Origin: Vermamoeba vermiformis
Taxonomy: Eukaryota
Assembly (NCBI GenBank): GCA_045837725.1
Contig: JBEWZL010000179.1
Location: 682,001 to 741,949, forward strand
Length of the DNA stretch: 59,949 nucleotides
Reading direction: 5' to 3'
The translations under genes and the position numbers were made by a program. How positions within the stretch are numbered: position 1 is the first letter of the stretch; the number at the start of each line of letters is the position of its first letter. The notes under the pieces were generated by a model. The model saw only the letters and a list, made by a program, of their open reading frames with translations, was not told where the DNA came from and made no database searches. Below, piece by piece: positions 1 to 59,949 of this stretch.

Positions 1-56
1 CTCTATAATTAATTTTTGAAAGTTTTACGCCGTTCACATTTTGACACTTTTGACAG

Positions 57-3000
57 GTCCGTGTCCTCCAGGCTTCAATGACATCTACAGCAACGGCACA
101 CTATGCGAAGGTAAATACTATAATGTATCATCTTTTGGTCCTAGTAATAATACTGTAGTACATTAGATATCGACGAATGTGCAGATCCAACGCTCAATAA
201 TTGTGCGTCGTTGGGATTAAATTGCACAAATTTGCCGGGGAGATTTCAATGCACGGACTGCGAGGTTGGCAGCTACAGACCCACCCCGGGCTTGCAATGC
301 AGATTTCAGTCGTGTGGCAATGGCAAGTGGGACGACAAAGAGGAGTGTGACGGTGGACTCGGCTGCTTTGCGAATAATTGCACTTGTTCGCCGCTGTGGG
401 AACCTACTGTCCCGCGCTCACCTGACTGTCAACGACGTAAGAAAATTCTTGCAACACTTCATACAAACCTTTACGACTTTCCAAATTTGGAATTAATTGC
501 TCTATTGCTTTGAAGAGAGGCGTTTCCTAATTTGGTCATATCCTTTAGGTTGCGGAAATCTGAGACTGGATCTGCCCGAAGAACAATGCGACGGCGGTGA
601 AGGCTGTCGAGCAGAGCTGTGCATTTGCAACACTGGTCGCGGCTATCAGCCCATCAATTCAACTTCGTGTGGCTTCAGTAAGTGATGCACACCATTGTTT
701 TCCTATTGTCATTGCTACTTGCAAATGATTTTTTGCATATGACACGTGTCACATATCGAATGACTCAATCATCTATGTTATGATGAATTACTTATTGTGA
801 ATTGTGTTGTAGGACTGACAGACCCCGAAGATATTTTGTGTGCTCGGCTTTCAGGCAATGGCTGCGAAGAATGCACGCAATTCAACTGCATTTGGTGTCC
901 GAACGAAGAAATCTCTTGCGTGCCCAGATCGAGACCCACTGGTGGTTGCACAAGTACGTACAATGAAAATAAATTTATTCTATCCATTGATTTTTTAGAT
1001 AAAATGAGGTGCATTAATAGTGAAATTTTACTATAAATTCCAATAATCGTGCTAAATGATATTAATTTTTTGTAATTATCAGCCACGTGCAATGGTGCCA
1101 TCGTAAATCCACCAGCTGATGACGTGGCAACTGAAAGTCTGAACAAAATCATTTTGATTATTTCACTAGTCGGTGCAGCGGTGATTGTCGTTGCAGGCAT
1201 TGGCATTGGTGTGCTGATCATTTATCGACGAAGAAAACGATTGAAACGATTGGAGGAAGAGCGATTACTCGATTTGGAACGGAAACGTATGGCTGCTGTT
1301 TCCAAATATGGAATTGCTCGGTCAGAAGTTGGTCAAACTACCGCTGGTGAATGGAACCCGCCAAATGATTCTACGTACGAAATTTCATTTTTTATTAATT
1401 AAACGCTAATTTTTTGCGACAGGCTAATCTTGGTCGAACAATTGCCGTTCACGGTAAGTAAAATGACTTTCCTAATTTGGTAGCACGAAGTTGATGAATG
1501 TTTTTCAGATGTCCAAAGCGGTGTTTGATTTTAACAACGGAGAAAATCAGTTCAAAGTCAATTCACTTTACGTTGACCGCGTCACAATCTCGCTCAAAGA
1601 TAAAGTCCCAAAACCACCGAAAAAACACAAGAAAATGGACGAAGACAAAATTCCGCTGGTCACGCAGACTGAACACAAGAAACGGTCCGGCGAGGCTGAT
1701 GAAGTTCATTTTGTCTTTCACAACGTCGACTCGCACAAATATCGCTTGGAATTTATGCCGAATTCGGGCTACTTAAAGAAGGTACAGTACAGCATGATTA
1801 AGCGCATATATTGTTGACACGTGTCAAAATACGAGCACGTGGATATCATTTACAATGGCCTAACGGCACACTTGCGATATTTTAACGTGTCAAAGTGTCA
1901 TAATGTCAAACTCATACTAATGTTTTTTTGTTCATTAGGGCAAAGACCTTGATATCACAGTGACTATGGAAGTTAAAATGACCACTGAAGTCGAGATAGT
2001 GGCTGGCATAGAACTGCCGGACTATCACCAGCATTCGTTTGTCATGTCACCAATCACAAGCGAGTTATCGTCCTTCATCGACTTGGACGAAATTGAGCTG
2101 GACTCGCGCAAGCCTCTAGGCGACGGCGCCTTTGGAATTGTGTACAAAGGAATGGTAAGTACGACGTAGCATTAATATCAGAGGGCTAACAAAGTGTTGC
2201 GTAACAGTACCGCGGTCAAGATGTCGCTGTCAAAATTTTGAAGATGCAAGATATGCCTGAAGAAATGCTCGATGAATTTGATCGTGAAATCGATCTAATG
2301 AACAAACTAAGGCATAAAAATATTGGTACGTGAATTTGGTTTCGTTTGCCCAATGACATTTTTTTGCTGACCGTTGATTAGTGCAATTTATTGGTGCCTC
2401 CAAAGTCGTAGGAAAACTCGCCATAGTTACGGAGTTTATTGAGTTCGGCAACTGCCATCACGTAAGTCACAAGAGAATCTGCAAATCATTCATGAAACAA
2501 CTCTAACCCCTGCCCAATCAGCTGTTGCACCAATCATCGAAACCGCTCGAGTTCGATTTCAAAGTTAAAATCGCGTTAGATGCAGCACGTGCCATCAGAT
2601 TTCTTCACCAAAACAATATCCTGCATCGCGATATCAAGCCTGATAACTTGCTGATTGTCTCGTTGGACACGCACGCTCCTGTTGCGGCCAAACTTACGGA
2701 CTTTGGTACATCACGAGCAGTCTCAAAACTGTCCAATCAGTACACGACTGGCATTGGCACGCCATCGTACATGGCTCCAGAGATATTGGCAAAGAAGCCT
2801 TATGACACCAAGGCTGATGTTTATAGGTACGACGAGCGGATCAGATCTGATCTGCAAACCTTTCGCTAACGATTCCTATTCAGTTTCGGCATATTATTAT
2901 GGTCTCTATATACTCAAAAAGAGCCTTATCTTTGGATCGAGCACAGCTGGGAAGTCGCGCAATTCGTTCTGCAAGGCAAAAGAGAAATCATTCCCGCTGA

Positions 3001-3133
3001 TTGTCCGGCACTCTACGCGCAGTTAATTGCACAGTGTTGGGCTCAAGACCCTGAACAACGACCAAATATGGAAAGCGTTATCAGCACTTTGGAGAACATC
3101 GTCAAGCTATCAAAATTTTGGACGGGCATGTAA
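57..3133 (+). CDS. Transmembrane receptor kinase (TKL group, Entamoeba TMK-like) with Ca-EGF and CGNG-x-EECD cysteine-rich repeats; 5'-partial, multi-exon
   Basis: Exons give DIDECADPTLNNC (EGF), CGNGKWDDKEECD and CGNLRLD..EQCD repeats, a TM helix IILIISLVGAAVIVVAGIGIGVLII followed by YRRRK, and kinase motifs LGDGAFGIVY, VAVK, HRDIKPDNLL, DFG and GTPSYMAPE. Stop TAA at 3131-3133. Confidence 0.9.
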
Positions 3134-3190
3134 AATTGGCGTAAAGATCTTTAACCGAAACTTTTTCTGAAGCTTTAAAATAACACCACA

Positions 3191-6100
3191 ATGCTCGCCC
3201 AAGGTTTAACCCTTGTTTTTCGGAGAGTGAAGAATTTACACAGGCCAAGAAGCTGCGCCAATCTTGCAAGCAAAGTCGAATCTGATCTTGGGACGAAATT
3301 TTCCTCTTTTCTTTTAAACCAACGTAGAGGTACGTAGCATACGTGAAATATTTATTACGACGCGACCTTTCTTCCAGCAATTTATTGTAGCAATCCGATC
3401 CGAATCTGACGGTCAAACTCCAAATAACTTTAAATTTATTTAGGATATGCGAAGAGGGTCCAAACCAAACTAACGAATCAAAAGGAAGCTCCTCCTTTAG
3501 TGTTGCCACCGGGTAAGACCAGATTTGCACCTAAAATCAACGGATCCGTTATATTTTCCAGCAATACAAGTACAGCCATAAGAAGCAAAATATTCCGTGT
3601 ATAAATTGAAAGCTAATATTTTGTTCGATAGTTGAACCTGCAGCACGTGCGGTGATACCTGCAAACCGGCAATTCGTACCGTTTGAAGAGCGAACAGTTG
3701 CTTGGAAATTCAACGATCGATGCCAGCCAAATACACTTAAATTTCGCGTGGCTTATTACGGAATTGATAATTACAATGCTGTGACTTCGAGTCAATGGAG
3801 CATCGATGGCAGAGCGCCGATTATAGCACCTTTTTTTAACCGCGATGAAGTGCTGTTGGACATGTTGGGTGGTCTTTACTACAATGTAATGCAGCGTGGG
3901 ACATTTAAACCAAAATATTCTGTCCAAATGCTGACTCCCGGCTCTGGCAAGACACGAATGCTCACTGAGTGGGTCATGCAAGCATTTGCTAACAGAAAAG
4001 TCATTGATGGATTCTTGGCCAACACCACTGACACGCAAACGCGCCGAAAGTTCTTGAACACGTTGTATAGATCAGCGTACAAGCAGCACACAATTCTTTC
4101 GTATGGAAGATCATGGGTTGCCAAAAGTACGGAAGTGACGGATTTGCAGACAGGTATGTTTGACCAATCACATTCAGCTCAGTACTAACTTTGAATAGCT
4201 CTGGTCGACATAGTTATACGAACCATATTGAGTAGGCATTCAGGCCAGTCTATTGAATTTAAAGGCAGACTCATTCAAATCAATCCTGAGACTGCTAAAG
4301 AGTACTTTGGTCTCCACACTCATACTGGAGAGCCAGAGCTAACAAAACTGGTTGCACTGTTTGTGGCGATGGCTGACATCACTTATGAAGACCCTGAAGT
4401 GCTACCCTTCCCACAGGATGGTTTGCTTGAAGGCAAATGCAATGTATTCTTTTGTATTGATGAGTGCCAAGTACGTACATTATAAAGTGATTACAAATCT
4501 AATACATCACCAGACTTTCAGTGAAAGGTTTAAGAGCAAAAACAAAACAGATGGTTTGTATTTGCTGTTTAGAGATGTTGCTGCAAGAAACCAAGAGTTA
4601 ATGGAACAGAATGGAATATCTCCTTTTTGGTTTGCAGTGGGCACACATCTACCTGGCAGATTCTTTGACATTGAAGGCAATCAATCTCAATTTGACATTA
4701 TTGTTCCCTCTCTCAGCAATCTATTGGATGTCAAGTACTTGGTGCAAATATGCAAACAGTACCTCCACTACAAGTTGCCTTCAGAATACTGCAAAGATGA
4801 CACTAGGTATGAGCATAAGTCACTTTTTTTGCTTTACTTAGTACTAAAGGATTCTTCAGTACTCTACCTGAGCTTCCCAATGCTGTGGCCAAGGCACTTG
4901 TTCGTAATTACCTTAAAACTTTTGGCAACCCTCGAGCAGTTGAACGGCTTATCTTTGCAGCACTTACACATCTCAGCACTATACCTGAGTTAACAAGTCA
5001 TGACCTTCGGAAAAGAATTGACAGGTTTGATAAGCAGCTTGATCAAGAGCTGCTCACCATCTTTGCCCCAACAACTCTCACAGGACCCCAGAAGGACATT
5101 GCCAAGCTTAGTATTGCAGCTGCTTTTTGCTGTGACCTGGCATATGACAACCCAATTCGTGGCCTAAAAGTTGCACCAAAGGCTTTGGTCTCTTCTGGTT
5201 ACCTCTCAGTTTGGAGAAGAGAACAACCAAGTAATCCAACAGATGGTTTAGCAAAGTACCATTTCACTCATCCATTCTTCACTTTCACTGCTGCTGAGAT
5301 GGAAAAAGAAATTTTGCAGAGCCAAGTCCAGGAGAGTGAGTATTGGACTCCATACCACATCTCTTTAGCATCTCTGGTGCTGAAAAAAGAATGTGCAGAT
5401 TATTTGATGACACAGATGAAAGGTGAAAGCTTTGAAAAAACTGTGGCTAGCTCATTATATGCTAGATATGTGATGGCATTGAAGAAGCGCAAAGGTATTG
5501 TTAAATTGTTCATTCTTCATTCAACTGACACCAATTTCAGATTTGCTGTTAAGTGACATATTTCCTGCAAAGAATATACCTGCTTTTCTTAGCAACGTCA
5601 TGGTAAGGATTTTCTGCCGGTTGCTACATTTACAAGTTTTTTTCAGGTGAAACTCAATGGAGTTGTCAAATTAAAAAAACATGCCTCCAGTAACTCAAGA
5701 CTGGTGCATGATGCAATAAAGGAGCATAAAGTAGTTGCCATAGATGTTGGAAACTCAAAGATTGCAGATGTGTTACTGCCAATTACAATACCAGGATCAG
5801 AGTGGCAGGTAATTGTTGGTTTTCAATGCAACAAGTACGCTGGAAAAGTAAGTCGCTACTCAAACAAACAACTTACTTAACTATTACAAAATCCTCCCCT
5901 ACAAGACTATTTGAGCAATTGCAAGACATCTCTGAGTCGTGGGGTTTTCTTTGTGGGCATTGCACCTGTCCAACATGCTAATAAGAAGGTAAGCTAGCAT
6001 TAGTCTTTTGATTTTCTAACCAGTATCAACAGTTCATTTCTCAACTCTCTAATGATGAAAGAAGCCATGCTTTTCTTGCTGAAGCAAGTGAGCTAGTCTC

Positions 6101-6239
6101 TCCATTATACTTAGTAGGAATGAGTTTTGTCCCACAAAACCCAGCACCCCTGCCAAAAGTGCAAATATCATGTCTGGAAAAAAACTCACCATCACAGATT
6201 GAGACCCCTGCTGATTATACCAAAGATCACAGGTCTTGA
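3191..6239 (+). CDS. P-loop NTPase plus C-terminal PD-(D/E)XK-like domain (Crinkler/CR-effector-like), with predicted mitochondrial presequence; about 9 exons, possibly pseudogenised
   Basis: Spliced reconstruction: MLAQGLTLVFRRVKNLHRPRS...NQRRGYAK, Walker A TPGSGKT, Walker B FFCIDECQ, GNPR motif, then GESFEKTVA...ADVLLP...VGFQCNK. The acceptor needed at 5888-5889 reads AA rather than AG. Confidence 0.65.
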
Positions 6240-6435
6240 GCCAGCAGTGCTTGTGCATCTGTCAGGCGTTGACTTAACCAAATGTTACAACTTTTGAAAT
6301 AAACAAGTATTTACTACGGAAATTTGAAGCACCCTCACTGTTAGTCTATCAGTCTAGACCATGGTGCTAAAACAACATTTGACTTGTACTGACTACTTCA
6401 GAGTCTACACGAGTCTTGGGCCTACTTAAGCCAAT

Positions 6436-9167
6436 TCATCTGTTCAACAGCTCGCTAAACGTCATTACACTTTAATAGGAAAGTTGTACTTCTGTGCGAG
6501 CTCTTCAAGCTTGCTCGTCTCGAATTGACCGTGTTGTGCTAAGAAGGTAAACACTGCAAAACTGGCTTTGATCACTCGCGGATCTCGCTTCAACAAATGG
6601 TCGACAATTGCGTTGGCCTTAAATAGTTCTAACAAGGTCCTAACAAAAACAATGTAAGTATATAACAATTAGCTCGGACTTAGAGAGGTCGTGCTTACTT
6701 GATGCTCATGCCTCGCGCTTCGCTGCTATGTTTAACGCCAAGTTTCCAGAACTGGCGCTTCATTTTCTTCTTCTGCTCTTCGCGCGATGAGACTGCAGCG
6801 AGAATTTTCAACAAAAACTTGACGCTGGCTATTTGATTTTTCAACTTCGGCGAGAAAAAATTGTCTTTCCAAACTTGGAAGTTGTACATATCGAACGACT
6901 CCTGTAATAAAGAATCATATGTTAGTATATAATAGATATGATAAAGGTATCGGCTTAACCTACTTGAATCGTTTGTTGGGACCAATGCTGCGCTAGTATG
7001 TTCTGCAACATGCCTCCAACGTTCTGGTAATGCAGTCGTTGGCTGCGTGATAATTTTTGACCGGCATGGACACTCAAATAATTAAATACATTCGTGCTTA
7101 ATAGAGGCAAATAAGACTTTGCAAATCTGCTCGACAAAGTGTCGCTGATCTAAAAATAGTAACATTAGCCCTTTTCTGACACGTGTCATCATGGAGTATT
7201 ATACGTACATGACGTAACGGCGTCAAAATAGCAGCCACAATGCTCAAATTCATCGGTGGCAAGGACTTGATGAAGCTGAGAATAAGATCGAAGCCGCCGA
7301 GCTTGCCAAAGTAATTGACATTGGCCAAGTACAACTCGGTGCCTTCTTTGCACGTGGACAGCATTACTTTCCGCGTGCCTTTCTTCAGCTTCTGTTTCAT
7401 GAAAACGACATTAGTACTAATATCAAACATTACGCACATGGTAAGTGTCAAATTGAAGACTACGTCAAGTGACACGTGTCAAACTTACTTTGACAGTAAA
7501 TCGTTTTTCGTTGCTGTCGCCGATCTGCCTCAATCGTTCATTTTGCACGAACGGGTCTTCGTCCTTGACTTTGCCAGGCCGCATGTAATAGAACGGCATG
7601 TTGGGGCTGAAGATCTTGTTCATCAATTGCAACAAAAACATCAACGAGCCACAATTGTACGATTGATTTTTGTCGCTCGAATCGACTGACGTGCGGTCCC
7701 GTCGCATTTGATCGCGTGAAAAAATATCAGGGCGAGTATGTGATCGTTGTTTGTCGTATTTGTGGCCATTGGAATCTTCGGGCTTGTCTCCGAATATAGA
7801 TTTAGGACTGTTTCGTGCTGAATCTAGTTGATTTGACGACAGATCGTATTTGTGCAAATAAAACACGATCAATTCGATGACGCGTTGCAACACCTTGTTC
7901 ACGCCCATTTTCAATGCTCGAGAAGTGAATTGACTACGAAATAATGGTGCCATTAGTAACGAGGTGCTATTTATAGTCACTTGCATAGATTGAATTTACA
8001 CGACATTTCGTAGTGAGTATCAAATCTTGCAAAAAAATGTATGCAATGATTTAACCGAAGAAATTTATCATGATTTGGTACGAAATAAAATTTGTTATAT
8101 AACTTACGTCTCTACGAGAAGGTCTTGGATCTTCTTGGGCAATATCATACGTATAAACATACTAGTATTAATTTTCGGGCCGAATCGGTTGGCCATAACC
8201 GCACGGATGCACTTTCGAATGAGCGACAAGTAACGCGCATCTGTCAATTAAAACACCAAGCATTAGCGAATTATAATTAAATAACCGACAAATCGAATTG
8301 ATACGCGCTTAAAGAATCGAAATTGAATTAAATTGTCGTTAGTTCTACCGAAATTTCGTAACACATCGCGTTTTTTCTGTGATTTTCAATAAATAACGAT
8401 AGCGTCTGTAATTAAAGATTTAATTGAATTGCGGACTGAATTGAATATCTTAAGCGAATCTATCCCACTAAATCTTGCCGATTTGGTTAAATAAAATATG
8501 AAACTTACCGAGATCTGCCGCTAAAGTTTGATCCGAAAATAATAGATAGTGATAAGAACACGTCTGTAGGTATTTGATTATGACCCTATAAAAATAATGC
8601 AAATTAGAGCTGAACCACACTTGCACAAGACTCGGAAAATAAAAACTTCGCTTGGGATCAATTACAAGCGATAAGATTTCGAGGGCAAATACCGCAGTTG
8701 TACTATATAATTATAGTGCTCGTATTGCTAATGATATACTACGGATAAAGTAATTTCACCGATTTTCCGTGAGGATCCGTTTTATAATCGCGCATGCCAG
8801 CTGCAATTTACCTCTTCATATAAGCCTCGCGCCATGAAATAGATATGTTTTGTTCTATAACGGGCAAGAACTTCTCGTATTCGAATGACATGATGAAAAT
8901 ACGACGCCAGAGATTATCTGTAAAAATTATCAATAATCAACGAATATTCTACCGGAGAGGAATATTAAAATCATGAATAAAATGGAATAATTATTCATTT
9001 TTTTATAATTCAGCTTCTGACAATTATCAAAATTAAATACCTGCCCCGGCGTTGATCTTCCATTCGTGAGAAACTTGGCAGCATCGCTGAAGGTCTAAAG
9101 GCTTTAATAATCCAAATATCATAGCCCAGATCTCGCGGGGTATCGTTGGGATAGTTGTAGCTTGCAT
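6436..9167 (-). CDS. F-box protein with a USP9X/USP24/USP34-like N-terminal-type helical (ARM) region and no USP catalytic domain; multi-exon
   Basis: Exon 1 (9167-9041), not in the ORF track, reads MQATTIPTIPREIWAMIFGLLKPLDLQRCCQVSHEWK (F-box); the next exon has DNLWRRIF..SWREAY. Later exons NYFGKLGGFDLI, FFSPKLKNQIASVKFL and ANAIVDHLL..VFTFLAQHG resemble USP9X-family N-terminal segments as I recall them. The stop is at 6465, or 6436 if a last intron is spliced. Confidence 0.7.
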
Positions 9168-9474
9168 CTTCTAATGATTGCAATACAGCACTTGCTAGTT
9201 ACATTCACGTATTATAGTGGTAAAATATAATAATTGAATTAAATGACTTGTGTGTGTCAGTTATTCGTGAGTAATTTAATTATGCCAAGAGACAGACAAT
9301 TTTTATTTCTCGGCGAATTTCGACGAAATCTCACCACTTAAATTTTTTACTGTGGAGTTCTCTGCCAAGGTGTAGAAATAAATAGTTAAGAGGTCTTATG
9401 TGAACATAAATAATTTATATATGATTACATGAAAACTCGATCCAGGATCAAGATCGATTTCGTACTCGGACGAA

Positions 9475-11510
9475 TTATTGAGCAGTAGGATTGGCAAGGT
9501 TAACTTGGCCAAGACCGCAAGCAGTACCGCACGAATCATAAGGCAAGACATCAGGAACGATGTTGACTTCAGTGGTGACCTTGAACTCGCGCTTCTCGCC
9601 CATTCTGCCGTTCTCGGTGACCTCGTAAGTGAATTCGAGGAAGAACAAGCCCCAACCTTGAGCAGGAGCCGTGCGAGAGGCAGTGTAGATAGCACCGTAT
9701 TGAGGGGTCACTTCAGTGGCGTTCCACTTGAGACCTTGGTAGCAACCAGCTCCAGTAGCGGTGACGCAAGCGAACAAACGGAAGTCACGTTGAGTGGTGC
9801 TGATAGTGTTGGTGGAGTACATGACGACCTTCTTAGGTTGAGTGCCAGAAACAGCAATAATAGAAGCGTCGTCAGTACGAGATGTGGTCTTAACCAAGTT
9901 CCAGTTCAAGTCACGAGGACCGCGCAAGTTATCAACAGCCAAGTGGAAGAAGGTGTCGATGGAGACGAGGACATCAGTCAAGTTGAAGGTCAAATGGAAA
10001 GCATGATCTGCTGCAGGCAAAATGCGCAAGTACTTCTCGCCGCGGAGGTCTTGGAAGAAGAAGTTGGCAGCGTCGGGTTGGAAGAACTCGTCTTGAGATG
10101 AAGCAATAACATAAGTAGGCTTAGGAGTGAACTTGTTGTTGTAGTTGATCGGATCGATCAAAGCAGCCAACGCGTCGAAAGCAGGAGTGTTGAAGAAGTT
10201 CATATTGCCGGCAAGGAACTGAACGAAGCATATCAATATATATACTACCCTAAACAAATAATTAAATAAGTTACTTACGTAGTCAGCGAAAGTCCAACTC
10301 CAACCGCCTAGGGATCTAAAGGCGGAGTTGAGGTTAGGAGTGATGTTGAGGATGGGCATGACGATGGGGATGAAGGCCTCGACACGCTTGTCAATACCAG
10401 CGGCCAACCAAGTGGTCCAGCCTCTCTTAGAAGCACCGCACATAACGAAAGACTTGACTTGAGGGATGTCGAGAGTTTCAACAAAGTCTTGAATAGCGTC
10501 CCTAAAGCATTCGTTAATACAATAATAATAAAAACGATAAGATATGATTCGCTTACATAGCACGAATGGCAGATTTGACTTGGGGGAATTGCAAGATCCA
10601 GCTAGGATCGGAGGTTGACGGGTTTTGCAAAAAGTGTTGCCAAGTGTAAGCGATGATGCCGTCCTCGGTCTTAGCAGTTTGAGTAGGGTCATCGGCAAAG
10701 ACGATGGGTTGGTTAGGGACTTGCTCGAGTTCTGCAATTATTACGTAAAAATAATGCCGGATCACGCGAGATATCTTTTAATTAATTCGGAAGAAGCCGT
10801 AACACCGTTCAGTGAACGAAGATACTTCCGAACATAATTTCGAAACCGTATCGAGAATAATGTCAGAATCAATAACTTACGGGCAGTAACAGCGTCAGTT
10901 CGTTGGCACAAGAAGTCTGTGACACCATCCACAGCGGTCGAGGTGAGATCTGCGTCAGTATTGCTGCCACCATCAATGTACAAGAAAGCGCTCTTGAACG
11001 AGACCTAATTACCGAATTCGGAAATTAGTTCTCCGCGCTCCGTTCCGTAAACGATTCGATTCACTTGAACTTACGGTATCGGGCACGCAAATAGTCAAGC
11101 GATGAGTCCAAACGGGCTTGGAGGACTCGGCAGAGGTCAACCAAGTTTGCGAGGTCAAGTTGAGGAACTGGAAAAGTATCGCGTGAGCCAGATTTACGGA
11201 TCACATAATTTACCAAAAGGTCCCATCGATGTCACATCAACAATTTGATCGAATGAATAATACTCTCCATTAGTGACTTTAAATGACGAGAGGACAACGC
11301 GGGCGTTGGAAATTTGGTATGAGATCCGAGTCTTGTTCGGTATGCACTTACGAAAGCGGTGTAAGAGCTGCCACGAACAGAGGCCATGGTGGTGAAGTCG
11401 TACGAGTAGTCGTTGTTGTTGATGTATTGCTCCAGAGGAGTACGCTTGGCAACGACACCGAGAACGACAACGGTGCAAAGTAGAAATACGAGGAGTGCTT
11501 TGGATGTCAT
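9475..11510 (-). CDS. Secreted PqaA / AprA-family protein (PhoPQ-activated pathogenicity-related, alpha/beta-hydrolase-like)
   Basis: Signal peptide MTSKALLVFLLCTVVVLGVVA. Family motifs LNLTSQTW, YIDGGSN, QVPNQPIVF, EDGIIAYTW, GASKRGWTTW and DEFFQPD. Confidence 0.9.
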
Positions 11511-13070
11511 TTTGAGGGGTACTGAGGTATCAATAAGTTGGATGTGGCTTATTGACGTGTGGTTGTGGGTTCGGGTTTGTTTTTGATTTAATCCAGCAAC
11601 AACACCCGTATTTATGCGTACTTGGCTCACAAGTCACGTTTTGTGATTCTAGATAAATTTTGTTATCTGAAATAGCCTTCTTGGACCTCCTACGAACTCT
11701 TGTCAGTAAACTCATATTACAGGCGTAGGCTTTACTTTGTTCGTGTAATATCTAAGCGGTCTGAGGCCTCTTGATGCAGATCCTGGCTCCGTGTCCCGTG
11801 ACGAGAATTAATTTTTATCTGGCAACGTAAAGAATAAAAACTTGGGAACCTGTCACTTATTAGTTTTTATCTCCTCGTGAGATTACGCGTACCTTAATAT
11901 AGCGTGCTTTGGTCTTGGCCTGGCTAGTTCAGTTTGGTTTGACACATCAATGGGACGCCGTCTTGGTCCTGATGTATAATTGCAAGGTTACCAAGAGTCG
12001 CGTAATTTTATACAGAGGCCTATACTTACTACTACTTATAAAGTCCTTGGAGAACTACAGTGTTACATTCGATGTCAGAACGACCGGAGATCCGGATGTT
12101 CTTGCGAGTCCACAATGGTAGTAATTAAAGTGAAAAATTGGGTTTTTTTTTTTTGGTATTTTTAATAAAAAAAAATCGCGATTACTTGCTTTGCAGAACG
12201 GACATTAATGCGGAGGCGAATTAGGCTGGAAGGCAGCTGCTGTTGTGCCTCGGGCAGCAGGACAAAACAAAGAACGACGAAGTAGGTTATTTTTAATAAT
12301 GACATTCGATAAGTTGCGTGAAAAGAGGTCGATCGCTTTGAGGGCGAGATGTCGCAACAGATTAAATTTGATTTAAAAGTAATCATAAAGAGAAACAAAT
12401 AATACGAATATTTTCTATATAATACTAATTCTAATTGATATTAAATAAGTCAAACGTACCAAACAAACCAACGGCTAATCCGGGATTGGATGAGGCTGCC
12501 AACTCATCGAGGCTGCTAATACGTCGAATTGCGAACACTTTTAAAAGATCTTGTGGCAATTTCGCAGCAGTTTTACGAAATTACTCTTGAAATGACCATC
12601 CGCGGATGTTGCAAAGTTAGACCAGTGTCGTTCCGTATAAGAAGGCAGTATTAATCAAGATAAGGTTGGCCAATATAAATACTATCACGGTAATATTGTA
12701 AATCTATTTGCTTCGCTGGCTAAATGTTCGGTGGAATTTTGACTTTTTATTTCAGACCCAACAGCAGAAACAAACGACGAAAGAGGAGCTGATCCGCAAG
12801 AACTCTAGCAAATAGACTTAGGATACCATTAAGTCACTTGTATATTTAACCCGTTCCTCCGCTAGAGTTATTTCGATCGTAACCACTGATCCAAATTATA
12901 ATTATTGTTTCAAATCGCTGTAAGTTCTTACTTGCGAATTATGTATTAAAATACAATAATATTAATAATATAATTATAATATGCGGATTAATTAAATTTG
13001 AATTGAAACACAAGACTGATCGAGTTTTCTAGCGTCTCGTAGGTAGATGTACTGCACTCACTTATAAACA

Positions 13071-16000
13071 ATGACGGACCAACGAACACTCTCAGTATCG
13101 AGTGGAAACAACGCAATGACAGACGCACTAGCGTCGGATTCAACTGGTAATTTCCGTTTCGAATCCCTTTTACTCCTTCGACGGCAAATTTCAAACAATA
13201 TCGTGACGATTTTTATAAAATTAATACCTGTATACTCATCTATAATACTCGAATAATGCCAATTTCGATGATTTAAATTTATTCGAAGCGTAATCATGCG
13301 AAGATTTTGTCTAATTTATAAATCATGCAGCGGGGCCTGACAGTACCGACTTTCGAAATCTACGAACAAAGAGCTCAGAATTGCCCAATTCAAATATTAA
13401 GAGCGGAGGACTCAAATTAGGCATAAAGGATTCGCACAAATCCGGACCTACGATTCTACCGTCGAGCGAAATTAATTCAGACGTATCCCCTAGGACTAAG
13501 GAACTGTAAGTTGATGCTTACCATGACCATGACCATGTCGAGAAAATTTTCTTGATTTAATGCCGATAATCTTGCGACTTTTCTGGAAGCGAATTGCCAT
13601 TTATAAACAAATCGACGAGTATAATTTTCTAAATTAAAATTATTATCGAGAACGTACTATCATTGGCTGCCAACATAACGGCTATTCCTTCCGTTCGGAA
13701 CAAGCCAAACATTTTTTGCTTCCGTCATTAATAATTTCGACCTTCGTTTCCGACTGCAGTTTATTAATAATTAATATAAGGTATGGATTAAATCCTCCTA
13801 AACGTGCCCCGCCATCGGCACCGAATGCGGGACCAACAACAAGTGATCCAAAGACTTCAGCTACGCTTGGCGGCAAAGTTCCAACTTCACTCGCTAAAAC
13901 CGCGGCACCGCCACCTCCACCACTCACGAGCAAACCTAAGCGATCAATTCCTACACCTGTTCAACCTGGCGCTGGTGCTGCTGGCGTGCAGCCCCCACAA
14001 CAGCCGCAACAATGGACCGCTGCTCCTGCGAAGAAACAGCCCATTGGCTCTTCACCGCGACAATTACCGACACTGCCGCCACGGCCCAACGATCAAATAT
14101 CACCACGGTCCAATCCTAGTGTACCGAAAGTCACGAGCACTCCACCACAATCACCGCGTGACCAACCAGACAGTGGACCGGCAGCTGTACATACTCCCAC
14201 CAAAGCTGTCACCGCTGCACTGACGACACAATTGGCGCAAGCACTGCCCGCGCAGTCAGGACCCAGCTCGGGAAGTCCTACAGCGAGTGCACCGACTTCA
14301 CTTTCAGCCTCAACCAATTCATCTGTTCAAGTCACACCAGCGAGCACTCCTCGCCCTGCATCGAGCGAGCAAACTGTACCTGAGTTAAGCGACGCGGAAA
14401 AAGAGAAGTTGCGTCGTATTGAGAAGAAGAAGGCACGCATTCGAAGTATTTTAGAAGCACACGCAGAAGAGGTGAAGAAACTCGACTTGAACTCTTATGA
14501 CGTCAAGAAAGCCACGCTGTGTCAAAGTGTGATTCGATCGTGGTTCGCGAAAAATGACTTCAAGCTTATGAGTACGTCATTGTTATAATTACAATACTAA
14601 CTGAGTTATTAACAACGTTTGATGTTTAGAGGAACAATTCAACCTTAGAACGCACTTAGTCAAAGAAATTCTGAGCACTGAACAGTTTTATTTGCAATGT
14701 CTCAACACCCTTGTAAAAGTAAGTCAATGTGCTACCCGCCTATTAGATGATTATAATTGACCGTTTCTACGCAGATATTTTTGTTACCGCTTCGAGAGAC
14801 GGGCATTAGGAATGCTCAAGAAGCGTTTATTTCGTTAGACGACGTGCGAATTATTTTTGGTTCAGTGGAAGTCATTTATAACATCAACTCGGAGTTTTGT
14901 AAAAAATTGGAAGAGAAGGTCGCTAATTGGTCCGTGCATCAAAAGATCGGCTCAGTGTTCTTGTCAATCGTAGGTCTTGCTAACAAATTGATTACGTGTT
15001 ACTTACGGCTTTCCCAGGGTCAATTCTTGAAAGTCTACACGCAGTACATTAACAACTATAATCAAGCCATGTCGCGCTTAGAAGAGTGCAAGAAAAACAA
15101 ACTTTTTGCACAGTTCGTGATCGACTGTAAATCATTGCCCAAAGTCGAGTTAGAGCTGCCATCTTACTTGATCATGCCTATCCAACGTATTCCTCGTTAC
15201 CAATTGCTGCTAGACGGCCTTGTTAAAGCCACACCGAAAGACCACCCCGACTACAATGACTTGTCCAATGCTTTGAAACAAATCGTGTCCGTGGCTGATT
15301 ATATGAACGAGCGCAAACGAGATGTCGAGAACATTCTGCACATGACCAACTTGCAAGGCCAAATGATGTACAAAGACGAGAAGTTTGTCGTAAGTAGAGA
15401 CATTCTAGTTTGGAACCCAAGCACGTGCCCTAATCTCGTTTTCTTAGCCTATTGTTAGTCCTACGCGTCGGTACCGAAGAGAAGGAAATTTTGAAGTTTA
15501 TTTTAACGGTGAAAGAAGTCCTTTCGGTTACATCTTCCTTTTCACGGACGCCGTGCTGTTCACGAAGCAAAAGAAGAAAGGTTATTTGTTCTTCTCGCTC
15601 GTGTTATTGAAAGACATCAACGTCACTGAAGGCACCAAAGAAGGTAAGATTACAATACGGCAAAGTATAACAAACGTAGATTTGATTCTGATGCCCTTTG
15701 GAAATTTCATAGAGCGCCCAGCCATTTCACTGCTCCACGAAGTGAACAATTACATGATTGTGTTCCCCGACAAAGACGAGCGACAGTTGTGGATGCAAGA
15801 CATCGAGCCCAAACAAAATCCGCAGCTCGTCGTGCCTTCACGCGAATCAGTTGAAGTTACAACAGCCTTCAAGTGGACCGACCCTGTCTCACCCCGCGGT
15901 AACGTGAGTTCACCGCGCGAATTGTCGCCCAACACTAGTCCCTTAACTGGTGAAGCTGACAAGAAAAAGTAAGTGCACTAGACAGATCTAAAATTGAAAT

Positions 16001-16706
16001 AGAATAGAGTTATGATGCAGCAATCCTTTAGCTTGAAATCTATGAAAGCTAACAAACCATCTTTCGGCTGAACTAACCAATTACTATAATAAGAATAACA
16101 AGTCCTGATAACAGATCAGATCAAACACCGTTTTTGTTTTGCAGGGTGAAAGATAAGAAAAAGGATAAAGAAGACGGAGATGATCCAGAGAAGAAAGAAA
16201 AGAAAAGAAATCGATTTTTGTCGCTACGTCTGTTTAAATCAAGCAAAGACAAAGACAAGGACGAGGATGACTCGCCACCCTCATCAAGTGACAAGCAACT
16301 TACACCTCCACCCAAGTCTACTGAGCCCTCGCCGAGGAAAATGGGCCCTGCCGGCGGTGACTTCAATTTAGAGGCACTAAAACGCGTCGGAGATTTGTTG
16401 AACTCGCAGCCTGGCGGTGGTGACGGTACGTGTCGAGTGGCTATACTTTGATGTTATAGCACGCTAGTCGTAGTGATTACAACGAGGCAAGATACTAACA
16501 ATAATGTCACTCTAGGCCTCCTTAAGAAGGCACCGAGTCGAAGTCGTATTTTCTCGGATAGTGCTGGAAATCAAGCTCCTGGCTCGCCCGAATCCACTTC
16601 GCAACCTAACTCCGCTCCAGGATCTCAGACAACCCTAAATAACAACTTGCTACCAGGTCCTCCTAAACGAATGTTGGGACACAGGCGCGAAACTTCCAAT
16701 CAGTAG
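13071..16706 (+). CDS. RhoGEF (Pro-rich N-terminus, IQ-like motif, DH and PH domains); start uncertain
   Basis: RTHLVKEILSTEQFYLQCL, IFGSVEVI, YTQYINNY and LPSYLIMPIQRIPRYQLLL (DH); FLFTDAVLF...LW (PH); CQSVIRSW (IQ-like). Confidence 0.9.
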
Positions 16707-17274
16707 AGAAAGAAGATTACGCCGTCGTCGAGATCAGATTTGCCATGTTTATAATCAGATAATCTCCCTAATTTTATTTGTACAGTAATTTATTCCTATC
16801 GAATGTTGATTGATAAACAACATCATTTAGAATCATATCATCAGGGGAAACAAGAAGCGTCGGATTTGACAAACTCCGGCTCAGTATTATTTTACAAATC
16901 ACGCCGGACCCTCAATAATGATGTCCGCCATAGTTAATTGATACAGGAAAGTCATTAAATACAGAAACTTCCGCTTTAAACTTTTTTCCGTCAGGCAATC
17001 TCGCCATCTGATTCTTTTTCGGCAACTTCGCCGCGTCGGAGGGTTACCTAGCAAAAGTAGTTGCCTTAATTTATGTTTTTATCCCATTGGCATCAATTCT
17101 AAACGTGAAAACGTGCAGTTGGCCTCGAGTGGTTCAAAATGTCACTCGCGTGTCACACGATGATAAATCAGGATTGTCGGCAGTATTGATTTCAGCGTGC
17201 AGAGATTGACAGTAGACAAGGCTACTTTTACCAAACTATACTGATACATTCGTTTGGTCTGTTGTCTTTCGAGA

Positions 17275-20200
17275 ATGCTAAACAAAGTATTTGGCAAGGA
17301 AGACAAAGAAAAAAAGTTCAAGAAGCGTGTCACTACCTTCCAAACTGATAAAAATCCTTCAAAACGATGGAAGTCATTAATTAAAATTATAGGTAATTAT
17401 TTACAGTCGAAATTCTAATTTTAATGAAATTAAATCCCTAACGTCCGATAACAGAGAAGGAAAGCCCAGAAGATAGGCTTAAATTTTTCCAAGAGAATGA
17501 CGAGGCGGTTATTCTTATCCTCCATACGACAATTGGCGAGCTGGAAAAGGCAAAAGGTATTAGATTGGGACAATAATAGTTTGTGACTCATGTATTTAAC
17601 CCGTTATGCATGCAGAAAAAACAAAGAAAGGACATGAAGCCGATGTGTTACAATTACTCGATGTTATAAAGGCTGCAATAGTGAATCTGCCAACAAAAAT
17701 TAAATCTCGTTGGAGGTCGCAAGATTTATGTACGTAGCCATTACAATGCATAATATGACATCAATTCGTACAAAATTTTCCCACCAAAGAAATTGTTTCA
17801 GAAACAAGTCAACACGCTTTCTAGATCCTATTTCGAATTACCATTTTTAGCCACGATTACCTGACTACAATTTTAATCCAAAATATTTTATTATTACCTC
17901 CGTGTCCTTGATAAAATTGCGAACGGACGGCGCTAAAAATTATACGCGCACATTTCACCTCATACGGCGCGTGGTGAACTAATTCTTTTCTTTTCAACAT
18001 TAGTGAGCTTATTATCGAAGCTGTTGGCCCGTCAAAATAAGCACAACATCCGCATCGTAGCCTACGAAGTCTTATTGCAATACATCGACGTTTTAGTCCA
18101 AGATGGAAATCTCAGTGGATTGGATGAGAGCTTGGAGTTATTTGCAAAAGCGTTTAATATGGCTCCTTTCAGTGCGGAGATGCCCGAAGCCCGCATTAGA
18201 TATCAGCCACCTTCAGCGGATCCAATGCTCGTTTTAGTGCCTTCACCAGCACCTGAAAATATTGAAGAGTCTTGCACCTTCTTGGATGTGTTTTTTGACT
18301 TTTTGACGCAACGTACTGGCAAGGTGTTGGACTTTTGGTTCGAACAACTACGAAGATATTACTTAACACAGCTATACCCCAAAGTCTTCGTCGATCTGAA
18401 GGTGATCCAAAACGATGGTACGTTGCTTAAATATAACCCCAAAATTATTATTTTGTGATATTTTAGATTTTATGTGGAAAAATATGCGCAATTTGCGAAA
18501 TTGCGTTCATCGTAGTTTTGTACGAATATCTTTTATTTGACAGCTGTTGGTGACACGTGTCAACAAAATTGCAACATTACTGCCTTTCCTTATCAACTCT
18601 CCCCAATATCAATGCCAATTGATTCTTTTTGCTTAATACCCTTTGATTTAAAAATTACTGGATAAAATGTGATTTTTGAAACAAAATCTCTAATCGAAAT
18701 TTACGACAGGATACGGCTTCCACAAACGTTGCCCAAATCTATTACAAAAGACGCTCATCGACATGCTCGACAAGCACAAATCGTTGCCGGCCATGTGCAA
18801 CAAACTGTGGGAAGACAACAATGCGCCGGTCATGTTCGAAATCGCGCGTCAGAGCTATATTCTGCCAGTCCAGTTCGCTTCGACAATTAAGAAGTCGATT
18901 CTCCTATTCAAGCACTACTTTATCGTATGTAGCTCTATCATACTCATCGTTTTCAATAATGATTGATACAACCTTGCGTTGCAATGATGGTGAAAAGATC
19001 CGGATCTGACACATTTTCTTTTAGACCAAGAGAGTGCGTGACGATTGCATGAACCAATATTATCAGACCATCGTGAATCAATACGTCAATATCTTCACAC
19101 TTGAGCCTGCAGCCAGCTCTGAAGAATATTTGAGCGTGTTCACTGAACTGTTGAACCAGTACGCGAGTGCTTCATTGACAGCCCCTGGCAGCGTACTACA
19201 AATTGTGCCCCAGACCTGGGAGACCCTGCAAATGAGTCTCTTAACAGGCGCGTTGCACTTCTTTGAGAAATTGAAGGCGATGCGACAAGACAAAAACATC
19301 GAAACTGCCGCTGAAGAGATCATTAGCCACTTGTTCCTCGTGTGGCTGCGATCACCTGTCAACACCGATCAGACCTGGCAATATTTCCACTCGCAGTTCG
19401 TCACTTTGTTGGAACATCCGCAAGCAGTTCGACAATGGAAGGACAAGCTCGTCAAGTTGACCAATATCCTCTGCGAGTTCTATTATAAGCCGCCTGTTTC
19501 TGCAGAACAACAGCAGCAACAAGGAGAAACTCAACCTGCTGAAGAGGGCGCCAATCCAATGGAAGCTACATTGGGCTCGGCATCTCCGCCAACTTCAGTT
19601 GCTCCAACTACACCAGTGAAGGGCAAGGCTGAACCATTTAAATCTAAGTGAGTATTTACATATCGATATTCTACTAGTATTGATCCCAACACCTATTCCG
19701 CGCGAAGCTCTAGATCGATTTATTTTTTGGATTGCTAATTTCTTCGTTTTAGGGACTTCGTTAAAGACTACCTCGGCATCACTTGGAATGAAGTTTATAT
19801 TAAGGAAGTTTGGTTCACTATTCTAAGTAAGTTGCGCACTACATGCTAGTTTACGGATCAGTTCTTGATCTACCAAAAGCAAAATTAATAGTGGCGTTAT
19901 AAACTAACTCCTTTTTCTAAAAGACATTTGCGGAAATATTAATGCTATCAAAACTCCGTACAATTTTGAAGTGGCTATTTCCGCTGTTGCAGATGTCGTC
20001 GACATTTTCTTAGAGAACGAGAAAAAGATTCCTTTGAAAGGTAAATATGACCTTAATAAGTATAATTACTCCGTGCTAATCATATTTTTGTTTAGATGGT
20101 CCTCGCAAAATCCCTCTTATCGAAATCTTTTTGCCCTGGTTACTGCAAGGTTGCTACAGCAACATGTAAGCCCTTAAAACATGGTTCTATGATATGTCAT

Positions 20201-23200
20201 TATATTAATGTGCCTATTTAATATAGAGAACGACAAGGCTTCTATCAAGGCGTAATTTACTCGCTGAGAACTCTTTGCAAGCTGTTCTGTCGTCAACACA
20301 AACAACCACTCTCCATTGACTTGTTGTCGCATTTCTATCGCGTACTAGAAAATGTAAGTACTACTGTCTATTATAAGCCCTGAATAAGCAACAACGAAAC
20401 TTTATCAAACAACTCTCCAAGATCCAGCAGTTCCTAATGAGATGTTTTGTATAGGGCCTTCATAGCGAGAAAGAAACAGTGCGCGACACAGTTCTCACGC
20501 ATGCACGATACATTTTCTCGCTCGGTTTGCCCGGCGCATCAGTCCTAATTGCCGACTTCTTGCGCGAGATTGCCAATGTGTTTTCAAATCGTCCATCGAT
20601 CACCGCGGACATTCAACGCCACTGCATCACCATCCTCAACTCGCTCATCTCGTACCCGCTGCACTACGACGGTGTCAACTTGCCGGACTTTGCAGCACAG
20701 CGTGACATGCCTGCAGCTGATTTCAGAGAATTCCTGTCGAATATGATCTTAGGCGTGTTGAACAATCCTAGCTTGGACGTGATGGCGCGCCAAATGGTCA
20801 TGTGGGGCGTGTGCGTCATGTTGTTCGAAGAGGTGCGCACTGCTCAACCAGGCAATCAGCGCATGCACGTTGTGACTGGTGCACTGCAAATCTTGCTCGA
20901 ACAAATCAAAAGCAAAGACGAGCCCATCGCCATCACCGCCACTGAGGTATTACCAAATATAGTAATGCTGTGTCATTGGTATTGACACGTTCTTCTGTAG
21001 GTCTTGAACAGTTTGACGACATTGATTGACAAGTTCAACGTCTTGGATCCGAATCTTTCGTACTCAGTAGTCTCTATTATTTGCGATAACATCAATTACT
21101 TGATGAATGATGGAAGTGCTTTGTCTTCGAAAGGTATGTCCGTTTGGTTTTAGAAACTTATACTACGGGTGCTAATGCATTGCCATTACAGAGAAAATCA
21201 TCGCCGAAATGTTTTTGTGCTTGACGAGCTGGTTGACAAGCAATTCCAACGTGTTCTTGACCGATCCAGAACTCGCGACCAAGATCTTCCAAGTTGTCGA
21301 GTTTGGCCTGATCGGCAAACTGGTGCGCACTAACATAACATCCATTTATCGATTTTCTATTAACATCCTTTTCAGGGCGTTGATCTAACGAAAAAAGTTG
21401 AGTTGGATCCAGTTTTCAGCCAAAAAGTTGAAGAAGATGACAAGGACGACAAGAAGAAACGCGGCGAGAAGAAGAAAGACAATGCTAGAAACACTATGCG
21501 TGGCATTAGTGTTCAAATCCAATACGAGACGTTGCTCGACAAACTTTCGCGACAACCTCTGCACGGATCCACCGCCATTCAACAAGCAGCTGAACAGTTC
21601 TTATTCACTGTCATCAACTTCTACAACAACTATCCCACGCCTGCCGGTCCTTCTCAAATCGAATCGAGCGAGCCTGATGAGGAAGAGGGTGCTGTTTTCT
21701 TCGCTCACTTCGAACGACAAATTCTCTCAATCTTGCAAAAGTACGCTATTTAGATCACTCTTACCGAGCTTAACAAGTTACGATGTATAAGATACTAACG
21801 AGTTGTATCTAGGGTTGACCCGGCTACTGGCAAGATGATGGCACGATTGACTGTTCGTGATCCGTTCGGCAAGTTCGTGTGGGACTGTGAAGCTGATATG
21901 GCTGATGTCAATGGTCTAGTTGACGCGTCTTATCGCCCGCCTGCTCAGCTTAAGTCACAGAACGCTAGTGGCTTCACACCTGCTGACAACTCTCCGTGCC
22001 CGATCTCCGACGCTTTGACAGGTCTGTGGGGTTCTCACCGCGAAGTATTCGATAGCAAGCTCCCCGCTGCTTTGCACCCTGCTGCAACTCGTCCTGAATT
22101 CGCTTCAGAAGTTACTGCTGGTCGCGGGCTTGTTGACGGTGTTGTCGGTCAAGACACTACCACGCTGCAATCATTCCACGAGACACGTGCTCCCATTGAC
22201 CCCTCAAAGCCCTCGGGTGTGACTCCCACTCACCTTTCAAACTTCAACGCTGGTAGAATGTTCTTGAACTCGCTTGGCTACTTGAACAACTCACACCGCC
22301 GTGGACTTCATTTCATTGAGGACTCAGCTCGTCTGCGCCGTGCCTTGACTGATTTGGACCGTGTCAAAGGTCGCGAGTTGATCAAGGTCGGTTTGGTCTA
22401 CGTGGGCGAAGGGCAAGAAGATCAATCTTCCATCTTGGGCAATGACAACGGCAGTCGCGAGTACCATCAGTTCTTGAAGGGACTCGGCTGGCCCGTTGAT
22501 TTACAAGCTCATCAAGGCTTCAGAGGTGGCTTGCATCTCGACGGCAGTGCTGGTACTGCTGCCCCGTACTACGCCAATGATCGCTTCGAATTGATCTATC
22601 ACGTGGTCTCTTGGATGCCCACGAAGGAATCCGATCCTAAGCAGATCTCAAAGAAGCGTCACGTGGGCAATGATCACGTGCACATTATTTGGAGCGAACA
22701 CAAGCGAGACTACGATCCCAACGTGATTGTGTCGCAGTTCAATGACGCCCATATTGTCATCTACCCGCAGCCTTCCGGTCTCTTCAGAGTGCAAATCTTC
22801 CGCAAAGAGAAATTGAAGCTGTTCGGTCCTCTCATGGACGGCATGCTCGTCAACAAGCAAGTGCTCTCGGACATGATCCGTTTGACAGCTGTCAATGCCC
22901 ACCGAAGTGTCAGATACGGCCAAAAGGGCTATGAAAATCCCTACGTGACTCGTATCAATTACATCCGCGAAGCTACTCGTCGTTACAAACAACCCAAGCC
23001 CAGCGAAGAGTTGTACGCCAAGTTCTTCGGTCTCAAACCCGAGTACCGCACTGCTCAACCCGCACTTCCCAACTCGACTGCCAACTCGACTGCAACGATT
23101 GGCTCATCTTCTCTAGCGACCTCGAACGGCAATGTTCCGCCTCCAAACAGAACTTCTAACCCGGCACAACCTCAGCCTAGCGTGACAAACTCACCGCCAC

Positions 23201-23988
23201 AAGGCAATTTGCAGTCGAATGCACCGTTGCAGCGAGCACCGTCGTCACCAGCCATACCACAGAACTACAGACCTCCACAAGGCACGCCTCCTCCAGGCCA
23301 AGGCGGTGTTCCTCCACAAGGCATGCCTCCTCAAGGAGTGCCTGGTCATCCCGGTATGCCTCCTGGTTTCATGCCTGGTCCACCAAAGGGCTTCGTACCC
23401 GGACAGCCACCTCCACACGGCATGCCTCCAGGTATTCCACCTGGTGCTCAACCGTTGCCTCCTGGCATGCTACCGAAGGGTTTCGTTCCTGGTCAGCCTC
23501 TGCCACCTGGTGTACAGCCTTTACCACCAGGTATGGTGCCTAAGGGCTTCGTGCCTGGTCAGCCACCACCACACGGCATTCCTCCTGGCGCTCAGTTCAC
23601 GATGGCAGGTCCTCCAAAAGGATTTGCTCCCGGCCAACCTCCTCCAGGCATGCAACTGCCACCTGGTGTCCCACCTCCCGGCATGCCCCCTGGAATGCCA
23701 CCCAAAGGTTTCATGCCCAATCCTAACCAAGGCGGCGCTCCCCCTCAAGGCATGCCTCCAGGTCCCGGTCCTAATCAAGGCGGACAGCCTCCCATGACTC
23801 GCGCTGTTTCGACTGGTCAGCTGAACAACCACATGATCAACCAACCTCCAAAGGGATTCATTCCTAATCCCAATCAAGTGCTACCTCCTGGCGTTAAGCG
23901 ACCTCCTGGTCCACCTGGCCCCGGTACTCCTCCGCCAACAGCACTGAACAAATCCGGATCAGTCTCACCTCGACCGAGCAATCAATAA
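17275..23988 (+). CDS. RALGAPA: Ral GTPase-activating protein alpha subunit-like (Rap/Ran-GAP domain) with Pro/Gly-rich tail
   Basis: N-terminus MLNKVFGK..KKRVTTF..KRWKSLIKII. GAP motifs KVGLVYVGEGQED, FLKGLGW, GFRGGL and KKRHVGNDHVHIIWSEH. The last exon is 21813-23988. Confidence 0.85.
23380..23875 (+). repeat. Coding repeat: six PKGF(V/A/M/I)P(GQP/NPN) units in the RalGAP tail
   Basis: Read directly from the translation of ORF 21835-23988. Confidence 0.85.
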
Positions 23989-24120
23989 AACACTCAACAT
24001 GTAATTGTAATTAATAACAACCGACTAACACTAGAAAATTGTTTCATAATAAAACCTCTTTATTAATACATAATTTTTGTTCGATTTTGTTGTTTTTGTA
24101 AAGCGCCGCTAATAAGCTTC

Positions 24121-25643
24121 TTATTTAGCAACAATCTTGGTGTAAACAGCACCAGGATTTAATCGCTCATTGCGCTTCTCTTCGTCATCGTTGGCCAAGA
24201 ACAACTCGTACTCTTGGGTCACTTCGTACCAACCCTTGGGCACATCTACGGTTGTGACCTTTTCGCCCTTGTCTATTCAAACAGAACGTTCTATTAGTAA
24301 CTTACAATAAGTATAGCACGTTAGTCGCACTTACAGAGCTTGTTGAACTCGTTGTAATCGCACAAAGAGATTTTGCCGCCAGACTTGATAGAAGCGAGCA
24401 ATCCACCAGCGCTAGTCTTGGCACGTTTTCTGGGAGTGTAAGTCTTAGGCGTGGCCAATCGACGCTTGCCAGGGGTATTGCTTGCCGAGACAGGAGCATC
24501 TGAGTCGTCACCGTTCTCTTCAGCAGCGGGAGTGGTGGACTGCGAGCCCTTGAACTTGCCGATGAACAAGTCACCGTCTTCCATCCACACGTCACAATCT
24601 TCGGCCTAGCAACACGAAATAACGATAAGTTTGGAGACTATAACAATACGGATGTATTGGTACGTACGACGGTGATGTCAACGATGTTGGTCTTTTTGTT
24701 GTGGAGCTTAGATCGGACTTGGTTGCCGAGCAATGAAGGGAACGAGATCAATTGCTTTTCCTTGCCAGTAGCATCTATCGGCAGCAAATATTAGTACAAT
24801 ACTAGTGCAATATTAAATAGATTATTACCCTCAACGCTGAAGGGGAAAGCTTTGTGAACGATCTCGGATGGAGCCACAACGAGCTTGCCGGAAGGAACGT
24901 TCACCTTAAGCTTGTAAGCCTTCATAGCTATATACCAGAAAAAATATCAGTAAATGTCTCGTCGATCAAGTAAGATCCAAAAACGGATTCCGAAACACAA
25001 CGGAAGATCTCAGCCGATCGAAAGCCATTCTGTGCCGTTCGACAAACTTACTAGGATTGCTGCAAGGGTTCTTGGCACGTACGACAACACCATTGGTCTC
25101 GAAAATGATGTGTTCACCGCACTTGGGGCAAGGCAAACCAGATACGCATCCGTTCTCGAGCGAAGTGAAGTTCTTAAGCGGCTCCTATACAATAGAATAC
25201 TGAGCATTATCATACATAGGCATGTTGTGTATCAATTCGCTTACTTCATCTTCATCGACGATAATGCCGTAGAGTTTATCAAGTTCGTCCGGATGTTTCT
25301 CAAGAGCCGAGAGGAACTTAAAACCTAGAAAAATTAATTTCAATATCTCACCTCGATAGCAGTACTCTTAATCGTAAATGAGGACTAGGAGAACGATTTA
25401 AAATTATTTTAGTAAATTTACAATTTCGTAACGGCCGTGCGTCGATCGACGCAATAAAATCAGATATTTGCTTCAATTAATTTTATACATACCCGCGTGG
25501 GTAAATTCGTATTTAACAGCATCAGGCGAGTGGCCGTTGGCGTCTACTTTGACTACGCCTTTCTCGCAGAGTTCGACCAAACGTTTTGCAGCGGTCAAGG
25601 CCAAGGCCGAGATCTTTTGTTCTCTGCTTTCGCTAGCACCCAT
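24121..25643 (-). CDS. Uncharacterised protein with N-myristoylation motif and CxxC Zn-ribbon; about 8 exons
   Basis: Joined GT-AG exons: MGASESREQK...; LPCPKCGEHIIFETNGVVVRAKNPC; YKLKVNVPSGKLVVA; DCDVWMEDGDL; stop at 24121. Confidence 0.7.
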
Positions 25644-25967
25644 TTGAGTCGATTCGTGTTACTTAATACGGTTGTTAAGTTAATTGAACGGGCTGTAGGT
25701 TCGACAAGTCATTCACAAGACAAAATTTTGACCGACAAAAAGTAACGGTCAAAAACCGATATTTTAATAATTAATTGTTCCACAGCACCTCAATTCGCTG
25801 ATTTAGTTCACAGTGCACGTGTAAATATGAAGCGGTACTTTGTATCAATGTTTGCGCCTTCCATTATTTCAGCAGGTTTTCATCTGATTTTCGCTCTGAT
25901 CGTTCTTCCGCCACGCTTAGAAAGGTCTGAAAAAGTCTTATTGTCAGCAGTATAGCAGTAGTAAGCA

Positions 25968-27693
25968 ATGTCGGACACATCTATTCGCATCGATCGTTCA
26001 TATAACGAAAAGACGCCCTTAATCCAATCGTCGACCCTAAATAATGCTCCACAGGTCAACCTTGACGTAGACGATTTGCAAAAGACGCCACTATATTACC
26101 AGAGTATGTGCGCTATTTTAGATAATATTTTCAGTATTTTTAAATAATTTCTAGCGGCTCTCACGATGGATCTGTCACGCAGCCTGTCGCCTTCAGAGTT
26201 GGGCGAATCCACGATTAGAGAACGCAAGGTCCACTTCGAAAATGATTCACCAGACTTACGCCGGTCCTTGTCATTGTCTAATGACCGCAAGAAGATAAAA
26301 TTGCACGGTAAATGGCTCGATCCAAATTTTTGCTAATCTTTGTGAAATCTTTTGCAATTTACCATAAAAAACATTGCTAATGATCACTAATAGGACATCA
26401 AAGCTACGCAAAAGCACGAAGAAATCCTAAAACGAAGCTCACGAAGACTGTTTCCTTTGCTCCTGAACCAAATCCAAACATCGAGCTGACAAAAGCGCAA
26501 GATCTGAATGAGACGAGCAATCTCACTAACGGTGCATTCATTGGTCGTTTGAGCTCTTATTGCGTCAGTAATGGTTTCAATCGCTCAGAACTGCGCCGAT
26601 TTTTGAAGAGAAAATACAACTGTCAGCGATTGCGCGAAGTTTTGTATTTTTCATTGGTACGTCTTTATGCGCTAGGTACTACTAGTATGGGCACATTATA
26701 ATACTTTGCTAGCCCAAGAAGAGTCCTTCGTCAGATCCAGGCAGCATTTTCGTCTTTCCCTACGGTAAATATTTTGGCTCCAGATCGCGTGCCACGAAAG
26801 TAAGTTTTTAATGTAGTATGCATCATTAGGTGTTGTAGTCTTTTGGGATTTGACCTTGTTGTCCGAGAGAGAAATTATGAAGGATATTGAGGCATTTAGA
26901 GAAGGTACTAGGAGCTACAAGTTGGCCTTGAATTTCTCTAACGGTTTTATTGCTAGATCCGTACAGAGACTTTGAATACGATGATATGGGCTACACTTAC
27001 GGCGAAAAGCTTAAGATAACTAATGATGAGATTGTATTGGACAATGAAAACGTATTGACTAAGCTGGCAGTTTCACATGGTGAGTCCGATCTCAATCTGT
27101 TTATTCAGAACAGATTGCTGATCCAATTAACAGGCGTTGCACAATCTACAAAGCTAGCACACTTCGAAAAGAGTACTGATGATATGATCATGTCTGTGGG
27201 TCATTATCCAACGGATCTGGCTCGGCGTGGCAAGATCGGAGTTGACCGCAAAGAAATCTACCGAAAAATGGGCGCTTTATTCCTTCATAAGACGCAATTC
27301 AATCTTAATAGTGATATCTTAGATATTCCTGAATTCTTCTGGGAGTATCCTGACATCGTAAGCCCCGCACTTAATTACCTGGATCGCAACAGGTCTAACC
27401 ATTCTGCTACTAGCAACACTACTGGAAGATGATTGCGAATTATTTGGACATTAATCAACGCGTCGATGTGCTGAACAGACGCTTGGAGGTCGTGCAGCAG
27501 TTATTTGGTGAGTTGCGTCCACGATCATTATTTGTTTGGTACTAATCTTATCAACACAGATATGCTGAACAATGAGATTAGAGCGCAACACGACACTCGC
27601 CTCGAATGGCTCGTTATTGGCCTGATGATCGTTGAAGTGTTGGTTGAGGTGCTCGGATTCCTGTTAGAATATTTTGTACCTCCGAAGCATTGA
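25968..27693 (+). CDS. RMD1/RMND1/Sif2 family (DUF155) protein with C-terminal TM
   Basis: LSSYC, IFVFPYGVVVFW, KLAVSHGVAQSTKL, LNSDILDIPEFFWEYP, YLDINQRVDVLNRRL and LEWLVIGLMIVEV. Confidence 0.9.
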
Positions 27694-27786
27694 GACTAAC
27701 AATACAATTGATTTATTATTAATAATAGAGCCATAAATAACACTGATAATGCAACAGTGTATTATGAGATACTAGTAGCGAGGTTT

Positions 27787-29981
27787 TTACTGGCTGAGGA
27801 GCACGATCTCTTTTTCGACAGGGAACTCAATGGTGTAGTAATAGTACAAACGCACTTCTTTGCCGGGCTCCAAGCGCAACTTCCAGACCAAATGATTGTT
27901 CTCGTCAGTGCTCACTTCGTTACTCTGCAATGTGGCTAGTTAGCACTGCTCTAGCAGAATGCAGTAGTCTCCAACTTACCTTGCCGAGTTGAGGCTCGTG
28001 CAACTTGACCTTGATGCGCTCGTCGGTGGTCATGGGCAATTGATCCTTGGCCACAATGTCGATCTAAAAGACAGACTACGTAAGGTATTGCTAGGGATTG
28101 TATAACTGCTGATAAGACTTACAGCGACAGGCTTGGTGTTCTTGATGACAATTGCGTTCTTATAGTCCTGAGTCTTGGACTTCTTGATCAGACCTGACTT
28201 GCCAGCGAGTTGTTCCTGTGGCTTCAACTCGACTTGAATCGTCTCATCCACACCCAAATAGAGCGTGATTTCTTCGCTGGGGTTAGTGTGTTTGAGCGCT
28301 GATTGGGCCAAGAAGAAATTGTCCAAGAAGACGTTCATTTGACCAGGCAACAACTGGTACTCGCTGATGTTCTTAGCCACAGCCTTCATGTAGGCGTTGG
28401 GAGACAGCGCAGGTACGGTCTCGTAAGAGATGGCGACGGTGAGGTCGAGAATGATAATCGACACTTTGTGTGGCTTGTTGTCTGCTTCAATGGTAGCAGC
28501 ACGAGGAATGCGGTAAGTGGCGCTGCCCATGCCCTTCTCGACCTGCGTGCCCATGATCTGCACAGGAGTGTCGTCAAGGGGTAGTGCGCTATTGCTACGG
28601 CCGCGAGCAGAAGATTTGGAGTCCTCAGCCTCAACAAACGACATGAGGACACTAGTGCGACGTTGAAGAGTTTTGGGGACTGAGCGTGTGACAACAGCTG
28701 GTAATGCATAGTTTAGCAGAAGTTCTGCGAGGGGAATTCAATTCTACTTACGCAATTCGTCCTTGAACTTGATGACGCACGTGGGCAAGTTGGGAGGCTG
28801 ACCACCCAACGAAGGTCTGGCGGTAGAAAGTGCCATGCTGACATTGTTCCAGTTCTCGCCAGTGCCGTTGGTGATCACACCGTAGTACTGCAAGGAACAC
28901 TTGGGCTTGCCATCAGCCGTCTTGGTGGTGACGCGCACATCGTACGAGCTCTGCCATGAAGCGCCGTGCACAACGTAGCTGTCGGGTAGAGGTTAGTACT
29001 GCAGTGATTTAAAGCTCGTGTGAGATACGCACCTGATTTGCAAGGTCAAGGTAGTGTTGCCAGGCGAGTAGAGCGAGATGGTGACTTGACGAGTCCAGTA
29101 ATTCACCGCTAATCTGCTGGCATTGATCTCAGCGTTCAAAGCAGTCTTCTCCTTGTTCAACTTGCTCAGCTCGGAGTTGAAGCCCTTGGCTTTCTTGTCG
29201 AGACGCTCAAGCTGCTCTTGGTAGAAGTTCATGAAGGCACTCACTTCGTCGAGAGTCAGCTTGTTGTGCTCGCCTACAACAGCCTTGTGTTGAGAGTAGG
29301 TAGAGAGCCACTCTCGTTCTTTCTATAATGGAAATATTTAAGCAAAGTCACGGGTATTGTCGGCGGATCGTGAAAGACTTACATTCACACGCTCGCGGCT
29401 AGTGTTGAGTTCGGCGATTTGAGCATCAATCTCAGCAATGCGGTCTAGCTTTTGTTGAGAGGGAGTGCTTGCTGGTTCCGTAATGTATTTTTGTTCGTAC
29501 GCAACCTCGAGGATCGTGGCTTTGCCCGCACCTCCGGAAACCCGAACGCTATTTTGATCGACTGATCAAAAGTTAGAACCCAATCGCTTAGAAATATCTA
29601 CTGACCGTTTTCAGAGAGGCCTGAGATTACAACCTGCTGGACGCCTGGATTTGGTATCCGTTAGTCTTGAATTTTTAAACAGCCTTTTTTTAATAATTTG
29701 AAATATTAAATAAATTCCTTAAAAATTGCCATTACTCGTAATTTCTTACCTTCTTTCTCAATATTCACTTTCAAAGTTCTGGTTATTTCTGCTCGATCGG
29801 AATAAACCGTTACAAAGTCGCAGGTAGTATCTTCGAGCTTGAGATTGTGCACAATATCGGTTTGCTTCGAAAGGATATCTCCAACGTCGGCAGACTGGAC
29901 GGAGTCTTTATTGCTGGATTTGTCTCGCTTATGCTTGTCCTTCTTATCTTTGTCCTTGTGGTCCTTATCTTTGTGCTCCAT
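27787..29981 (-). CDS. DUF4140/DUF4139 (mucoidy inhibitor MuiA / F37C4.5-like) protein
   Basis: VTVYSDRAEITR, YVVHGASWQSSYDVRV, NGTGENWNNVSMALSTARP, TIEADNKPHKV, LLPGQMNVFLD and LYLGVD. Confidence 0.9.
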
Positions 29982-30421
29982 TATAACTTGGAATTACAGG
30001 TGAGGTATTGTTGCGGTTCAACACGTATGTAATTAAAAGTAAAGATTTTTTGAAACTACTTTGCCCGAGCGTTTCAACAAAAGACGTCTCGTGTCAGAAA
30101 AATGTTGGAACCTGCATTTGAGTGCGAGTTGCGTGTTCCATTTACAGACACTTGTTTTGTGGAAGGATTTTGGTGATTTCGTGAAACCGATCGAAACATC
30201 CGATCGGATTTCTAGAAGGTGGTGACTTTAGAGGGAGCAAATTTCAGATTAGCTGTAAATTAAGTGAAGCCGAACAATTTTCGGCAGCCCGGTGCGGTAC
30301 TCGGGAGATTTCCGCCGTCTAGAACCCGATCGCCGCGCCGGGACTAAGTTTAAATACTGGTAGAATCGAATTGTAACAATCATTCAATTGAACAACAACT
30401 ACACAAACCATCCACTACACG

Positions 30422-31695
30422 ATGTCATCTGAACAATTCCACGCCTGGGCAGCCAAAGAACCCAAAGGTCAATTAGAGCCATGGAGTTATACTCCTCGCC
30501 CTCTTGGTCCCCGTGACGTAGAAATTAATATTACCCATTGTGGTATCTGTGGTACTGGTAAGAATTCACGAACGCAATTGCGATGGCCGATCTGCTAACT
30601 CAATTTCAGATGTTCACCAGATAGACGGCGGCTGGGGGCCGTTGAAAACTCAATACCCACTTGTTCCTGGTAAGTCTGTATGTTCTACCATTATCCTTAC
30701 TGATATTGGGAAGGACACGAAATTATAGGACATGTCACGAAGATCGGATCGGAAGTTACCCGGTTCACCATTGGTGACAGAGTGGGTGTCGGTGCACAAT
30801 GCCAATCTTGCCATGATTGTGATAACTGCAGCGCACATTTGGAAGCTTATTGCCACAAGGTTGTCGTGACGTACAACGGAGTTTACCCTGACGGCCAGCT
30901 GTCCTACGGAGGCTACGCTGAGTAAGTTTTAAAAAGAATTCAAGTTTCGTTACTTACTCTTTTTGGAATTTCAGAAATGTTCGTGTCGACGAGCGCTTTA
31001 CTTTCAAGATCCCTGACAACTTGAAATCCGAAGAAGCAGCACCTCTCTTGTGTGCCGGTATTACCGTCTACTCACCACTCAAATACTACGGCGCAGCACC
31101 CAACAAGAAGGTTGGTATTATTGGCATCGGTGGTCTCGGTCACTTGGGCATCAAGTTCGCTCGTGCTTTGGGCTCTCAAGTCTACGCGATCTCAACTTCT
31201 GCCTCGAAAGAAAAAGAAGCCAGTTCACTGGGCGCTCATCACTTCATCAACACTAAGGACAAGGAAAGCTTTGCCAAGCACCAAGGGCAGCTTGACTTGA
31301 TCATTTGCACTATCAATGGCAGCGGCATCAATTGGGACGCATACTTGAGTTTGTTGGCTCGTGACGGAACTTTCGCTCTTGTTGGTGCACCTGAAGAGGA
31401 CCTCAAGTTCAATGGATTTAACTTAATATTCAGGTAAGTCTAGTCGTTATTTGAGGTATAGTAGTGTCTTATCTGTGGCTTATATAGACGTGCCAAGGTC
31501 GGTGGCTCGTTGATCGGCAGTCCCGATGAGATCGAGGAAATGTTGCAAGTTGCCAGCAGAAATGGATTCGGTGCTAACGTGCAAGTGTTCCCTATTGAGA
31601 AGGTGAACGAAGCGATCGAAGGCCTCCGCAAAGGCAATCCTCGATACCGTTACGTCTTGCAATTGAAACAAGGCTCCAACTCTTCCACTTTGTAA
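30422..31695 (+). CDS. NADP-dependent Zn alcohol dehydrogenase (cinnamyl alcohol dehydrogenase / Adh6-like)
   Basis: CGICGTD, GHEIIG, GDRVGVG, four-Cys structural Zn cluster, APLLCAGITVYSPL, GIGGLGHLG and RYRYVL. Confidence 0.95.
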
Positions 31696-31740
31696 ATATT
31701 CGCTCTTGTCTATAAATATATTTACATATTTCACACGGTA

Positions 31741-33960
31741 TTATTCGTCATTGCTTGAATCTTCGCTGTCATTGTCTTCGCTTATATCACTCTCGCTGCT
31801 TTGTTCGCTATCTTCGCTCTCACTGTCTTTTTCCTCCGACTCATCTGACTCTTCGATGATTAAATCTACCTGAGGCGTGGTCATTTCAACGCTTCTGCCT
31901 CGTTCTACATCGTCGTCGCCACTAGCTTTCTTTTCAGACCTTGCTGTACTGGGTCCAAGGCTCATATTTGGGTTAGTTCTAGCCGACTGAATCGAGTCCA
32001 AATTGAGATTTGAAGGCGATGAAGGTGTTTGACCAGTGCTTTTTGAGCCCTCGCTCCTTGTGCTGCCTATGGACACGGTGAGTAACCTTCATTACGACGA
32101 TTGTGGGCTTATAAACTTACGTGGTTTGGCAAGCGGCAATGAGAAGGCAAGCACTTGCACGAGACTGATCGAGATCAACAGCGAAGTGCTGATCAAGTTA
32201 GCAGACCACAAGCCCCACGGCCAGTATAAGTACTCAGTCGCTGAGAAGATGAGCAACAACACGTAGGCGAGTTCGAGTCCCGCACTCGCCATCAACATGC
32301 GAATTGCCTATTTAAATGTTAGTAATGCGGTTGTTAGGACTAACTTTTTGGGCGTACTTGAAATTTACTCTTGCCCTTGCCGTCCTGGTCCACGCGACTC
32401 TTTGCTGAGTTAAGCGTAGCTAATAGCTTCCTGCCATAGTGTAGGAAGAATATTGAGGTAAATAGCGCAACTACGGCATAAAAGACTGAAATCACAATCG
32501 TCAATGTTCCGATCGGTCCTTGTCCAAGACCACGCAATATTCCAAGCAAGAATTCGAATACCCATATGACGGAGACAATGACATAGAAAGGAATTTGCAT
32601 TTTGTTTAAGAACGAAATGGCTTTTGTCTGGCGCGAGGATAACAACTCTTTCCTAATATGGCAAATGTCAGTTTGTTTTCAATCTGATAAAGATCCCGTA
32701 AAGACTAGGAAATCATACCAATATAACGTGATCAATAGTGACGTAGTCGAGAATACGGGCACTGATATAGTGAGCATAATGTGACCCGCCATCAACGGAA
32801 AAACGAATCGACTCCAAAGCGGATCCACCGTATGATACACAACCCGCTCTAGTAATGATTTTGGTTAGTAAATATACTGCTAATTTACAACATTTCTTAC
32901 GCAGATTGCCAAAAATCTCGATCCACAAGCAGATCTGCGGAACAGTAGCTCGAGGTCCGTGTACTCGAATGTAGGTCTGTTTGTGGTATTAGGCAATGTA
33001 GTTCCTCATTTGTGCAAGAAATCTTACCGATAGCTTGTAAGCGGCTAAAATTGCAACAGCGAGGGCGTAAGCGCCAATGACAGCGCTGTAAATAGGGTAC
33101 GCCGGAGTAGCGTAGACCACTTCCCATGCACTGGGGTCTGTAAATATGACAGAAGAATTAACGCACGTAGGAAATACTATTTTCGAGATAAATACGGGAT
33201 GATCTCGTGTTCCGAACGAAACCGGATTCCAAAATTATTCAGATCCGTTACAAATCATTAATACGTACCATCATAACCAATTTCAACTATGACAGTAATA
33301 TTTGTGTTGTTTGACTGCATGTAATTGATTACGTTCAAAAAGTCCAGGTAACCAACGTCCCAGACTGGGATCGTGATATCAGAAATGTCGGAACCATCTC
33401 TAAGTCTATTGATAAGGCCAGGGAACCCTATTATAATGAGTTGAGTGCACTTTCATCTTGCAAATGTTCGCGGCAGGATCCAAAAGTCTCGCTTTACGGG
33501 CACATACTCGAAAACTTGGCACAATTTACATATCCGATAATTCCCTTTGATAACTGACTTCTTATTTGCTGCTCAGTGCTATAATATATTGCGTGAGTAA
33601 TTTAAAATTTATCGTATTTACTTTCCGCAGATCGGGTGAATCATCGTGAACAAGACTTACGTTCCAACATTAATATTGCAGCCAAGCATAATGCTTCCTT
33701 CAGTTGGGCCAGCTTTATCAGTAAAAGTACCGACGAGGCGAGCTCGTAGAGGAACGGATGTGTTACTAAATAAATACCGTAAATAAATCAAAAAATTGAA
33801 ACAATATTTTGCGTAAATCTTACATATTTTTTCCATATCTATCAATCCAAGGGCTATTATAAAAACCGGCAAACTGCTCTGGCTCGATCACACGAAGCCC
33901 TTGCACCCCAACTGAAACCGCTATAAATAATAGGCAAACAATGAACACATTTCGCTTCAT
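31741..33960 (-). CDS. Signal peptide + PA-like ectodomain + multi-pass (7TM-like, THH1/TOM1/GPR137-type) membrane protein with acidic tail
   Basis: MKRNVFIVCLLFIAVSVG signal; PGLINRL.DGSDISDITIPVWDV (PA-like); several hydrophobic helices in exons between 32120 and 33140; Ser/Asp/Glu-rich C-terminus. Confidence 0.65.
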
Positions 33961-34099
33961 TGTGTTGGTTATCACGGAAAACAGGTGGACTGAAACAAAA
34001 AAACTCTTATTCGCAAACATGTTTGGTCACCTTCCAAAAATAGCAAAAAATTTTATTTGTGCGCGTGGAGGTTAGACAGACTTTATAATAATCCCTCAT

Positions 34100-35391
34100 C
34101 TAAAGCTTTTCGAATACCTTCTTTAATGGGTAAGGGCTGAAAGTTGATGGCTTGATATGTGGCGGTCGACAACAAACAAACGTTTTCCGGTCTTGGTACA
34201 TCTGGCACGACGTTAGACCAATGCAGAGCTTCTGGTTGACCATACCTTTTACTATTGCCTTGGAGCTGACAGATTTAATCAGCCGAGTATCGAATCCTCC
34301 CATTTCGGCTAGTGCCAATCCGAAATCGTATCGTCTAGTAATCAAGTTGGAGTTAACTGAATTCTTGCTATTCAATCCACTTACGAGGCTTGGATGGGGC
34401 CTGCAACATGCCAAACTTTGCTGAGATCAAGTGAATCTTTTAATAATAGCTCAATAATCATGCTTGCGACGTCAGTACCGAGACAAAAGCTTCTGTATTC
34501 ATCGTGGAATAGTTCTAAAGTTTCTCCCCTCTTCAATGCATCGTACATTATCTGAAAAAATCCTCCTCCGAGTCCATAAGAGACGGACAACCTAAGCACT
34601 AGGAAGCGTCAATACACTATTATTATTGCGACTGAGATGTCTCTACCCAATGATTTGCCCAGTAATAGCTTTTCCGCGTTTAGTTTGGATTCACCGTAGA
34701 TTGTTGTTGGGCATGGGGCGCTATTAACGTCATAAGGACCGTGTTTGCCGTCAAATACCTTGGACAAAGTCACGTGATTGCTCTCCAGTGGTAGAGATTA
34801 ACTTACCAAATCAGTTGATGTGTAGCATACTCGTGCATTAAGTTCATAAGCTAATTTAGCCAGTTCATGAGGAATCTCCGTATTAATTTTAACATACTCT
34901 TCGTGCTGCTCCTTTGGTGGATTATATCTAACCACGTTAGTTGCCTTCAAGAGTAAAGCGAGTACCTACACAGTCTTCCCGGCAAGTAGTATTACATAAT
35001 TGGGCTTAAATTCTAATAGTAACTGTTTGGCACGATCGAGTTGAGTGAGCAGATCCACCTTTGTGCTGTGACTTACTAATTAGAAAATATTATTATTGTA
35101 TTTTCTATAAATACCTCGTTACATGCTCGCAAATCTGTATTTCTTTTCTGCGTGGGTTATTCATGTCAGATCAAAAAAATAAATTGAAATTTTTACAGGC
35201 CGCCAAAAAAATCTAACTTCTGCTAAGAAGTATATCTTAAAGACTGTAAAATCCAGCGTGCTAGATATTTAGGATTACCGCCCAAAAGCAAGAATTCTAC
35301 ACCGATCTCCGAACTTCGCCATTAATGCCCGACAAATCCTCCTTCCTAAGAAGCCAGTAGCACCTGTTATAGCGAATCTTAATTCTTCCAT
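34100..35391 (-). CDS. RmlD / MAT2B-like extended SDR (dTDP-4-dehydrorhamnose reductase family)
   Basis: FAITGATGFLG, YTSTDLVFDG, YGESK (YxxxK), LRLS, LFHDEYRS and WHVAG...RYDFG. Confidence 0.88.
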
Positions 35392-35424
35392 TGTTTGTAG
35401 TCGAGTTAAAAAACAAAATTAGAT

Positions 35425-37950
35425 TTATTTCGAGGCTTTCTTGGTCGTCTTTTTGCTGACGGTTTTAGGTTGTTCGGTAATTACAGGAACATTGCGGCTA
35501 TTGTCAATAATAATGCGTGCTTCACCACTCTCCAATTTTCGTCGCTTTTCGGACAATTTGTCAATTTGTTCTTGGCGCATTCGTTTGCCGAGCTTGCCAC
35601 GCTCCAACAGACGTCTCTTTTTGACGGGCATCAAACCTTCGACCATTTCCTCGCGTTGCTTTTCTTCTTCGCGGGCAATCTCGGCCTTGCTCTTCGTGGT
35701 TTTAGCCTTCTTGGTGACTTCGTAGTTACCTTTCTTCTCAGCCTTGAGTTCTTCCAAGTACTTTTGTTCGTCTTCATCGCCGTTCTCGGCCTCTTCGTCA
35801 ATGCTGCTGCTCTCGTCTTCGCTGATCTCAGGCTCGCCGTCGTCTTCAATAATTTCTTCCTCTTCATCGCTATCATTGTTAGCGTCGTCGTTGCCGTTAG
35901 CGTCGTTTTGGACGGGCTTGACGGTAGCTTGAGGCTCTTCCTCTTCAGCAGAGACTTCTTCACCGTTCTGAATGCGAATAAATCTCTCCAATTTGTGTCT
36001 GTAAGCGGGGATGTAACCTTCAGCCTCGTCATCAACGAACGGACTCAAGTGAGGAGGCAGAGCAGCACCAGGGGCGTAGCCAGCAACGGGCAAACGAGCT
36101 TGAGCCTGAAAAGAGTTTTAGGCTGCAGTTCAATTGAAGATTCATAATTAGTACTTACGTTAATGCTGTCGTAGACCCATTGGGGTTGCATATATTCGCG
36201 GTTCAAGTAGCGGTGCTTTTGGAAGTCACGATCAACGATCTGATGTGTGATGCGAGTAGAGCTCTCCATAGTGTCGTCAATGATAGCTTCACCACCGTAG
36301 CTGCGAATAATGAATTCAAGGGACTCGCGAGGGGTCTTGACGAAAGTTAATCATCAGTTACGAAAATGAGGGGGAGAAGAACTTACCTCTCTGGAAATAA
36401 AGAATACACATCCCTTGAACAAGTTCTGGAAGACTTGTTGTTGTTCTCTCAACTTCTTAGTCTCTTCGTCAAACACGTCCATCTCGTCTTGATCGGCCAT
36501 GGCTTCGTCGTCGTCAGTATTGTCGAGCTTCTTCAACGTGTCACCGAGGGTAGCCAAGCGAGCTTCTGATTTTTGTTGTTGTTTCTAGAGCCGTATTTAG
36601 CAAGATTGTTCGATCAACGTTAATTTTATAGCGCAAACTTACCTTGTTTTGAGTTTTGTCCTTTCCGGTGGTCTTCTCTTTCTCGGCGGTAGGTTTGTTT
36701 TGAGCGTCAATAATAGCGCCGAACAAGATGCCTTCTTGGACCTTGGCAGTGTCGACCTTCAGAGGGTAAGACATGCCAATTGAGTGGAACAACTTGAAGT
36801 TAACGAAGCTGACTAAAACTCTGTAGATCTCCAAAAAAGTGGACATAACTTTGTAATCGACTTGCTTCTTGTTCTATAGTGATGTATGTTAGCATAAGCA
36901 ACGGAAGGGCTTATAATGCTTCGACTTACGCTCTGGGTAAATTTGTAGGGAACAATCCAAGTCACGGTTTGACCCCACACTTCAGCTTGATAGTAAATGC
37001 CCTTAATGGACAAAAACACTTTGCGAAGGGCGTTGGTCTTGATGACATAATATTGGAAGTCTCTGCAGAGGTCTTGGCATTGGCTGATAACTTCTGATGA
37101 CACGATGGCATTGGCGTGCATAGCAGCAAACTAGGGTCACATTAGCACAGCATACGTGAACATAGATATTAGCTTAGTACGTACCAAGTGTAACAAGCAC
37201 AAAGCGTCGTCCAAATCACGGATCGCGTCCACGAAGGTTGGATAACGTTCCTTAATCAAATGATTGAGACTGTACTGAGGTTTGTTGGCCTTCAACGTCT
37301 CAGCCTTGACATTGTCTTGCTTGGCAATGGCGCGCTTTAATTTCTTTTTCCAAGCGCGTTGTTCTCGCAAGACGGGAATGATTGGATCGTGCAACATAAA
37401 CTGAATGTCTTTCAAAAAGTAGTAAGTTTTGTTGGCACCTTGGGGCTTCTTTCGTGGCTCACGGGGGTAAATTCCCTTCAGAATGCAGAGTTTTCTAAAT
37501 AAAATAAAAATGCGATCAGTTTAAGATCAGATCCGAACAAGAGTTGCTCTGTGTCCTCAGGAAAGTTTAATAATATTCTCGAAAATATTCTCGTGTAAAT
37601 TTGGCAGACAATCGTTGCATAAGTGAGAAATAGTTCGCGATCGGCCAACGATCTGGATTTGTAAATAAAACCAGATAGACAAATAATTGGTATAAATAGA
37701 TGATACTAATTATAAGTAAGAGTATTTTGCAAAGACACGATTTTTTAGTACTCACCGAAACTCGGGCAATCCGATTTGCAACTTGCGAAGTGCCATGTTT
37801 CGAGTAATAAAATTGGCGGCGGCGCCCTTTTGACCCTGTAATATAATAAGCAATATTAGACTCGTCCTTCATGATTTTTAATTCAACGACTCGCGAATCG
37901 CGATCCTGATCAAGATGGGAAATTAATACCTTCTTCTCTGGCTTGCCCAT
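35425..37950 (-). CDS. PES1: Pescadillo / Nop7 ribosome biogenesis factor (BRCT domain)
   Basis: [75 protein letters not shown] and LPPHLSPFV. Confidence 0.97.
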
Positions 37951-38089
37951 TGTTTACTATGCGGTTGTTATGCTTTGTTGTATAGTACAGGAGCTAATGA
38001 ACAAAAATGACGTTTTTTCGATCGCGGACGTTTTGGATTCACAAAAAAAGGCAGGGTTTAATGTACAAAATAACAAAATTGATGATGAC

Positions 38090-40022
38090 TTAATGATCAC
38101 TTATCTTCATTGCAGCGAGTTTAGTCACTGAAACATCGCTGCGTAACTTCTTACATGCACGCACACGAGTTGGACTCGGGACTTGGTTAACTTGATTCTC
38201 CTTATCCTCTTCAGGACGAGGGCGTTTGCCCAATACTCCTCGTTTAGCTTGAACAGGTGCTGGCTTAGGGGCCTGTTGTTGGAGCCAAGGGTGTCGCAGA
38301 GCTTGTACAGCGGTCAATCTTTTCTGCGGGTCTGCTTGGAGCAGTGCCTTGATAAGGTTGATCGCTGAGAAAGAAGTGAGTAAATAGACCATATAGAAAA
38401 AGTCGAGCGAACTCACCTCCAGCGGATATATCGGACCAAGACTCCATAGGGAAGCTATAAGAAGCGCTTTCGATCTGTTCATACAGATTCATTGACGGAT
38501 TGTTCTCTTCATCAAAAGGAGTGCATCCAGAAAGCCTACAAACGTTAGAAACTCGCGTGGATGTGACATAAAAGACTTACATGATGTAGAGCATGACTCC
38601 TAAGCTCCACATATCGACGGCTTTGCTGTAGCCTGCAGAGTTGTCTGTTTTGTTTCCATAACGAATAATTTCAGGAGCAACATATTGAGGTGTGCCGCAG
38701 AGCGTTGTCATGAATTCTTTCTCTTGAATGAATCGAGCCAGACCAAAGTCTGCAATTTTAACTTGAAGAGAATTCGGATCTTTGGATACAAACAGCACGT
38801 TCTCAGGCTGCTCAAATGGTTAGCGATTGAGACCAGATAAGGGTTTCTATTACCTTTAGGTCTCTATGTACAATGTCTTGGCTGTGTAAGTAAGCTACAG
38901 CTTCTACCATTTGACGGAACACAATCTTGGCCTCGTGCTCTTTGAAAGGACCGGTATTGACCAGTCTGTCGAATAACTCGCCACCAGTAGCACTGTGCGA
39001 TGGTTAGTAACGGCTAGTATGGAGTAGTCAACAACTTACAGCTCTAAAACTATGTACAATGTATCTTCGGTGTCGTAGATCTCCAGGTAAGAAATAATAT
39101 TCACATGTTTAATTGTTCTGAGTACTTCCACTTCACGCACGATTTGTTCACGTGTCTTCGGAATGTGCCAGAACTTGCGCTTGTTAATAACTTTAACGGC
39201 AAAATATTCGCCTGTATCCTTCCGCATGGCCAACTTGACAACACTGAAGTTTCCGCTGTAAAACGTCTTATTAGAGCACTGAACAAGGCCTTGTTTACTA
39301 AATCATTAATCTTACCTTCCTAGCTCGGAAACAAAGTCGTAGTATTGGAATACTCCTTCGAGCTGCGAAGGGTTAGGTTAGTGACATGGAGCACTAGCTT
39401 GGTCTTTACATACCACTTCCTCTCGCTTTTCAATAATCTCTTTAAATACATAGCATCCAAACTCTGTCAAGTAAAGCGTGAGGGAAGAGGGGGTCAGATG
39501 TAAAGCAAAGTTGCGCTTACCTTTCTTTTCTGAATTCTTACTGACTAACGATATCTGGTCTCCAGTCCGCAGGAATGAACGGTGTCCTTTACCAACGAGG
39601 CGGCAATTCAAAAATGTTCCATTTGAGCTGAATTGCAACGGTCAATTATTAGATCGCGCCGTCGAAATACTAGGAAATTCGCTAGGTGACATTTGATGGG
39701 CTCTTACCTTAGGTCTTCAATAAAATAACGATATCCAAACTCACTTTGTGTTCTATATATTCGGCAATGGTTGCCGCTGATCCTGGGATCTTCAAAACGC
39801 ACGTCACAATCAAGTTTACGTCCAATTGTAATTGAATCTTTTTTAATTGGTATATCTACGTGCTACAAAATTATTAGCAAATAGAAAAATAATTTTGGAA
39901 GCAATTTCGCTTACCACGCTTGGATTTAATGATATTAATGAAGCAATTGTTGGCTTTTGCGGTGAGTATGACTCGTATTGGCTCGCCTCTTGGGTCGATG
40001 GTTGTGTACCTTCCCACTCCAT
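38090..40022 (-). CDS. CHEK2: Chk2/Cds1-like FHA-domain Ser/Thr kinase
   Basis: N-terminal TQ/SQ cluster ([11 protein letters not shown]); FHA motifs TIGR, ISGNHC and SSNGTF; kinase motifs [36 protein letters not shown] and VDMWSLGV. Confidence 0.85.
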
Positions 40023-40573
40023 GTCGGTCGTGTGGCGATTAATCTATCCGTTGTGCTGATATCTTTAGGGAGAAATTTGAATTGTTTTTGGCGGGCCCGA
40101 TTCCATAGACCGTTTGTTGACCAGCTAATTTATATTTGTGTACGGCTATAATACCAACACAAGCCATTGTTGGCTCAAGTTAAATTAGCTGCAAACTTTA
40201 TTATCATTACTATGATGTTTAGCCAATCAAATCCAAATCAACCATTTTGGGCGAGAATTTCAGAAGAACATGTTCATTATAATTAATAGTAACGATAAGG
40301 CTCAGTTAATAACAAAGCACGATAAGGATCCAACGATGTGACTATTGAATCCGATCAAGGAAACAGATGTGAAATTTAAATGCAAGGAGAGCAGTTAATA
40401 ATTACACAATTACTTCAGCACGATGCGAGACACCACTGCCACTATTTTTCTAATTTTTTTGAACAGAGGTATGCTTTTTTCCAAATCGGGCAAAAGTCTC
40501 ACCCACTCACCGCTTAAAAACCTGAAGAATTACTTTTAATAATCATTCCAAAATTCGAATACTATCACATACA

Positions 40574-42313
40574 ATGCACTTCTACTTGGCACTATTATTG
40601 GCCAGTGCTGTCGCACTCGTGTCGATCAAACTCTTCAAGTCCTACCAGACATTCCAAAAGCGTAAGCAAGAATTCCCTGGTCCTAAACCCTCATTCCTCT
40701 TCGGCAATATTCCCGATATTATGCGCAGCGAACTGTAAGTTAGCAACCCGCTCTGAATCCCAAACCATATTTTGACCGACGTTTAGTGCCTCCGACGGTG
40801 TCAACTATGACTGGAGAATCGAGTTCCACCAAAGATATGGTCCTATCTACCAGATATTTGGACCCTTTGGCACCCGCATCTCCGTAACTATCGCCGATCC
40901 CGCACTGATTGATCAACTTTTATGCAAGCAGAACATCCCGAAGGCTGAGATGGTGAGTAGATCGCAAATAGCCTCGATTTAGATGTCTTATTAACCCTTT
41001 TATAGTATCGTTCAATGCAACTGCTCACAGGTGAAGGTATTTTGGCTGATCTGGATCAGGCTCACTGGAAGTTCCAACGCAAGACCTTGAACGGTGCATT
41101 TGCAGGAATGCAAATCAGACCTCAACTGAAGTACTTGGAAGATAGGCTCGGCGCTTTGATTAATATTATTGACGGTTTCGCCGCTTCATCGACCAAGGTT
41201 TGTTGCTCTATCGGCCATACAAATCAAGTGCAGGCACTAATTCCTTATGCACAGTTCGATATGGACTCTTACTTTATTCGCCTGACTCTCGATTTCATTG
41301 GTCAATTTGCCTTTGACGAGAAGTTCAATTCGCTTGAGAACGGAGAGCTCGCGGCTGAAATCCCTAGTTTGATGCATAAAGTGAGCAAGATTATCGTCAA
41401 GTACCCGTTGATTCCTGCGTTGATGCGTTGGATGTTCCCTTCTCACTACGACATGATGGATGCAGCCAAGCGATTAAGACAACGCATCCAATCGATCATT
41501 CAGAAGCGACGTCAAGTGGTATGTGATATTGGAATAGTATTACAGCTAGACGCGTACTAATGATGCAACAGCTCGTTGATGCTGAACCCTCGTCACAAAA
41601 GAAAATGTTGATTGATTTGATGATCGAGTCTGAAGGCTTTACTGACGAAATGATTGCCGATAACGCTTTGACATTTTTGTTTGCTGGTCACGATACTACT
41701 GCACACACCATGTCATACACTATCTACGAGTTGTATAAGAACCCTGCAGCTTTGCAACAGGTTCGTCAGGAGATCGATGCTGTACTCGGCGAGCAACAGA
41801 TTGCCACTTCAGACCAATTGTCTTCCCTCGAAAGTCTCGAAAAGGCCATTAAGGTGCGTGGATTTGCTTATTTGAAGTGCTTATATCGTTGTATTAATCG
41901 ATCTGTAGGAGACACTTCGTATCCATCCGGTCGCTTTGGGAACTGTCCGTGAAAACCACGAGCCTCTCGATATTAACGGCGTCGTTCTTCCCAAGGGAAC
42001 TTGGTTGTCATTCTATAACAGACCATTGCATATGGACGCGAAATACTTCTCGGAACCGTACAAGTTCAAGTTGGAAAGATGGAACGAAAAACAAACTCAA
42101 GGCACTTTCTTCCCTTTCAGCTTGGGTGCACGTGATTGCATCGGAAAAGACCTTGCTATGAAAGAGGCGAAGATGGCTATTGCTACCTTGTTGAAGAATT
42201 TTGACTTCGAGTTCGATCCGAAATGGAAATTGAAAAAGACCACTCAATTGTCAGTAATTCCTGTTAACGGTGTGCCTGTTACTGCTAAGAGGCGAATCGT
42301 TAGCACACAATAA
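40574..42313 (+). CDS. Cytochrome P450
   Basis: N-terminal anchor plus PGPKP, I-helix FAGHDTTA, K-helix ETLR, and heme motif FSLGARDCIG. Confidence 0.95.
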
Positions 42314-42520
42314 TAAGCCGCTTTGTAAATAGAATCCCGATGTAAATAAATACCAATTTTGATTGTCAAATCGTCACAACGAATTTCTTTGCCGAAAAGT
42401 TGTTGGAGATTATTATTGTGTTTTTTTTGAGCCGGTTACAACTAAGCCATTTGATGAACGTTTATTGAATAATTATTGAACGAGTGCATACTGATAGTTA
42501 GCCACACCAAAAATAATACA

Positions 42521-43535
42521 ATGTTTTCCAGTCCAAAAAAGCAACCGACAACAGAAGGTAAACTAAATAATATTTTAATAATTTTGGAAGGGTAATTACT
42601 GTTCTATTTAACTGTGCAGCTTTCACGCGTTTTATTATAAAAACGAAAAATAGAAATTGGCTCAACAGTTCGAAATTTACTCTTAAAAACCACCTAATTA
42701 TTATCCATTTAGACTTAATTAAGCACTCCCGCAAGCAAATTTCTCGGTCTCAAAGGGATATCGAAAAAGAGATCAGATCCTTGGAAAGGCAAGAAAAGAC
42801 AATTGCTCTTGAAATCAAGAAGTTAGCCGCGAAGGGTAAACGAATGAAGATTTCTATAATATATTATGTAGCTCATTATTTATAATTATGAAAGGGCACA
42901 ACGAATCTGCGATCAGGGCGTTAGCCAAACAGATCGTTCGTATTCGAACACAGAAGGAATCAATGATGAAAAGCAAAGCTACTTTAGTATCGGTTGGATT
43001 GCAAACGACGGTATGTGGTAGTATAGTTATTCATAACCATGTCTAACCGAGTTTTAGGCAATGAAAACAAATCTGACTATGCAGCGCGCAGTCGGTGGTA
43101 CAGTTGCGGTAAATATCCTAACATTAACTTGACTACAGTAGGTTGTAATTAATTTCTACGTTAGGTTATGAGCAATGTAAATAGACTTAGCGATCCCGCT
43201 CAAACAGCTCAAGTCATGCGAGATTTCCAACAACAGAGCGAAATGATGGACATGAAAGACGAGTATGTAGTTTAGATATGAGTTTCTTATAAGGCGAGGT
43301 TGTAACCTATTTTAGGATGATCGATGATCTGCTGAATTCAGAAAGTGACGAAGAAGAGACAGAAGCAGTGGTGAGTCAAGTCTTCGATGAAATTGGTTTG
43401 GATCTGGATGAGAAACTCGTCAGTGCTCCGACAAAAGTACCAGGACAAAGACAGGCTGCAGGTCAACGAGGGCAAGCTTCTTCTTCGAAGGCGGACAAAG
43501 AAATGGAAGAATTGCTTAACAGCCTCAAGGTGTAA
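42521..43535 (+). CDS. CHMP2: ESCRT-III Snf7-family subunit, CHMP2/Vps2-like
   Basis: RDIEKEIRSLERQEK, ALAKQIVRIR, MDMKDEMIDD and VVSQVFDEIGLD, with a C-terminal MIM-like helix. Confidence 0.88.
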
Positions 43536-43835
43536 TATTGTTATTTTGTTAGTTTCATTGTACATAAATCATTGCCCGTTCAAAACGATAATTGACGAAA
43601 AGAAATTTTATTTAAAATATTTCATTTGATAAATGGAACATGCCTGATATAGGATATGCTAATTTTATATATCTAAATTATGGAACCTTAATCGAAACCG
43701 CATTACGTTCTCTGAAGCAAATTACACAAAAAAAACATGGAAATTCAAAGAGAAAATGAATAAATTCCTTACAGCGTCGCATTATTTCTGAAGCGAGGAC
43801 AATTAAAGAAGGTTTAATACACCGGACACAACACA

Positions 43836-45398
43836 ATGCAATTTTTGCTGCATCTGCGTAAGATAATTAAATTTTAATATCTTTTTACTAATCACCTTTT
43901 GTTAATGAATTAGTATTATTTTGCCTCTTTCTTGCATGTAATTCTCAAAATTGCACGCACCAAATTGGAGAATGGCGTAACAAGCTCGAGATCCCGCAAT
44001 TTCACATTGAAGGACCTTTTATTGCTGCCAACAATAAGCTCTATGTATTCACCGGATTTCAAACCAACGATCTAGTATGTAAGGACACCATGGAGGTGTT
44101 TGATCCGCAACAAAACACTTGGACTTCTCTGGCGGCTACCCCTGTAAACGTTTCCCATGTCCAAGCAGTTTTTGACGGAACGTACGTGAGATTTCTAAAT
44201 GCTACGTTACATTAATTCCGTGATAGTTTTATTTGGCTTGTCGGCGGCTATGTAGGCATACCTCCGAATCATCAGCCATTAGCCACGACATTCAAATACG
44301 ATGTTGCCAATGACAAGTGGCTCGAGGGGCCAGTCTTGCCAGACAAACGGTACGCAGCGTAGTATTCATCCGGTATTAACTGATTTCTCTATTACAGTGC
44401 TGCTGGTGCTGTGGCTCTCAACGGTAACAAGTTGCACTACTTTGGAGGATTGTACAATCAACACAACGATACTGGTGTGCATTACTCGCTTGACTTGGCT
44501 GATACTAGTGCGCAGTGGAAACAAGAAACTGATGTCATGTTGAACCCGAAGAACCATTTCCAGGCAGCCGTTGTTAATGGAGTTGCGTACATGCCAGGAG
44601 GACAACACTACTACGGTAATTACTACGAACTCATTAAACACGACGTTAACTCTTCTTCTTGTTAGAGTCGCCCGAAGTCATAGACAGCGATGACGTTCAG
44701 TCATTCAACTTCGGCGCTAATCAATGGTCCACACTGACACCTATTCCAGCACCAACCTCCCACAGCGCTACTATCGGTAAGATTTTGGTGTACAGTACTC
44801 AACTAATACAGTTTGCAGCGCTGGACGATAGAGTTGCAGTCATCGGCGGACGTTGGGAAGAGAACAATCAGTGGGCCTTGGACACGATTAGAGAGTACGA
44901 CCCTGCCACTGACACGTGGACCAATCTAGCACCATTGCCGCGCAAGTTGATCTCACCTGTCGCAGGTTATTTCAAATCAATTACGGTTGATGGCCAGCTC
45001 GGTGACTACCTAGTTGTCACTGCGGGTGGTTATGACTGGAACCAGTGTCAAACCAACACTTGGATAGCTCGTGTGACGCGTGACGAATCTTGCACGCCCA
45101 TTGTCGCGCCACAATCAGTCCCGCAATTAGCCCCGCAATCCGTTCCGCAGTCAACTCCGCAACCAAGCGAGGTCCCACAATCCGCTCCATCAGCGTTGCC
45201 AGAAACACCTTCAATCAGCGTCCCGAGTACGCAAAGTGCGTAAAATCTAACTCTCTATCTGCCTCAACTGACTTGTTGTCCTCAGGTCCTATGAACATAC
45301 CGGTGCGCCAGGAAACCCTTGTGAACTCAGCCGTCATTGGCGACTTCAATTCAGTTCTCATGTTTCTGCATATTTTGTTAACTTTAACTGTCTTATAA
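43836..45398 (+). CDS. Secreted kelch-repeat beta-propeller with S/P/Q-rich stalk and hydrophobic (GPI-like) C-terminus
   Basis: Repeated LYVFTG/WLVGG/HYFGG/YMPGG/AVIGG ... YDP..W units; PQS repeats; terminal hydrophobic stretch. Confidence 0.85.
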
Positions 45399-45430
45399 AA
45401 ATGGTTTTATCTGCTTTAAATGACAACGAT

Positions 45431-47992
45431 TTACTTGGCAATCTGCAACAATGCAGCGCTGGTAACAGGCATCTTGATCGTGTAGCCTCCGCAGGATGGT
45501 CTCACGTATTCAAGCTGCTGAGCACCCACAATATTGCCATCAGGAGAGCCGTCGAATGTTTGACCTCCCCAAGTCACGCCTGATTTGGCTTTGTAACTGG
45601 GTGCCAACAGTCGCGTGACATTTGCCGTGCCATAGCCAGGTAGCTCAATGCGGATGTTACCCGACGTTGCCTTTTCCTTGTTGATCAGCACGATGCGGAC
45701 GATTCCCTTTCGATCCTGCACGGCCCATACTTTGATGTTACGAGGCCCCGCGTTGACAGTGACAGGAAGAAACTTGGCTTGTTCTTTTGTTGCTTGTTGA
45801 AACAGGAGCTGGCCGTAGTACTCGGGGTTGACTCTGACGAGGTTGTAAACGTAGTTTCCGTTGACCCAAGAGGCATTGAAGTGTGCTGGACTGTATATTC
45901 CGGTCGCAGCCCAGTGCCAGTTTACGCCGTCGACGCCAATCTTTGCGAGTTCGAACATCAAGTCTGGGGCCCACAGAGCCGATTGGAACGTGTCACTAAT
46001 GTTACCGACACCGCCGCCATCAATGGAGTTCATTTCTCCAATGCGGAAAGTCATTCCGTTTGAGTGGGCCATTTGAACAGCACTGACATCTACCAAGAAT
46101 TGAGGTGCGGAGGATGTCTTTGTGGGATCTAACAAGAAGTCTTCCGTGAAATTGGTCTTTCCATCGTGATAACCACTGTAGTAATGATGACTAGCTAATT
46201 TAACGTAGCTTTTCTCCGAGTCCACAAAGTTGCTGAAGTATTGTATGCGCGTGAAAATTCCCCAAGAGCCTCCCATAAAAGTGATGTTGCTAGGAGCAAG
46301 AGGCCTTAGTGCCGCGCGGAATTGTCCGAATTCTTGAACATAGCTGTCGCTGATACCATAACTGTATTCTCGAGGACGATATCCATTGTAGCCGTAGTTG
46401 TCTGGCTCATTTCCAATCTCAAATGCAGCGATGCTATTCGGAGCCATTTGTGTAAGGTATGCTGAGAGTTGAGCTTGTGCCAACGAACTGCTTCCATTTC
46501 GCATATTGACACCAAGAGTGAACTGAACAGGATAGCCGTACCCAGTGAGGTACGTGCGGAGTTCATTGAGTGCTTGTGTTTTGCTAATGTCGCCTGCAAC
46601 TGGGTATCCTTGTGCGTCGGTTGAACCACCACCAATGCGTATCAGAAAGGGCGAAAACCAATGTCCATCGAGTAGTGGCAACAGCAAGTGACGGTATATG
46701 TAGTTGACGCCACCGTTTGCAACCCAGCCCATGATGCCTTGACCATCGCCCCATTCATGCGAAATCCCAAAAAAGTTCGGAGGAATTGCAAGACCTGGTG
46801 TCGTGCCAACGGCGGCAGTCGTGATGATGTTTGTTGCAGCACATTCGGGTGCTAGAATAACGTCAATGGTCACGTTGCTGTCAGTACTCAAAGTGAGCAT
46901 GACTGTGGAGCTGTTGTTGCCGCAAGAGACTAGGACATGCTGACCGTCAGATTGGGCGTCTTGATGAGTGATTAAGCAGCTCAATGGGAGAGCAAGATTA
47001 GCGCAGGTAATGTCAATGACTCCTTGCACTTGACTGCCCTGTTATTAATATTAATACCTAGCTATCAAAGTGCTGTTGCGACTTACCTCGATGAAGTTAA
47101 TAGTAATTGGTCCGTCAGATGTTATCGAACCAACTGCTGATGGATCGACGGACAGAGAGTGAAGCTCAACTGATGCTTGCGAGGTTATGTCGTACGACGA
47201 GCGGACTGTCAAAGGACCGAGAAGCGATACCGTGGCTGTAACACTTTGTATAGACACAGCGATGGATTGCACGGATAATGCGTCCCCTACCTCCGAGGCT
47301 ACACTTCCGTCGATAATGTCCAAGTTGATTGCTTCGAACTGGTAGCCATTCGGATACTCAATCGTGACCTGAAGTCAAGTTAGTTGCAATTTCATTTATC
47401 TTCGAGACTTACCTGAAGCACGATTTCAGAGTCCGCCAAAATTACAGTGGATAAGCCTGTGAATTCAAGTAAATGACGCAGCATGTGAGCCATTTGGTAC
47501 ACGTACCTGCCAGGCAGACAAATGCTGCTAATTGGCCGCGGCTTGTGACTTGTTTCAAAGCCAGAAAAAACGGAAAATAAAGCAGAAATTGCCCGATTAT
47601 GTTGATTGAACCCAATGACACCGTAGATGGCAACGCGACGTTGTTGAGCTGTTGTAAAAGGTATTAATTCTCACGTTTTGAAGAGTGACTACGTACTTTG
47701 AGGTATATTTCGCCTTTAGAGCCCGTCGATAAGATCTGCTGTAACGTTATTGAACGAGTAGCGCTAATAACCAATTGAGGTCTAGTAACATTTGTGCTGG
47801 CAAAACGAATATTGGTCTGGGCGACTGTTAGAAAAATAGTATTGTATGTACGATACTTACTTGTAATTGTGCTATTAGATGCAAGGAGGTCGAGTCGAAT
47901 TCGTAGGTACCAACGTACTCGTACTGCTGACACAAACCAGGCGCAACCACCAACAGTAGCGTCGTTATGACAAGCACGTAGTGTTGCAACAT
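45431..47992 (-). CDS. Secreted glycoside hydrolase family 79 (beta-glucuronidase/heparanase-like) with N-terminal extension
   Basis: IRIGGGSTD, FEIGNEPD (acid/base), FRIGEMNS (nucleophile), SDTFQSALW and GVNWH, plus a C-terminal beta-sandwich (VTWGGQTFD). Signal peptide MLQHYVLVITTLLLVVA. Confidence 0.88.
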
Positions 47993-48694
47993 GTTGAGTT
48001 GAATGATTGAAAATGAACGTCTGGTCAATTCAAATCTATTTGTGTTTGCGAGATTTCCACGGAGGATCTGTTGCACGTGTCATTTGCCGGCGCTCTTTTG
48101 GTTGTACCAAGTAACGCAAGTAAGACAACAGAAGCTTGATCGTCATTCAATGTAATGTTGCAACATGGCGGTAGCGTCTGAGGGCTCGTAACTGCCTTGA
48201 TTACGAAATGACGAACTTGCCAAGATCATAAACGGCATGTTCATTTTGAGCGAATCTTGGTACCGAATTAAGAACGTTGCTAGTTACCAATAATGGTCAG
48301 ATAACAACTTCGATCTGCCTGCAAGAAGGTAAAATTACTAACGTTTGCCAAAAAAAAATAAAAAAATCCGGCTGCATCAGTTTCGACGTGTATATTACAG
48401 CGAAAAATATAATAAACTAATGAGACAGCAGTTTTTTTTTGTAATTAAATGGGAATAAATTTTGCTTTGGAAGATTTGGATGTAACCCGCGAGTTGAATG
48501 GATATTTGCAACCATTGCACCAAAATACAGTACCTCGTGTGGTAATTATTATAACACAACTGCGTGATCGTGATTTAGACTTGTGTCTTTGAAATTGACA
48601 ATCAACAACTTAAATTCAATGTACACACTAGTGTTTTGTTTACGTCCTACCAACACCACAGAGCAAATAATTTTTTCAATTGCACGCTTACGTT

Positions 48695-51049
48695 ATGGAG
48701 AAGGAATTGGTGCTTGACGAGCTTCCCTCAGACGTGCTTTATTTAATTTTTTCGAATCTTTCACTCGACGAACTATTTACGTGTGCATTTGTCAACCAAG
48801 TATTTAGACGCAATACTAAATTTCAATCTCTCGGATTGGTAAGCATACAATTATTTTAAAATATTTTTGAATATCGAAAAAATTTATTTATTTTGAATGT
48901 GATTCCAGAGAGACGGAATATTCGATTTAGGTCTGAAAGAATTGGACAGACAAGATTATAAATCGGCGGTGGTAAGTGCGAGAATTATTGTGGATTTGAA
49001 AATTTTCTTTTCTGAGATCTCGTGCAGGTTCATTTCGGTAAACTCCTCACGCTATTCCCAAACGACTACGAAACCCGCTTAGAATATGCTGTTTGTAGAC
49101 GAGAGGCATACAGTGCCGTGCAAGGCCTACTCGATCTGCGTCTAGCGGACAAGGTAAATCTTTGTTCCCGTCTGAAATGTTGCTAATGGCGGCGCTGTAA
49201 TTAGTACGCAGAGCTAGCAAAGGACGACGCTTTTCGCAAATTTATTCATGCAGAGTGCTTTTGGATGCGCGAAAACAATGTGCGTGCCAAAGAGGATATC
49301 ACGAAAGCAATCGAATTAAATCCGAATAAGGCGCGGTTCTATCACTTTAGAGGTACTAATTGGGTGATTTCGTTCTATAATATCATTTCCTAATCGTCTT
49401 GTTAGGCTTTATTGAAAAAGATTACGATGCCGAAATGAAAGACTACGGTAAGCAATTTGTTTAAAATGCATAGCTTACTAATCCTTAAATAATTAGAGCA
49501 AATATTGAAGCATCATCCTAATTACCGCAGAATGTCAACGATCTACAATAACATGGGATTTGCGAAGTCGAAGATCCAGTTGTACGAAGAGGGCATGGAG
49601 CTCTATTTAAAGGCCATCGAGATATGTCCACATCACGTGAGGTACGTGGCATGGTGTAAACACTCGAGGATGTTCTAACCAAGCTGCTTTAGACCGTACT
49701 ACAACTTGGCTGTCATTCACGCTGAGCGGAGAAATCACGAGGAGGCAGTTGCAGTCGTGAACAAAATCCTCACCATCAATCCCAATTTGACTGAAGTCGC
49801 AGCGTTGCGTGGCTGGTAAGCCCTCAGCATAACCGTTGCAAGACTTTGCTGACTCGTTCGAAAAAGGGTTTATCACAACAACGCGCAGTTGACAGAAGCG
49901 CTCGAAGACTACATTACTTCGTTGCAAAAAGATCAAAAGGACGTCGAAACTATCCTGAACTTGCACTCGATAACGATATTCGCGGGCAAGCTCGACGATA
50001 TGATCGAAGTCAACAGAAAGTTTCTCGACAAATTAATCGGCGATTTGAAGTCCGTCGATAAGAAGCGAGAAAACATCAAAAAGGCACTCGAGACATCTTT
50101 CAAGAGTTTGAACGAAGGTCTAGTCGCTGAGGATTGGAACTACATTGATCCGTTCATTGATGTAAATAAGAAAGAGATGGAAATCAAGCGTGCGTTGAGA
50201 AAGATTTACAGGTAAGTTCAAGTTGCATCAATGATAATATGCACGAGTCTAATCGTTGCAGAAATCTTGCTGAGTGTCACATGCAATACGGCATTCCTGA
50301 AGTGTCACGTGACGAGTTCCGAGAGATGCTCAAATATCCCACTTCCGATGAGAAATCGACGGAGAAAGATCAGGACTCGAAGTTTTTGACATTTTTATAC
50401 GACACCTCGGGTATCAAAGTCGAAGATATTAGCGAGGAGGGAAGGGAATTAACCAAGGTATGTGGCCCAATTCGAGTTAGTCTATTTATCGATAGTTACT
50501 GAACCATATTAGATATTGATTGGCACGATATCTACACCTGTGCTACTCGCACGCCGGCGACAAATCGCAGAAGGTCGTTTGCGGACCTTGGCAGACGTGC
50601 AGTTTTTGTTCGTGAACTACTGCTTCAAAAAAATGAATCTGTATTTCCCTGGCGGTAAGACTACCGTTATAATCTTAATAGTAGTTGACGCTTTTGTTTG
50701 CGGCATATCTCAGAGAATCACGAGACTCGACTGTCGACTCTTGGCAAACTGTTCACGGAGATCACAGACTACTTCATGAACGAGCACATGTCGGTCAAGA
50801 ACAAAGCTATGGCGCTGTTCTGCTTGGCGCCACACTTCTTGTTTCATCTTATAGAGGTGTCTTGGGTACGTAAATGATATGCCAATAGCGTTCTTTGACT
50901 AATCACGGTACCGACAGCGCGCGCAAGGACCGACAGGGGTGTCCAACGCACTCGAATTGCAAGTCACTGGGTGCTATCAGGAGGACGAAGATCCGGAAGC
51001 GTTCTTCGATAGAATGGCTCAATTGTTAACATATCACAAATCCAGTTAA
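48695..51049 (+). CDS. F-box and TPR-repeat protein
   Basis: LDELPSDVLYLIFSNLSLDELFTCAFVNQVF (F-box). TPR-like segments AIELNP, YNNMGFA..YLKAIEICP and YYNLAV...ILTINP. Confidence 0.85.
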
Positions 51050-51305
51050 TAAAAGCTGGTTATAATTCTGATAACGGTTGTAACATCAGGGAATCCAATA
51101 AGCGAATCTAGGACTATCATGCAGAGTGTATTGAAACGTACTCAAATTGCATTGTTATTAAGGCATTCTCGCATTGAGTTAATAAATGCTGGTTGCTAAA
51201 AACAGCCCAGATCAAAACGTCAGAGTTGTCAGCAAGACACCCAAACACCACCGTCGTAAATGCATATTTTGGTAGTTTTATTTACAGGAGTTAGCTGCTA
51301 TTGTT

Positions 51306-52987
51306 ATGATACTGCGTGCAGTTGTATTTGTTCTCATAGTTGCTTCAGGTAATTAAATGACCTTTACTCTCGGCCAGTGAATTTAAAGCTAGCTTAAGTA
51401 ATTTAAAATTTATGTGGCCTAGAAATATTTGCTCTTCTAAATCGGCAGCTATTAATGCGACTATTTAATATTTTATTTATTTATTTTTTAATTTAATTAT
51501 TAACCGATTTCTTATAAGCTTTCGAGGCCAAAAAATTGTTAGAAGATGATCCGGCAATAGAGCGCATGTACAAGAGCGTTAAATTAAATCCGAATCAAGA
51601 TTTCAGTTACACTGCAGATGAGATTCGTGACATTGCTCAAACGTATTTTCCGTCCTCCTTTCCAATATTAGACGGATTTAATGACCCAAATATACGAGAG
51701 CAGATTCGCAAAAATGTGATTACGATCTGCGACAAATGGATCAGCTTAAATAACTCGGGTGTGCCGTAAGTATAGTCGCCTTAATTATACCAGTACGGGC
51801 GTACTAATGCAATAACCAAGTACACCCGATCCAACGAGGATCAATGACGTTGTTACGATTAGAAAGCTCTACGCCGATGACTCGATCTTCACAACGCGCC
51901 AGATTCCCAAGTACTACCACACCACGCTGAAAATGCAATACTTTAAGGGAATTATCAACGGGAAGGTTATATTAGCGACAAATGCAAGTTATCCAGGAGC
52001 CTGGACTGCTAATGGTACGTGCGATCATTATCGCGTCTACTTGGTGCTGATGGCTGCACTTTCAGGTTTCTGGTACGCCAACATGGGTCAATATCCGACC
52101 TTTGCCTTGTCATCCGATCTTGAAACTCCTTTGTCGGAGATCTCACCCGGCAGTCACTACGCGATGCCAAAAGACAGACCGAATTTCTATGCTCTCGGTC
52201 GCATACATGCAAGTAAGTTCAACGTGTACAGAGCGACAATAGTGTATTTACAATCGATTTTAGTTCCATTGTGGAAGTCCTCAACAAATTTGGTCGCATG
52301 GGCTGTGGCACCAGAGGACTACAGCGCAGCACTGGACTTCATTCGTACACTCGACAACGAGACGCAAGCCTTCTTCATCAACAAGGGCATGACGTTGTCG
52401 CAAATGATGATGGAGCGGCTGTTCGTCACACTGGCGCAAATCTACACTGCTGATCGGGCCAATGCGTACGTGCGCTTGTTAATATTAAATTGTTATTGCT
52501 GACCTTGCTTTGACAGTTTGTTCTTTGACGGATTGTTTATTGATTTCCCCAAACCTGCCATTGTAAACAGAACACGATCTTATGGAGAAGGTAAGTTTTC
52601 ACCAGCACATCCTTTTTAGAATTTGGCACTAACGTTGCGCAAGTATTATATTGTTTTGATGTGAATCGCTTTAAGTACTCGGTGTATTTGGGCTTGGAGA
52701 AGGATCGAGTTCGCTACCTCTCAATAGACGCTGCCAATCGAACCAGTGTCATGTACACAACAAAAATTGCCTCAGACAAATGCCGCTCTATTTACAAGTT
52801 TCTTCCTGACGTTGCAATCAACCATGGCATGGAGATAGTTCAACTAATTGCCGATGCGAAATTACTCGATACTCCTCAGATTTACAATGTTTTTACCACC
52901 AAGACTAGTACATCGAAAAGCGAGTGTCCTATTTGTTCAAATGTATTTTCTTTTGGGGAAGAGCTGAATCTGAACTTCTGGCAATGA
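51306..52987 (+). CDS. Uncharacterised secreted protein
   Basis: Signal peptide MILRAVVFVLIVAS; consistent GT-AG exons; C-terminal ECPICS. No family recognised. Confidence 0.6.
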
Positions 52988-53025
52988 ATTGACAGGATTT
53001 ATCAAGCGAAATCTATGGAGATATT

Positions 53026-53736
53026 TTATTGTGAACCAAAGAAGAGAACGCACAAAATAAATGTTCCGACACTCAGAGGACCGAGTCGATCTGCGGAGCT
53101 AGTTGATGGAGTTGGATCCACGGGATTATCTTGCGCAATCGGAGATGACGAAGAGTAGGGAGTGTAGCTAAATGGTGTTGAAGAGCTGTAACAGGATGGA
53201 TTAACGCAGTATGACGTTCTCTGTTCAACATTGAGCAAAATTAACGTCTTATACAGGCCAGAGCAGTCCGGTTGATTAATGTGACACGATGTGCCTGCGT
53301 AGTTCGAGCATAATTCCGTGCTACATGAATCGCTCGTGCGGTCCCATCTCCACTGGTTGATGTCGTAAGTTCCTGATGAGAGGGAGTTCCAATTGTACAC
53401 AACTACGTAAATTGTGCCTGTTCCAGTGAACTCTTTTGCGACGCCTGATGAGTAGGTAGTTTGACAATCGCTGTTGATGCAATTGAGGTTCGACCAGGAG
53501 GCAGACGTTTTGTCCCAAGCTTGATAGTTTGCCGCGGTCAGTATCGCAACACGGAATTTGTCGCCATTCGGAGGAGCAATTTGAAGAAGATCGTTCGTTC
53601 TGCTCGTGTACACGCAACCAAATGAAGCATACTTATCGCGAGATAATGATTGGCGTGTACTGACGTAGCATGAGGTGGTTGAAGAAACCAATGCCACGAG
53701 CACGAGACTGATGTTGACAAGGAGTTTGTTGTTCAT
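53026..53736 (-). CDS. Single-ORF secreted Cys-rich protein with probable GPI anchor
   Basis: 236-aa ORF with a signal peptide, multiple Cys, an S/T/P stalk and a hydrophobic C-terminus (SSADRLGPLSVGTFILCVLFF). Confidence 0.75.
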   Translation of the reverse strand: MNNKLLVNISLVLVALVSSTTSCYVSTRQSLSRDKYASFGCVYTSRTNDLLQIAPPNGDKFRVAILTAANYQAWDKTSASWSNLNCINSDCQTTYSSGVAKEFTGTGTIYVVVYNWNSLSSGTYDINQWRWDRTSDSCSTELCSNYAGTSCHINQPDCSGLYKTLILLNVEQRTSYCVNPSCYSSSTPFSYTPYSSSSPIAQDNPVDPTPSTSSADRLGPLSVGTFILCVLFFGSQ

Positions 53737-54454
53737 TGTTTAGTGGTGGATGAAATGAGCTCGGTACGACCTCCCGTTTTATGCTTTTCCGGTCATTTTA
53801 GTGAATTCTTTTTCCCTCGCCAATGATATTGAACATATGATATATTTTGGGGCGGTACACAACAATTCCGTTAGTCAATTGTAGAACGTGCTTCCTTTGC
53901 ATCATATCAACTACTTTACTTGCTTTAAAGTATGGCAGTGGGGCCAAAGCATTTCGCCAAGCTACGCAAAAACTTATTCTTCTTTACATCTTTGGGACGA
54001 GCGTACAAATCACACCATAAAAGGAATTATTAATCCGACGAGACACTATCTCGCGACTGTGCATTGAACGATTTTCAAACTGGCAATTGATTAATACAAG
54101 CAACGTTTCAGTCTTTCATGGACAGAAGGTGGGATATGATCACCGTGATCAATACATTACAAGATTTTACATTAAATATTTGTTTTGTATAAGGAGATAC
54201 AATAACTTACATAATATAATTAATAGACAGTGTGCTGGACGTACTTATTGATGTTCCGAATGGGATCACCGTTGCTGTCACTCAGCGGAATATCCAGTGC
54301 AGCACGACCTCGGGGGTGAAACGCGCACTGTAAAGATAAACGGTGACTAATGTAAAATCAAATAAAGGAAAGTCTCAAAAATTATCGTTTTTTTCGTTTC
54401 ATAAATGAAATGCCACGAGTTGAACAACAGTAATACCCGGCAAAAAATAAATCG

Positions 54455-54537
54455 GCCTTGCCTTGCTCGTAGCATAGGCAAGTTGTATACACCCTGAGAG
54501 CAAGGCAAGGCACCTTGCACCCAGAGCAAGGGAAGGC
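54455..54537. repeat. Perfect 14-bp inverted repeat (29-nt loop) plus a third near-copy arm
   Basis: GCCTTGCCTTGCTC (54455-54468) and GAGCAAGGCAAGGC (54498-54511); third arm GAGCAAGGGAAGGC (54524-54537). Confidence 0.8.
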
Positions 54538-56035
54538 AGTCGCAGAACGGTAACGCACGTGTCCGCTTCCGGATTTGGAATAATATTTGTCTGATTTTCA
54601 TGAACGAGAATTTTATATAAGATACACGTAAGTACATTATCGCAGAGAGAATCAAATGATGACTCTAGAGTTCGTCTGAGTATTGTTGAGTGCTTTCGTC
54701 TTCTTGGGGTTCAGCGATCCGGCGAGCACTTCGGAGATTGTAATCTAGTGTTACGTTGATAAAGAACTGACATAATAAATGATTACTTACGATTTGTGTT
54801 GTTGTTATTTGGACCAGAACCAAGTTAGCAATGCGTCGGTCTTTTGGTGTTCGTTACTTACTTCCTTGAGCGTTGCTGGCATTTGTGTTTGACACTGCCA
54901 TTCAATAATGTTAGAAGGATAACTTAACTGATCGGCTAAGTTATCCCACCAAATTTCTCGCAGCAAATTAATTTGATTTAATTAATGTTTGAATATTTAT
55001 TAATACTATAATTATCACGAGCCTAATGTCTATAATATATATTAACTAAATTTGAAACTATGCCGTTCTTTGTTTCTTTGATTTAGAATTTTTACGCGAG
55101 ATCTTGCGACCTCGCTTCCTCTTCAGTGGTGCTGGAGGTACCACTTCTGTTGTCATATTTTGATCAGTCTCATCTTCTTCAACAGAAGTATTACTTGAGC
55201 TTGAATAGTCACTGTCATCATCAAACACTAGCTTTGATGTGGTGTAATATAACGGTGAGATCTACGCTCCTTTCGCCATTATCTCCGTCCCAGAAATTCT
55301 TTCCTATTTTAGGCAACTTTATGTGAATCGGATCTGCCATAAATAGCGTTCCGAAATCTTGTATTAGTGACACACTTGTAGTAAATAAACCAACACACGT
55401 CATTATAACAAAGTAAGACTTTTATTACATTTGGCGACACCGTGTTTAACGTACCGCTCGCAGACATGGCTGAAGAATTCGGCAAATCTGTCAACGAGTC
55501 AGCGCGTAAAAAGAATGGGCTAGACCCTAGAAGAGAGTCTACTTTTGACGTGACTACAAGTGAGTTCCTCCGTTATATTTGTTGTCGTGGAAATTTCTGA
55601 CCAAGATCCAGTCAGCGAATCACCGGATTCATATATACTGTAGGGCCTGGCCATATAGGGCTAGCCCTGAAAAATAAAAAATATTGTTGAAAAGCTATTT
55701 ATTTACAACTGTACAAAAAAACCCCAATTACCCAGGAAAAACCAAAACTGTACTAATCGTGTGCTAATTATAGTACTGTATTAGAACAGTCAAGGCACAG
55801 TACAAAGCAGACAGATAATTGTATCAGTGCATGTAACAATAAAAAATACTAAGTTTTACAAGCAAAAGTTTTCTGTAGTCGTACTAAAACAGTAATTGTG
55901 CAGTATTGAAAGTGTTCTAAATATTATGATTTATTATGTATGTATTTTGTGCTCAAACAAATTCAAAACTGTTCTAAATCGATCGCAAAGCGACAATTTT
56001 AAAGCGATTTAGAACACCTTTAGTACAGTTCAAAT

Positions 56036-57284
56036 TTAGCCAGCGTTAGCACTGTTTTGGGTTGGCTCTGGAACAGGTGGTGCTGCAGCAGCAGTAGGTA
56101 CCTCTTCAGGGTTCGTCTCCGCTTCTTCCCGTGATAAGAATACTCCTACAATTGTAATTAATTAGCAAAATGTTTTGAAACAATTGAACAACTTACCAGA
56201 GTCGTACACTCCAACAGCATTAATCAAACGCTTCTTCTCTTTCAAGGTCAACTTGTAGAAATCGCCTGTTTTTGTCAAAGCTGCTTTGCATATAACTGCT
56301 CCAATTGGAAGGGAGTCATGCTGCATTTTGTGTGTGAAAAGAAGCTGATCTTTGGGCTCAGCTTCAAACCAGATAACTTCTAACTCCCCAGCATCAGCAC
56401 GGCAGTCAACGACTTGAGCAAGCCAAAAGTCTTCTTCTGCAGTTTCATCAGGCAAGACACATATAACAGAGTCCAGAGGATAGCATGCAACTTAAAAACA
56501 AATTAGCACAGTTATAGTATACCGGCGGTACATTTTAAGTACAGTTGTAGAACATACCACGCTTTTTGTCTTCAGCAGTTACTTCGCGAACTTCTCCATT
56601 GCTTTCATTTTCCTTTTCTTGTTCTTCAACAATTTGAGATTGTTTTTGCTTTTTCTTTTCTACTCGAGCAAATTACTATTATGGCAATTATAATGAAAGG
56701 AACTTACTCTTTTTGTTAGTACTTCTAGGCCGAGCAGCTGCAGTGGGCTCCTCTTGAGTTACTCGGTTGAATTTCGCTTGATCTAACAATAAAACTTGAT
56801 TAAACAGTGCAGTATTGCAGGTAGTTTTAGAACAGTTTTAAGCCACCTATAGAACGGTTTTAAAACACCTATAGAACGGAACATACCAGGAACTTTAACT
56901 TTTTGAGCATGTCGCTGATTGTTGAGACACTTGCGAACCACGTCATATATTACCTCACCACTAATAGATTTTCCACAAAACCATTCTTGATGCATTTTAA
57001 CCGCCTCGGAAATTGTTTTTTCGACGAGGTTACCAGGTTGCTTATTAATTGGCTTGGTCAAATCAAAATCACTGCTAATTATTCGGTTGAGGTAATTCTA
57101 ATTTTTAAATATTTTTAGAAAATTGTGCAACGATAATAAAATTAATTTTCGTGAAATTATTTTTATAAGAATTTTAACTTACGCGCATCAAGTTAGGAAT
57201 TCTTTGCCGCTTAGATACAGGCTCCTCATTGCTAGAGTCTGACTCTTGTTCAATAGTGCGTTTACGTTTCGTGGTCTTCGACAT
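56036..57284 (-). CDS. Orphan nuclear protein (NLS, helical domain, C-terminal Tudor/BAH-like beta-barrel); 6 exons
   Basis: MSKTTKRKR..SKRQR; helical exon FDLTKPINKQ...VVRKCLNNQR; beta-rich exon DSVICVL..EEDFWLAQVVDCRADAGELEVIWFE. Canonical splice sites join in frame to the stop at 56036. Confidence 0.7.
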
Positions 57285-57441
57285 TGTTTCGAAAAAAAGT
57301 ACATCCATTTTATATATACTTGGGGTTGACGGACGTTTGGGTTATGGAAAAATTACTAAGTCGAATGGCCAACACATTATATATATAGTTAGGCTTAGCT
57401 AATTTAAGGCTTATAGGCCTAAAGCCTGGAAAATGTCATAT

Positions 57442-59759
57442 TTTTGAATAAACGTTATTTATTTTTGAATATACAATTATGCGTAAAATCAGTACTATCT
57501 TTGTTTTCCCAATTTTGAATCACAAACATTGTTTTCCCATCCATTTGCCTTGGCAGGTTTACAATGAAGACTGAGCCTAAAGTTAAGGAACTTAGTTTCA
57601 TCGGTAACTATTTTGAATATGCATACTTACAAAATGTCTATTCATTTGTATGCACGTCCAACTGGTAGAGTGCAGAATTCTCGATCAACCGTAGTCCAAG
57701 GACTACGATCAAATGCGGAATTCCTGACTGTGCGTAGTCCAAGGACTACGGTCAAATGCAGAATTCTTGACTAACCGTAGTCCGAGGACTACGCTCAAAC
57801 AAAGAATTCTTGAAGACCTGATGTGTACCAGCCTAATCATGAAGGGTCAGAATATTTGAATATGCAAAATAGTAAAATGTATATTCATTTATACCTGTGG
57901 GCCAGTCATCTACGGCGAGTGGTGGGAGGTTGCAGCGACCGAATCTAACTCCAACTGAATATCTCTAAAGAATAAAAGAATGTCAATATTTTGAATATGC
58001 AAAAAAAAATAGTGTCTATGCATTGTCATAGGGCACTACATTGACTTTAACAATTCCTCGAGTGTAGTCCAAGGACTACGGTCAAATGCAGAATTCCTGA
58101 CTGAGCGTAGTCCAAGGACTACGGTCATATGCAGAATTCTCAACTAACCGTAGTCCAAGGACTACGGTCAAATACAGAATTCTTGACATACCTGAAAACA
58201 GGCAAAGCAGCTTAATTGTCTCCATGACCTGTAGAAGGGTACATAAGTAATTTTGAATATACATTAATTAAAAGTGTATATTTAAAAGTTTGTAAAGATA
58301 ATGTGACCGTAGACCAAGGACTACGGTCAAATGCAGAATTCCCAACTGAGCGTAGTCCAAGGACTACGGTCAAATCAAGAATTCTCGACTAACCGTAGTC
58401 CAAGGACTACGCTCAAATGCAGAATTCCTGACAACAGGTCAGGGTTATACCATATACTTTGAGCGTAGTCCAAGGACTACGGTCAAATACAGAATTCTCA
58501 ACTAACCGTAGTCCAAGGACTACGCTCAAATACAGAATTCATGACATATTTGAACAGGGGGAAACTGCCCAAAGCTATAACAGGTGACCTGAGAAAGGGA
58601 ACGTAAGTTACTTTGCATATACATTAATCTAATTTGTCTATTCAAAAGTTTGAAAAGATGATGAAACAACCGTAGTCCAAGGACTACGGTCATATGCAGA
58701 ATTCTCGACTAACCGTAGTCCAAGGACTACGCTCAAATTCAGAATTCTCAACTGAGCGTAGTCCAAGGACTACGGTCAAAGATTCACACCTATAACCCTG
58801 AAGACTTACATAACCCTAACAGTGCAGAATAAGTCCAAACCATCCAATACAGCCATCAGATATTACTTGTGTGCTATAGTAAGGTAGATTAGCATCAGAG
58901 TGACAAAATAAAGAATCGAATTTGAATATTTAAAAAAAAATAATAACTATTTATTTTTGTGGGTCCGCATTTGATTACTTACTGCTGCAATGAAAGGAAG
59001 CCATGCAGATACAGGTGTTCTTATATATTCTATAGTGGTGTTGTTGGCAAGTTGAATGTAACAGAAAATGAACAAAAAAATCTTTTTTTGGTCAAGCACG
59101 TGATCGATGCTCGTTAAAATCTGACCAATGCACGCACTGCCAACCTCCTAATACACTTCTCAAGGGGCACATCAGTAGTGTGCTACTATTCAAATATGTA
59201 AGAGGTCAAGGAGAGGGCCCATTGGTGAGGATCCGATGGTCAGCCGATGTTGGATCGAGATCAGGATTTGCCAATTTCAGTCTGGTGGCTTCCAGTAAAG
59301 TAAGTAATCCAAGAATATTAATATAAATATTAACTACACTATGTGGTTAAACTGGTGGCATTATCTGCTACTATATAATAAAATAAATATTTAATAAAAT
59401 CAAATCTAGCCGTTACCAAAAACTTTATAACTTTTTGTTAGCAGTTCGAGCCAGTAAGTATCAAATTCATAGTGACAATAATATGAGTATTATGGTAAAA
59501 TTAATGTCATACTTGTAGGATAAATGGTAAGTGAGATTTTGCCGATCCAGAGGCTCGTGCACGATCCAGGATCAATCAGTGTGGAGCTTCAGTGACCACT
59601 GGTAAGTTTGAAAACACACTCAAATAATTAACTACAGTGCTCTAATACTAGTTGTCAGGTCAACAGAAGGCAGCAAGAGCTGGTTAAGCAGATCCAGACA
59701 AGTCGAAGCTGTATTTTTTGAATATACAAATAAATATTTTGAATATTCATTTTTGTACA
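57442..59759. repeat. Dispersed inverted-repeat motif TTTTGAATAT(A/G)CA-N11-TGT(A/C)TATTCA(A/T), about 8 copies
   Basis: Copies start at about 57442, 57611, 57855, 57989, 58251, 58611, 58921 (degenerate) and 59717 (spacer 12). Confidence 0.85.
57671..58780. repeat. Clustered 43-bp palindromic tandem repeat, 14 hairpin cores in 5 clusters
   Basis: Consensus TGCAGAATTC-YYRAC-T(AAC/GAG)-CGTAGTCCAAGGACTACG-(G/C)TCAAA. Clusters at about 57671-57812 (3 cores), 58060-58187 (3), 58305-58432 (3), 58460-58545 (2) and 58668-58780 (3). Confidence 0.97.
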
Positions 59760-59949
59760 AACAAATTTAGTGTCTGTATGAGTGATAGTTGGTGGATATA
59801 TCTTTCTACATTGGTCGCAGGTGGTTTTTGTTGAAGTTTGTGGGATTGACATGTCCCCATGTTGAAAATGTTTGATGTCCTGGATCGCAGAATGCTGAGG
59901 TTCTCTCTGCCTTTGATAACCCTGCAAAGGACCATTGCTCTTAGTGTTC

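What the first reader, a model, noticed from the sequence alone, without database searches (positions are those of the whole stretch)
57671..58780. Modular array of 43-bp hairpin units that can switch between two pairings
Seen: 14 cores CGTAGTCC-AA-GGACTACG, spaced 43 bp apart within five clusters, with a GAATTC-centred linker. The flanks come in two types (left AAC/GAG, right GTC/CTC) and are often crossed. As a result, adjacent units form a larger near-palindrome centred on GAATTC: TGAGCGTAGTCC..GGACTACGGT-linker-ACCGTAGTCC..GGACTACGCTCA (e.g. 58347-58415, 58460-58528). The period is not a multiple of 3 and reading through successive units hits stops, so it is unlikely to be coding. Inference: an iteron/origin or recombinase/transposase-binding platform, or a processed structured RNA of a mobile element. 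It is architecturally reminiscent of baculovirus hr palindromes (EcoRI-centred) and of GTAG-type REP/BIME mosaics, but no homology is claimed.
Basis: partly seen in the sequence, partly recalled or inferred. Interest (0 to 1): 0.85.

Follow-up and report, generated by a model that had tools for sequence, protein, structure and literature searches.

The report
Multi-copy repeat with phased palindromes
Just upstream of a gene in a microbial eukaryote lie 14 copies of a 43-bp unit built round a perfect 18-bp palindrome; the stretch belongs to a larger repeat present many times in that genome and is most likely the repetitive end of a mobile element, not a gene or a structured RNA.

Summary
There are 14 cores CGTAGTCC-NN-GGACTACG (0.01 expected by chance), at 43-bp spacing in five clusters, each unit but the last with one GAATTC. 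(1) Each cluster is preceded by a second imperfect inverted repeat (TGAATATRCA-N11-13-TGTMTATTCA). "Inverted repeat plus three units" is itself a duplicated module, and there is a 360-bp super-module. (2) The window is eukaryotic nuclear DNA. (3) Everything from about 57307 to the window end is multi-copy in the source organism. Summed contig depth rises from 238-670 to 9,300-14,600 at 57307. Other copies have different flanks at 57307 and 57371-57376. A relative in a water metagenome diverges from the window exactly at 57308. The "two pairings" hold thermodynamically but are generic to tandem palindromes. The crossed flanks are inherited through module duplication, and there is no covariation. 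My best reading, at about 45%, is the internally repetitive end of a DNA-transposon or foldback-like element whose phased palindromes bind a dimeric protein. No element gene, terminal inverted repeat or target duplication could be seen. Interest is moderate to low.

The parts
57307..57670 (+). Left, non-array part of the multi-copy repeat. The outer boundary is at about 57307/57308 and a second boundary lies at 57371-57376. Both are followed by ATT(T)TATATATA. It holds four TTTTGAAT motifs and the first copy of the second inverted repeat (57604-57646).
   Evidence: X1 summed contig depth is 238-670 left of 57307 and 9,600-14,600 in 57308-57613. X3 depth is 3.3-3.7 against 11.7-20.3. The X1 unique contig (record 2) ends at 57336. 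Loose ends with different flanks lie at 57307 (X3), 57371 and 57374 (X1) and 57376 (X3).
57671..57813 (+). Cluster 1: 3.3 units of 43 bp, with cores at 57690, 57733 and 57776.
57847..58024 (+). Spacer with two copies of the second inverted repeat, at 57847-57889 and 57982-58024. The only perfect copy is TGAATATGCA-N11-TGTATATTCA at 57857-57887.
   Evidence: (D2, I2)
58060..58187 (+). Cluster 2: 3.0 units, with cores at 58063 (T at core position 1), 58106 and 58149.
58225..58303 (+). Spacer with a copy of the second inverted repeat at 58244-58286. It is 80% identical to 58585-58663, 360 bp further on.
   Evidence: D2, D3
58304..58428 (+). Cluster 3: 2.9 units, with cores at 58308 (A at core position 6, which breaks a pair), 58351 and 58394.
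58460..58546 (+). Cluster 4: two units, with cores at 58464 and 58507. They are homologous to units 2-3 of cluster 2 at an offset of 358 bp.
58585..58663 (+). Spacer with a copy of the second inverted repeat at 58604-58646.
   Evidence: D2, D3
58668..58780 (+). Cluster 5: 2.6 units, with cores at 58671, 58714 and 58757.
58781..59949 (+). Right part of the repeated region, without 43-bp units. It has two more weak copies of the second inverted repeat (58913-58955 and 59709-59751). No convincing coding frame was found. The window ends inside it.
   Evidence: X1 depth is 1,250-3,300, about 5 times the left flank. X3 depth is 0-7.9, with 0 at 58736-58939. One X3 contig joins 59753 back to 58248, which is a different module order. 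Also (D2). Searches found no family or real homologue for the two longest frames.
56000..57284 (-). Neighbouring intron-containing host gene. Its ATG is at 57284-57282, with an upstream in-frame ATG at 57308-57306. It is at unique-depth. The repeat begins about 23 bp upstream of its start codon.
   Evidence: depth 238-670. No Pfam family was found.

Best explanation
The array is the internally repetitive part of a multi-copy element, most likely the end region of a DNA transposon of the long-end or foldback-like sort, or a non-autonomous derivative of one. In this genome it lies about 23 bp upstream of a host gene's start codon.

Shown:
- The sequence from about 57307 to the window end is repeated in the source genome.
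- Other copies join different flanks at the same boundaries.
- A close environmental relative diverges from the window exactly at 57308.
- The region is built by nested duplication: a 43-bp unit, then a module of one imperfect inverted repeat plus three units, then a 360-bp super-module.
- The 18-bp core is far better conserved than the linker.

Inferred:
- The perfect 18-bp palindrome (two 8-bp half-sites, 2-bp centre) is a double-stranded binding site for a dimeric protein, most likely the element's own transposase or recombinase.
- The 43-bp spacing (about four helical turns) and the 8-bp AGAATTCT palindrome midway (about two turns) put all sites on one face of the helix. Many protein dimers can then load side by side and mark the element's end, as proposed for multiple transposase sites in long internally repetitive ends.
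- The alternative long hairpins between neighbouring units are a by-product of tandem palindromes, not a designed switch.
For: Multi-copy:
- X1 summed contig depth is 238-670 over the flanking gene (56900-57307). It is 9,300-14,600 over 57308-57817 and 1,250-3,500 over spacers and the right part.
- In X3 the left flank is 3.3-3.7 and 57308-57817 is 11.7-28.
- 418 X1 contig pieces lie on 3,050 bases (264 at 99% or more, 154 at 95-99%), and 123 of them fit two places.

Discrete ends with different neighbours:
- Loose ends 'before' 57371 and 57374 (X1) and before 57376 and 57307 (X3) each have a different preceding sequence.
- X3 record 10 (231 letters) follows the gene up to 57308 and then leaves the window sequence.
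- Other copies diverge after 57652 (X1) and 57909 (X3), and one X3 contig joins 59753 to 58248.

The repeat is unique within the window.

Modular nested duplication: D1-D3; four modules, 77% mean column identity.

Constraint on the core: 2 of 162 variant cells in the core against 31 of 225 in the linker, counted in the nine internal units.

Directionality: 9 of 11 TTTGAATA motifs in the region, and all units, point the same way.

Not coding and not a known RNA.

Precedents:
- Galileo transposase THAP domains bind sites in the tandem repeats of its long terminal inverted repeats (PMC3688188, abstract).
- Tetris is a modular foldback element whose terminal inverted repeats carry internal tandem repeats (PMC4079207, abstract).
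Against: - No transposase, Rep, recombinase or any mobile-element family appeared among the 26 frames scanned. These were the eight largest ORFs of the window and 18 frames from 49.6 kb onwards.
- No inverted copy of the left end lies in the window, so neither a terminal inverted repeat nor a target-site duplication was seen. The other end, if any, lies beyond 59949.
- The depth is a sum over contigs and is not a copy number. The X1 and X3 ratios differ 5- to 10-fold. Array bins are inflated by the 14 local copies.
- There are two boundaries (57307 and 57371-57376) rather than one, which also fits a mosaic of duplicated blocks.
- The unit was found in no other collection: viral contigs 0; JGI metagenome contigs gave 3 single unrelated matches; prokaryote genomes gave 1 single match. 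So there is no comparative support.
- Protein binding is wholly inferred.
Confidence: 0.45

Rival explanations
1. A non-mobile duplicated block. This would be a satellite-like or subtelomeric/heterochromatic mosaic that spreads by unequal exchange and segmental duplication, and the palindromes would have no sequence-specific role.
For: - Nested tandem duplication is the visible mode of growth.
- There are two different left boundaries, and the module order varies between copies.
- The repeat runs to the window end, and an X1 contig (record 8) stops within one base of it, as at an assembly break in repeats.
- No element gene was seen.
Against: - Clusters hold only 2-3.3 units and are broken by spacers, so they are not long homogeneous arrays.
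- The core is much better conserved than the linker, which neutral satellite drift does not predict, although gene conversion could produce it.
- A close relative differs exactly at the 57308 boundary next to an otherwise identical gene (records 9-10 show 0-2 differences in 215 letters). This looks like presence/absence of an insertion.
- No telomere-type run lies in the region.
Confidence: 0.28
2. A host cis-regulatory array. Clustered palindromic sites for a dimeric transcription factor would drive the minus-strand gene that starts at 57284, or a gene to the right. The element would at most be the vehicle that brought them.
For: - The array lies 390-1,500 bp upstream of a start codon.
- The perfect palindromes are phased at whole helical turns, and the core is conserved.
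Against: - The same sequence occurs many times in the genome with other flanks.
- A close relative has a different sequence from 57308 on, next to the same gene, so the gene does not depend on the array.
- A gene-free stretch of more than 2.6 kb is unusual for this compact window.
Confidence: 0.1
3. A source of structured or small RNA. The arrays would be transcribed, and the long inter-unit hairpins or the local hairpins would be processed, for example into small silencing RNAs against the repeat family.
For: - As single strands the units fold very stably: dyad 58343-58419 at -41.7 kcal/mol as RNA, z = -10.6.
- All nine adjacent pairs fold more stably together than as two separately folded halves.
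- Each cluster is preceded at 56-78 bp by the same motif, which could be a promoter element.
Against: - No compensatory change: the 3 core variants are one wobble-compatible change, one pair-breaking change and one loop change.
- The bases beside the core pair in only 3 of 14 units.
- Rfam gave nothing at gathering score, and only generic hairpin matches of 18-24 bits against cut-offs of 60-100.
- Stability is a trivial consequence of palindromes.
Confidence: 0.08
4. An origin or enhancer of an integrated or episomal virus-like element, working like baculovirus homologous regions. A viral dimeric protein would bind the repeated palindromes and drive replication and transcription.
For: - Clusters of 2-3 repeats with palindromes and EcoRI sites, AT-rich surroundings (GC 0.376 against 0.428), and several dispersed copies. 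This is the general layout described for homologous regions (PMC4535591, abstract and introduction).
- Depth relative to the flank differs strongly between the two DNA sources, as a variable-copy element would show.
Against: - No viral family among the 26 frames scanned.
- No match of the core or of a degenerate unit pattern in 2.9 million viral contigs.
- The EcoRI site is not at the centre of the main palindrome.
- The repeat is joined to chromosomal genes.
Confidence: 0.04

Closest known systems
Foldback-like DNA transposons with long, internally repetitive ends (Drosophila Foldback, Galileo, Tetris)
   Same: - Multi-copy, modular elements whose long ends hold short tandem repeats and exist in rearranged forms.
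- The tandem repeats in Galileo's ends carry further transposase (THAP) binding sites (PMC3688188, abstract).
- Tetris is modular, rearranged and seeds satellite-like arrays (PMC4079207, abstract).
- Galileo copies show tandem-repeat expansion in their terminal inverted repeats (PMC4168063, passages read).
   Different: - No second, inverted end, no target duplication and no transposase was seen here.
- The unit here is a 43-bp repeat round a perfect 18-bp palindrome, whereas the repeats named in those papers are about 140 bp and about 220 bp.
- The host is a microbial eukaryote, not an insect.
- No sequence similarity was tested or claimed.
Non-autonomous Helentrons carrying satellite-like central repeats (Cg_HINE, DINE-1)
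   Same: Dispersed non-coding elements made of conserved flanking modules plus short tandem arrays, which spread such arrays round a genome (PMC7492417, abstract; PMC4067079, search listing only).
   Different: - Helentron ends and their terminal stem-loop could not be looked for without the other end.
- Here the arrays come in five short clusters interleaved with a second inverted repeat, not as one central array.
Baculovirus homologous regions (hr)
   Same: Dispersed clusters of two to eight repeats that contain an imperfect palindrome, many with EcoRI sites, in AT-rich DNA. They act as enhancer and origin through repeated binding sites (PMC4535591, abstract and introduction).
   Different: - In hr the repeats centre on the EcoRI site. 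Here the main palindrome is centred on AA, and GAATTC sits in the linker within only an 8-bp palindrome.
- The setting is eukaryotic chromosomal, with no viral genes and no viral-contig match.
Bacterial REP/BIME mosaics
   Same: Short palindromic units that occur in alternating orientation with short linkers, so that neighbours can pair. The REP features are recalled, not taken from a call.
   Different: - REP/BIME are bacterial intergenic elements tied to a RAYT transposase. This window is eukaryotic with spliced genes.
- One scan of prokaryote genomes found a single isolated core.

Membership tests
Foldback-like / long-terminal-inverted-repeat DNA transposon | Many dispersed copies with discrete ends next to unrelated flanks | tested here: met
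   One search shows a depth step at 57307. There are four loose ends with different flanks at 57307 and 57371-57376, and 418 X1 contig pieces laid on 3,050 bases. Depth is not a copy number, and only 12 of 20 loose ends were shown.
Foldback-like / long-terminal-inverted-repeat DNA transposon | Two long ends in inverted orientation | not testable with these tools
   No inverted copy of 57307-57670 lies in the window. The window ends inside the repeat, and no genome is held.
Foldback-like / long-terminal-inverted-repeat DNA transposon | Short tandem repeats inside the end region | tested here: met
Foldback-like / long-terminal-inverted-repeat DNA transposon | Target-site duplication, and a transposase in complete copies | not testable with these tools
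   Only one end is visible. No transposase family appeared among the 26 frames of the window that were scanned.
Non-autonomous Helentron (HINE/DINE-1 type) | Characteristic termini, a subterminal stem-loop at the 3' end, and a central tandem array | tested here: inconclusive
   Tandem arrays and conserved flanking sequence are present. The termini cannot be judged from one boundary, and the other end is outside the window.
Baculovirus homologous region | Lies in a baculovirus genome | tested here: not met
   The window holds Rap_GAP, RhoGEF, GH79 and PhoPQ_related genes with introns. There was no viral family and no viral-contig match.
Baculovirus homologous region | Repeat unit centred on an imperfect palindrome of about 24-30 bp with the EcoRI site at its centre | tested here: not met
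   The 18-bp palindrome is centred on AA. GAATTC lies 10 bases beyond the core, inside an 8-bp palindrome in 9 of 14 sites. The hr description comes from PMC4535591 (abstract and introduction).
Bacterial REP/BIME | Bacterial intergenic location and a cognate RAYT gene | tested here: not met
   The window is eukaryotic. Prokaryote genomes gave one isolated core match.
Classical satellite DNA | Long, homogeneous head-to-tail arrays | tested here: not met
   At this locus there are five clusters of 2-3.3 units separated by spacers of 31-246 bp. Longer arrays elsewhere in the genome cannot be excluded.
Any curated RNA family (Rfam 15) | Match at the family's gathering score | tested here: not met
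   There were 0 matches at gathering score over the whole window. Eight sub-threshold microRNA-precursor matches scored 18.5-24 bits against cut-offs of 60-100. No tRNA was found.

The most novel reading that the evidence does not exclude
The arrays mark an undescribed class of mobile or episomal element of a free-living microbial eukaryote. Its ends would be recognised through extruded hairpins or cruciforms: the 18-bp palindromes and the 69-bp inter-unit palindromes. The recognising protein would be a structure-specific enzyme, such as an HUH-type nuclease or a recombinase. Alternatively the arrays would serve as a repeated origin/enhancer in the manner of viral homologous regions. In either case the two alternative pairings would be functionally used.
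Probability: 0.08. Interest if true: 0.65.

Novelty: new member of a known kind. Interest (0 to 1): 0.33.

Why it matters
If the best reading holds, this is one more lineage-specific repeat family: a mobile-element end packed with phased binding sites. It would be useful mainly for annotating and masking this genome, for explaining why the assembly breaks here, and as a marker of insertion polymorphism between strains. It would matter more if complete copies turned out to encode an unusual transposase or a hairpin-recognising enzyme. The 18-bp perfect palindrome repeated at whole helical turns would then give a clean system for studying how many protein dimers assemble on a transposon end.

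Tried and rejected
- Whole-genome copy count: no genome is held for this window.
- RNA evidence: no RNA holder was listed. Two RNA raw-read runs labelled with the same organism (X22, X24) laid 0 reads on 56900-59949, including the flanking gene, so this is no test.
- Relatives elsewhere:
  - Core in viral contigs: 0. Degenerate unit pattern in viral contigs: 0.
  - JGI metagenome contigs: 3 single matches with unrelated flanks.
  - Prokaryote genomes: 1 single match.
- Spurious-ORF trick: two frames across the repeat (57568-57774 plus strand, 58082-58267 minus strand) found no candidate in the 5.8-billion-protein index.
- Coding potential right of the array:
  - The 84-aa frame 59072-59326 had no hit.
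  - The 97-aa frame 59655-59948 (minus strand) had 5 hits, all to internally repetitive proteins through several weak stretches. I judged them spurious.
- Terminal inverted repeat: no inverted match of 57307-57670 in the rest of the window beyond the short TTTGAATAT-type motif.
- An 11-bp inverted pair, TCAGGGTTATA at 58439 and 58791, flanks the second super-module. By my own estimate about 0.8 such pairs are expected by chance in 2.65 kb, so I do not use it.
- Telomere-like motifs are not clearly enriched.
- Taxon: two Atlas look-ups showed only that the genes are eukaryote-like (Rap_GAP) or have bacterial-looking relatives (PhoPQ_related).
- Earlier findings of this scan: none by place, sequence or words.
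- Literature: a search for both core halves as strings returned 64 papers. The 10 listed were unrelated by title, apparently coincidental matches. A search for 43-bp, palindromic and subterminal repeats gave analogues only. Supplementary files were not consulted.
Full report
- A search for CGTAGTCC-NN-GGACTACG with up to two mismatches gives 14 matches, all between 57690 and 58774. Chance expectation is 0.01, and none of 100 shuffles reached 14.
- Tandem Repeats Finder reports a 43-bp period in four blocks: 57671-57813, 58060-58187, 58304-58428 and 58668-58780. A fifth cluster of two units has cores at 58464 and 58507.
- GAATTC occurs 14 times between 57675 and 58742, once per linker. CAGAATTC occurs 11 times there and nowhere else in 59.9 kb.
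- The flank types are as described. The left triplet is AAC x7, GAG x5, GTG x1, GAC x1. The right triplet is GTC x9, CTC x4, ATC x1.
- The two quoted near-palindromes exist: arms of 24-26 nt, 92% complementary, 21 nt apart (I23 and I5). By my reading of the listing, GAATTC is half a base off their symmetry centre, and the linker is palindromic only over AGAATTCT.
- No frame longer than 68 aa crosses the array.

**2.

(a) A second repeated element.
- TTTGAATATRCA occurs six times, all on the plus strand and all between 57464 and 59728, against 0.01 expected.
- It is the left arm of an imperfect inverted repeat, TGAATATRCA-N11-13-TGTMTATTCA. Seven copies were found by the repeat finder (D2), and one is perfect.
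- A copy lies 56-78 bp before the first core of four of the five clusters.

(b) The clusters are not independent.
- Four modules of 'inverted repeat + variable spacer + three units' align over their whole length, with 77% mean column identity.
- 58225-58303 recurs at 58585-58663, 360 bp on, at 80% identity (D3).
- The region therefore grew by nested duplication: unit, then three-unit module, then 360-bp super-module.

(c) The setting is eukaryotic nuclear DNA.
- Rap_GAP, RhoGEF, GH79 and PhoPQ_related domains are present.
- Frames are broken by GTAAGT/GTATGT-type introns.
- A spliced minus-strand gene has its ATG at 57284-57282.
- No genome is held for the window.

**3. The decisive result: the region is multi-copy.** I laid the contigs of a DNA run of the source organism (X1) and of a water metagenome (X3) on 56900-59949.

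| Run | Left flank (gene) | 57308-57817 | Spacers | Right part 58838-59949 |
|---|---|---|---|---|
| X1 | 238-670 | 9,300-14,600 | 1,650-3,500 | 1,250-3,300 |
| X3 | 3.3-3.7 | 11.7-28 | 2.1-13.8 | 0-7.9 |

- The array bins are inflated by the 14 local copies. The non-array stretch 57410-57613 is not repeated in the window, yet it still shows 9,600-14,600 in X1.
- 418 X1 contig pieces lie on 3,050 bases. 264 are at 99% identity or more and 154 are at 95-99%. 123 fit two places. That means many slightly different copies.
- The unique X1 contig (record 2) runs to 57336. That is what a 31-letter-word assembly gives if the repeat starts at about 57307. The word length is my assumption, taken from the index description.
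- Contigs that match from 57307 (X3), 57371 and 57374 (X1) and 57376 (X3) onwards each have a different sequence before that point.
- X3 record 10 follows the gene without a difference up to 57308 and then leaves the window sequence.
- Other copies leave it after 57652 (X1) and 57909 (X3). One X3 contig joins 59753 back to 58248. X3 has no depth at 58736-58939.
- Both left boundaries are followed by ATT(T)TATATATA.
- Caveats: the depth is a sum over contigs and not a copy number. The X1 and X3 ratios differ 5- to 10-fold. Only 12 of 20 loose ends were shown.

**4. The 'switch between two pairings'.**
- Folded as a single strand, the dyad 58343-58419 prefers the long inter-unit hairpin. As DNA it scores -23.6 kcal/mol (z = -9.7). 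As RNA it scores -41.7 kcal/mol (z = -10.6).
- All nine adjacent unit pairs fold more stably together than as two separately folded halves: -31.1 to -40.7 kcal/mol against -21.4 to -30.3. Eight of the nine use cross-unit pairing, whatever their flanks.
- This is what any two tandem palindromes with a 2-nt centre must do. The crossed flanks add only 2-4 pairs.
- The crossed pattern (GAG..GTC followed by AAC..CTC) sits at the same positions of the duplicated module, so its recurrences are copies by descent.
- Within a unit, the bases next to the core are G/G x6, C/C x4, C/A x1 and complementary C/G only x3. This argues against selection for a longer local stem.
- The core varies in 3 of 252 cells: one change that would still wobble-pair in RNA, one that breaks a pair, and one in the centre. 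There is no compensatory change.
- In the nine internal units the core differs from consensus in 2 of 162 cells and the linker in 31 of 225 (Fisher p = 3.5e-6; cells are not independent). So the sequence of the core is held constant, by constraint or by conversion.

**5. What it is not.**
- Rfam gives nothing at gathering score. It gives only generic microRNA-precursor look-alikes at 18.5-24 bits against cut-offs of 60-100. There are no tRNAs.
- None of the 26 frames scanned against Pfam carries a transposase, Rep, recombinase or viral family.
- The two longest frames right of the array have no real relatives.
- The core and a degenerate unit pattern are absent from the viral contig collection.
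- JGI metagenome contigs and prokaryote genomes hold only isolated cores with unrelated flanks.
- No inverted copy of the left end lies in the window.

**6. Most likely mechanism (confidence about 0.45).** The stretch is the internally repetitive end of a mobile element of the DNA-transposon or foldback-like kind, or of a non-autonomous derivative. It lies about 23 bp upstream of a host gene's start codon.
- Shown: multi-copy state, shared boundaries with different flanks, a difference from a close relative exactly at the boundary, modular nested duplication, one-way orientation of all motifs, and a conserved core.
- Inferred: the 18-bp palindrome is a duplex binding site for a dimeric protein, probably the element's own. 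Spacing of 43 bp (about four turns), with the AGAATTCT palindrome midway (about two turns), puts the sites on one face of the helix, so many dimers could load side by side and mark the end.
- Precedents: Galileo transposase THAP domains bind sites within the tandem repeats of its long ends, and the authors propose that multiple sites give specificity (PMC3688188, abstract). Tetris is a modular, rearranged foldback element with tandem repeats in its ends (PMC4079207, abstract). Non-autonomous Helentrons spread short arrays (PMC7492417, abstract).
- Rivals:
  - A non-mobile duplicated or subtelomere-like mosaic (0.28). It is favoured by the two boundaries, the absence of element genes and the window ending inside the repeat.
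  - A host regulatory array (0.10).
  - A source of hairpin or small RNA (0.08).
  - A virus-like origin/enhancer (0.04).

**7. Comparison with known systems.** It works most like the long repetitive ends of foldback-like transposons. Membership cannot be claimed, because the second end, the target duplication and the transposase are outside what I could see.
- It is not a baculovirus homologous region. The host genome is wrong and the EcoRI site is not at the centre of the main palindrome (description from PMC4535591, abstract and introduction).
- It is not a REP/BIME, because the window is eukaryotic.
- At this locus it is not a classical satellite, because the clusters hold only 2-3.3 units.

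**8. Verdict.** I rate it a new member of a known kind: a dispersed modular repeat, probably borne by a mobile element. Interest is moderate to low (0.33). The architecture is neat and the family appears undescribed in the collections searched, but nothing seen requires a new mechanism. The most novel reading still open is an element recognised through extruded hairpins, or a repeated origin. I put it at about 0.08.

Noticed in passing
window 57308-57306 and 57284-57282 (minus strand): The repeat boundary at about 57307/57308 coincides with an in-frame upstream ATG of the neighbouring minus-strand gene. The next ATG, which opens MSKTTKRKRT..., is 23 bp inside unique sequence. Whether the repeat supplies this gene's promoter or 5' end is open.
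   Followed up: partly
window 58439-58449 and 58791-58801: An 11-bp perfect inverted pair (TCAGGGTTATA / TATAACCCTGA) brackets the second 360-bp super-module. Similar AGGGTT-type strings occur in loose ends of other copies. About 0.8 such pairs are expected by chance, so it may mean nothing.
   Followed up: partly
window 59700-59949: An X1 contig (record 8) stops within one base of the window end. The window probably ends at an assembly break inside the repeat.
   Followed up: no
window 58736-58939: This stretch has no depth in the water-metagenome relative X3, although both sides are covered. That indicates a structural difference between copies or strains just right of cluster 5.
   Followed up: no
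window 9475-10737 (minus strand): A PhoPQ_related alpha/beta-hydrolase frame (Pfam E = 1.3e-52) lies in an otherwise eukaryotic window. The nearest Atlas clusters are all bacterial or viral. It could be an old gene transfer or simply sparse eukaryotic sampling.
   Followed up: no
window 23437-23564 and 23272-23332: 66-bp and 18-bp tandem repeats lie in the GC-rich, proline-rich tail of the Rap_GAP frame 21835-23988.
   Followed up: no
window 56828-56879: A 22-bp tandem repeat (2.4 copies, 90% matches) lies in what looks like an intron of the minus-strand gene next to the array. TAGAAC-type strings recur in that gene's other introns. On the coding strand some of them read as GTATGTTC-type splice donors.
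   Followed up: no
L002 1-560 and 1078-1095: This metagenome contig holds one isolated core-like palindrome and is otherwise full of degenerate TTTAGGG/CCCTAAA telomere-type repeats in both orientations. It is unrelated to the window's array.
   Followed up: partly

Follow-up and report, generated by a model that had tools for sequence, protein, structure and literature searches.

Why should two CpGs inside a short palindrome stay intact when a third CpG, in the linker of the same repeat unit, has decayed? The question was raised by a stretch of 59,949 nucleotides from Vermamoeba vermiformis (contig JBEWZL010000179.1, forward strand; the whole stretch is called the window in the following), in which a 43-bp unit with an 18-bp palindromic core is reiterated near the right-hand end. 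A first-pass annotation had counted the dinucleotide after GAATTC-N in the linker as CG in three, TG in seven and CA in four of 14 instances and had found 27 of 28 CpGs intact in the hairpin cores; both counts proved exact on recount, with 14 cores retrieved by a mismatch search. It had ascribed the difference to past CpG methylation, combined either with protection of the core by a bound protein or selection on it, or with a methylase that avoids ACG/CGT. The reading we favour, and hold to be moderately probable, is that the 18-bp palindromes are putative protein sites under selection in a methylation-decayed, probably mobile non-coding repeat.

Arrays of the palindromic core

The core, CGTAGTCCAAGGACTACG, occurs in 14 copies and, in a search allowing up to three mismatches, nowhere else in the window. 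The copies start at 57690, 57733, 57776, 58063, 58106, 58149, 58308, 58351, 58394, 58464, 58507, 58671, 58714 and 58757; 11 are perfect, and each of the remaining three carries a single change, namely A>G in column 9 (57776), C>T in column 1 (58063) and T>A in column 6 (58308). The change at 58063, CG to TG, is the sole loss among the 28 core CpGs. The two CpGs of a core sit at the outer ends of its half-sites, 13 of the 14 cores keep the central AA on the same strand, and at 58308 the flanks lengthen the palindrome to 12-nt arms around this AA. All copies fall within 57675-58774, a region of five short tandem arrays with a period of 43 bp and two to three units each:

57675-57818, plus strand: array 1, opened by a linker (GAATTC-T-CG) ahead of the cores at 57690, 57733 and 57776; a 25-nt linker after each core; linker sites CG, TG, TG, TG
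58063-58191, plus strand: array 2, cores at 58063 (first CpG changed to TG), 58106 and 58149; linker sites TG, CA, TG
58308-58436, plus strand: array 3, cores at 58308 (T>A in column 6), 58351 and 58394; linker sites CA, CG, TG
58464-58549, plus strand: array 3b, cores at 58464 and 58507; linker sites CA, TG
58671-58774, plus strand: array 4, cores at 58671, 58714 and 58757; linker sites CG, CA; final core without a linker

The linker site is CG at 57682, 58386 and 58706, TG at 57725, 57768, 57811, 58098, 58184, 58429 and 58542, and CA at 58141, 58343, 58499 and 58749; TA never occurs. When the 13 units having a linker are aligned, conserved blocks are found in the core (columns 1-18), in TCAAAT (20-25) and in AGAATTC (28-34) together with AC (38-39), and columns 19, 26, 35-37 and 40-43 vary freely. 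From the centre of the core palindrome to that of GAATTC the spacing is 22 and 21 bp, roughly two helical turns, which brings all sites onto one face of the helix. Classification as a satellite or higher-order tandem repeat was considered, given the head-to-tail order and the period of 43, but was rejected with 2.6-3.3 copies per array and diverged spacers between the arrays. These spacers are strongly diverged (mean column identity 62%) except for a second conserved module, of which one copy lies upstream of each array group:

57604-57646, plus strand: first of seven copies of the second module, CpG-free, consisting of TTTGAATATRCA, about 11 nt and an imperfect inverted copy

The other six copies start at 57847, 57982, 58244, 58604, 58913 and 59709. 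The 9-mer TTTGAATAT occurs ten times in the window, always on the plus strand, against 1.3 expected occurrences, and the hairpins of the TTTGAATAT module are weak (z from +0.1 to -2.9). A spliced-leader or snRNA-like reading of the module, with GTAAGT, a U-rich stretch and a hairpin, was made by eye only and was discarded, since it has no Rfam support.

CpG decay in the surrounding block

The arrays are embedded in a longer stretch of unusual composition:

57501-59949, no strand assigned: CpG-depleted multi-copy block holding the arrays, with 29 CpGs when cores are masked; reaches the end of the window

With the cores masked, the observed/expected ratio (o/e) of CpG in this block is 0.40, that of TpG 1.34 and that of CpA 1.27, while GpC stays near 1. 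The block shows the composition of a 5mC-deamination island, a CpG deficit with a matching excess of TpG and CpA. The window as a whole displays no such deficit (CpG o/e 1.06-1.08); the baseline mean is 1.13, and baseline bins of low GC content have a mean of 1.32 (n = 47, minimum 0.68). All ten 250-bp bins from 57501 onwards fall below 0.6, compared with 4 of 219 baseline bins, and none of 496 baseline windows of 2450 bp has a CpG o/e below 0.85. Between 57501 and 58800, 27 of 39 CpGs lie inside cores, though the cores make up just 252 of these 1300 bp. CpG retention in the block was estimated at 0.30-0.36, which means that about two thirds of the CpGs were lost to TpG or CpA. Retention at the linker site (3 of 14) fits this estimate (p = 0.4-0.6), whereas retention in the core (27 of 28) contradicts it (p = 2e-11 to 2e-13).

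A second sharply bounded CpG-poor island was found at 4251-6450, with about 16-19 CpGs, a CpG o/e near 0.15 and TpG/CpA of 1.2-1.7, and was used as an independent control for the influence of sequence context. Pfam returned nothing significant for the ORFs of this island and for the neighbouring minus-strand gene. An Atlas look-up gave leads below 0.9 only, of STAND/AAA-ATPase type.

The context comparison bears directly on the proposal that a methylase avoids ACG/CGT, so that core CpGs were never methylated. Relative to baseline, XCG/XTG in the island at 4251-6450 drops to 0.14 for ACG, 0.08 for CCG, 0.12 for GCG and 0.10 for TCG, and in the block with masked cores to 0.20, 0.18, 0.17 and 0.41, respectively; ACG is depleted like the other contexts in both, and TCG, the context of the linker itself, is the least depleted in the block (0.41 vs 0.17-0.20). 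The longer context points the same way: outside the cores, the block holds 2 CGTA/TACG against 54 decayed forms, a ratio of 0.037 compared with 0.484 in the baseline and hence about 13-fold depleted within this window, and the island at 4251-6450 holds 5 against 29. Decay is accordingly independent of sequence context, judged from small counts and with methylation itself read from the decay. The first-pass annotation had named undecayed ACG/CGT as the observation that would overturn its view, and the opposite was found here; avoidance of ACG/CGT is scarcely credible as an explanation for the intact cores.

Methylation might be dispensed with altogether, if the block had its origin in CpG-poor DNA, viral or from another foreign donor, or was shaped by another mutation bias, and the cores were simply conserved. 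Such an origin accords with the lack of a CpG deficit in the window overall (o/e 1.06) and with the presence of at least one gene of bacterial affinity: the GH79 ORF of the window has bacterial matches, which indicates that foreign DNA enters this genome but tells nothing of the host. The window itself is eukaryotic, with RapGAP, RhoGEF and PhoPQ-related ORFs, and the named RapGAP relatives, Balamuthia, Acanthamoeba and Entamoeba, place it in the Amoebozoa. An origin of the kind described is at odds with the rise of TpG (1.34) and CpA (1.27) as CpG falls and GpC remains near 1, and with linker sites in the states CG, TG and CA but never TA. The copies of the repeat speak against it as well. 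They were compared with the one locus read letter by letter by means of summed depth and a partial list of differences; at 57768 the window has T and most other copies have C (5990 of 8751 depth), so that CG is what this linker usually reads across the family, and at 58302 the window has TG where CG is found in most or all other copies among the differences listed. Moreover, two islands with sharp edges fit the targeted silencing that was measured in Acanthamoeba (PMC12344493). An origin without methylation is regarded as unlikely.

In Acanthamoeba castellanii, methylation is confined to CpG and falls mainly on repeats, on intergenic DNA and on genes that are silent or foreign, and genes are not generally CpG-methylated; global mCG amounts to 1.3%, 3.4% of the genome lies in hypermethylated windows, and both DNMT1 and DNMT3 are present (PMC12344493). 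The two cases are alike in that the window, CpG-replete otherwise, has sharp CpG-decayed islands of which one is a multi-copy repeat; they are unlike in that 5mC was measured in Acanthamoeba, whereas the locus of Vermamoeba, a different amoebozoan, displays a mutational footprint only. CpG methylation is the presumed cause of decay in the block, and the proposal of past methylation is supported as a reading of composition, on broader grounds than the first-pass annotation had, by the block (o/e 0.40, TpG 1.34, CpA 1.27) and by the second island.

Constraint on core and linker

A naive Fisher test of core (27 of 28) against linker (3 of 14) gives p = 9e-7 and treats units related by duplication as independent. 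Changes were for that reason counted as events on UPGMA trees (300 bootstrap replicates) in which the 13 units were grouped by their non-CpG columns. On these trees the linker dinucleotide needs 4-6 independent changes (mean 5.7), compared with one change in 28 core CpGs (p = 0.03 to 0.002), so the contrast between core and linker CpGs exceeds chance even after allowing for the kinship of the units. One or two ancestral linker mutations spread by duplication, the second observation that was to speak against the first-pass annotation, do not suffice for this number of independent events.

Kinship has nevertheless left its traces. Array-terminal linkers are TG in all four cases, which may go back to one inherited change, and linker types recur by position between arrays, with ACTGAG after the first core and ACTAAC after the second, from which it follows that some linker variants were inherited. 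Both observations would suit recent amplification or concerted evolution, by which cores would be kept uniform and older linker variants passed on with each copy. However, conserved and variable columns interleave at a scale of 1-4 bp, and invariant columns alternating with variable ones within so few bases cannot be caused by gene conversion or recent amplification; the spacers are just 62% alike, and the linker site still needs its 4-6 events. Such homogenization is considered very unlikely to account for the cores.

The linker site itself was less informative than had been supposed. For its two CpG columns 4 and 4 events were inferred, about 1.3 times those of the seven unconstrained non-CpG linker columns (19, 26, 35 and 40-43, with 2-5 events and a mean of 3.1), which is below expectation for a strongly hypermutable site; saturation may hide a higher rate. 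By itself, the site does not make hypermutability clear, and CpG hypermutation is not proven by it. The 'classic 5mC-deamination' pattern claimed for the linker is to be taken with this reservation, and the stronger evidence comes from the block-wide loss of CpG with gain of TpG and CpA.

The core presents another picture. Merely 3 changes are found in its 252 positions, and 3 events are inferred in 18 core columns against 36 in 25 linker columns. In particular, the linker rate predicts about 17-20 events for the 14 non-CpG core columns, and 2 were inferred (p = 6e-6 to 4e-7). Since all 18 columns are held, the non-CpG ones included, purifying selection on the whole site is required, and this selection suffices to explain why the CpGs were spared, so that no CpG-specific protection is needed. 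Of the two options named earlier for the core, protection or selection, it is selection that the data call for, and the first-pass interpretation as a whole is supported in part.

A protein footprint without selection, in which a bound factor keeps core CpGs unmethylated and hence undeaminated, would agree with 27 of 28 core CpGs being intact amid a decayed block and with palindromes being typical sites of dimers. Yet a footprint shields CpGs only, and invariance extends just as far to the 14 non-CpG core columns (2 events vs about 17-20 expected). Furthermore, six core variants are known, three in the window and three among the differences listed for another sample: 58731 G>A, 58114 A>G, and a loose end whose first CpG has decayed. 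Of the latter three, two come from single low-depth contigs. CpG transitions account for three of the six (p = 0.007-0.02 relative to a uniform expectation), a weak hint against a footprint, in that core CpGs may mutate fast and then be purged. We regard a footprint without selection as quite improbable. Self-correction of the palindrome was also rejected as a cause of conservation, by the reasoning that such correction should establish mutations no less often than it erases them.

A dispersed repeat and its putative binding sites

Selection on the palindromes as putative protein sites has to be seen in the context of the repeat that carries them. In the isolate DNA run, the contig of the 5' end of the neighbouring gene (57200-57336) has a word depth of 245, and single contigs over 58.9-59.9 kb have 1262-1510. 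Summed depth, which is not a copy number, lies at 4000-15000 on the arrays and rises to as much as 20000 on the TTTGAATAT modules, and the bins with the second module have the highest read depth within the block. Compared with the end of the neighbouring gene, depth of the block is higher by a factor of 5 to about 80, with the summed values again not to be equated with copy number, and in all 479 contigs fall on 2750 bp; the block is read only as repeated several-fold to tens-fold. A boundary was recognized on the left:

57371-57376, no strand assigned: left junction, where at least three kinds of left flank meet the right-hand repeat

Copies of the left-hand 80-bp piece continue differently elsewhere, and the several flanks at 57371-57376 suggest the end of one repeat inside another; at this junction the repeat probably has its left end and was inserted into a different one. 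One copy from another sample skips 58183-58460. The repeat is probably mobile. Window DNA was also present in metagenomes from water, aquifer, soil and hot springs, of which one water sample was compared with the block.

The repeat appears to be non-coding. No ORF of at least 150 aa exists in 57.3-59.9 kb, where only short stop-to-stop frames were detected, and a coding repeat, for which three units of together 129 nt might have spoken, was dismissed on the same grounds, with only short frames running off array 4. Pfam had no match near the block, and neither a transposase gene nor a binding protein was found by ORFs and family search in 57.3-59.9 kb. No terminal inverted repeats or target-site duplications were found in the available 2.6 kb of a block that runs off the window end, nor was an inverted copy of the left end seen among the repeats listed or in the self-comparison of the window. 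Rfam 15 gave no match at gathering level across the whole window, nor was any tRNA detected; the best sub-threshold matches are miRNA-like (18-24 bits vs gathering thresholds of 60-100) and result from pairing of adjacent palindromes. Two RNA raw-read runs yielded one partly fitting read and none, respectively, and likewise on the neighbouring gene end, which makes them no measure of expression. A CpG-neutral pattern, composed of the inner 14 nt of the core and the conserved linker letters, matched no locus in metagenome, genome and viral contigs, and the plain core none in viral contigs. Three matches of the plain core in metagenome contigs are single sites without linker or array, at GC 0.45-0.65, and were attributed to chance. 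The inner 16 nt of the core had no match as a string in the literature searched.

The palindrome could also act as a single-strand hairpin in DNA or RNA, either as a rolling-circle, Helitron-like signal in tandem or in a structured transcript. A Helitron terminus has a hairpin about 10 nt upstream of a 3' CTRR, inserts between A and T and begins with 5' TC. Folding of the core gives a stem of 7 bp closed by a 4-nt loop (with flanks -9.1 kcal/mol, z = -5.7), its central AA is strand-fixed in 13 of 14 cores, and in 10 of 13 units CTAA or CTGA stands in linker columns 39-42, which resembles the CTRR end. Likeness to Helitron ends and their tandem arrays consists in this palindromic hairpin upstream of a CTRR-like tetranucleotide, in tandem, within a dispersed repeat; an invariant stem, moreover, can yield no covariation. 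The distance from hairpin to tetranucleotide is 20 nt (columns 19-38), though, instead of about 10 nt, the left junction lacks the A|TC insertion and reads CAA|CAC at 57372, and neither a 5' TC nor a Rep/helicase ORF was found. The definition of a Helitron terminus does not apply to this arrangement and was rejected. For a structured transcript, the stem of 7 bp is short for RNA processing, and Rfam matches stay below threshold at 18-24 bits. A role as hairpin is judged improbable, with some points in its favour.

In the preferred reading, with putative protein sites under selection, a dispersed multi-copy non-coding repeat would be targeted by CpG methylation as in Acanthamoeba. Unconstrained CpGs, that of the linker included, would decay to TpG or CpA, and core CpGs would survive because each letter of the core is under purifying selection. 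The core, the GAATTC block and the TTTGAATAT module would be held by selection as recognition sites. As the most likely partner of the core we envisage a dimeric DNA-binding protein, lined up on one helix face every 43 bp; protein binding would be the selected function. The candidate partner could serve the element, as a transposase or recombinase, or the host, in silencing, as a boundary or in origin function, and the core may serve a selfish multi-copy element rather than the host.

It is also conceivable, if rather unlikely, that the methylation state of the core CpGs itself is read, with a dimeric factor that depends on methyl-CpG, or is excluded by it, docking on the palindrome. Such a factor would couple the epigenetic state of the repeat to its silencing, its mobility or a chromatin boundary. 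Compatibility with this view comes from core CpGs that lie within a block bearing a methylation footprint and are no less constrained than the remaining core, and from the few core variants, which are rich in CpG transitions, as though the sites were methylated and variants purged. To our knowledge, no methylation reader or sensor site has been described in Amoebozoa.

Several known systems resemble parts of this arrangement. In Ac/hAT, En/Spm-CACTA and Mutator elements, short protein-binding motifs are reiterated subterminally and kept by selection at the level of the element, and in some transposon systems with subterminal repeats the motif holds a CpG and binding responds to its methylation. 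Shared with them is a conserved short motif reiterated in a multi-copy element with differing flanks. Unlike those motifs, the one in Vermamoeba forms a perfect palindrome, and its direct 43-bp arrays lie at a distance of 300-1400 bp from the presumed end; unlike in DNA transposons, terminal inverted repeat, target duplication and transposase were not found in the available 2.6 kb. Crossover sites of invertase-type serine recombinases consist of two 12-bp half-sites around a central dinucleotide, which the unit at 58308 recalls with its 12-nt arms around a central AA; here, by contrast, 14 sites stand in arrays and a recombinase gene is absent. Finally, in vertebrate genomes CpGs in constrained sites persist while neutral neighbours become TpG or CpA. 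Compared with these, the present case concerns a protist repeat with 14 near-identical sites and an internal control in the same 43-bp unit.

The principle that constrained sites with CpGs survive in a methylation-decayed repeat is known, and new is its amoebozoan instance; should the palindrome simply be the binding site of a transposon, the finding would be an ordinary one. Its value lies in a natural internal control, as each 43-bp unit combines one neutral with two constrained CpGs, 14 times over. The genome of Vermamoeba bears sharply bounded islands of CpG decay, one of them on a multi-copy repeat, which appear to be the footprint of targeted methylation, and within an unclassified repeat family an 18-bp palindrome is singled out as a putative functional site. 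The locus hence offers a place where the interplay of methylation and factor binding can be tested in a lineage unexplored for it.

CpG-poor island and GH79-type ORF

4251-6450: CpG-depleted island
3610-6239, plus strand: broken reading frames
45431-47029, minus strand: GH79-type glycoside hydrolase ORF, 532 aa, without introns

The island at 4251-6450 has sharp edges and has only about 16-19 CpGs in its 2.2 kb (o/e about 0.15), with both TpG and CpA at 1.2-1.7. It is overlapped by the broken frames, the run of which starts with a Walker-A-like GSGKT; a Pfam search with the frames at the island returned no match, and the Atlas look-up gave STAND/AAA-type ATPases as leads only, all below 0.9. 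The island resembles a gene or an insertion that is silenced and decaying. Named relatives of the GH79-type ORF are bacterial, with Acidobacteria-type names and 40-46% identity, and the sole closer match is an unnamed protein, 97% identical. The ORF is a candidate for gene transfer from bacteria to the amoeba.

The gene adjoining the repeat

Start codon near 57285, minus strand: intron-bearing gene, low-CpG stretch 55501-57000
56828-56879, intron of this gene: 22-bp unit TAGAACGGTTTTAAAACACCTA, 2.4 tandem copies
55968-56012: 11-nt inverted repeat of GTTCTAAATCG, a word related to TAGAACGGTTTTAAAACACCTA
57400-57470, 55640-55700 and 58920-58960, intergenic: (A)CTATTTATTT module

CpG is also lowish in this left-hand neighbour of the CpG-depleted repeat block (0.26-0.92 per 250-bp bin at 55501-57000), which holds one of just four bins below 0.6 CpG o/e among those of the window used as baseline; CpG decay or silencing may spread from the repeat into the gene. 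No family was matched when its exons were compared with Pfam. The inverted repeat of GTTCTAAATCG lies about 850 bp from the TAGAACGGTTTTAAAACACCTA tandem. At three intergenic sites there recurs an AT-rich module made up of (A)CTATTTATTT and TTGAA-type words; at two of them a short GC-rich hairpin, e.g. AGGCTTATAGGCCTAAAGCCT, precedes it.

Core flanks, inverted pair and dispersed motif

58438-58448, TCAGGGTTATA, and 58785-58795, TATAACCCTGA (the reverse complement): by eye only
48866, 54988 and 57464-59746, plus strand: TTTGAATAT

Flanks of the 18-bp palindromic cores (57690-58774) are of mirrored kinds: TGAG-core-GTCA is found at five cores, plus one TGTG variant, and TAAC-core-CTCA at four; the combination GAG...CTC, which would lengthen the palindrome on the GAG side, occurs at none of the 14. 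Fully complementary flanks (TGAC...GTCA) are confined to the unit at 58308. Arrays 3b (cores at 58464 and 58507) and 4 (58671, 58714 and 58757) and their spacer are all enclosed, as seen by eye, between TCAGGGTTATA and TATAACCCTGA, which may be a short pair of inverted repeats flanking a sub-element.

In the whole window TTTGAATAT is present in ten copies, where 1.3 were expected, on the plus strand only; eight lie within 57.4-59.8 kb, mostly in inverted pairs with about 11 nt between. Since read depth within the block peaks in the bins that contain it, TTTGAATAT is a dispersed motif, very abundant in this amoeba genome.

Follow-up and report, generated by a model that had tools for sequence, protein, structure and literature searches.

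Chromosome ends of Paramecium aurelia are capped by Helitrons that are inserted in telomere repeats and carry RepHel ORFs of 9-10 kb (bioRxiv 10.1101/2025.11.06.686955). A short spaced site at chromosome ends is SPE2 of Plasmodium falciparum, which has a 6-4-6 geometry and is bound by the host AP2 protein PfSIP2 (PMC2829057), and a short site within transposons is the VANC motif of Arabidopsis VANDAL elements, a single oriented 9-mer for which binding has been shown and which directs demethylation (PMC5735166). DNA transposons carrying TET genes, including TET+ Helitrons and ESTA, possess two defined ends and, according to the accessible text of the survey, were described from fungi only (PMC12730594).

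The window, i.e. the whole stretch of DNA that was analyzed, is the terminal stretch (59,949 bases) of contig C179 in an assembly of Vermamoeba vermiformis (43.3 Mb in 309 contigs) with short GT-AG introns and TTAGGG telomeres as host features. Three related elements are nested near its end, beginning at 55628 (family D), 57308 (family F) and 57377 (family A). The features are as follows, with the strand where one was assigned.

55628..57307: family D sister element, interrupted by family F; no box pairs
about 56036-57284, minus strand: intron-containing gene of family D, with no assigned family
57308..57376: first 69 bp of family F sister element, interrupted by family A
57377..59949: proximal 2.57 kb of the family A element, the rest lost at the contig end
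57376..57427: sharp terminus of family A; the target A (57376) is followed by TTATATATATAG, by G-rich letters resembling a telomere and by short stem-loops
57445..57475: box pair 1, direct
57614..57644: box pair 2; a hairpin cluster follows after 76 bp
57690..58774: 43-bp minisatellite with GC-rich hairpin, five clusters, 14 units
57857..57887: box pair 3, within a putative 62-nt minus-strand GT..AG bracket (57833-57894)
57992..58022: box pair 4; a hairpin cluster follows after 71 bp
58254..58284: box pair 5, the sole pair close to a perfect 13-bp inverted repeat (12 of 13); a hairpin cluster follows after 54 bp
58614..58644: box pair 6, paralogous to pair 5 and part of a 79-bp block that is duplicated
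58923..58932: lone box with a decayed partner, within a 109-nt minus-strand intron-like stretch (58874-58982)
59000..59700, plus strand: module rich in GATC, in which GTAAGT donors lie near 59300, 59454 and 59602
59719..59749: box pair 7, direct, with GT..AG brackets on both strands (minus 59709-59758, plus 59711-59770)

The motif unit consists of two near-palindromic 10-bp boxes, TG(A/T)ATAT(A/T)CA, whose starts lie at a fixed period of 21 bp. Boxes are arranged as inverted or direct pairs or as triples, the last at the 21-bp period in a sister family. Spacers are 11 bp long, 90% A/T and otherwise mutually unrelated, and the spectrum of spacer lengths has a single peak, at 11. An earlier note, made from the sequence alone, had counted about eight copies with this constant length and a variable spacer, and seven full pairs and one half were found. 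The 13-bp inverted arms that it described did not hold up: complementarity in window pairs 1-7 is only 7, 8, 10, 7, 12, 10 and 9 of 13, respectively, the pairs at 57445 and 59719 are direct, and over 21 pairs the range is 6-12 of 13.

Seven full pairs in 57377-59949 compare with a mean of 0.01 and a maximum of 1 in 300 dinucleotide shuffles. The genome-wide search proposed in the earlier note, when run with its exact pattern, gave 26 distinct sites, or 31 hits when strands are counted separately (control 0), and, with a relaxed pattern, 55 sites (control 0), far above the shuffled and control levels. In three diverged element regions, pairs at period 21 numbered 7, 10 and 4, no other period had more than 2, and in 264 kb of host loci, promoters included, there was one pair. 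Of the 55 relaxed-pattern sites, 50 were listed, and 49 of these 50 lie in elements of one superfamily (family A or its sister); the remaining listed site, in C212, is a host match near a PIF1 gene. The settings are almost exclusively non-coding: pairs are found close to the terminus, ahead of hairpin clusters, within introns and beside the TET gene. Box pairs are absent from the family D element of the window, from the C77 copy and from most of the 51-kb array of C260, so the site is not required throughout the superfamily. Viral contigs contained 52 scattered matches to the pattern and no TET relative.

Between families, spacers and flanks are unrelated while the boxes are retained, and a third family has similar boxes at a period of 19-20. 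Among eight recent family A copies, boxes were slightly less variable than other A/T positions (7/139 vs 95/1389 variable columns). These data bear on whether the pairs are neutral relics, left by local duplication of an A/T-rich module in a repetitive element. Pairs 5 and 6 do lie in a 79-bp duplication (80% identical) and the constraint among recent copies is weak, but boxes and exact period are kept across families, even in a gained intron, where spacer and flanks share nothing. Because the period is kept while the spacer has diverged, duplication alone is insufficient, and neutral relics are considered improbable. The best explanation, and a probable one, is that the unit is a bipartite cis-acting DNA site and not a mobile unit.

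Since 21 bp corresponds to two helical turns, both boxes would lie on one face of the helix, and it is fairly likely, judging from this geometry, that a dimeric or two-domain protein contacts both at once. The dimeric-protein half of the proposal in the earlier note thus survives as the best reading of the sequence, and its lox-like half does not (see below). The putative binding protein could be encoded by the element or by the host. A bipartite site is expected to be strictly spaced and to keep to the non-coding parts of one element family, as was found here, and by analogy the box pair would work like a family-specific bipartite binding site of the SPE2 or VANC kind. As with SPE2, it is bipartite, strictly spaced and clustered at chromosome ends, whereas its geometry is 10-11-10 with palindromic boxes and it lies inside mobile-looking elements (PMC2829057). 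As with VANC motifs, it is short and family-specific, occurs in introns and in the intergenic and terminal non-coding sequence of an element (here methylated-looking), and adjoins dynamic tandem repeats; unlike them, it is a spaced pair, its binding is putative and the candidate effector is a TET/JBP dioxygenase (PMC5735166).

A lox/FRT-type site has two inverted arms and a spacer of 6-8 bp, and recombination needs partner spacers that match. The earlier note had suggested sites of this kind, according to which a site-specific recombinase would use the box pairs to shuffle hairpin modules. The half-sites are symmetric, and tyrosine-recombinase genes, with motifs recognised by eye, are present in the genome in Ngaro-like retroelements. 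The candidate was nevertheless rejected, because the 11-bp spacers are all different, orientation is free, with direct and triple arrangements, and no breakpoints fall in spacers: deletions of 43-419 bp among family A copies have their breakpoints within or at 43-bp hairpin units and spare the boxes, and one 19-bp indel touches the first box. In addition, comparison of the recombinase elements with eight element-bearing ends gave no DNA match of at least 80 bp. Recombinase sites are thus regarded as highly improbable. At L065-L075 lie several Ngaro/DIRS-like retroelements, with ORFs for gag, RT-RNaseH and a tyrosine-recombinase-like protein; the PF00589 search missed them and gave 0 hits, although recombinase ORFs exist in the genome.

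The same note had offered a second possibility, that each pair is a tiny TIR element (introner) making introns in either orientation. The GT..AG brackets around several window pairs on which this was based are present in the sequence, but are not clearly enriched over A/T-rich patches: loose brackets enclose 17/21 pairs vs 65-76% of such patches, and strict GTRAGY brackets 3/21 vs 8-12%. Splice signals sit outside the boxes, at variable distances and at background frequency. The minus-strand bracket at pair 7, given previously as 59709-59759 and 51 nt, exists but spans 59709-59758 and 50 nt. The donor GTAAGT at 58603 is present in the window but reads CTAAGT in 2/8 aligned copies, while at 58243, described as a CpG-decayed donor, ATAAGT was confirmed in 8/8 copies and GT was found in 0/8. 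At a nearly equivalent place to the lone box at 58923, two sister families have an A/T-rich stretch with a GT donor and box-like letters. Two RNA runs with the same species label yielded 3 and 13 matched reads of about 13 million each, nearby host genes being almost uncovered.

One point in favour of an intron-making unit came from the TET genes of one sister family, in which introns at one shared codon (phase 0; 58 nt in C124 and C257, 54 nt in C215; placed by the reading frame) each contain a box pair, while the homologues of C137, C73 and C289 are intronless at that codon. A short AGGTA repeat flanks the intron in C124 and C257; it is absent in C215, and the distances between splice sites and boxes are unequal between C124/C257 and C215. 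The presence/absence and target-site-duplication check suggested by the earlier note was run on the eight aligned family A copies, and neither a single pair gained or lost separately nor a target duplication accompanying presence or absence of pairs was seen. One gained intron contains the motif, as in introners, but independent insertions, true TIRs and dispersal into host genes are lacking here (PMC12130899). The introner or MITE reading was therefore rejected, in view of the lack of independent insertions at unrelated loci and of terminal inverted repeats and of the near-total confinement of the listed sites to carrier elements, and is given the least credence. To judge from its sequence, the TET intron is better explained by a box site placed where coding sequence tolerates it than by an element that makes introns, although a single gain through such a unit may have occurred. 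The overlap of pairs with introns is attributed to the fact that coding sequence does not tolerate the site and that introns are A/T-rich.

The number of 43-bp hairpin units differs among copies. In the window (57690-58774) and the sister families, the hairpin loops read AA 113 times, its complement TT 22 times, GA 22 times and TC once, as if the loop center could flip; in several further families, a separate array of GC-rich hairpins, each about 20 bp long, lies close to the terminus. Rfam searches of the hairpin arrays gave sub-threshold miRNA-like hits only. The GATC-rich module of the window is probably a spliced non-coding unit, to judge from its donors; one frame of the region, near the window end, gave no Pfam match, and similar modules occur at other element loci. 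Long GATC-rich units with many GT-AG introns, exons of 75-100 nt and no long ORF (L025:4200-10000, L039, L101 and L041) would be transcribable toward the telomere, and Rfam matched none of them in the two C177 loci scanned.

This arrangement raises the possibility that a pair is a TATA-like bidirectional promoter or terminator signal for hairpin RNAs and spliced GATC-rich transcripts, and not a site for a transposition or chromatin factor. Consistent with it, 4/7 window pairs precede a hairpin cluster by 54-76 bp, and in one sister family pairs stand at both ends of the TET gene and also border GATC modules. Against it, orientation is free, pairs also occur within a mid-gene intron, and the pattern is nearly absent from host loci that contain promoters (1 in 264 kb). 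A transcription signal is thus considered quite unlikely, and the bipartite protein-binding site is retained as the preferred reading.

The carriers of the box pairs are large mobile-looking elements stacked toward chromosome ends. The family A terminus has 18 copies genome-wide, of which 18/18 are no more than 18.2 kb away from a contig end and 18/18 point to one; long copies (n = 7) are 94-98% identical. Loose ends in DNA runs also support this terminus. Seven contigs end, to within about 20 bases, at one position in family A, nearly the base at which the window ends, and this implies that the rest of the element was collapsed in the assembly; its continuation past the break was absent from the assembly and from the metagenome contigs searched. 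At the loci examined, mostly contig ends, 73 termini of about 12 related head types were counted, with the consensus TT.ATAT.. followed by telomere-like G-rich letters. The preceding base is A in 71/73, and the flanks comprise 70 distinct sequences that are not telomeric repeats. An uninterrupted site joining A and T was the commonest among junctions with a homologue (18/28); for the family A copy of the window, the empty site, taken from other copies of the interrupted family F, is CA↓TG (arrow, insertion point). Stem-loops were found within 60 bp of the terminus in 8/11 heads folded. Element ends read ATAA, TGAA or AAAA (..TATAA, ..ATGAA or ..TAAAA), and the canonical TC and CTRR are absent from these termini. 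Among the eight aligned family A copies, CpG transitions affected 41/116 sites vs 45/840 other C/G, an excess as expected of methylated DNA.

Some contigs carry outward-pointing elements at both ends. Matches to family F were outward-pointing in 8/9 cases, the direction of the ninth being not scorable, and all 9/9 were intact; none followed a distal family A end, which is at most suggestive of a one-ended element, as such a junction could be collapsed in the assembly. Element arrays reach TTAGGG arrays in C177 and C260, the latter array exceeding 51 kb; a telomere is demonstrated for these two arrays only, because most contig ends are assembly breaks. Exceptions to the polarity are two termini of C77, which are internal and point inward. 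A few element units follow TTAGGG repeats, and at the right end of C124 a truncated copy is followed by TTAGGG repeats and then by a new unit. Further sequences were observed in or beside the arrays: in the window, another repeat (55243-55627) that starts with TGTAAT, is interrupted by the family D terminus and has its start marked by loose ends in DNA runs; in C99, a DDE_Tnp_4 (Harbinger/ISL2EU-type) transposon with inverted ends, a few bases after family A box pair 2 (L026:8200-10000); in C264, a divergent histone H3-like gene inside a subtelomeric-type array (L046:3554-3841); and in C289, an ORF with a DGQHR motif and no Pfam hit inside a family D element (L093:2405-3859). The DGQHR motif is presumed to be ParB-like.

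With regard to how the carrier moves, a Helitron-like rolling-circle mechanism is quite possible, though short of probable. Such a telomere-associated Helitron would place its stem-loop 3′ end into the chromosome and insert between A and T, and the target, the terminal stem-loops, the 43-bp satellite and the Paramecium-like polarity are cited in support. As in the Paramecium Helitrons, polarity relative to the chromosome end is absolute, with the stem-loop end inward (the C77 termini excepted), a satellite lies near the inward end (about 44 nt there, 43 bp here), nested ORF-less copies are many and cargo ORFs take either orientation; here, by contrast, the target is A-T, the telomere-like letters form the head of the element, the searches recovered no RepHel, and both TET genes and box pairs occur (bioRxiv 10.1101/2025.11.06.686955). 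Canonical HLE1 Helitrons share the A/T insertion, the hairpin near one end and the gene cargo, but the end here is not CTRR, and the other end and a transposase were not found (PMC11417382). By its sequence the carrier combines the HLE1 target rule with the polarity of the Paramecium Helitrons, while classification as a Helitron would take a distal end and an enzyme.

Three other routes were considered. Recombination or break-induced copying of ends, assisted by telomerase, is somewhat unlikely. Retrotransposition of the Terminon type is doubtful: the Terminons of bdelloid rotifers also form giant polarised head-to-tail telomeric chains with telomere-like letters at the inward end and are truncated by telomeric repeats, as at the right end of C124, but here no Penelope-type RT or hammerhead was found and most junctions are A-T, not telomere repeats (PMC6431247). 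One-ended DDE transposition, by analogy with bacterial telomeric transposons (bioRxiv 10.1101/2024.11.13.623437), would be equally doubtful.

Profile searches for RepHel, Penelope RT and recombinase revealed no mobilising enzyme for the carrier. The genome search with PF14214 (Helitron Rep) gave 0 hits, its control being also silent and the assembly collapsing these repeats, and the three PIF1 hits were in host-like loci. RVT_1 gave 55 hits, those inspected belonging to LTR, LINE, Ngaro-like or telomerase-like sequences; no RT motif was found in oriented element ends, and no hammerhead ribozyme in an Rfam scan of seven loci (E ≤ 1). In the C260 array, an ORF of 668 aa (L110:3930-5933, minus strand) has seven homologues without a name and conserved K.Y..S..FR and Y..R.E motifs. 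It had no hit in Pfam, PHROG, Atlas or a word search, and its model (pLDDT 44) had no fold match at Z ≥ 5; from its motifs, a rolling-circle initiator had been suspected.

TET is the most recurrent coding gene in the element arrays. The TET/JBP-like genes of the sister families have an HxD..H..R pattern and mostly fall below the Pfam cut-off; the assembled part of the family A element in the window has no TET gene. RAG1/Transib-like transposase genes stand beside a TET/JBP-like gene at L094:5954-8993 (C77), L089 (C140) and L108:6034-9050 (C30), the TET assignment being Pfam-supported at two of these places and made by eye at C30. At the three places only one RAG1-like gene lies behind a terminus of the kind described here, and neither clear TIRs nor ends were found. 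A 5.3-kb element with a TET gene and a DUF7869 protein was seen at two internal loci, 98% identical (L096-L097 in C56 and L098-L099 in C121); the DUF7869 protein is probably a transposase, of a Sola-like kind.

The fungal TET transposons resemble this genome in that TET/JBP cargo occurs on several unrelated elements per genome, RAG1-like transposases included, and the RAG1/Transib-like and TET neighbours recall ESTA; the accessible text on the fungal elements mentions no spaced cis-motif, in contrast to the box pairs found here (PMC12730594). A protein bound to the box pairs would most likely bring in factors for transposition or for anti-silencing, for instance the TET/JBP dioxygenase of the sister families. 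Recruitment of an anti-silencing activity through the pairs, drawn by analogy, is attractive but unproven. The fullest version, that the chromosome ends are built by giant (>50 kb) polarised elements that join between A and T, extend to the telomere, use an enzyme outside the recognised families and aim their own TET/JBP at the family-specific box pairs, is at present unlikely.

For amoeba-like protists, no description of such elements or of the box-pair motif, and none of TET-carrying transposons, was found in the literature searched, which left most subscription journals outside. The box motif marks a genome-wide set of nested, polarised, TET-carrying chromosome-end elements, which parallels the Helitrons capping Paramecium chromosomes (bioRxiv 10.1101/2025.11.06.686955). 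The accessible text of the fungal survey gives no answer as to how a TET enzyme encoded by a transposon locates the element that carries it (PMC12730594), and a site that is strictly spaced, confined to elements, variable between families and next to a TET gene offers a direct experimental handle on TET targeting. If the giant-element reading is true, an element that builds subtelomeres would carry an anti-silencing system directed at itself, in an organism that is not a fungus.
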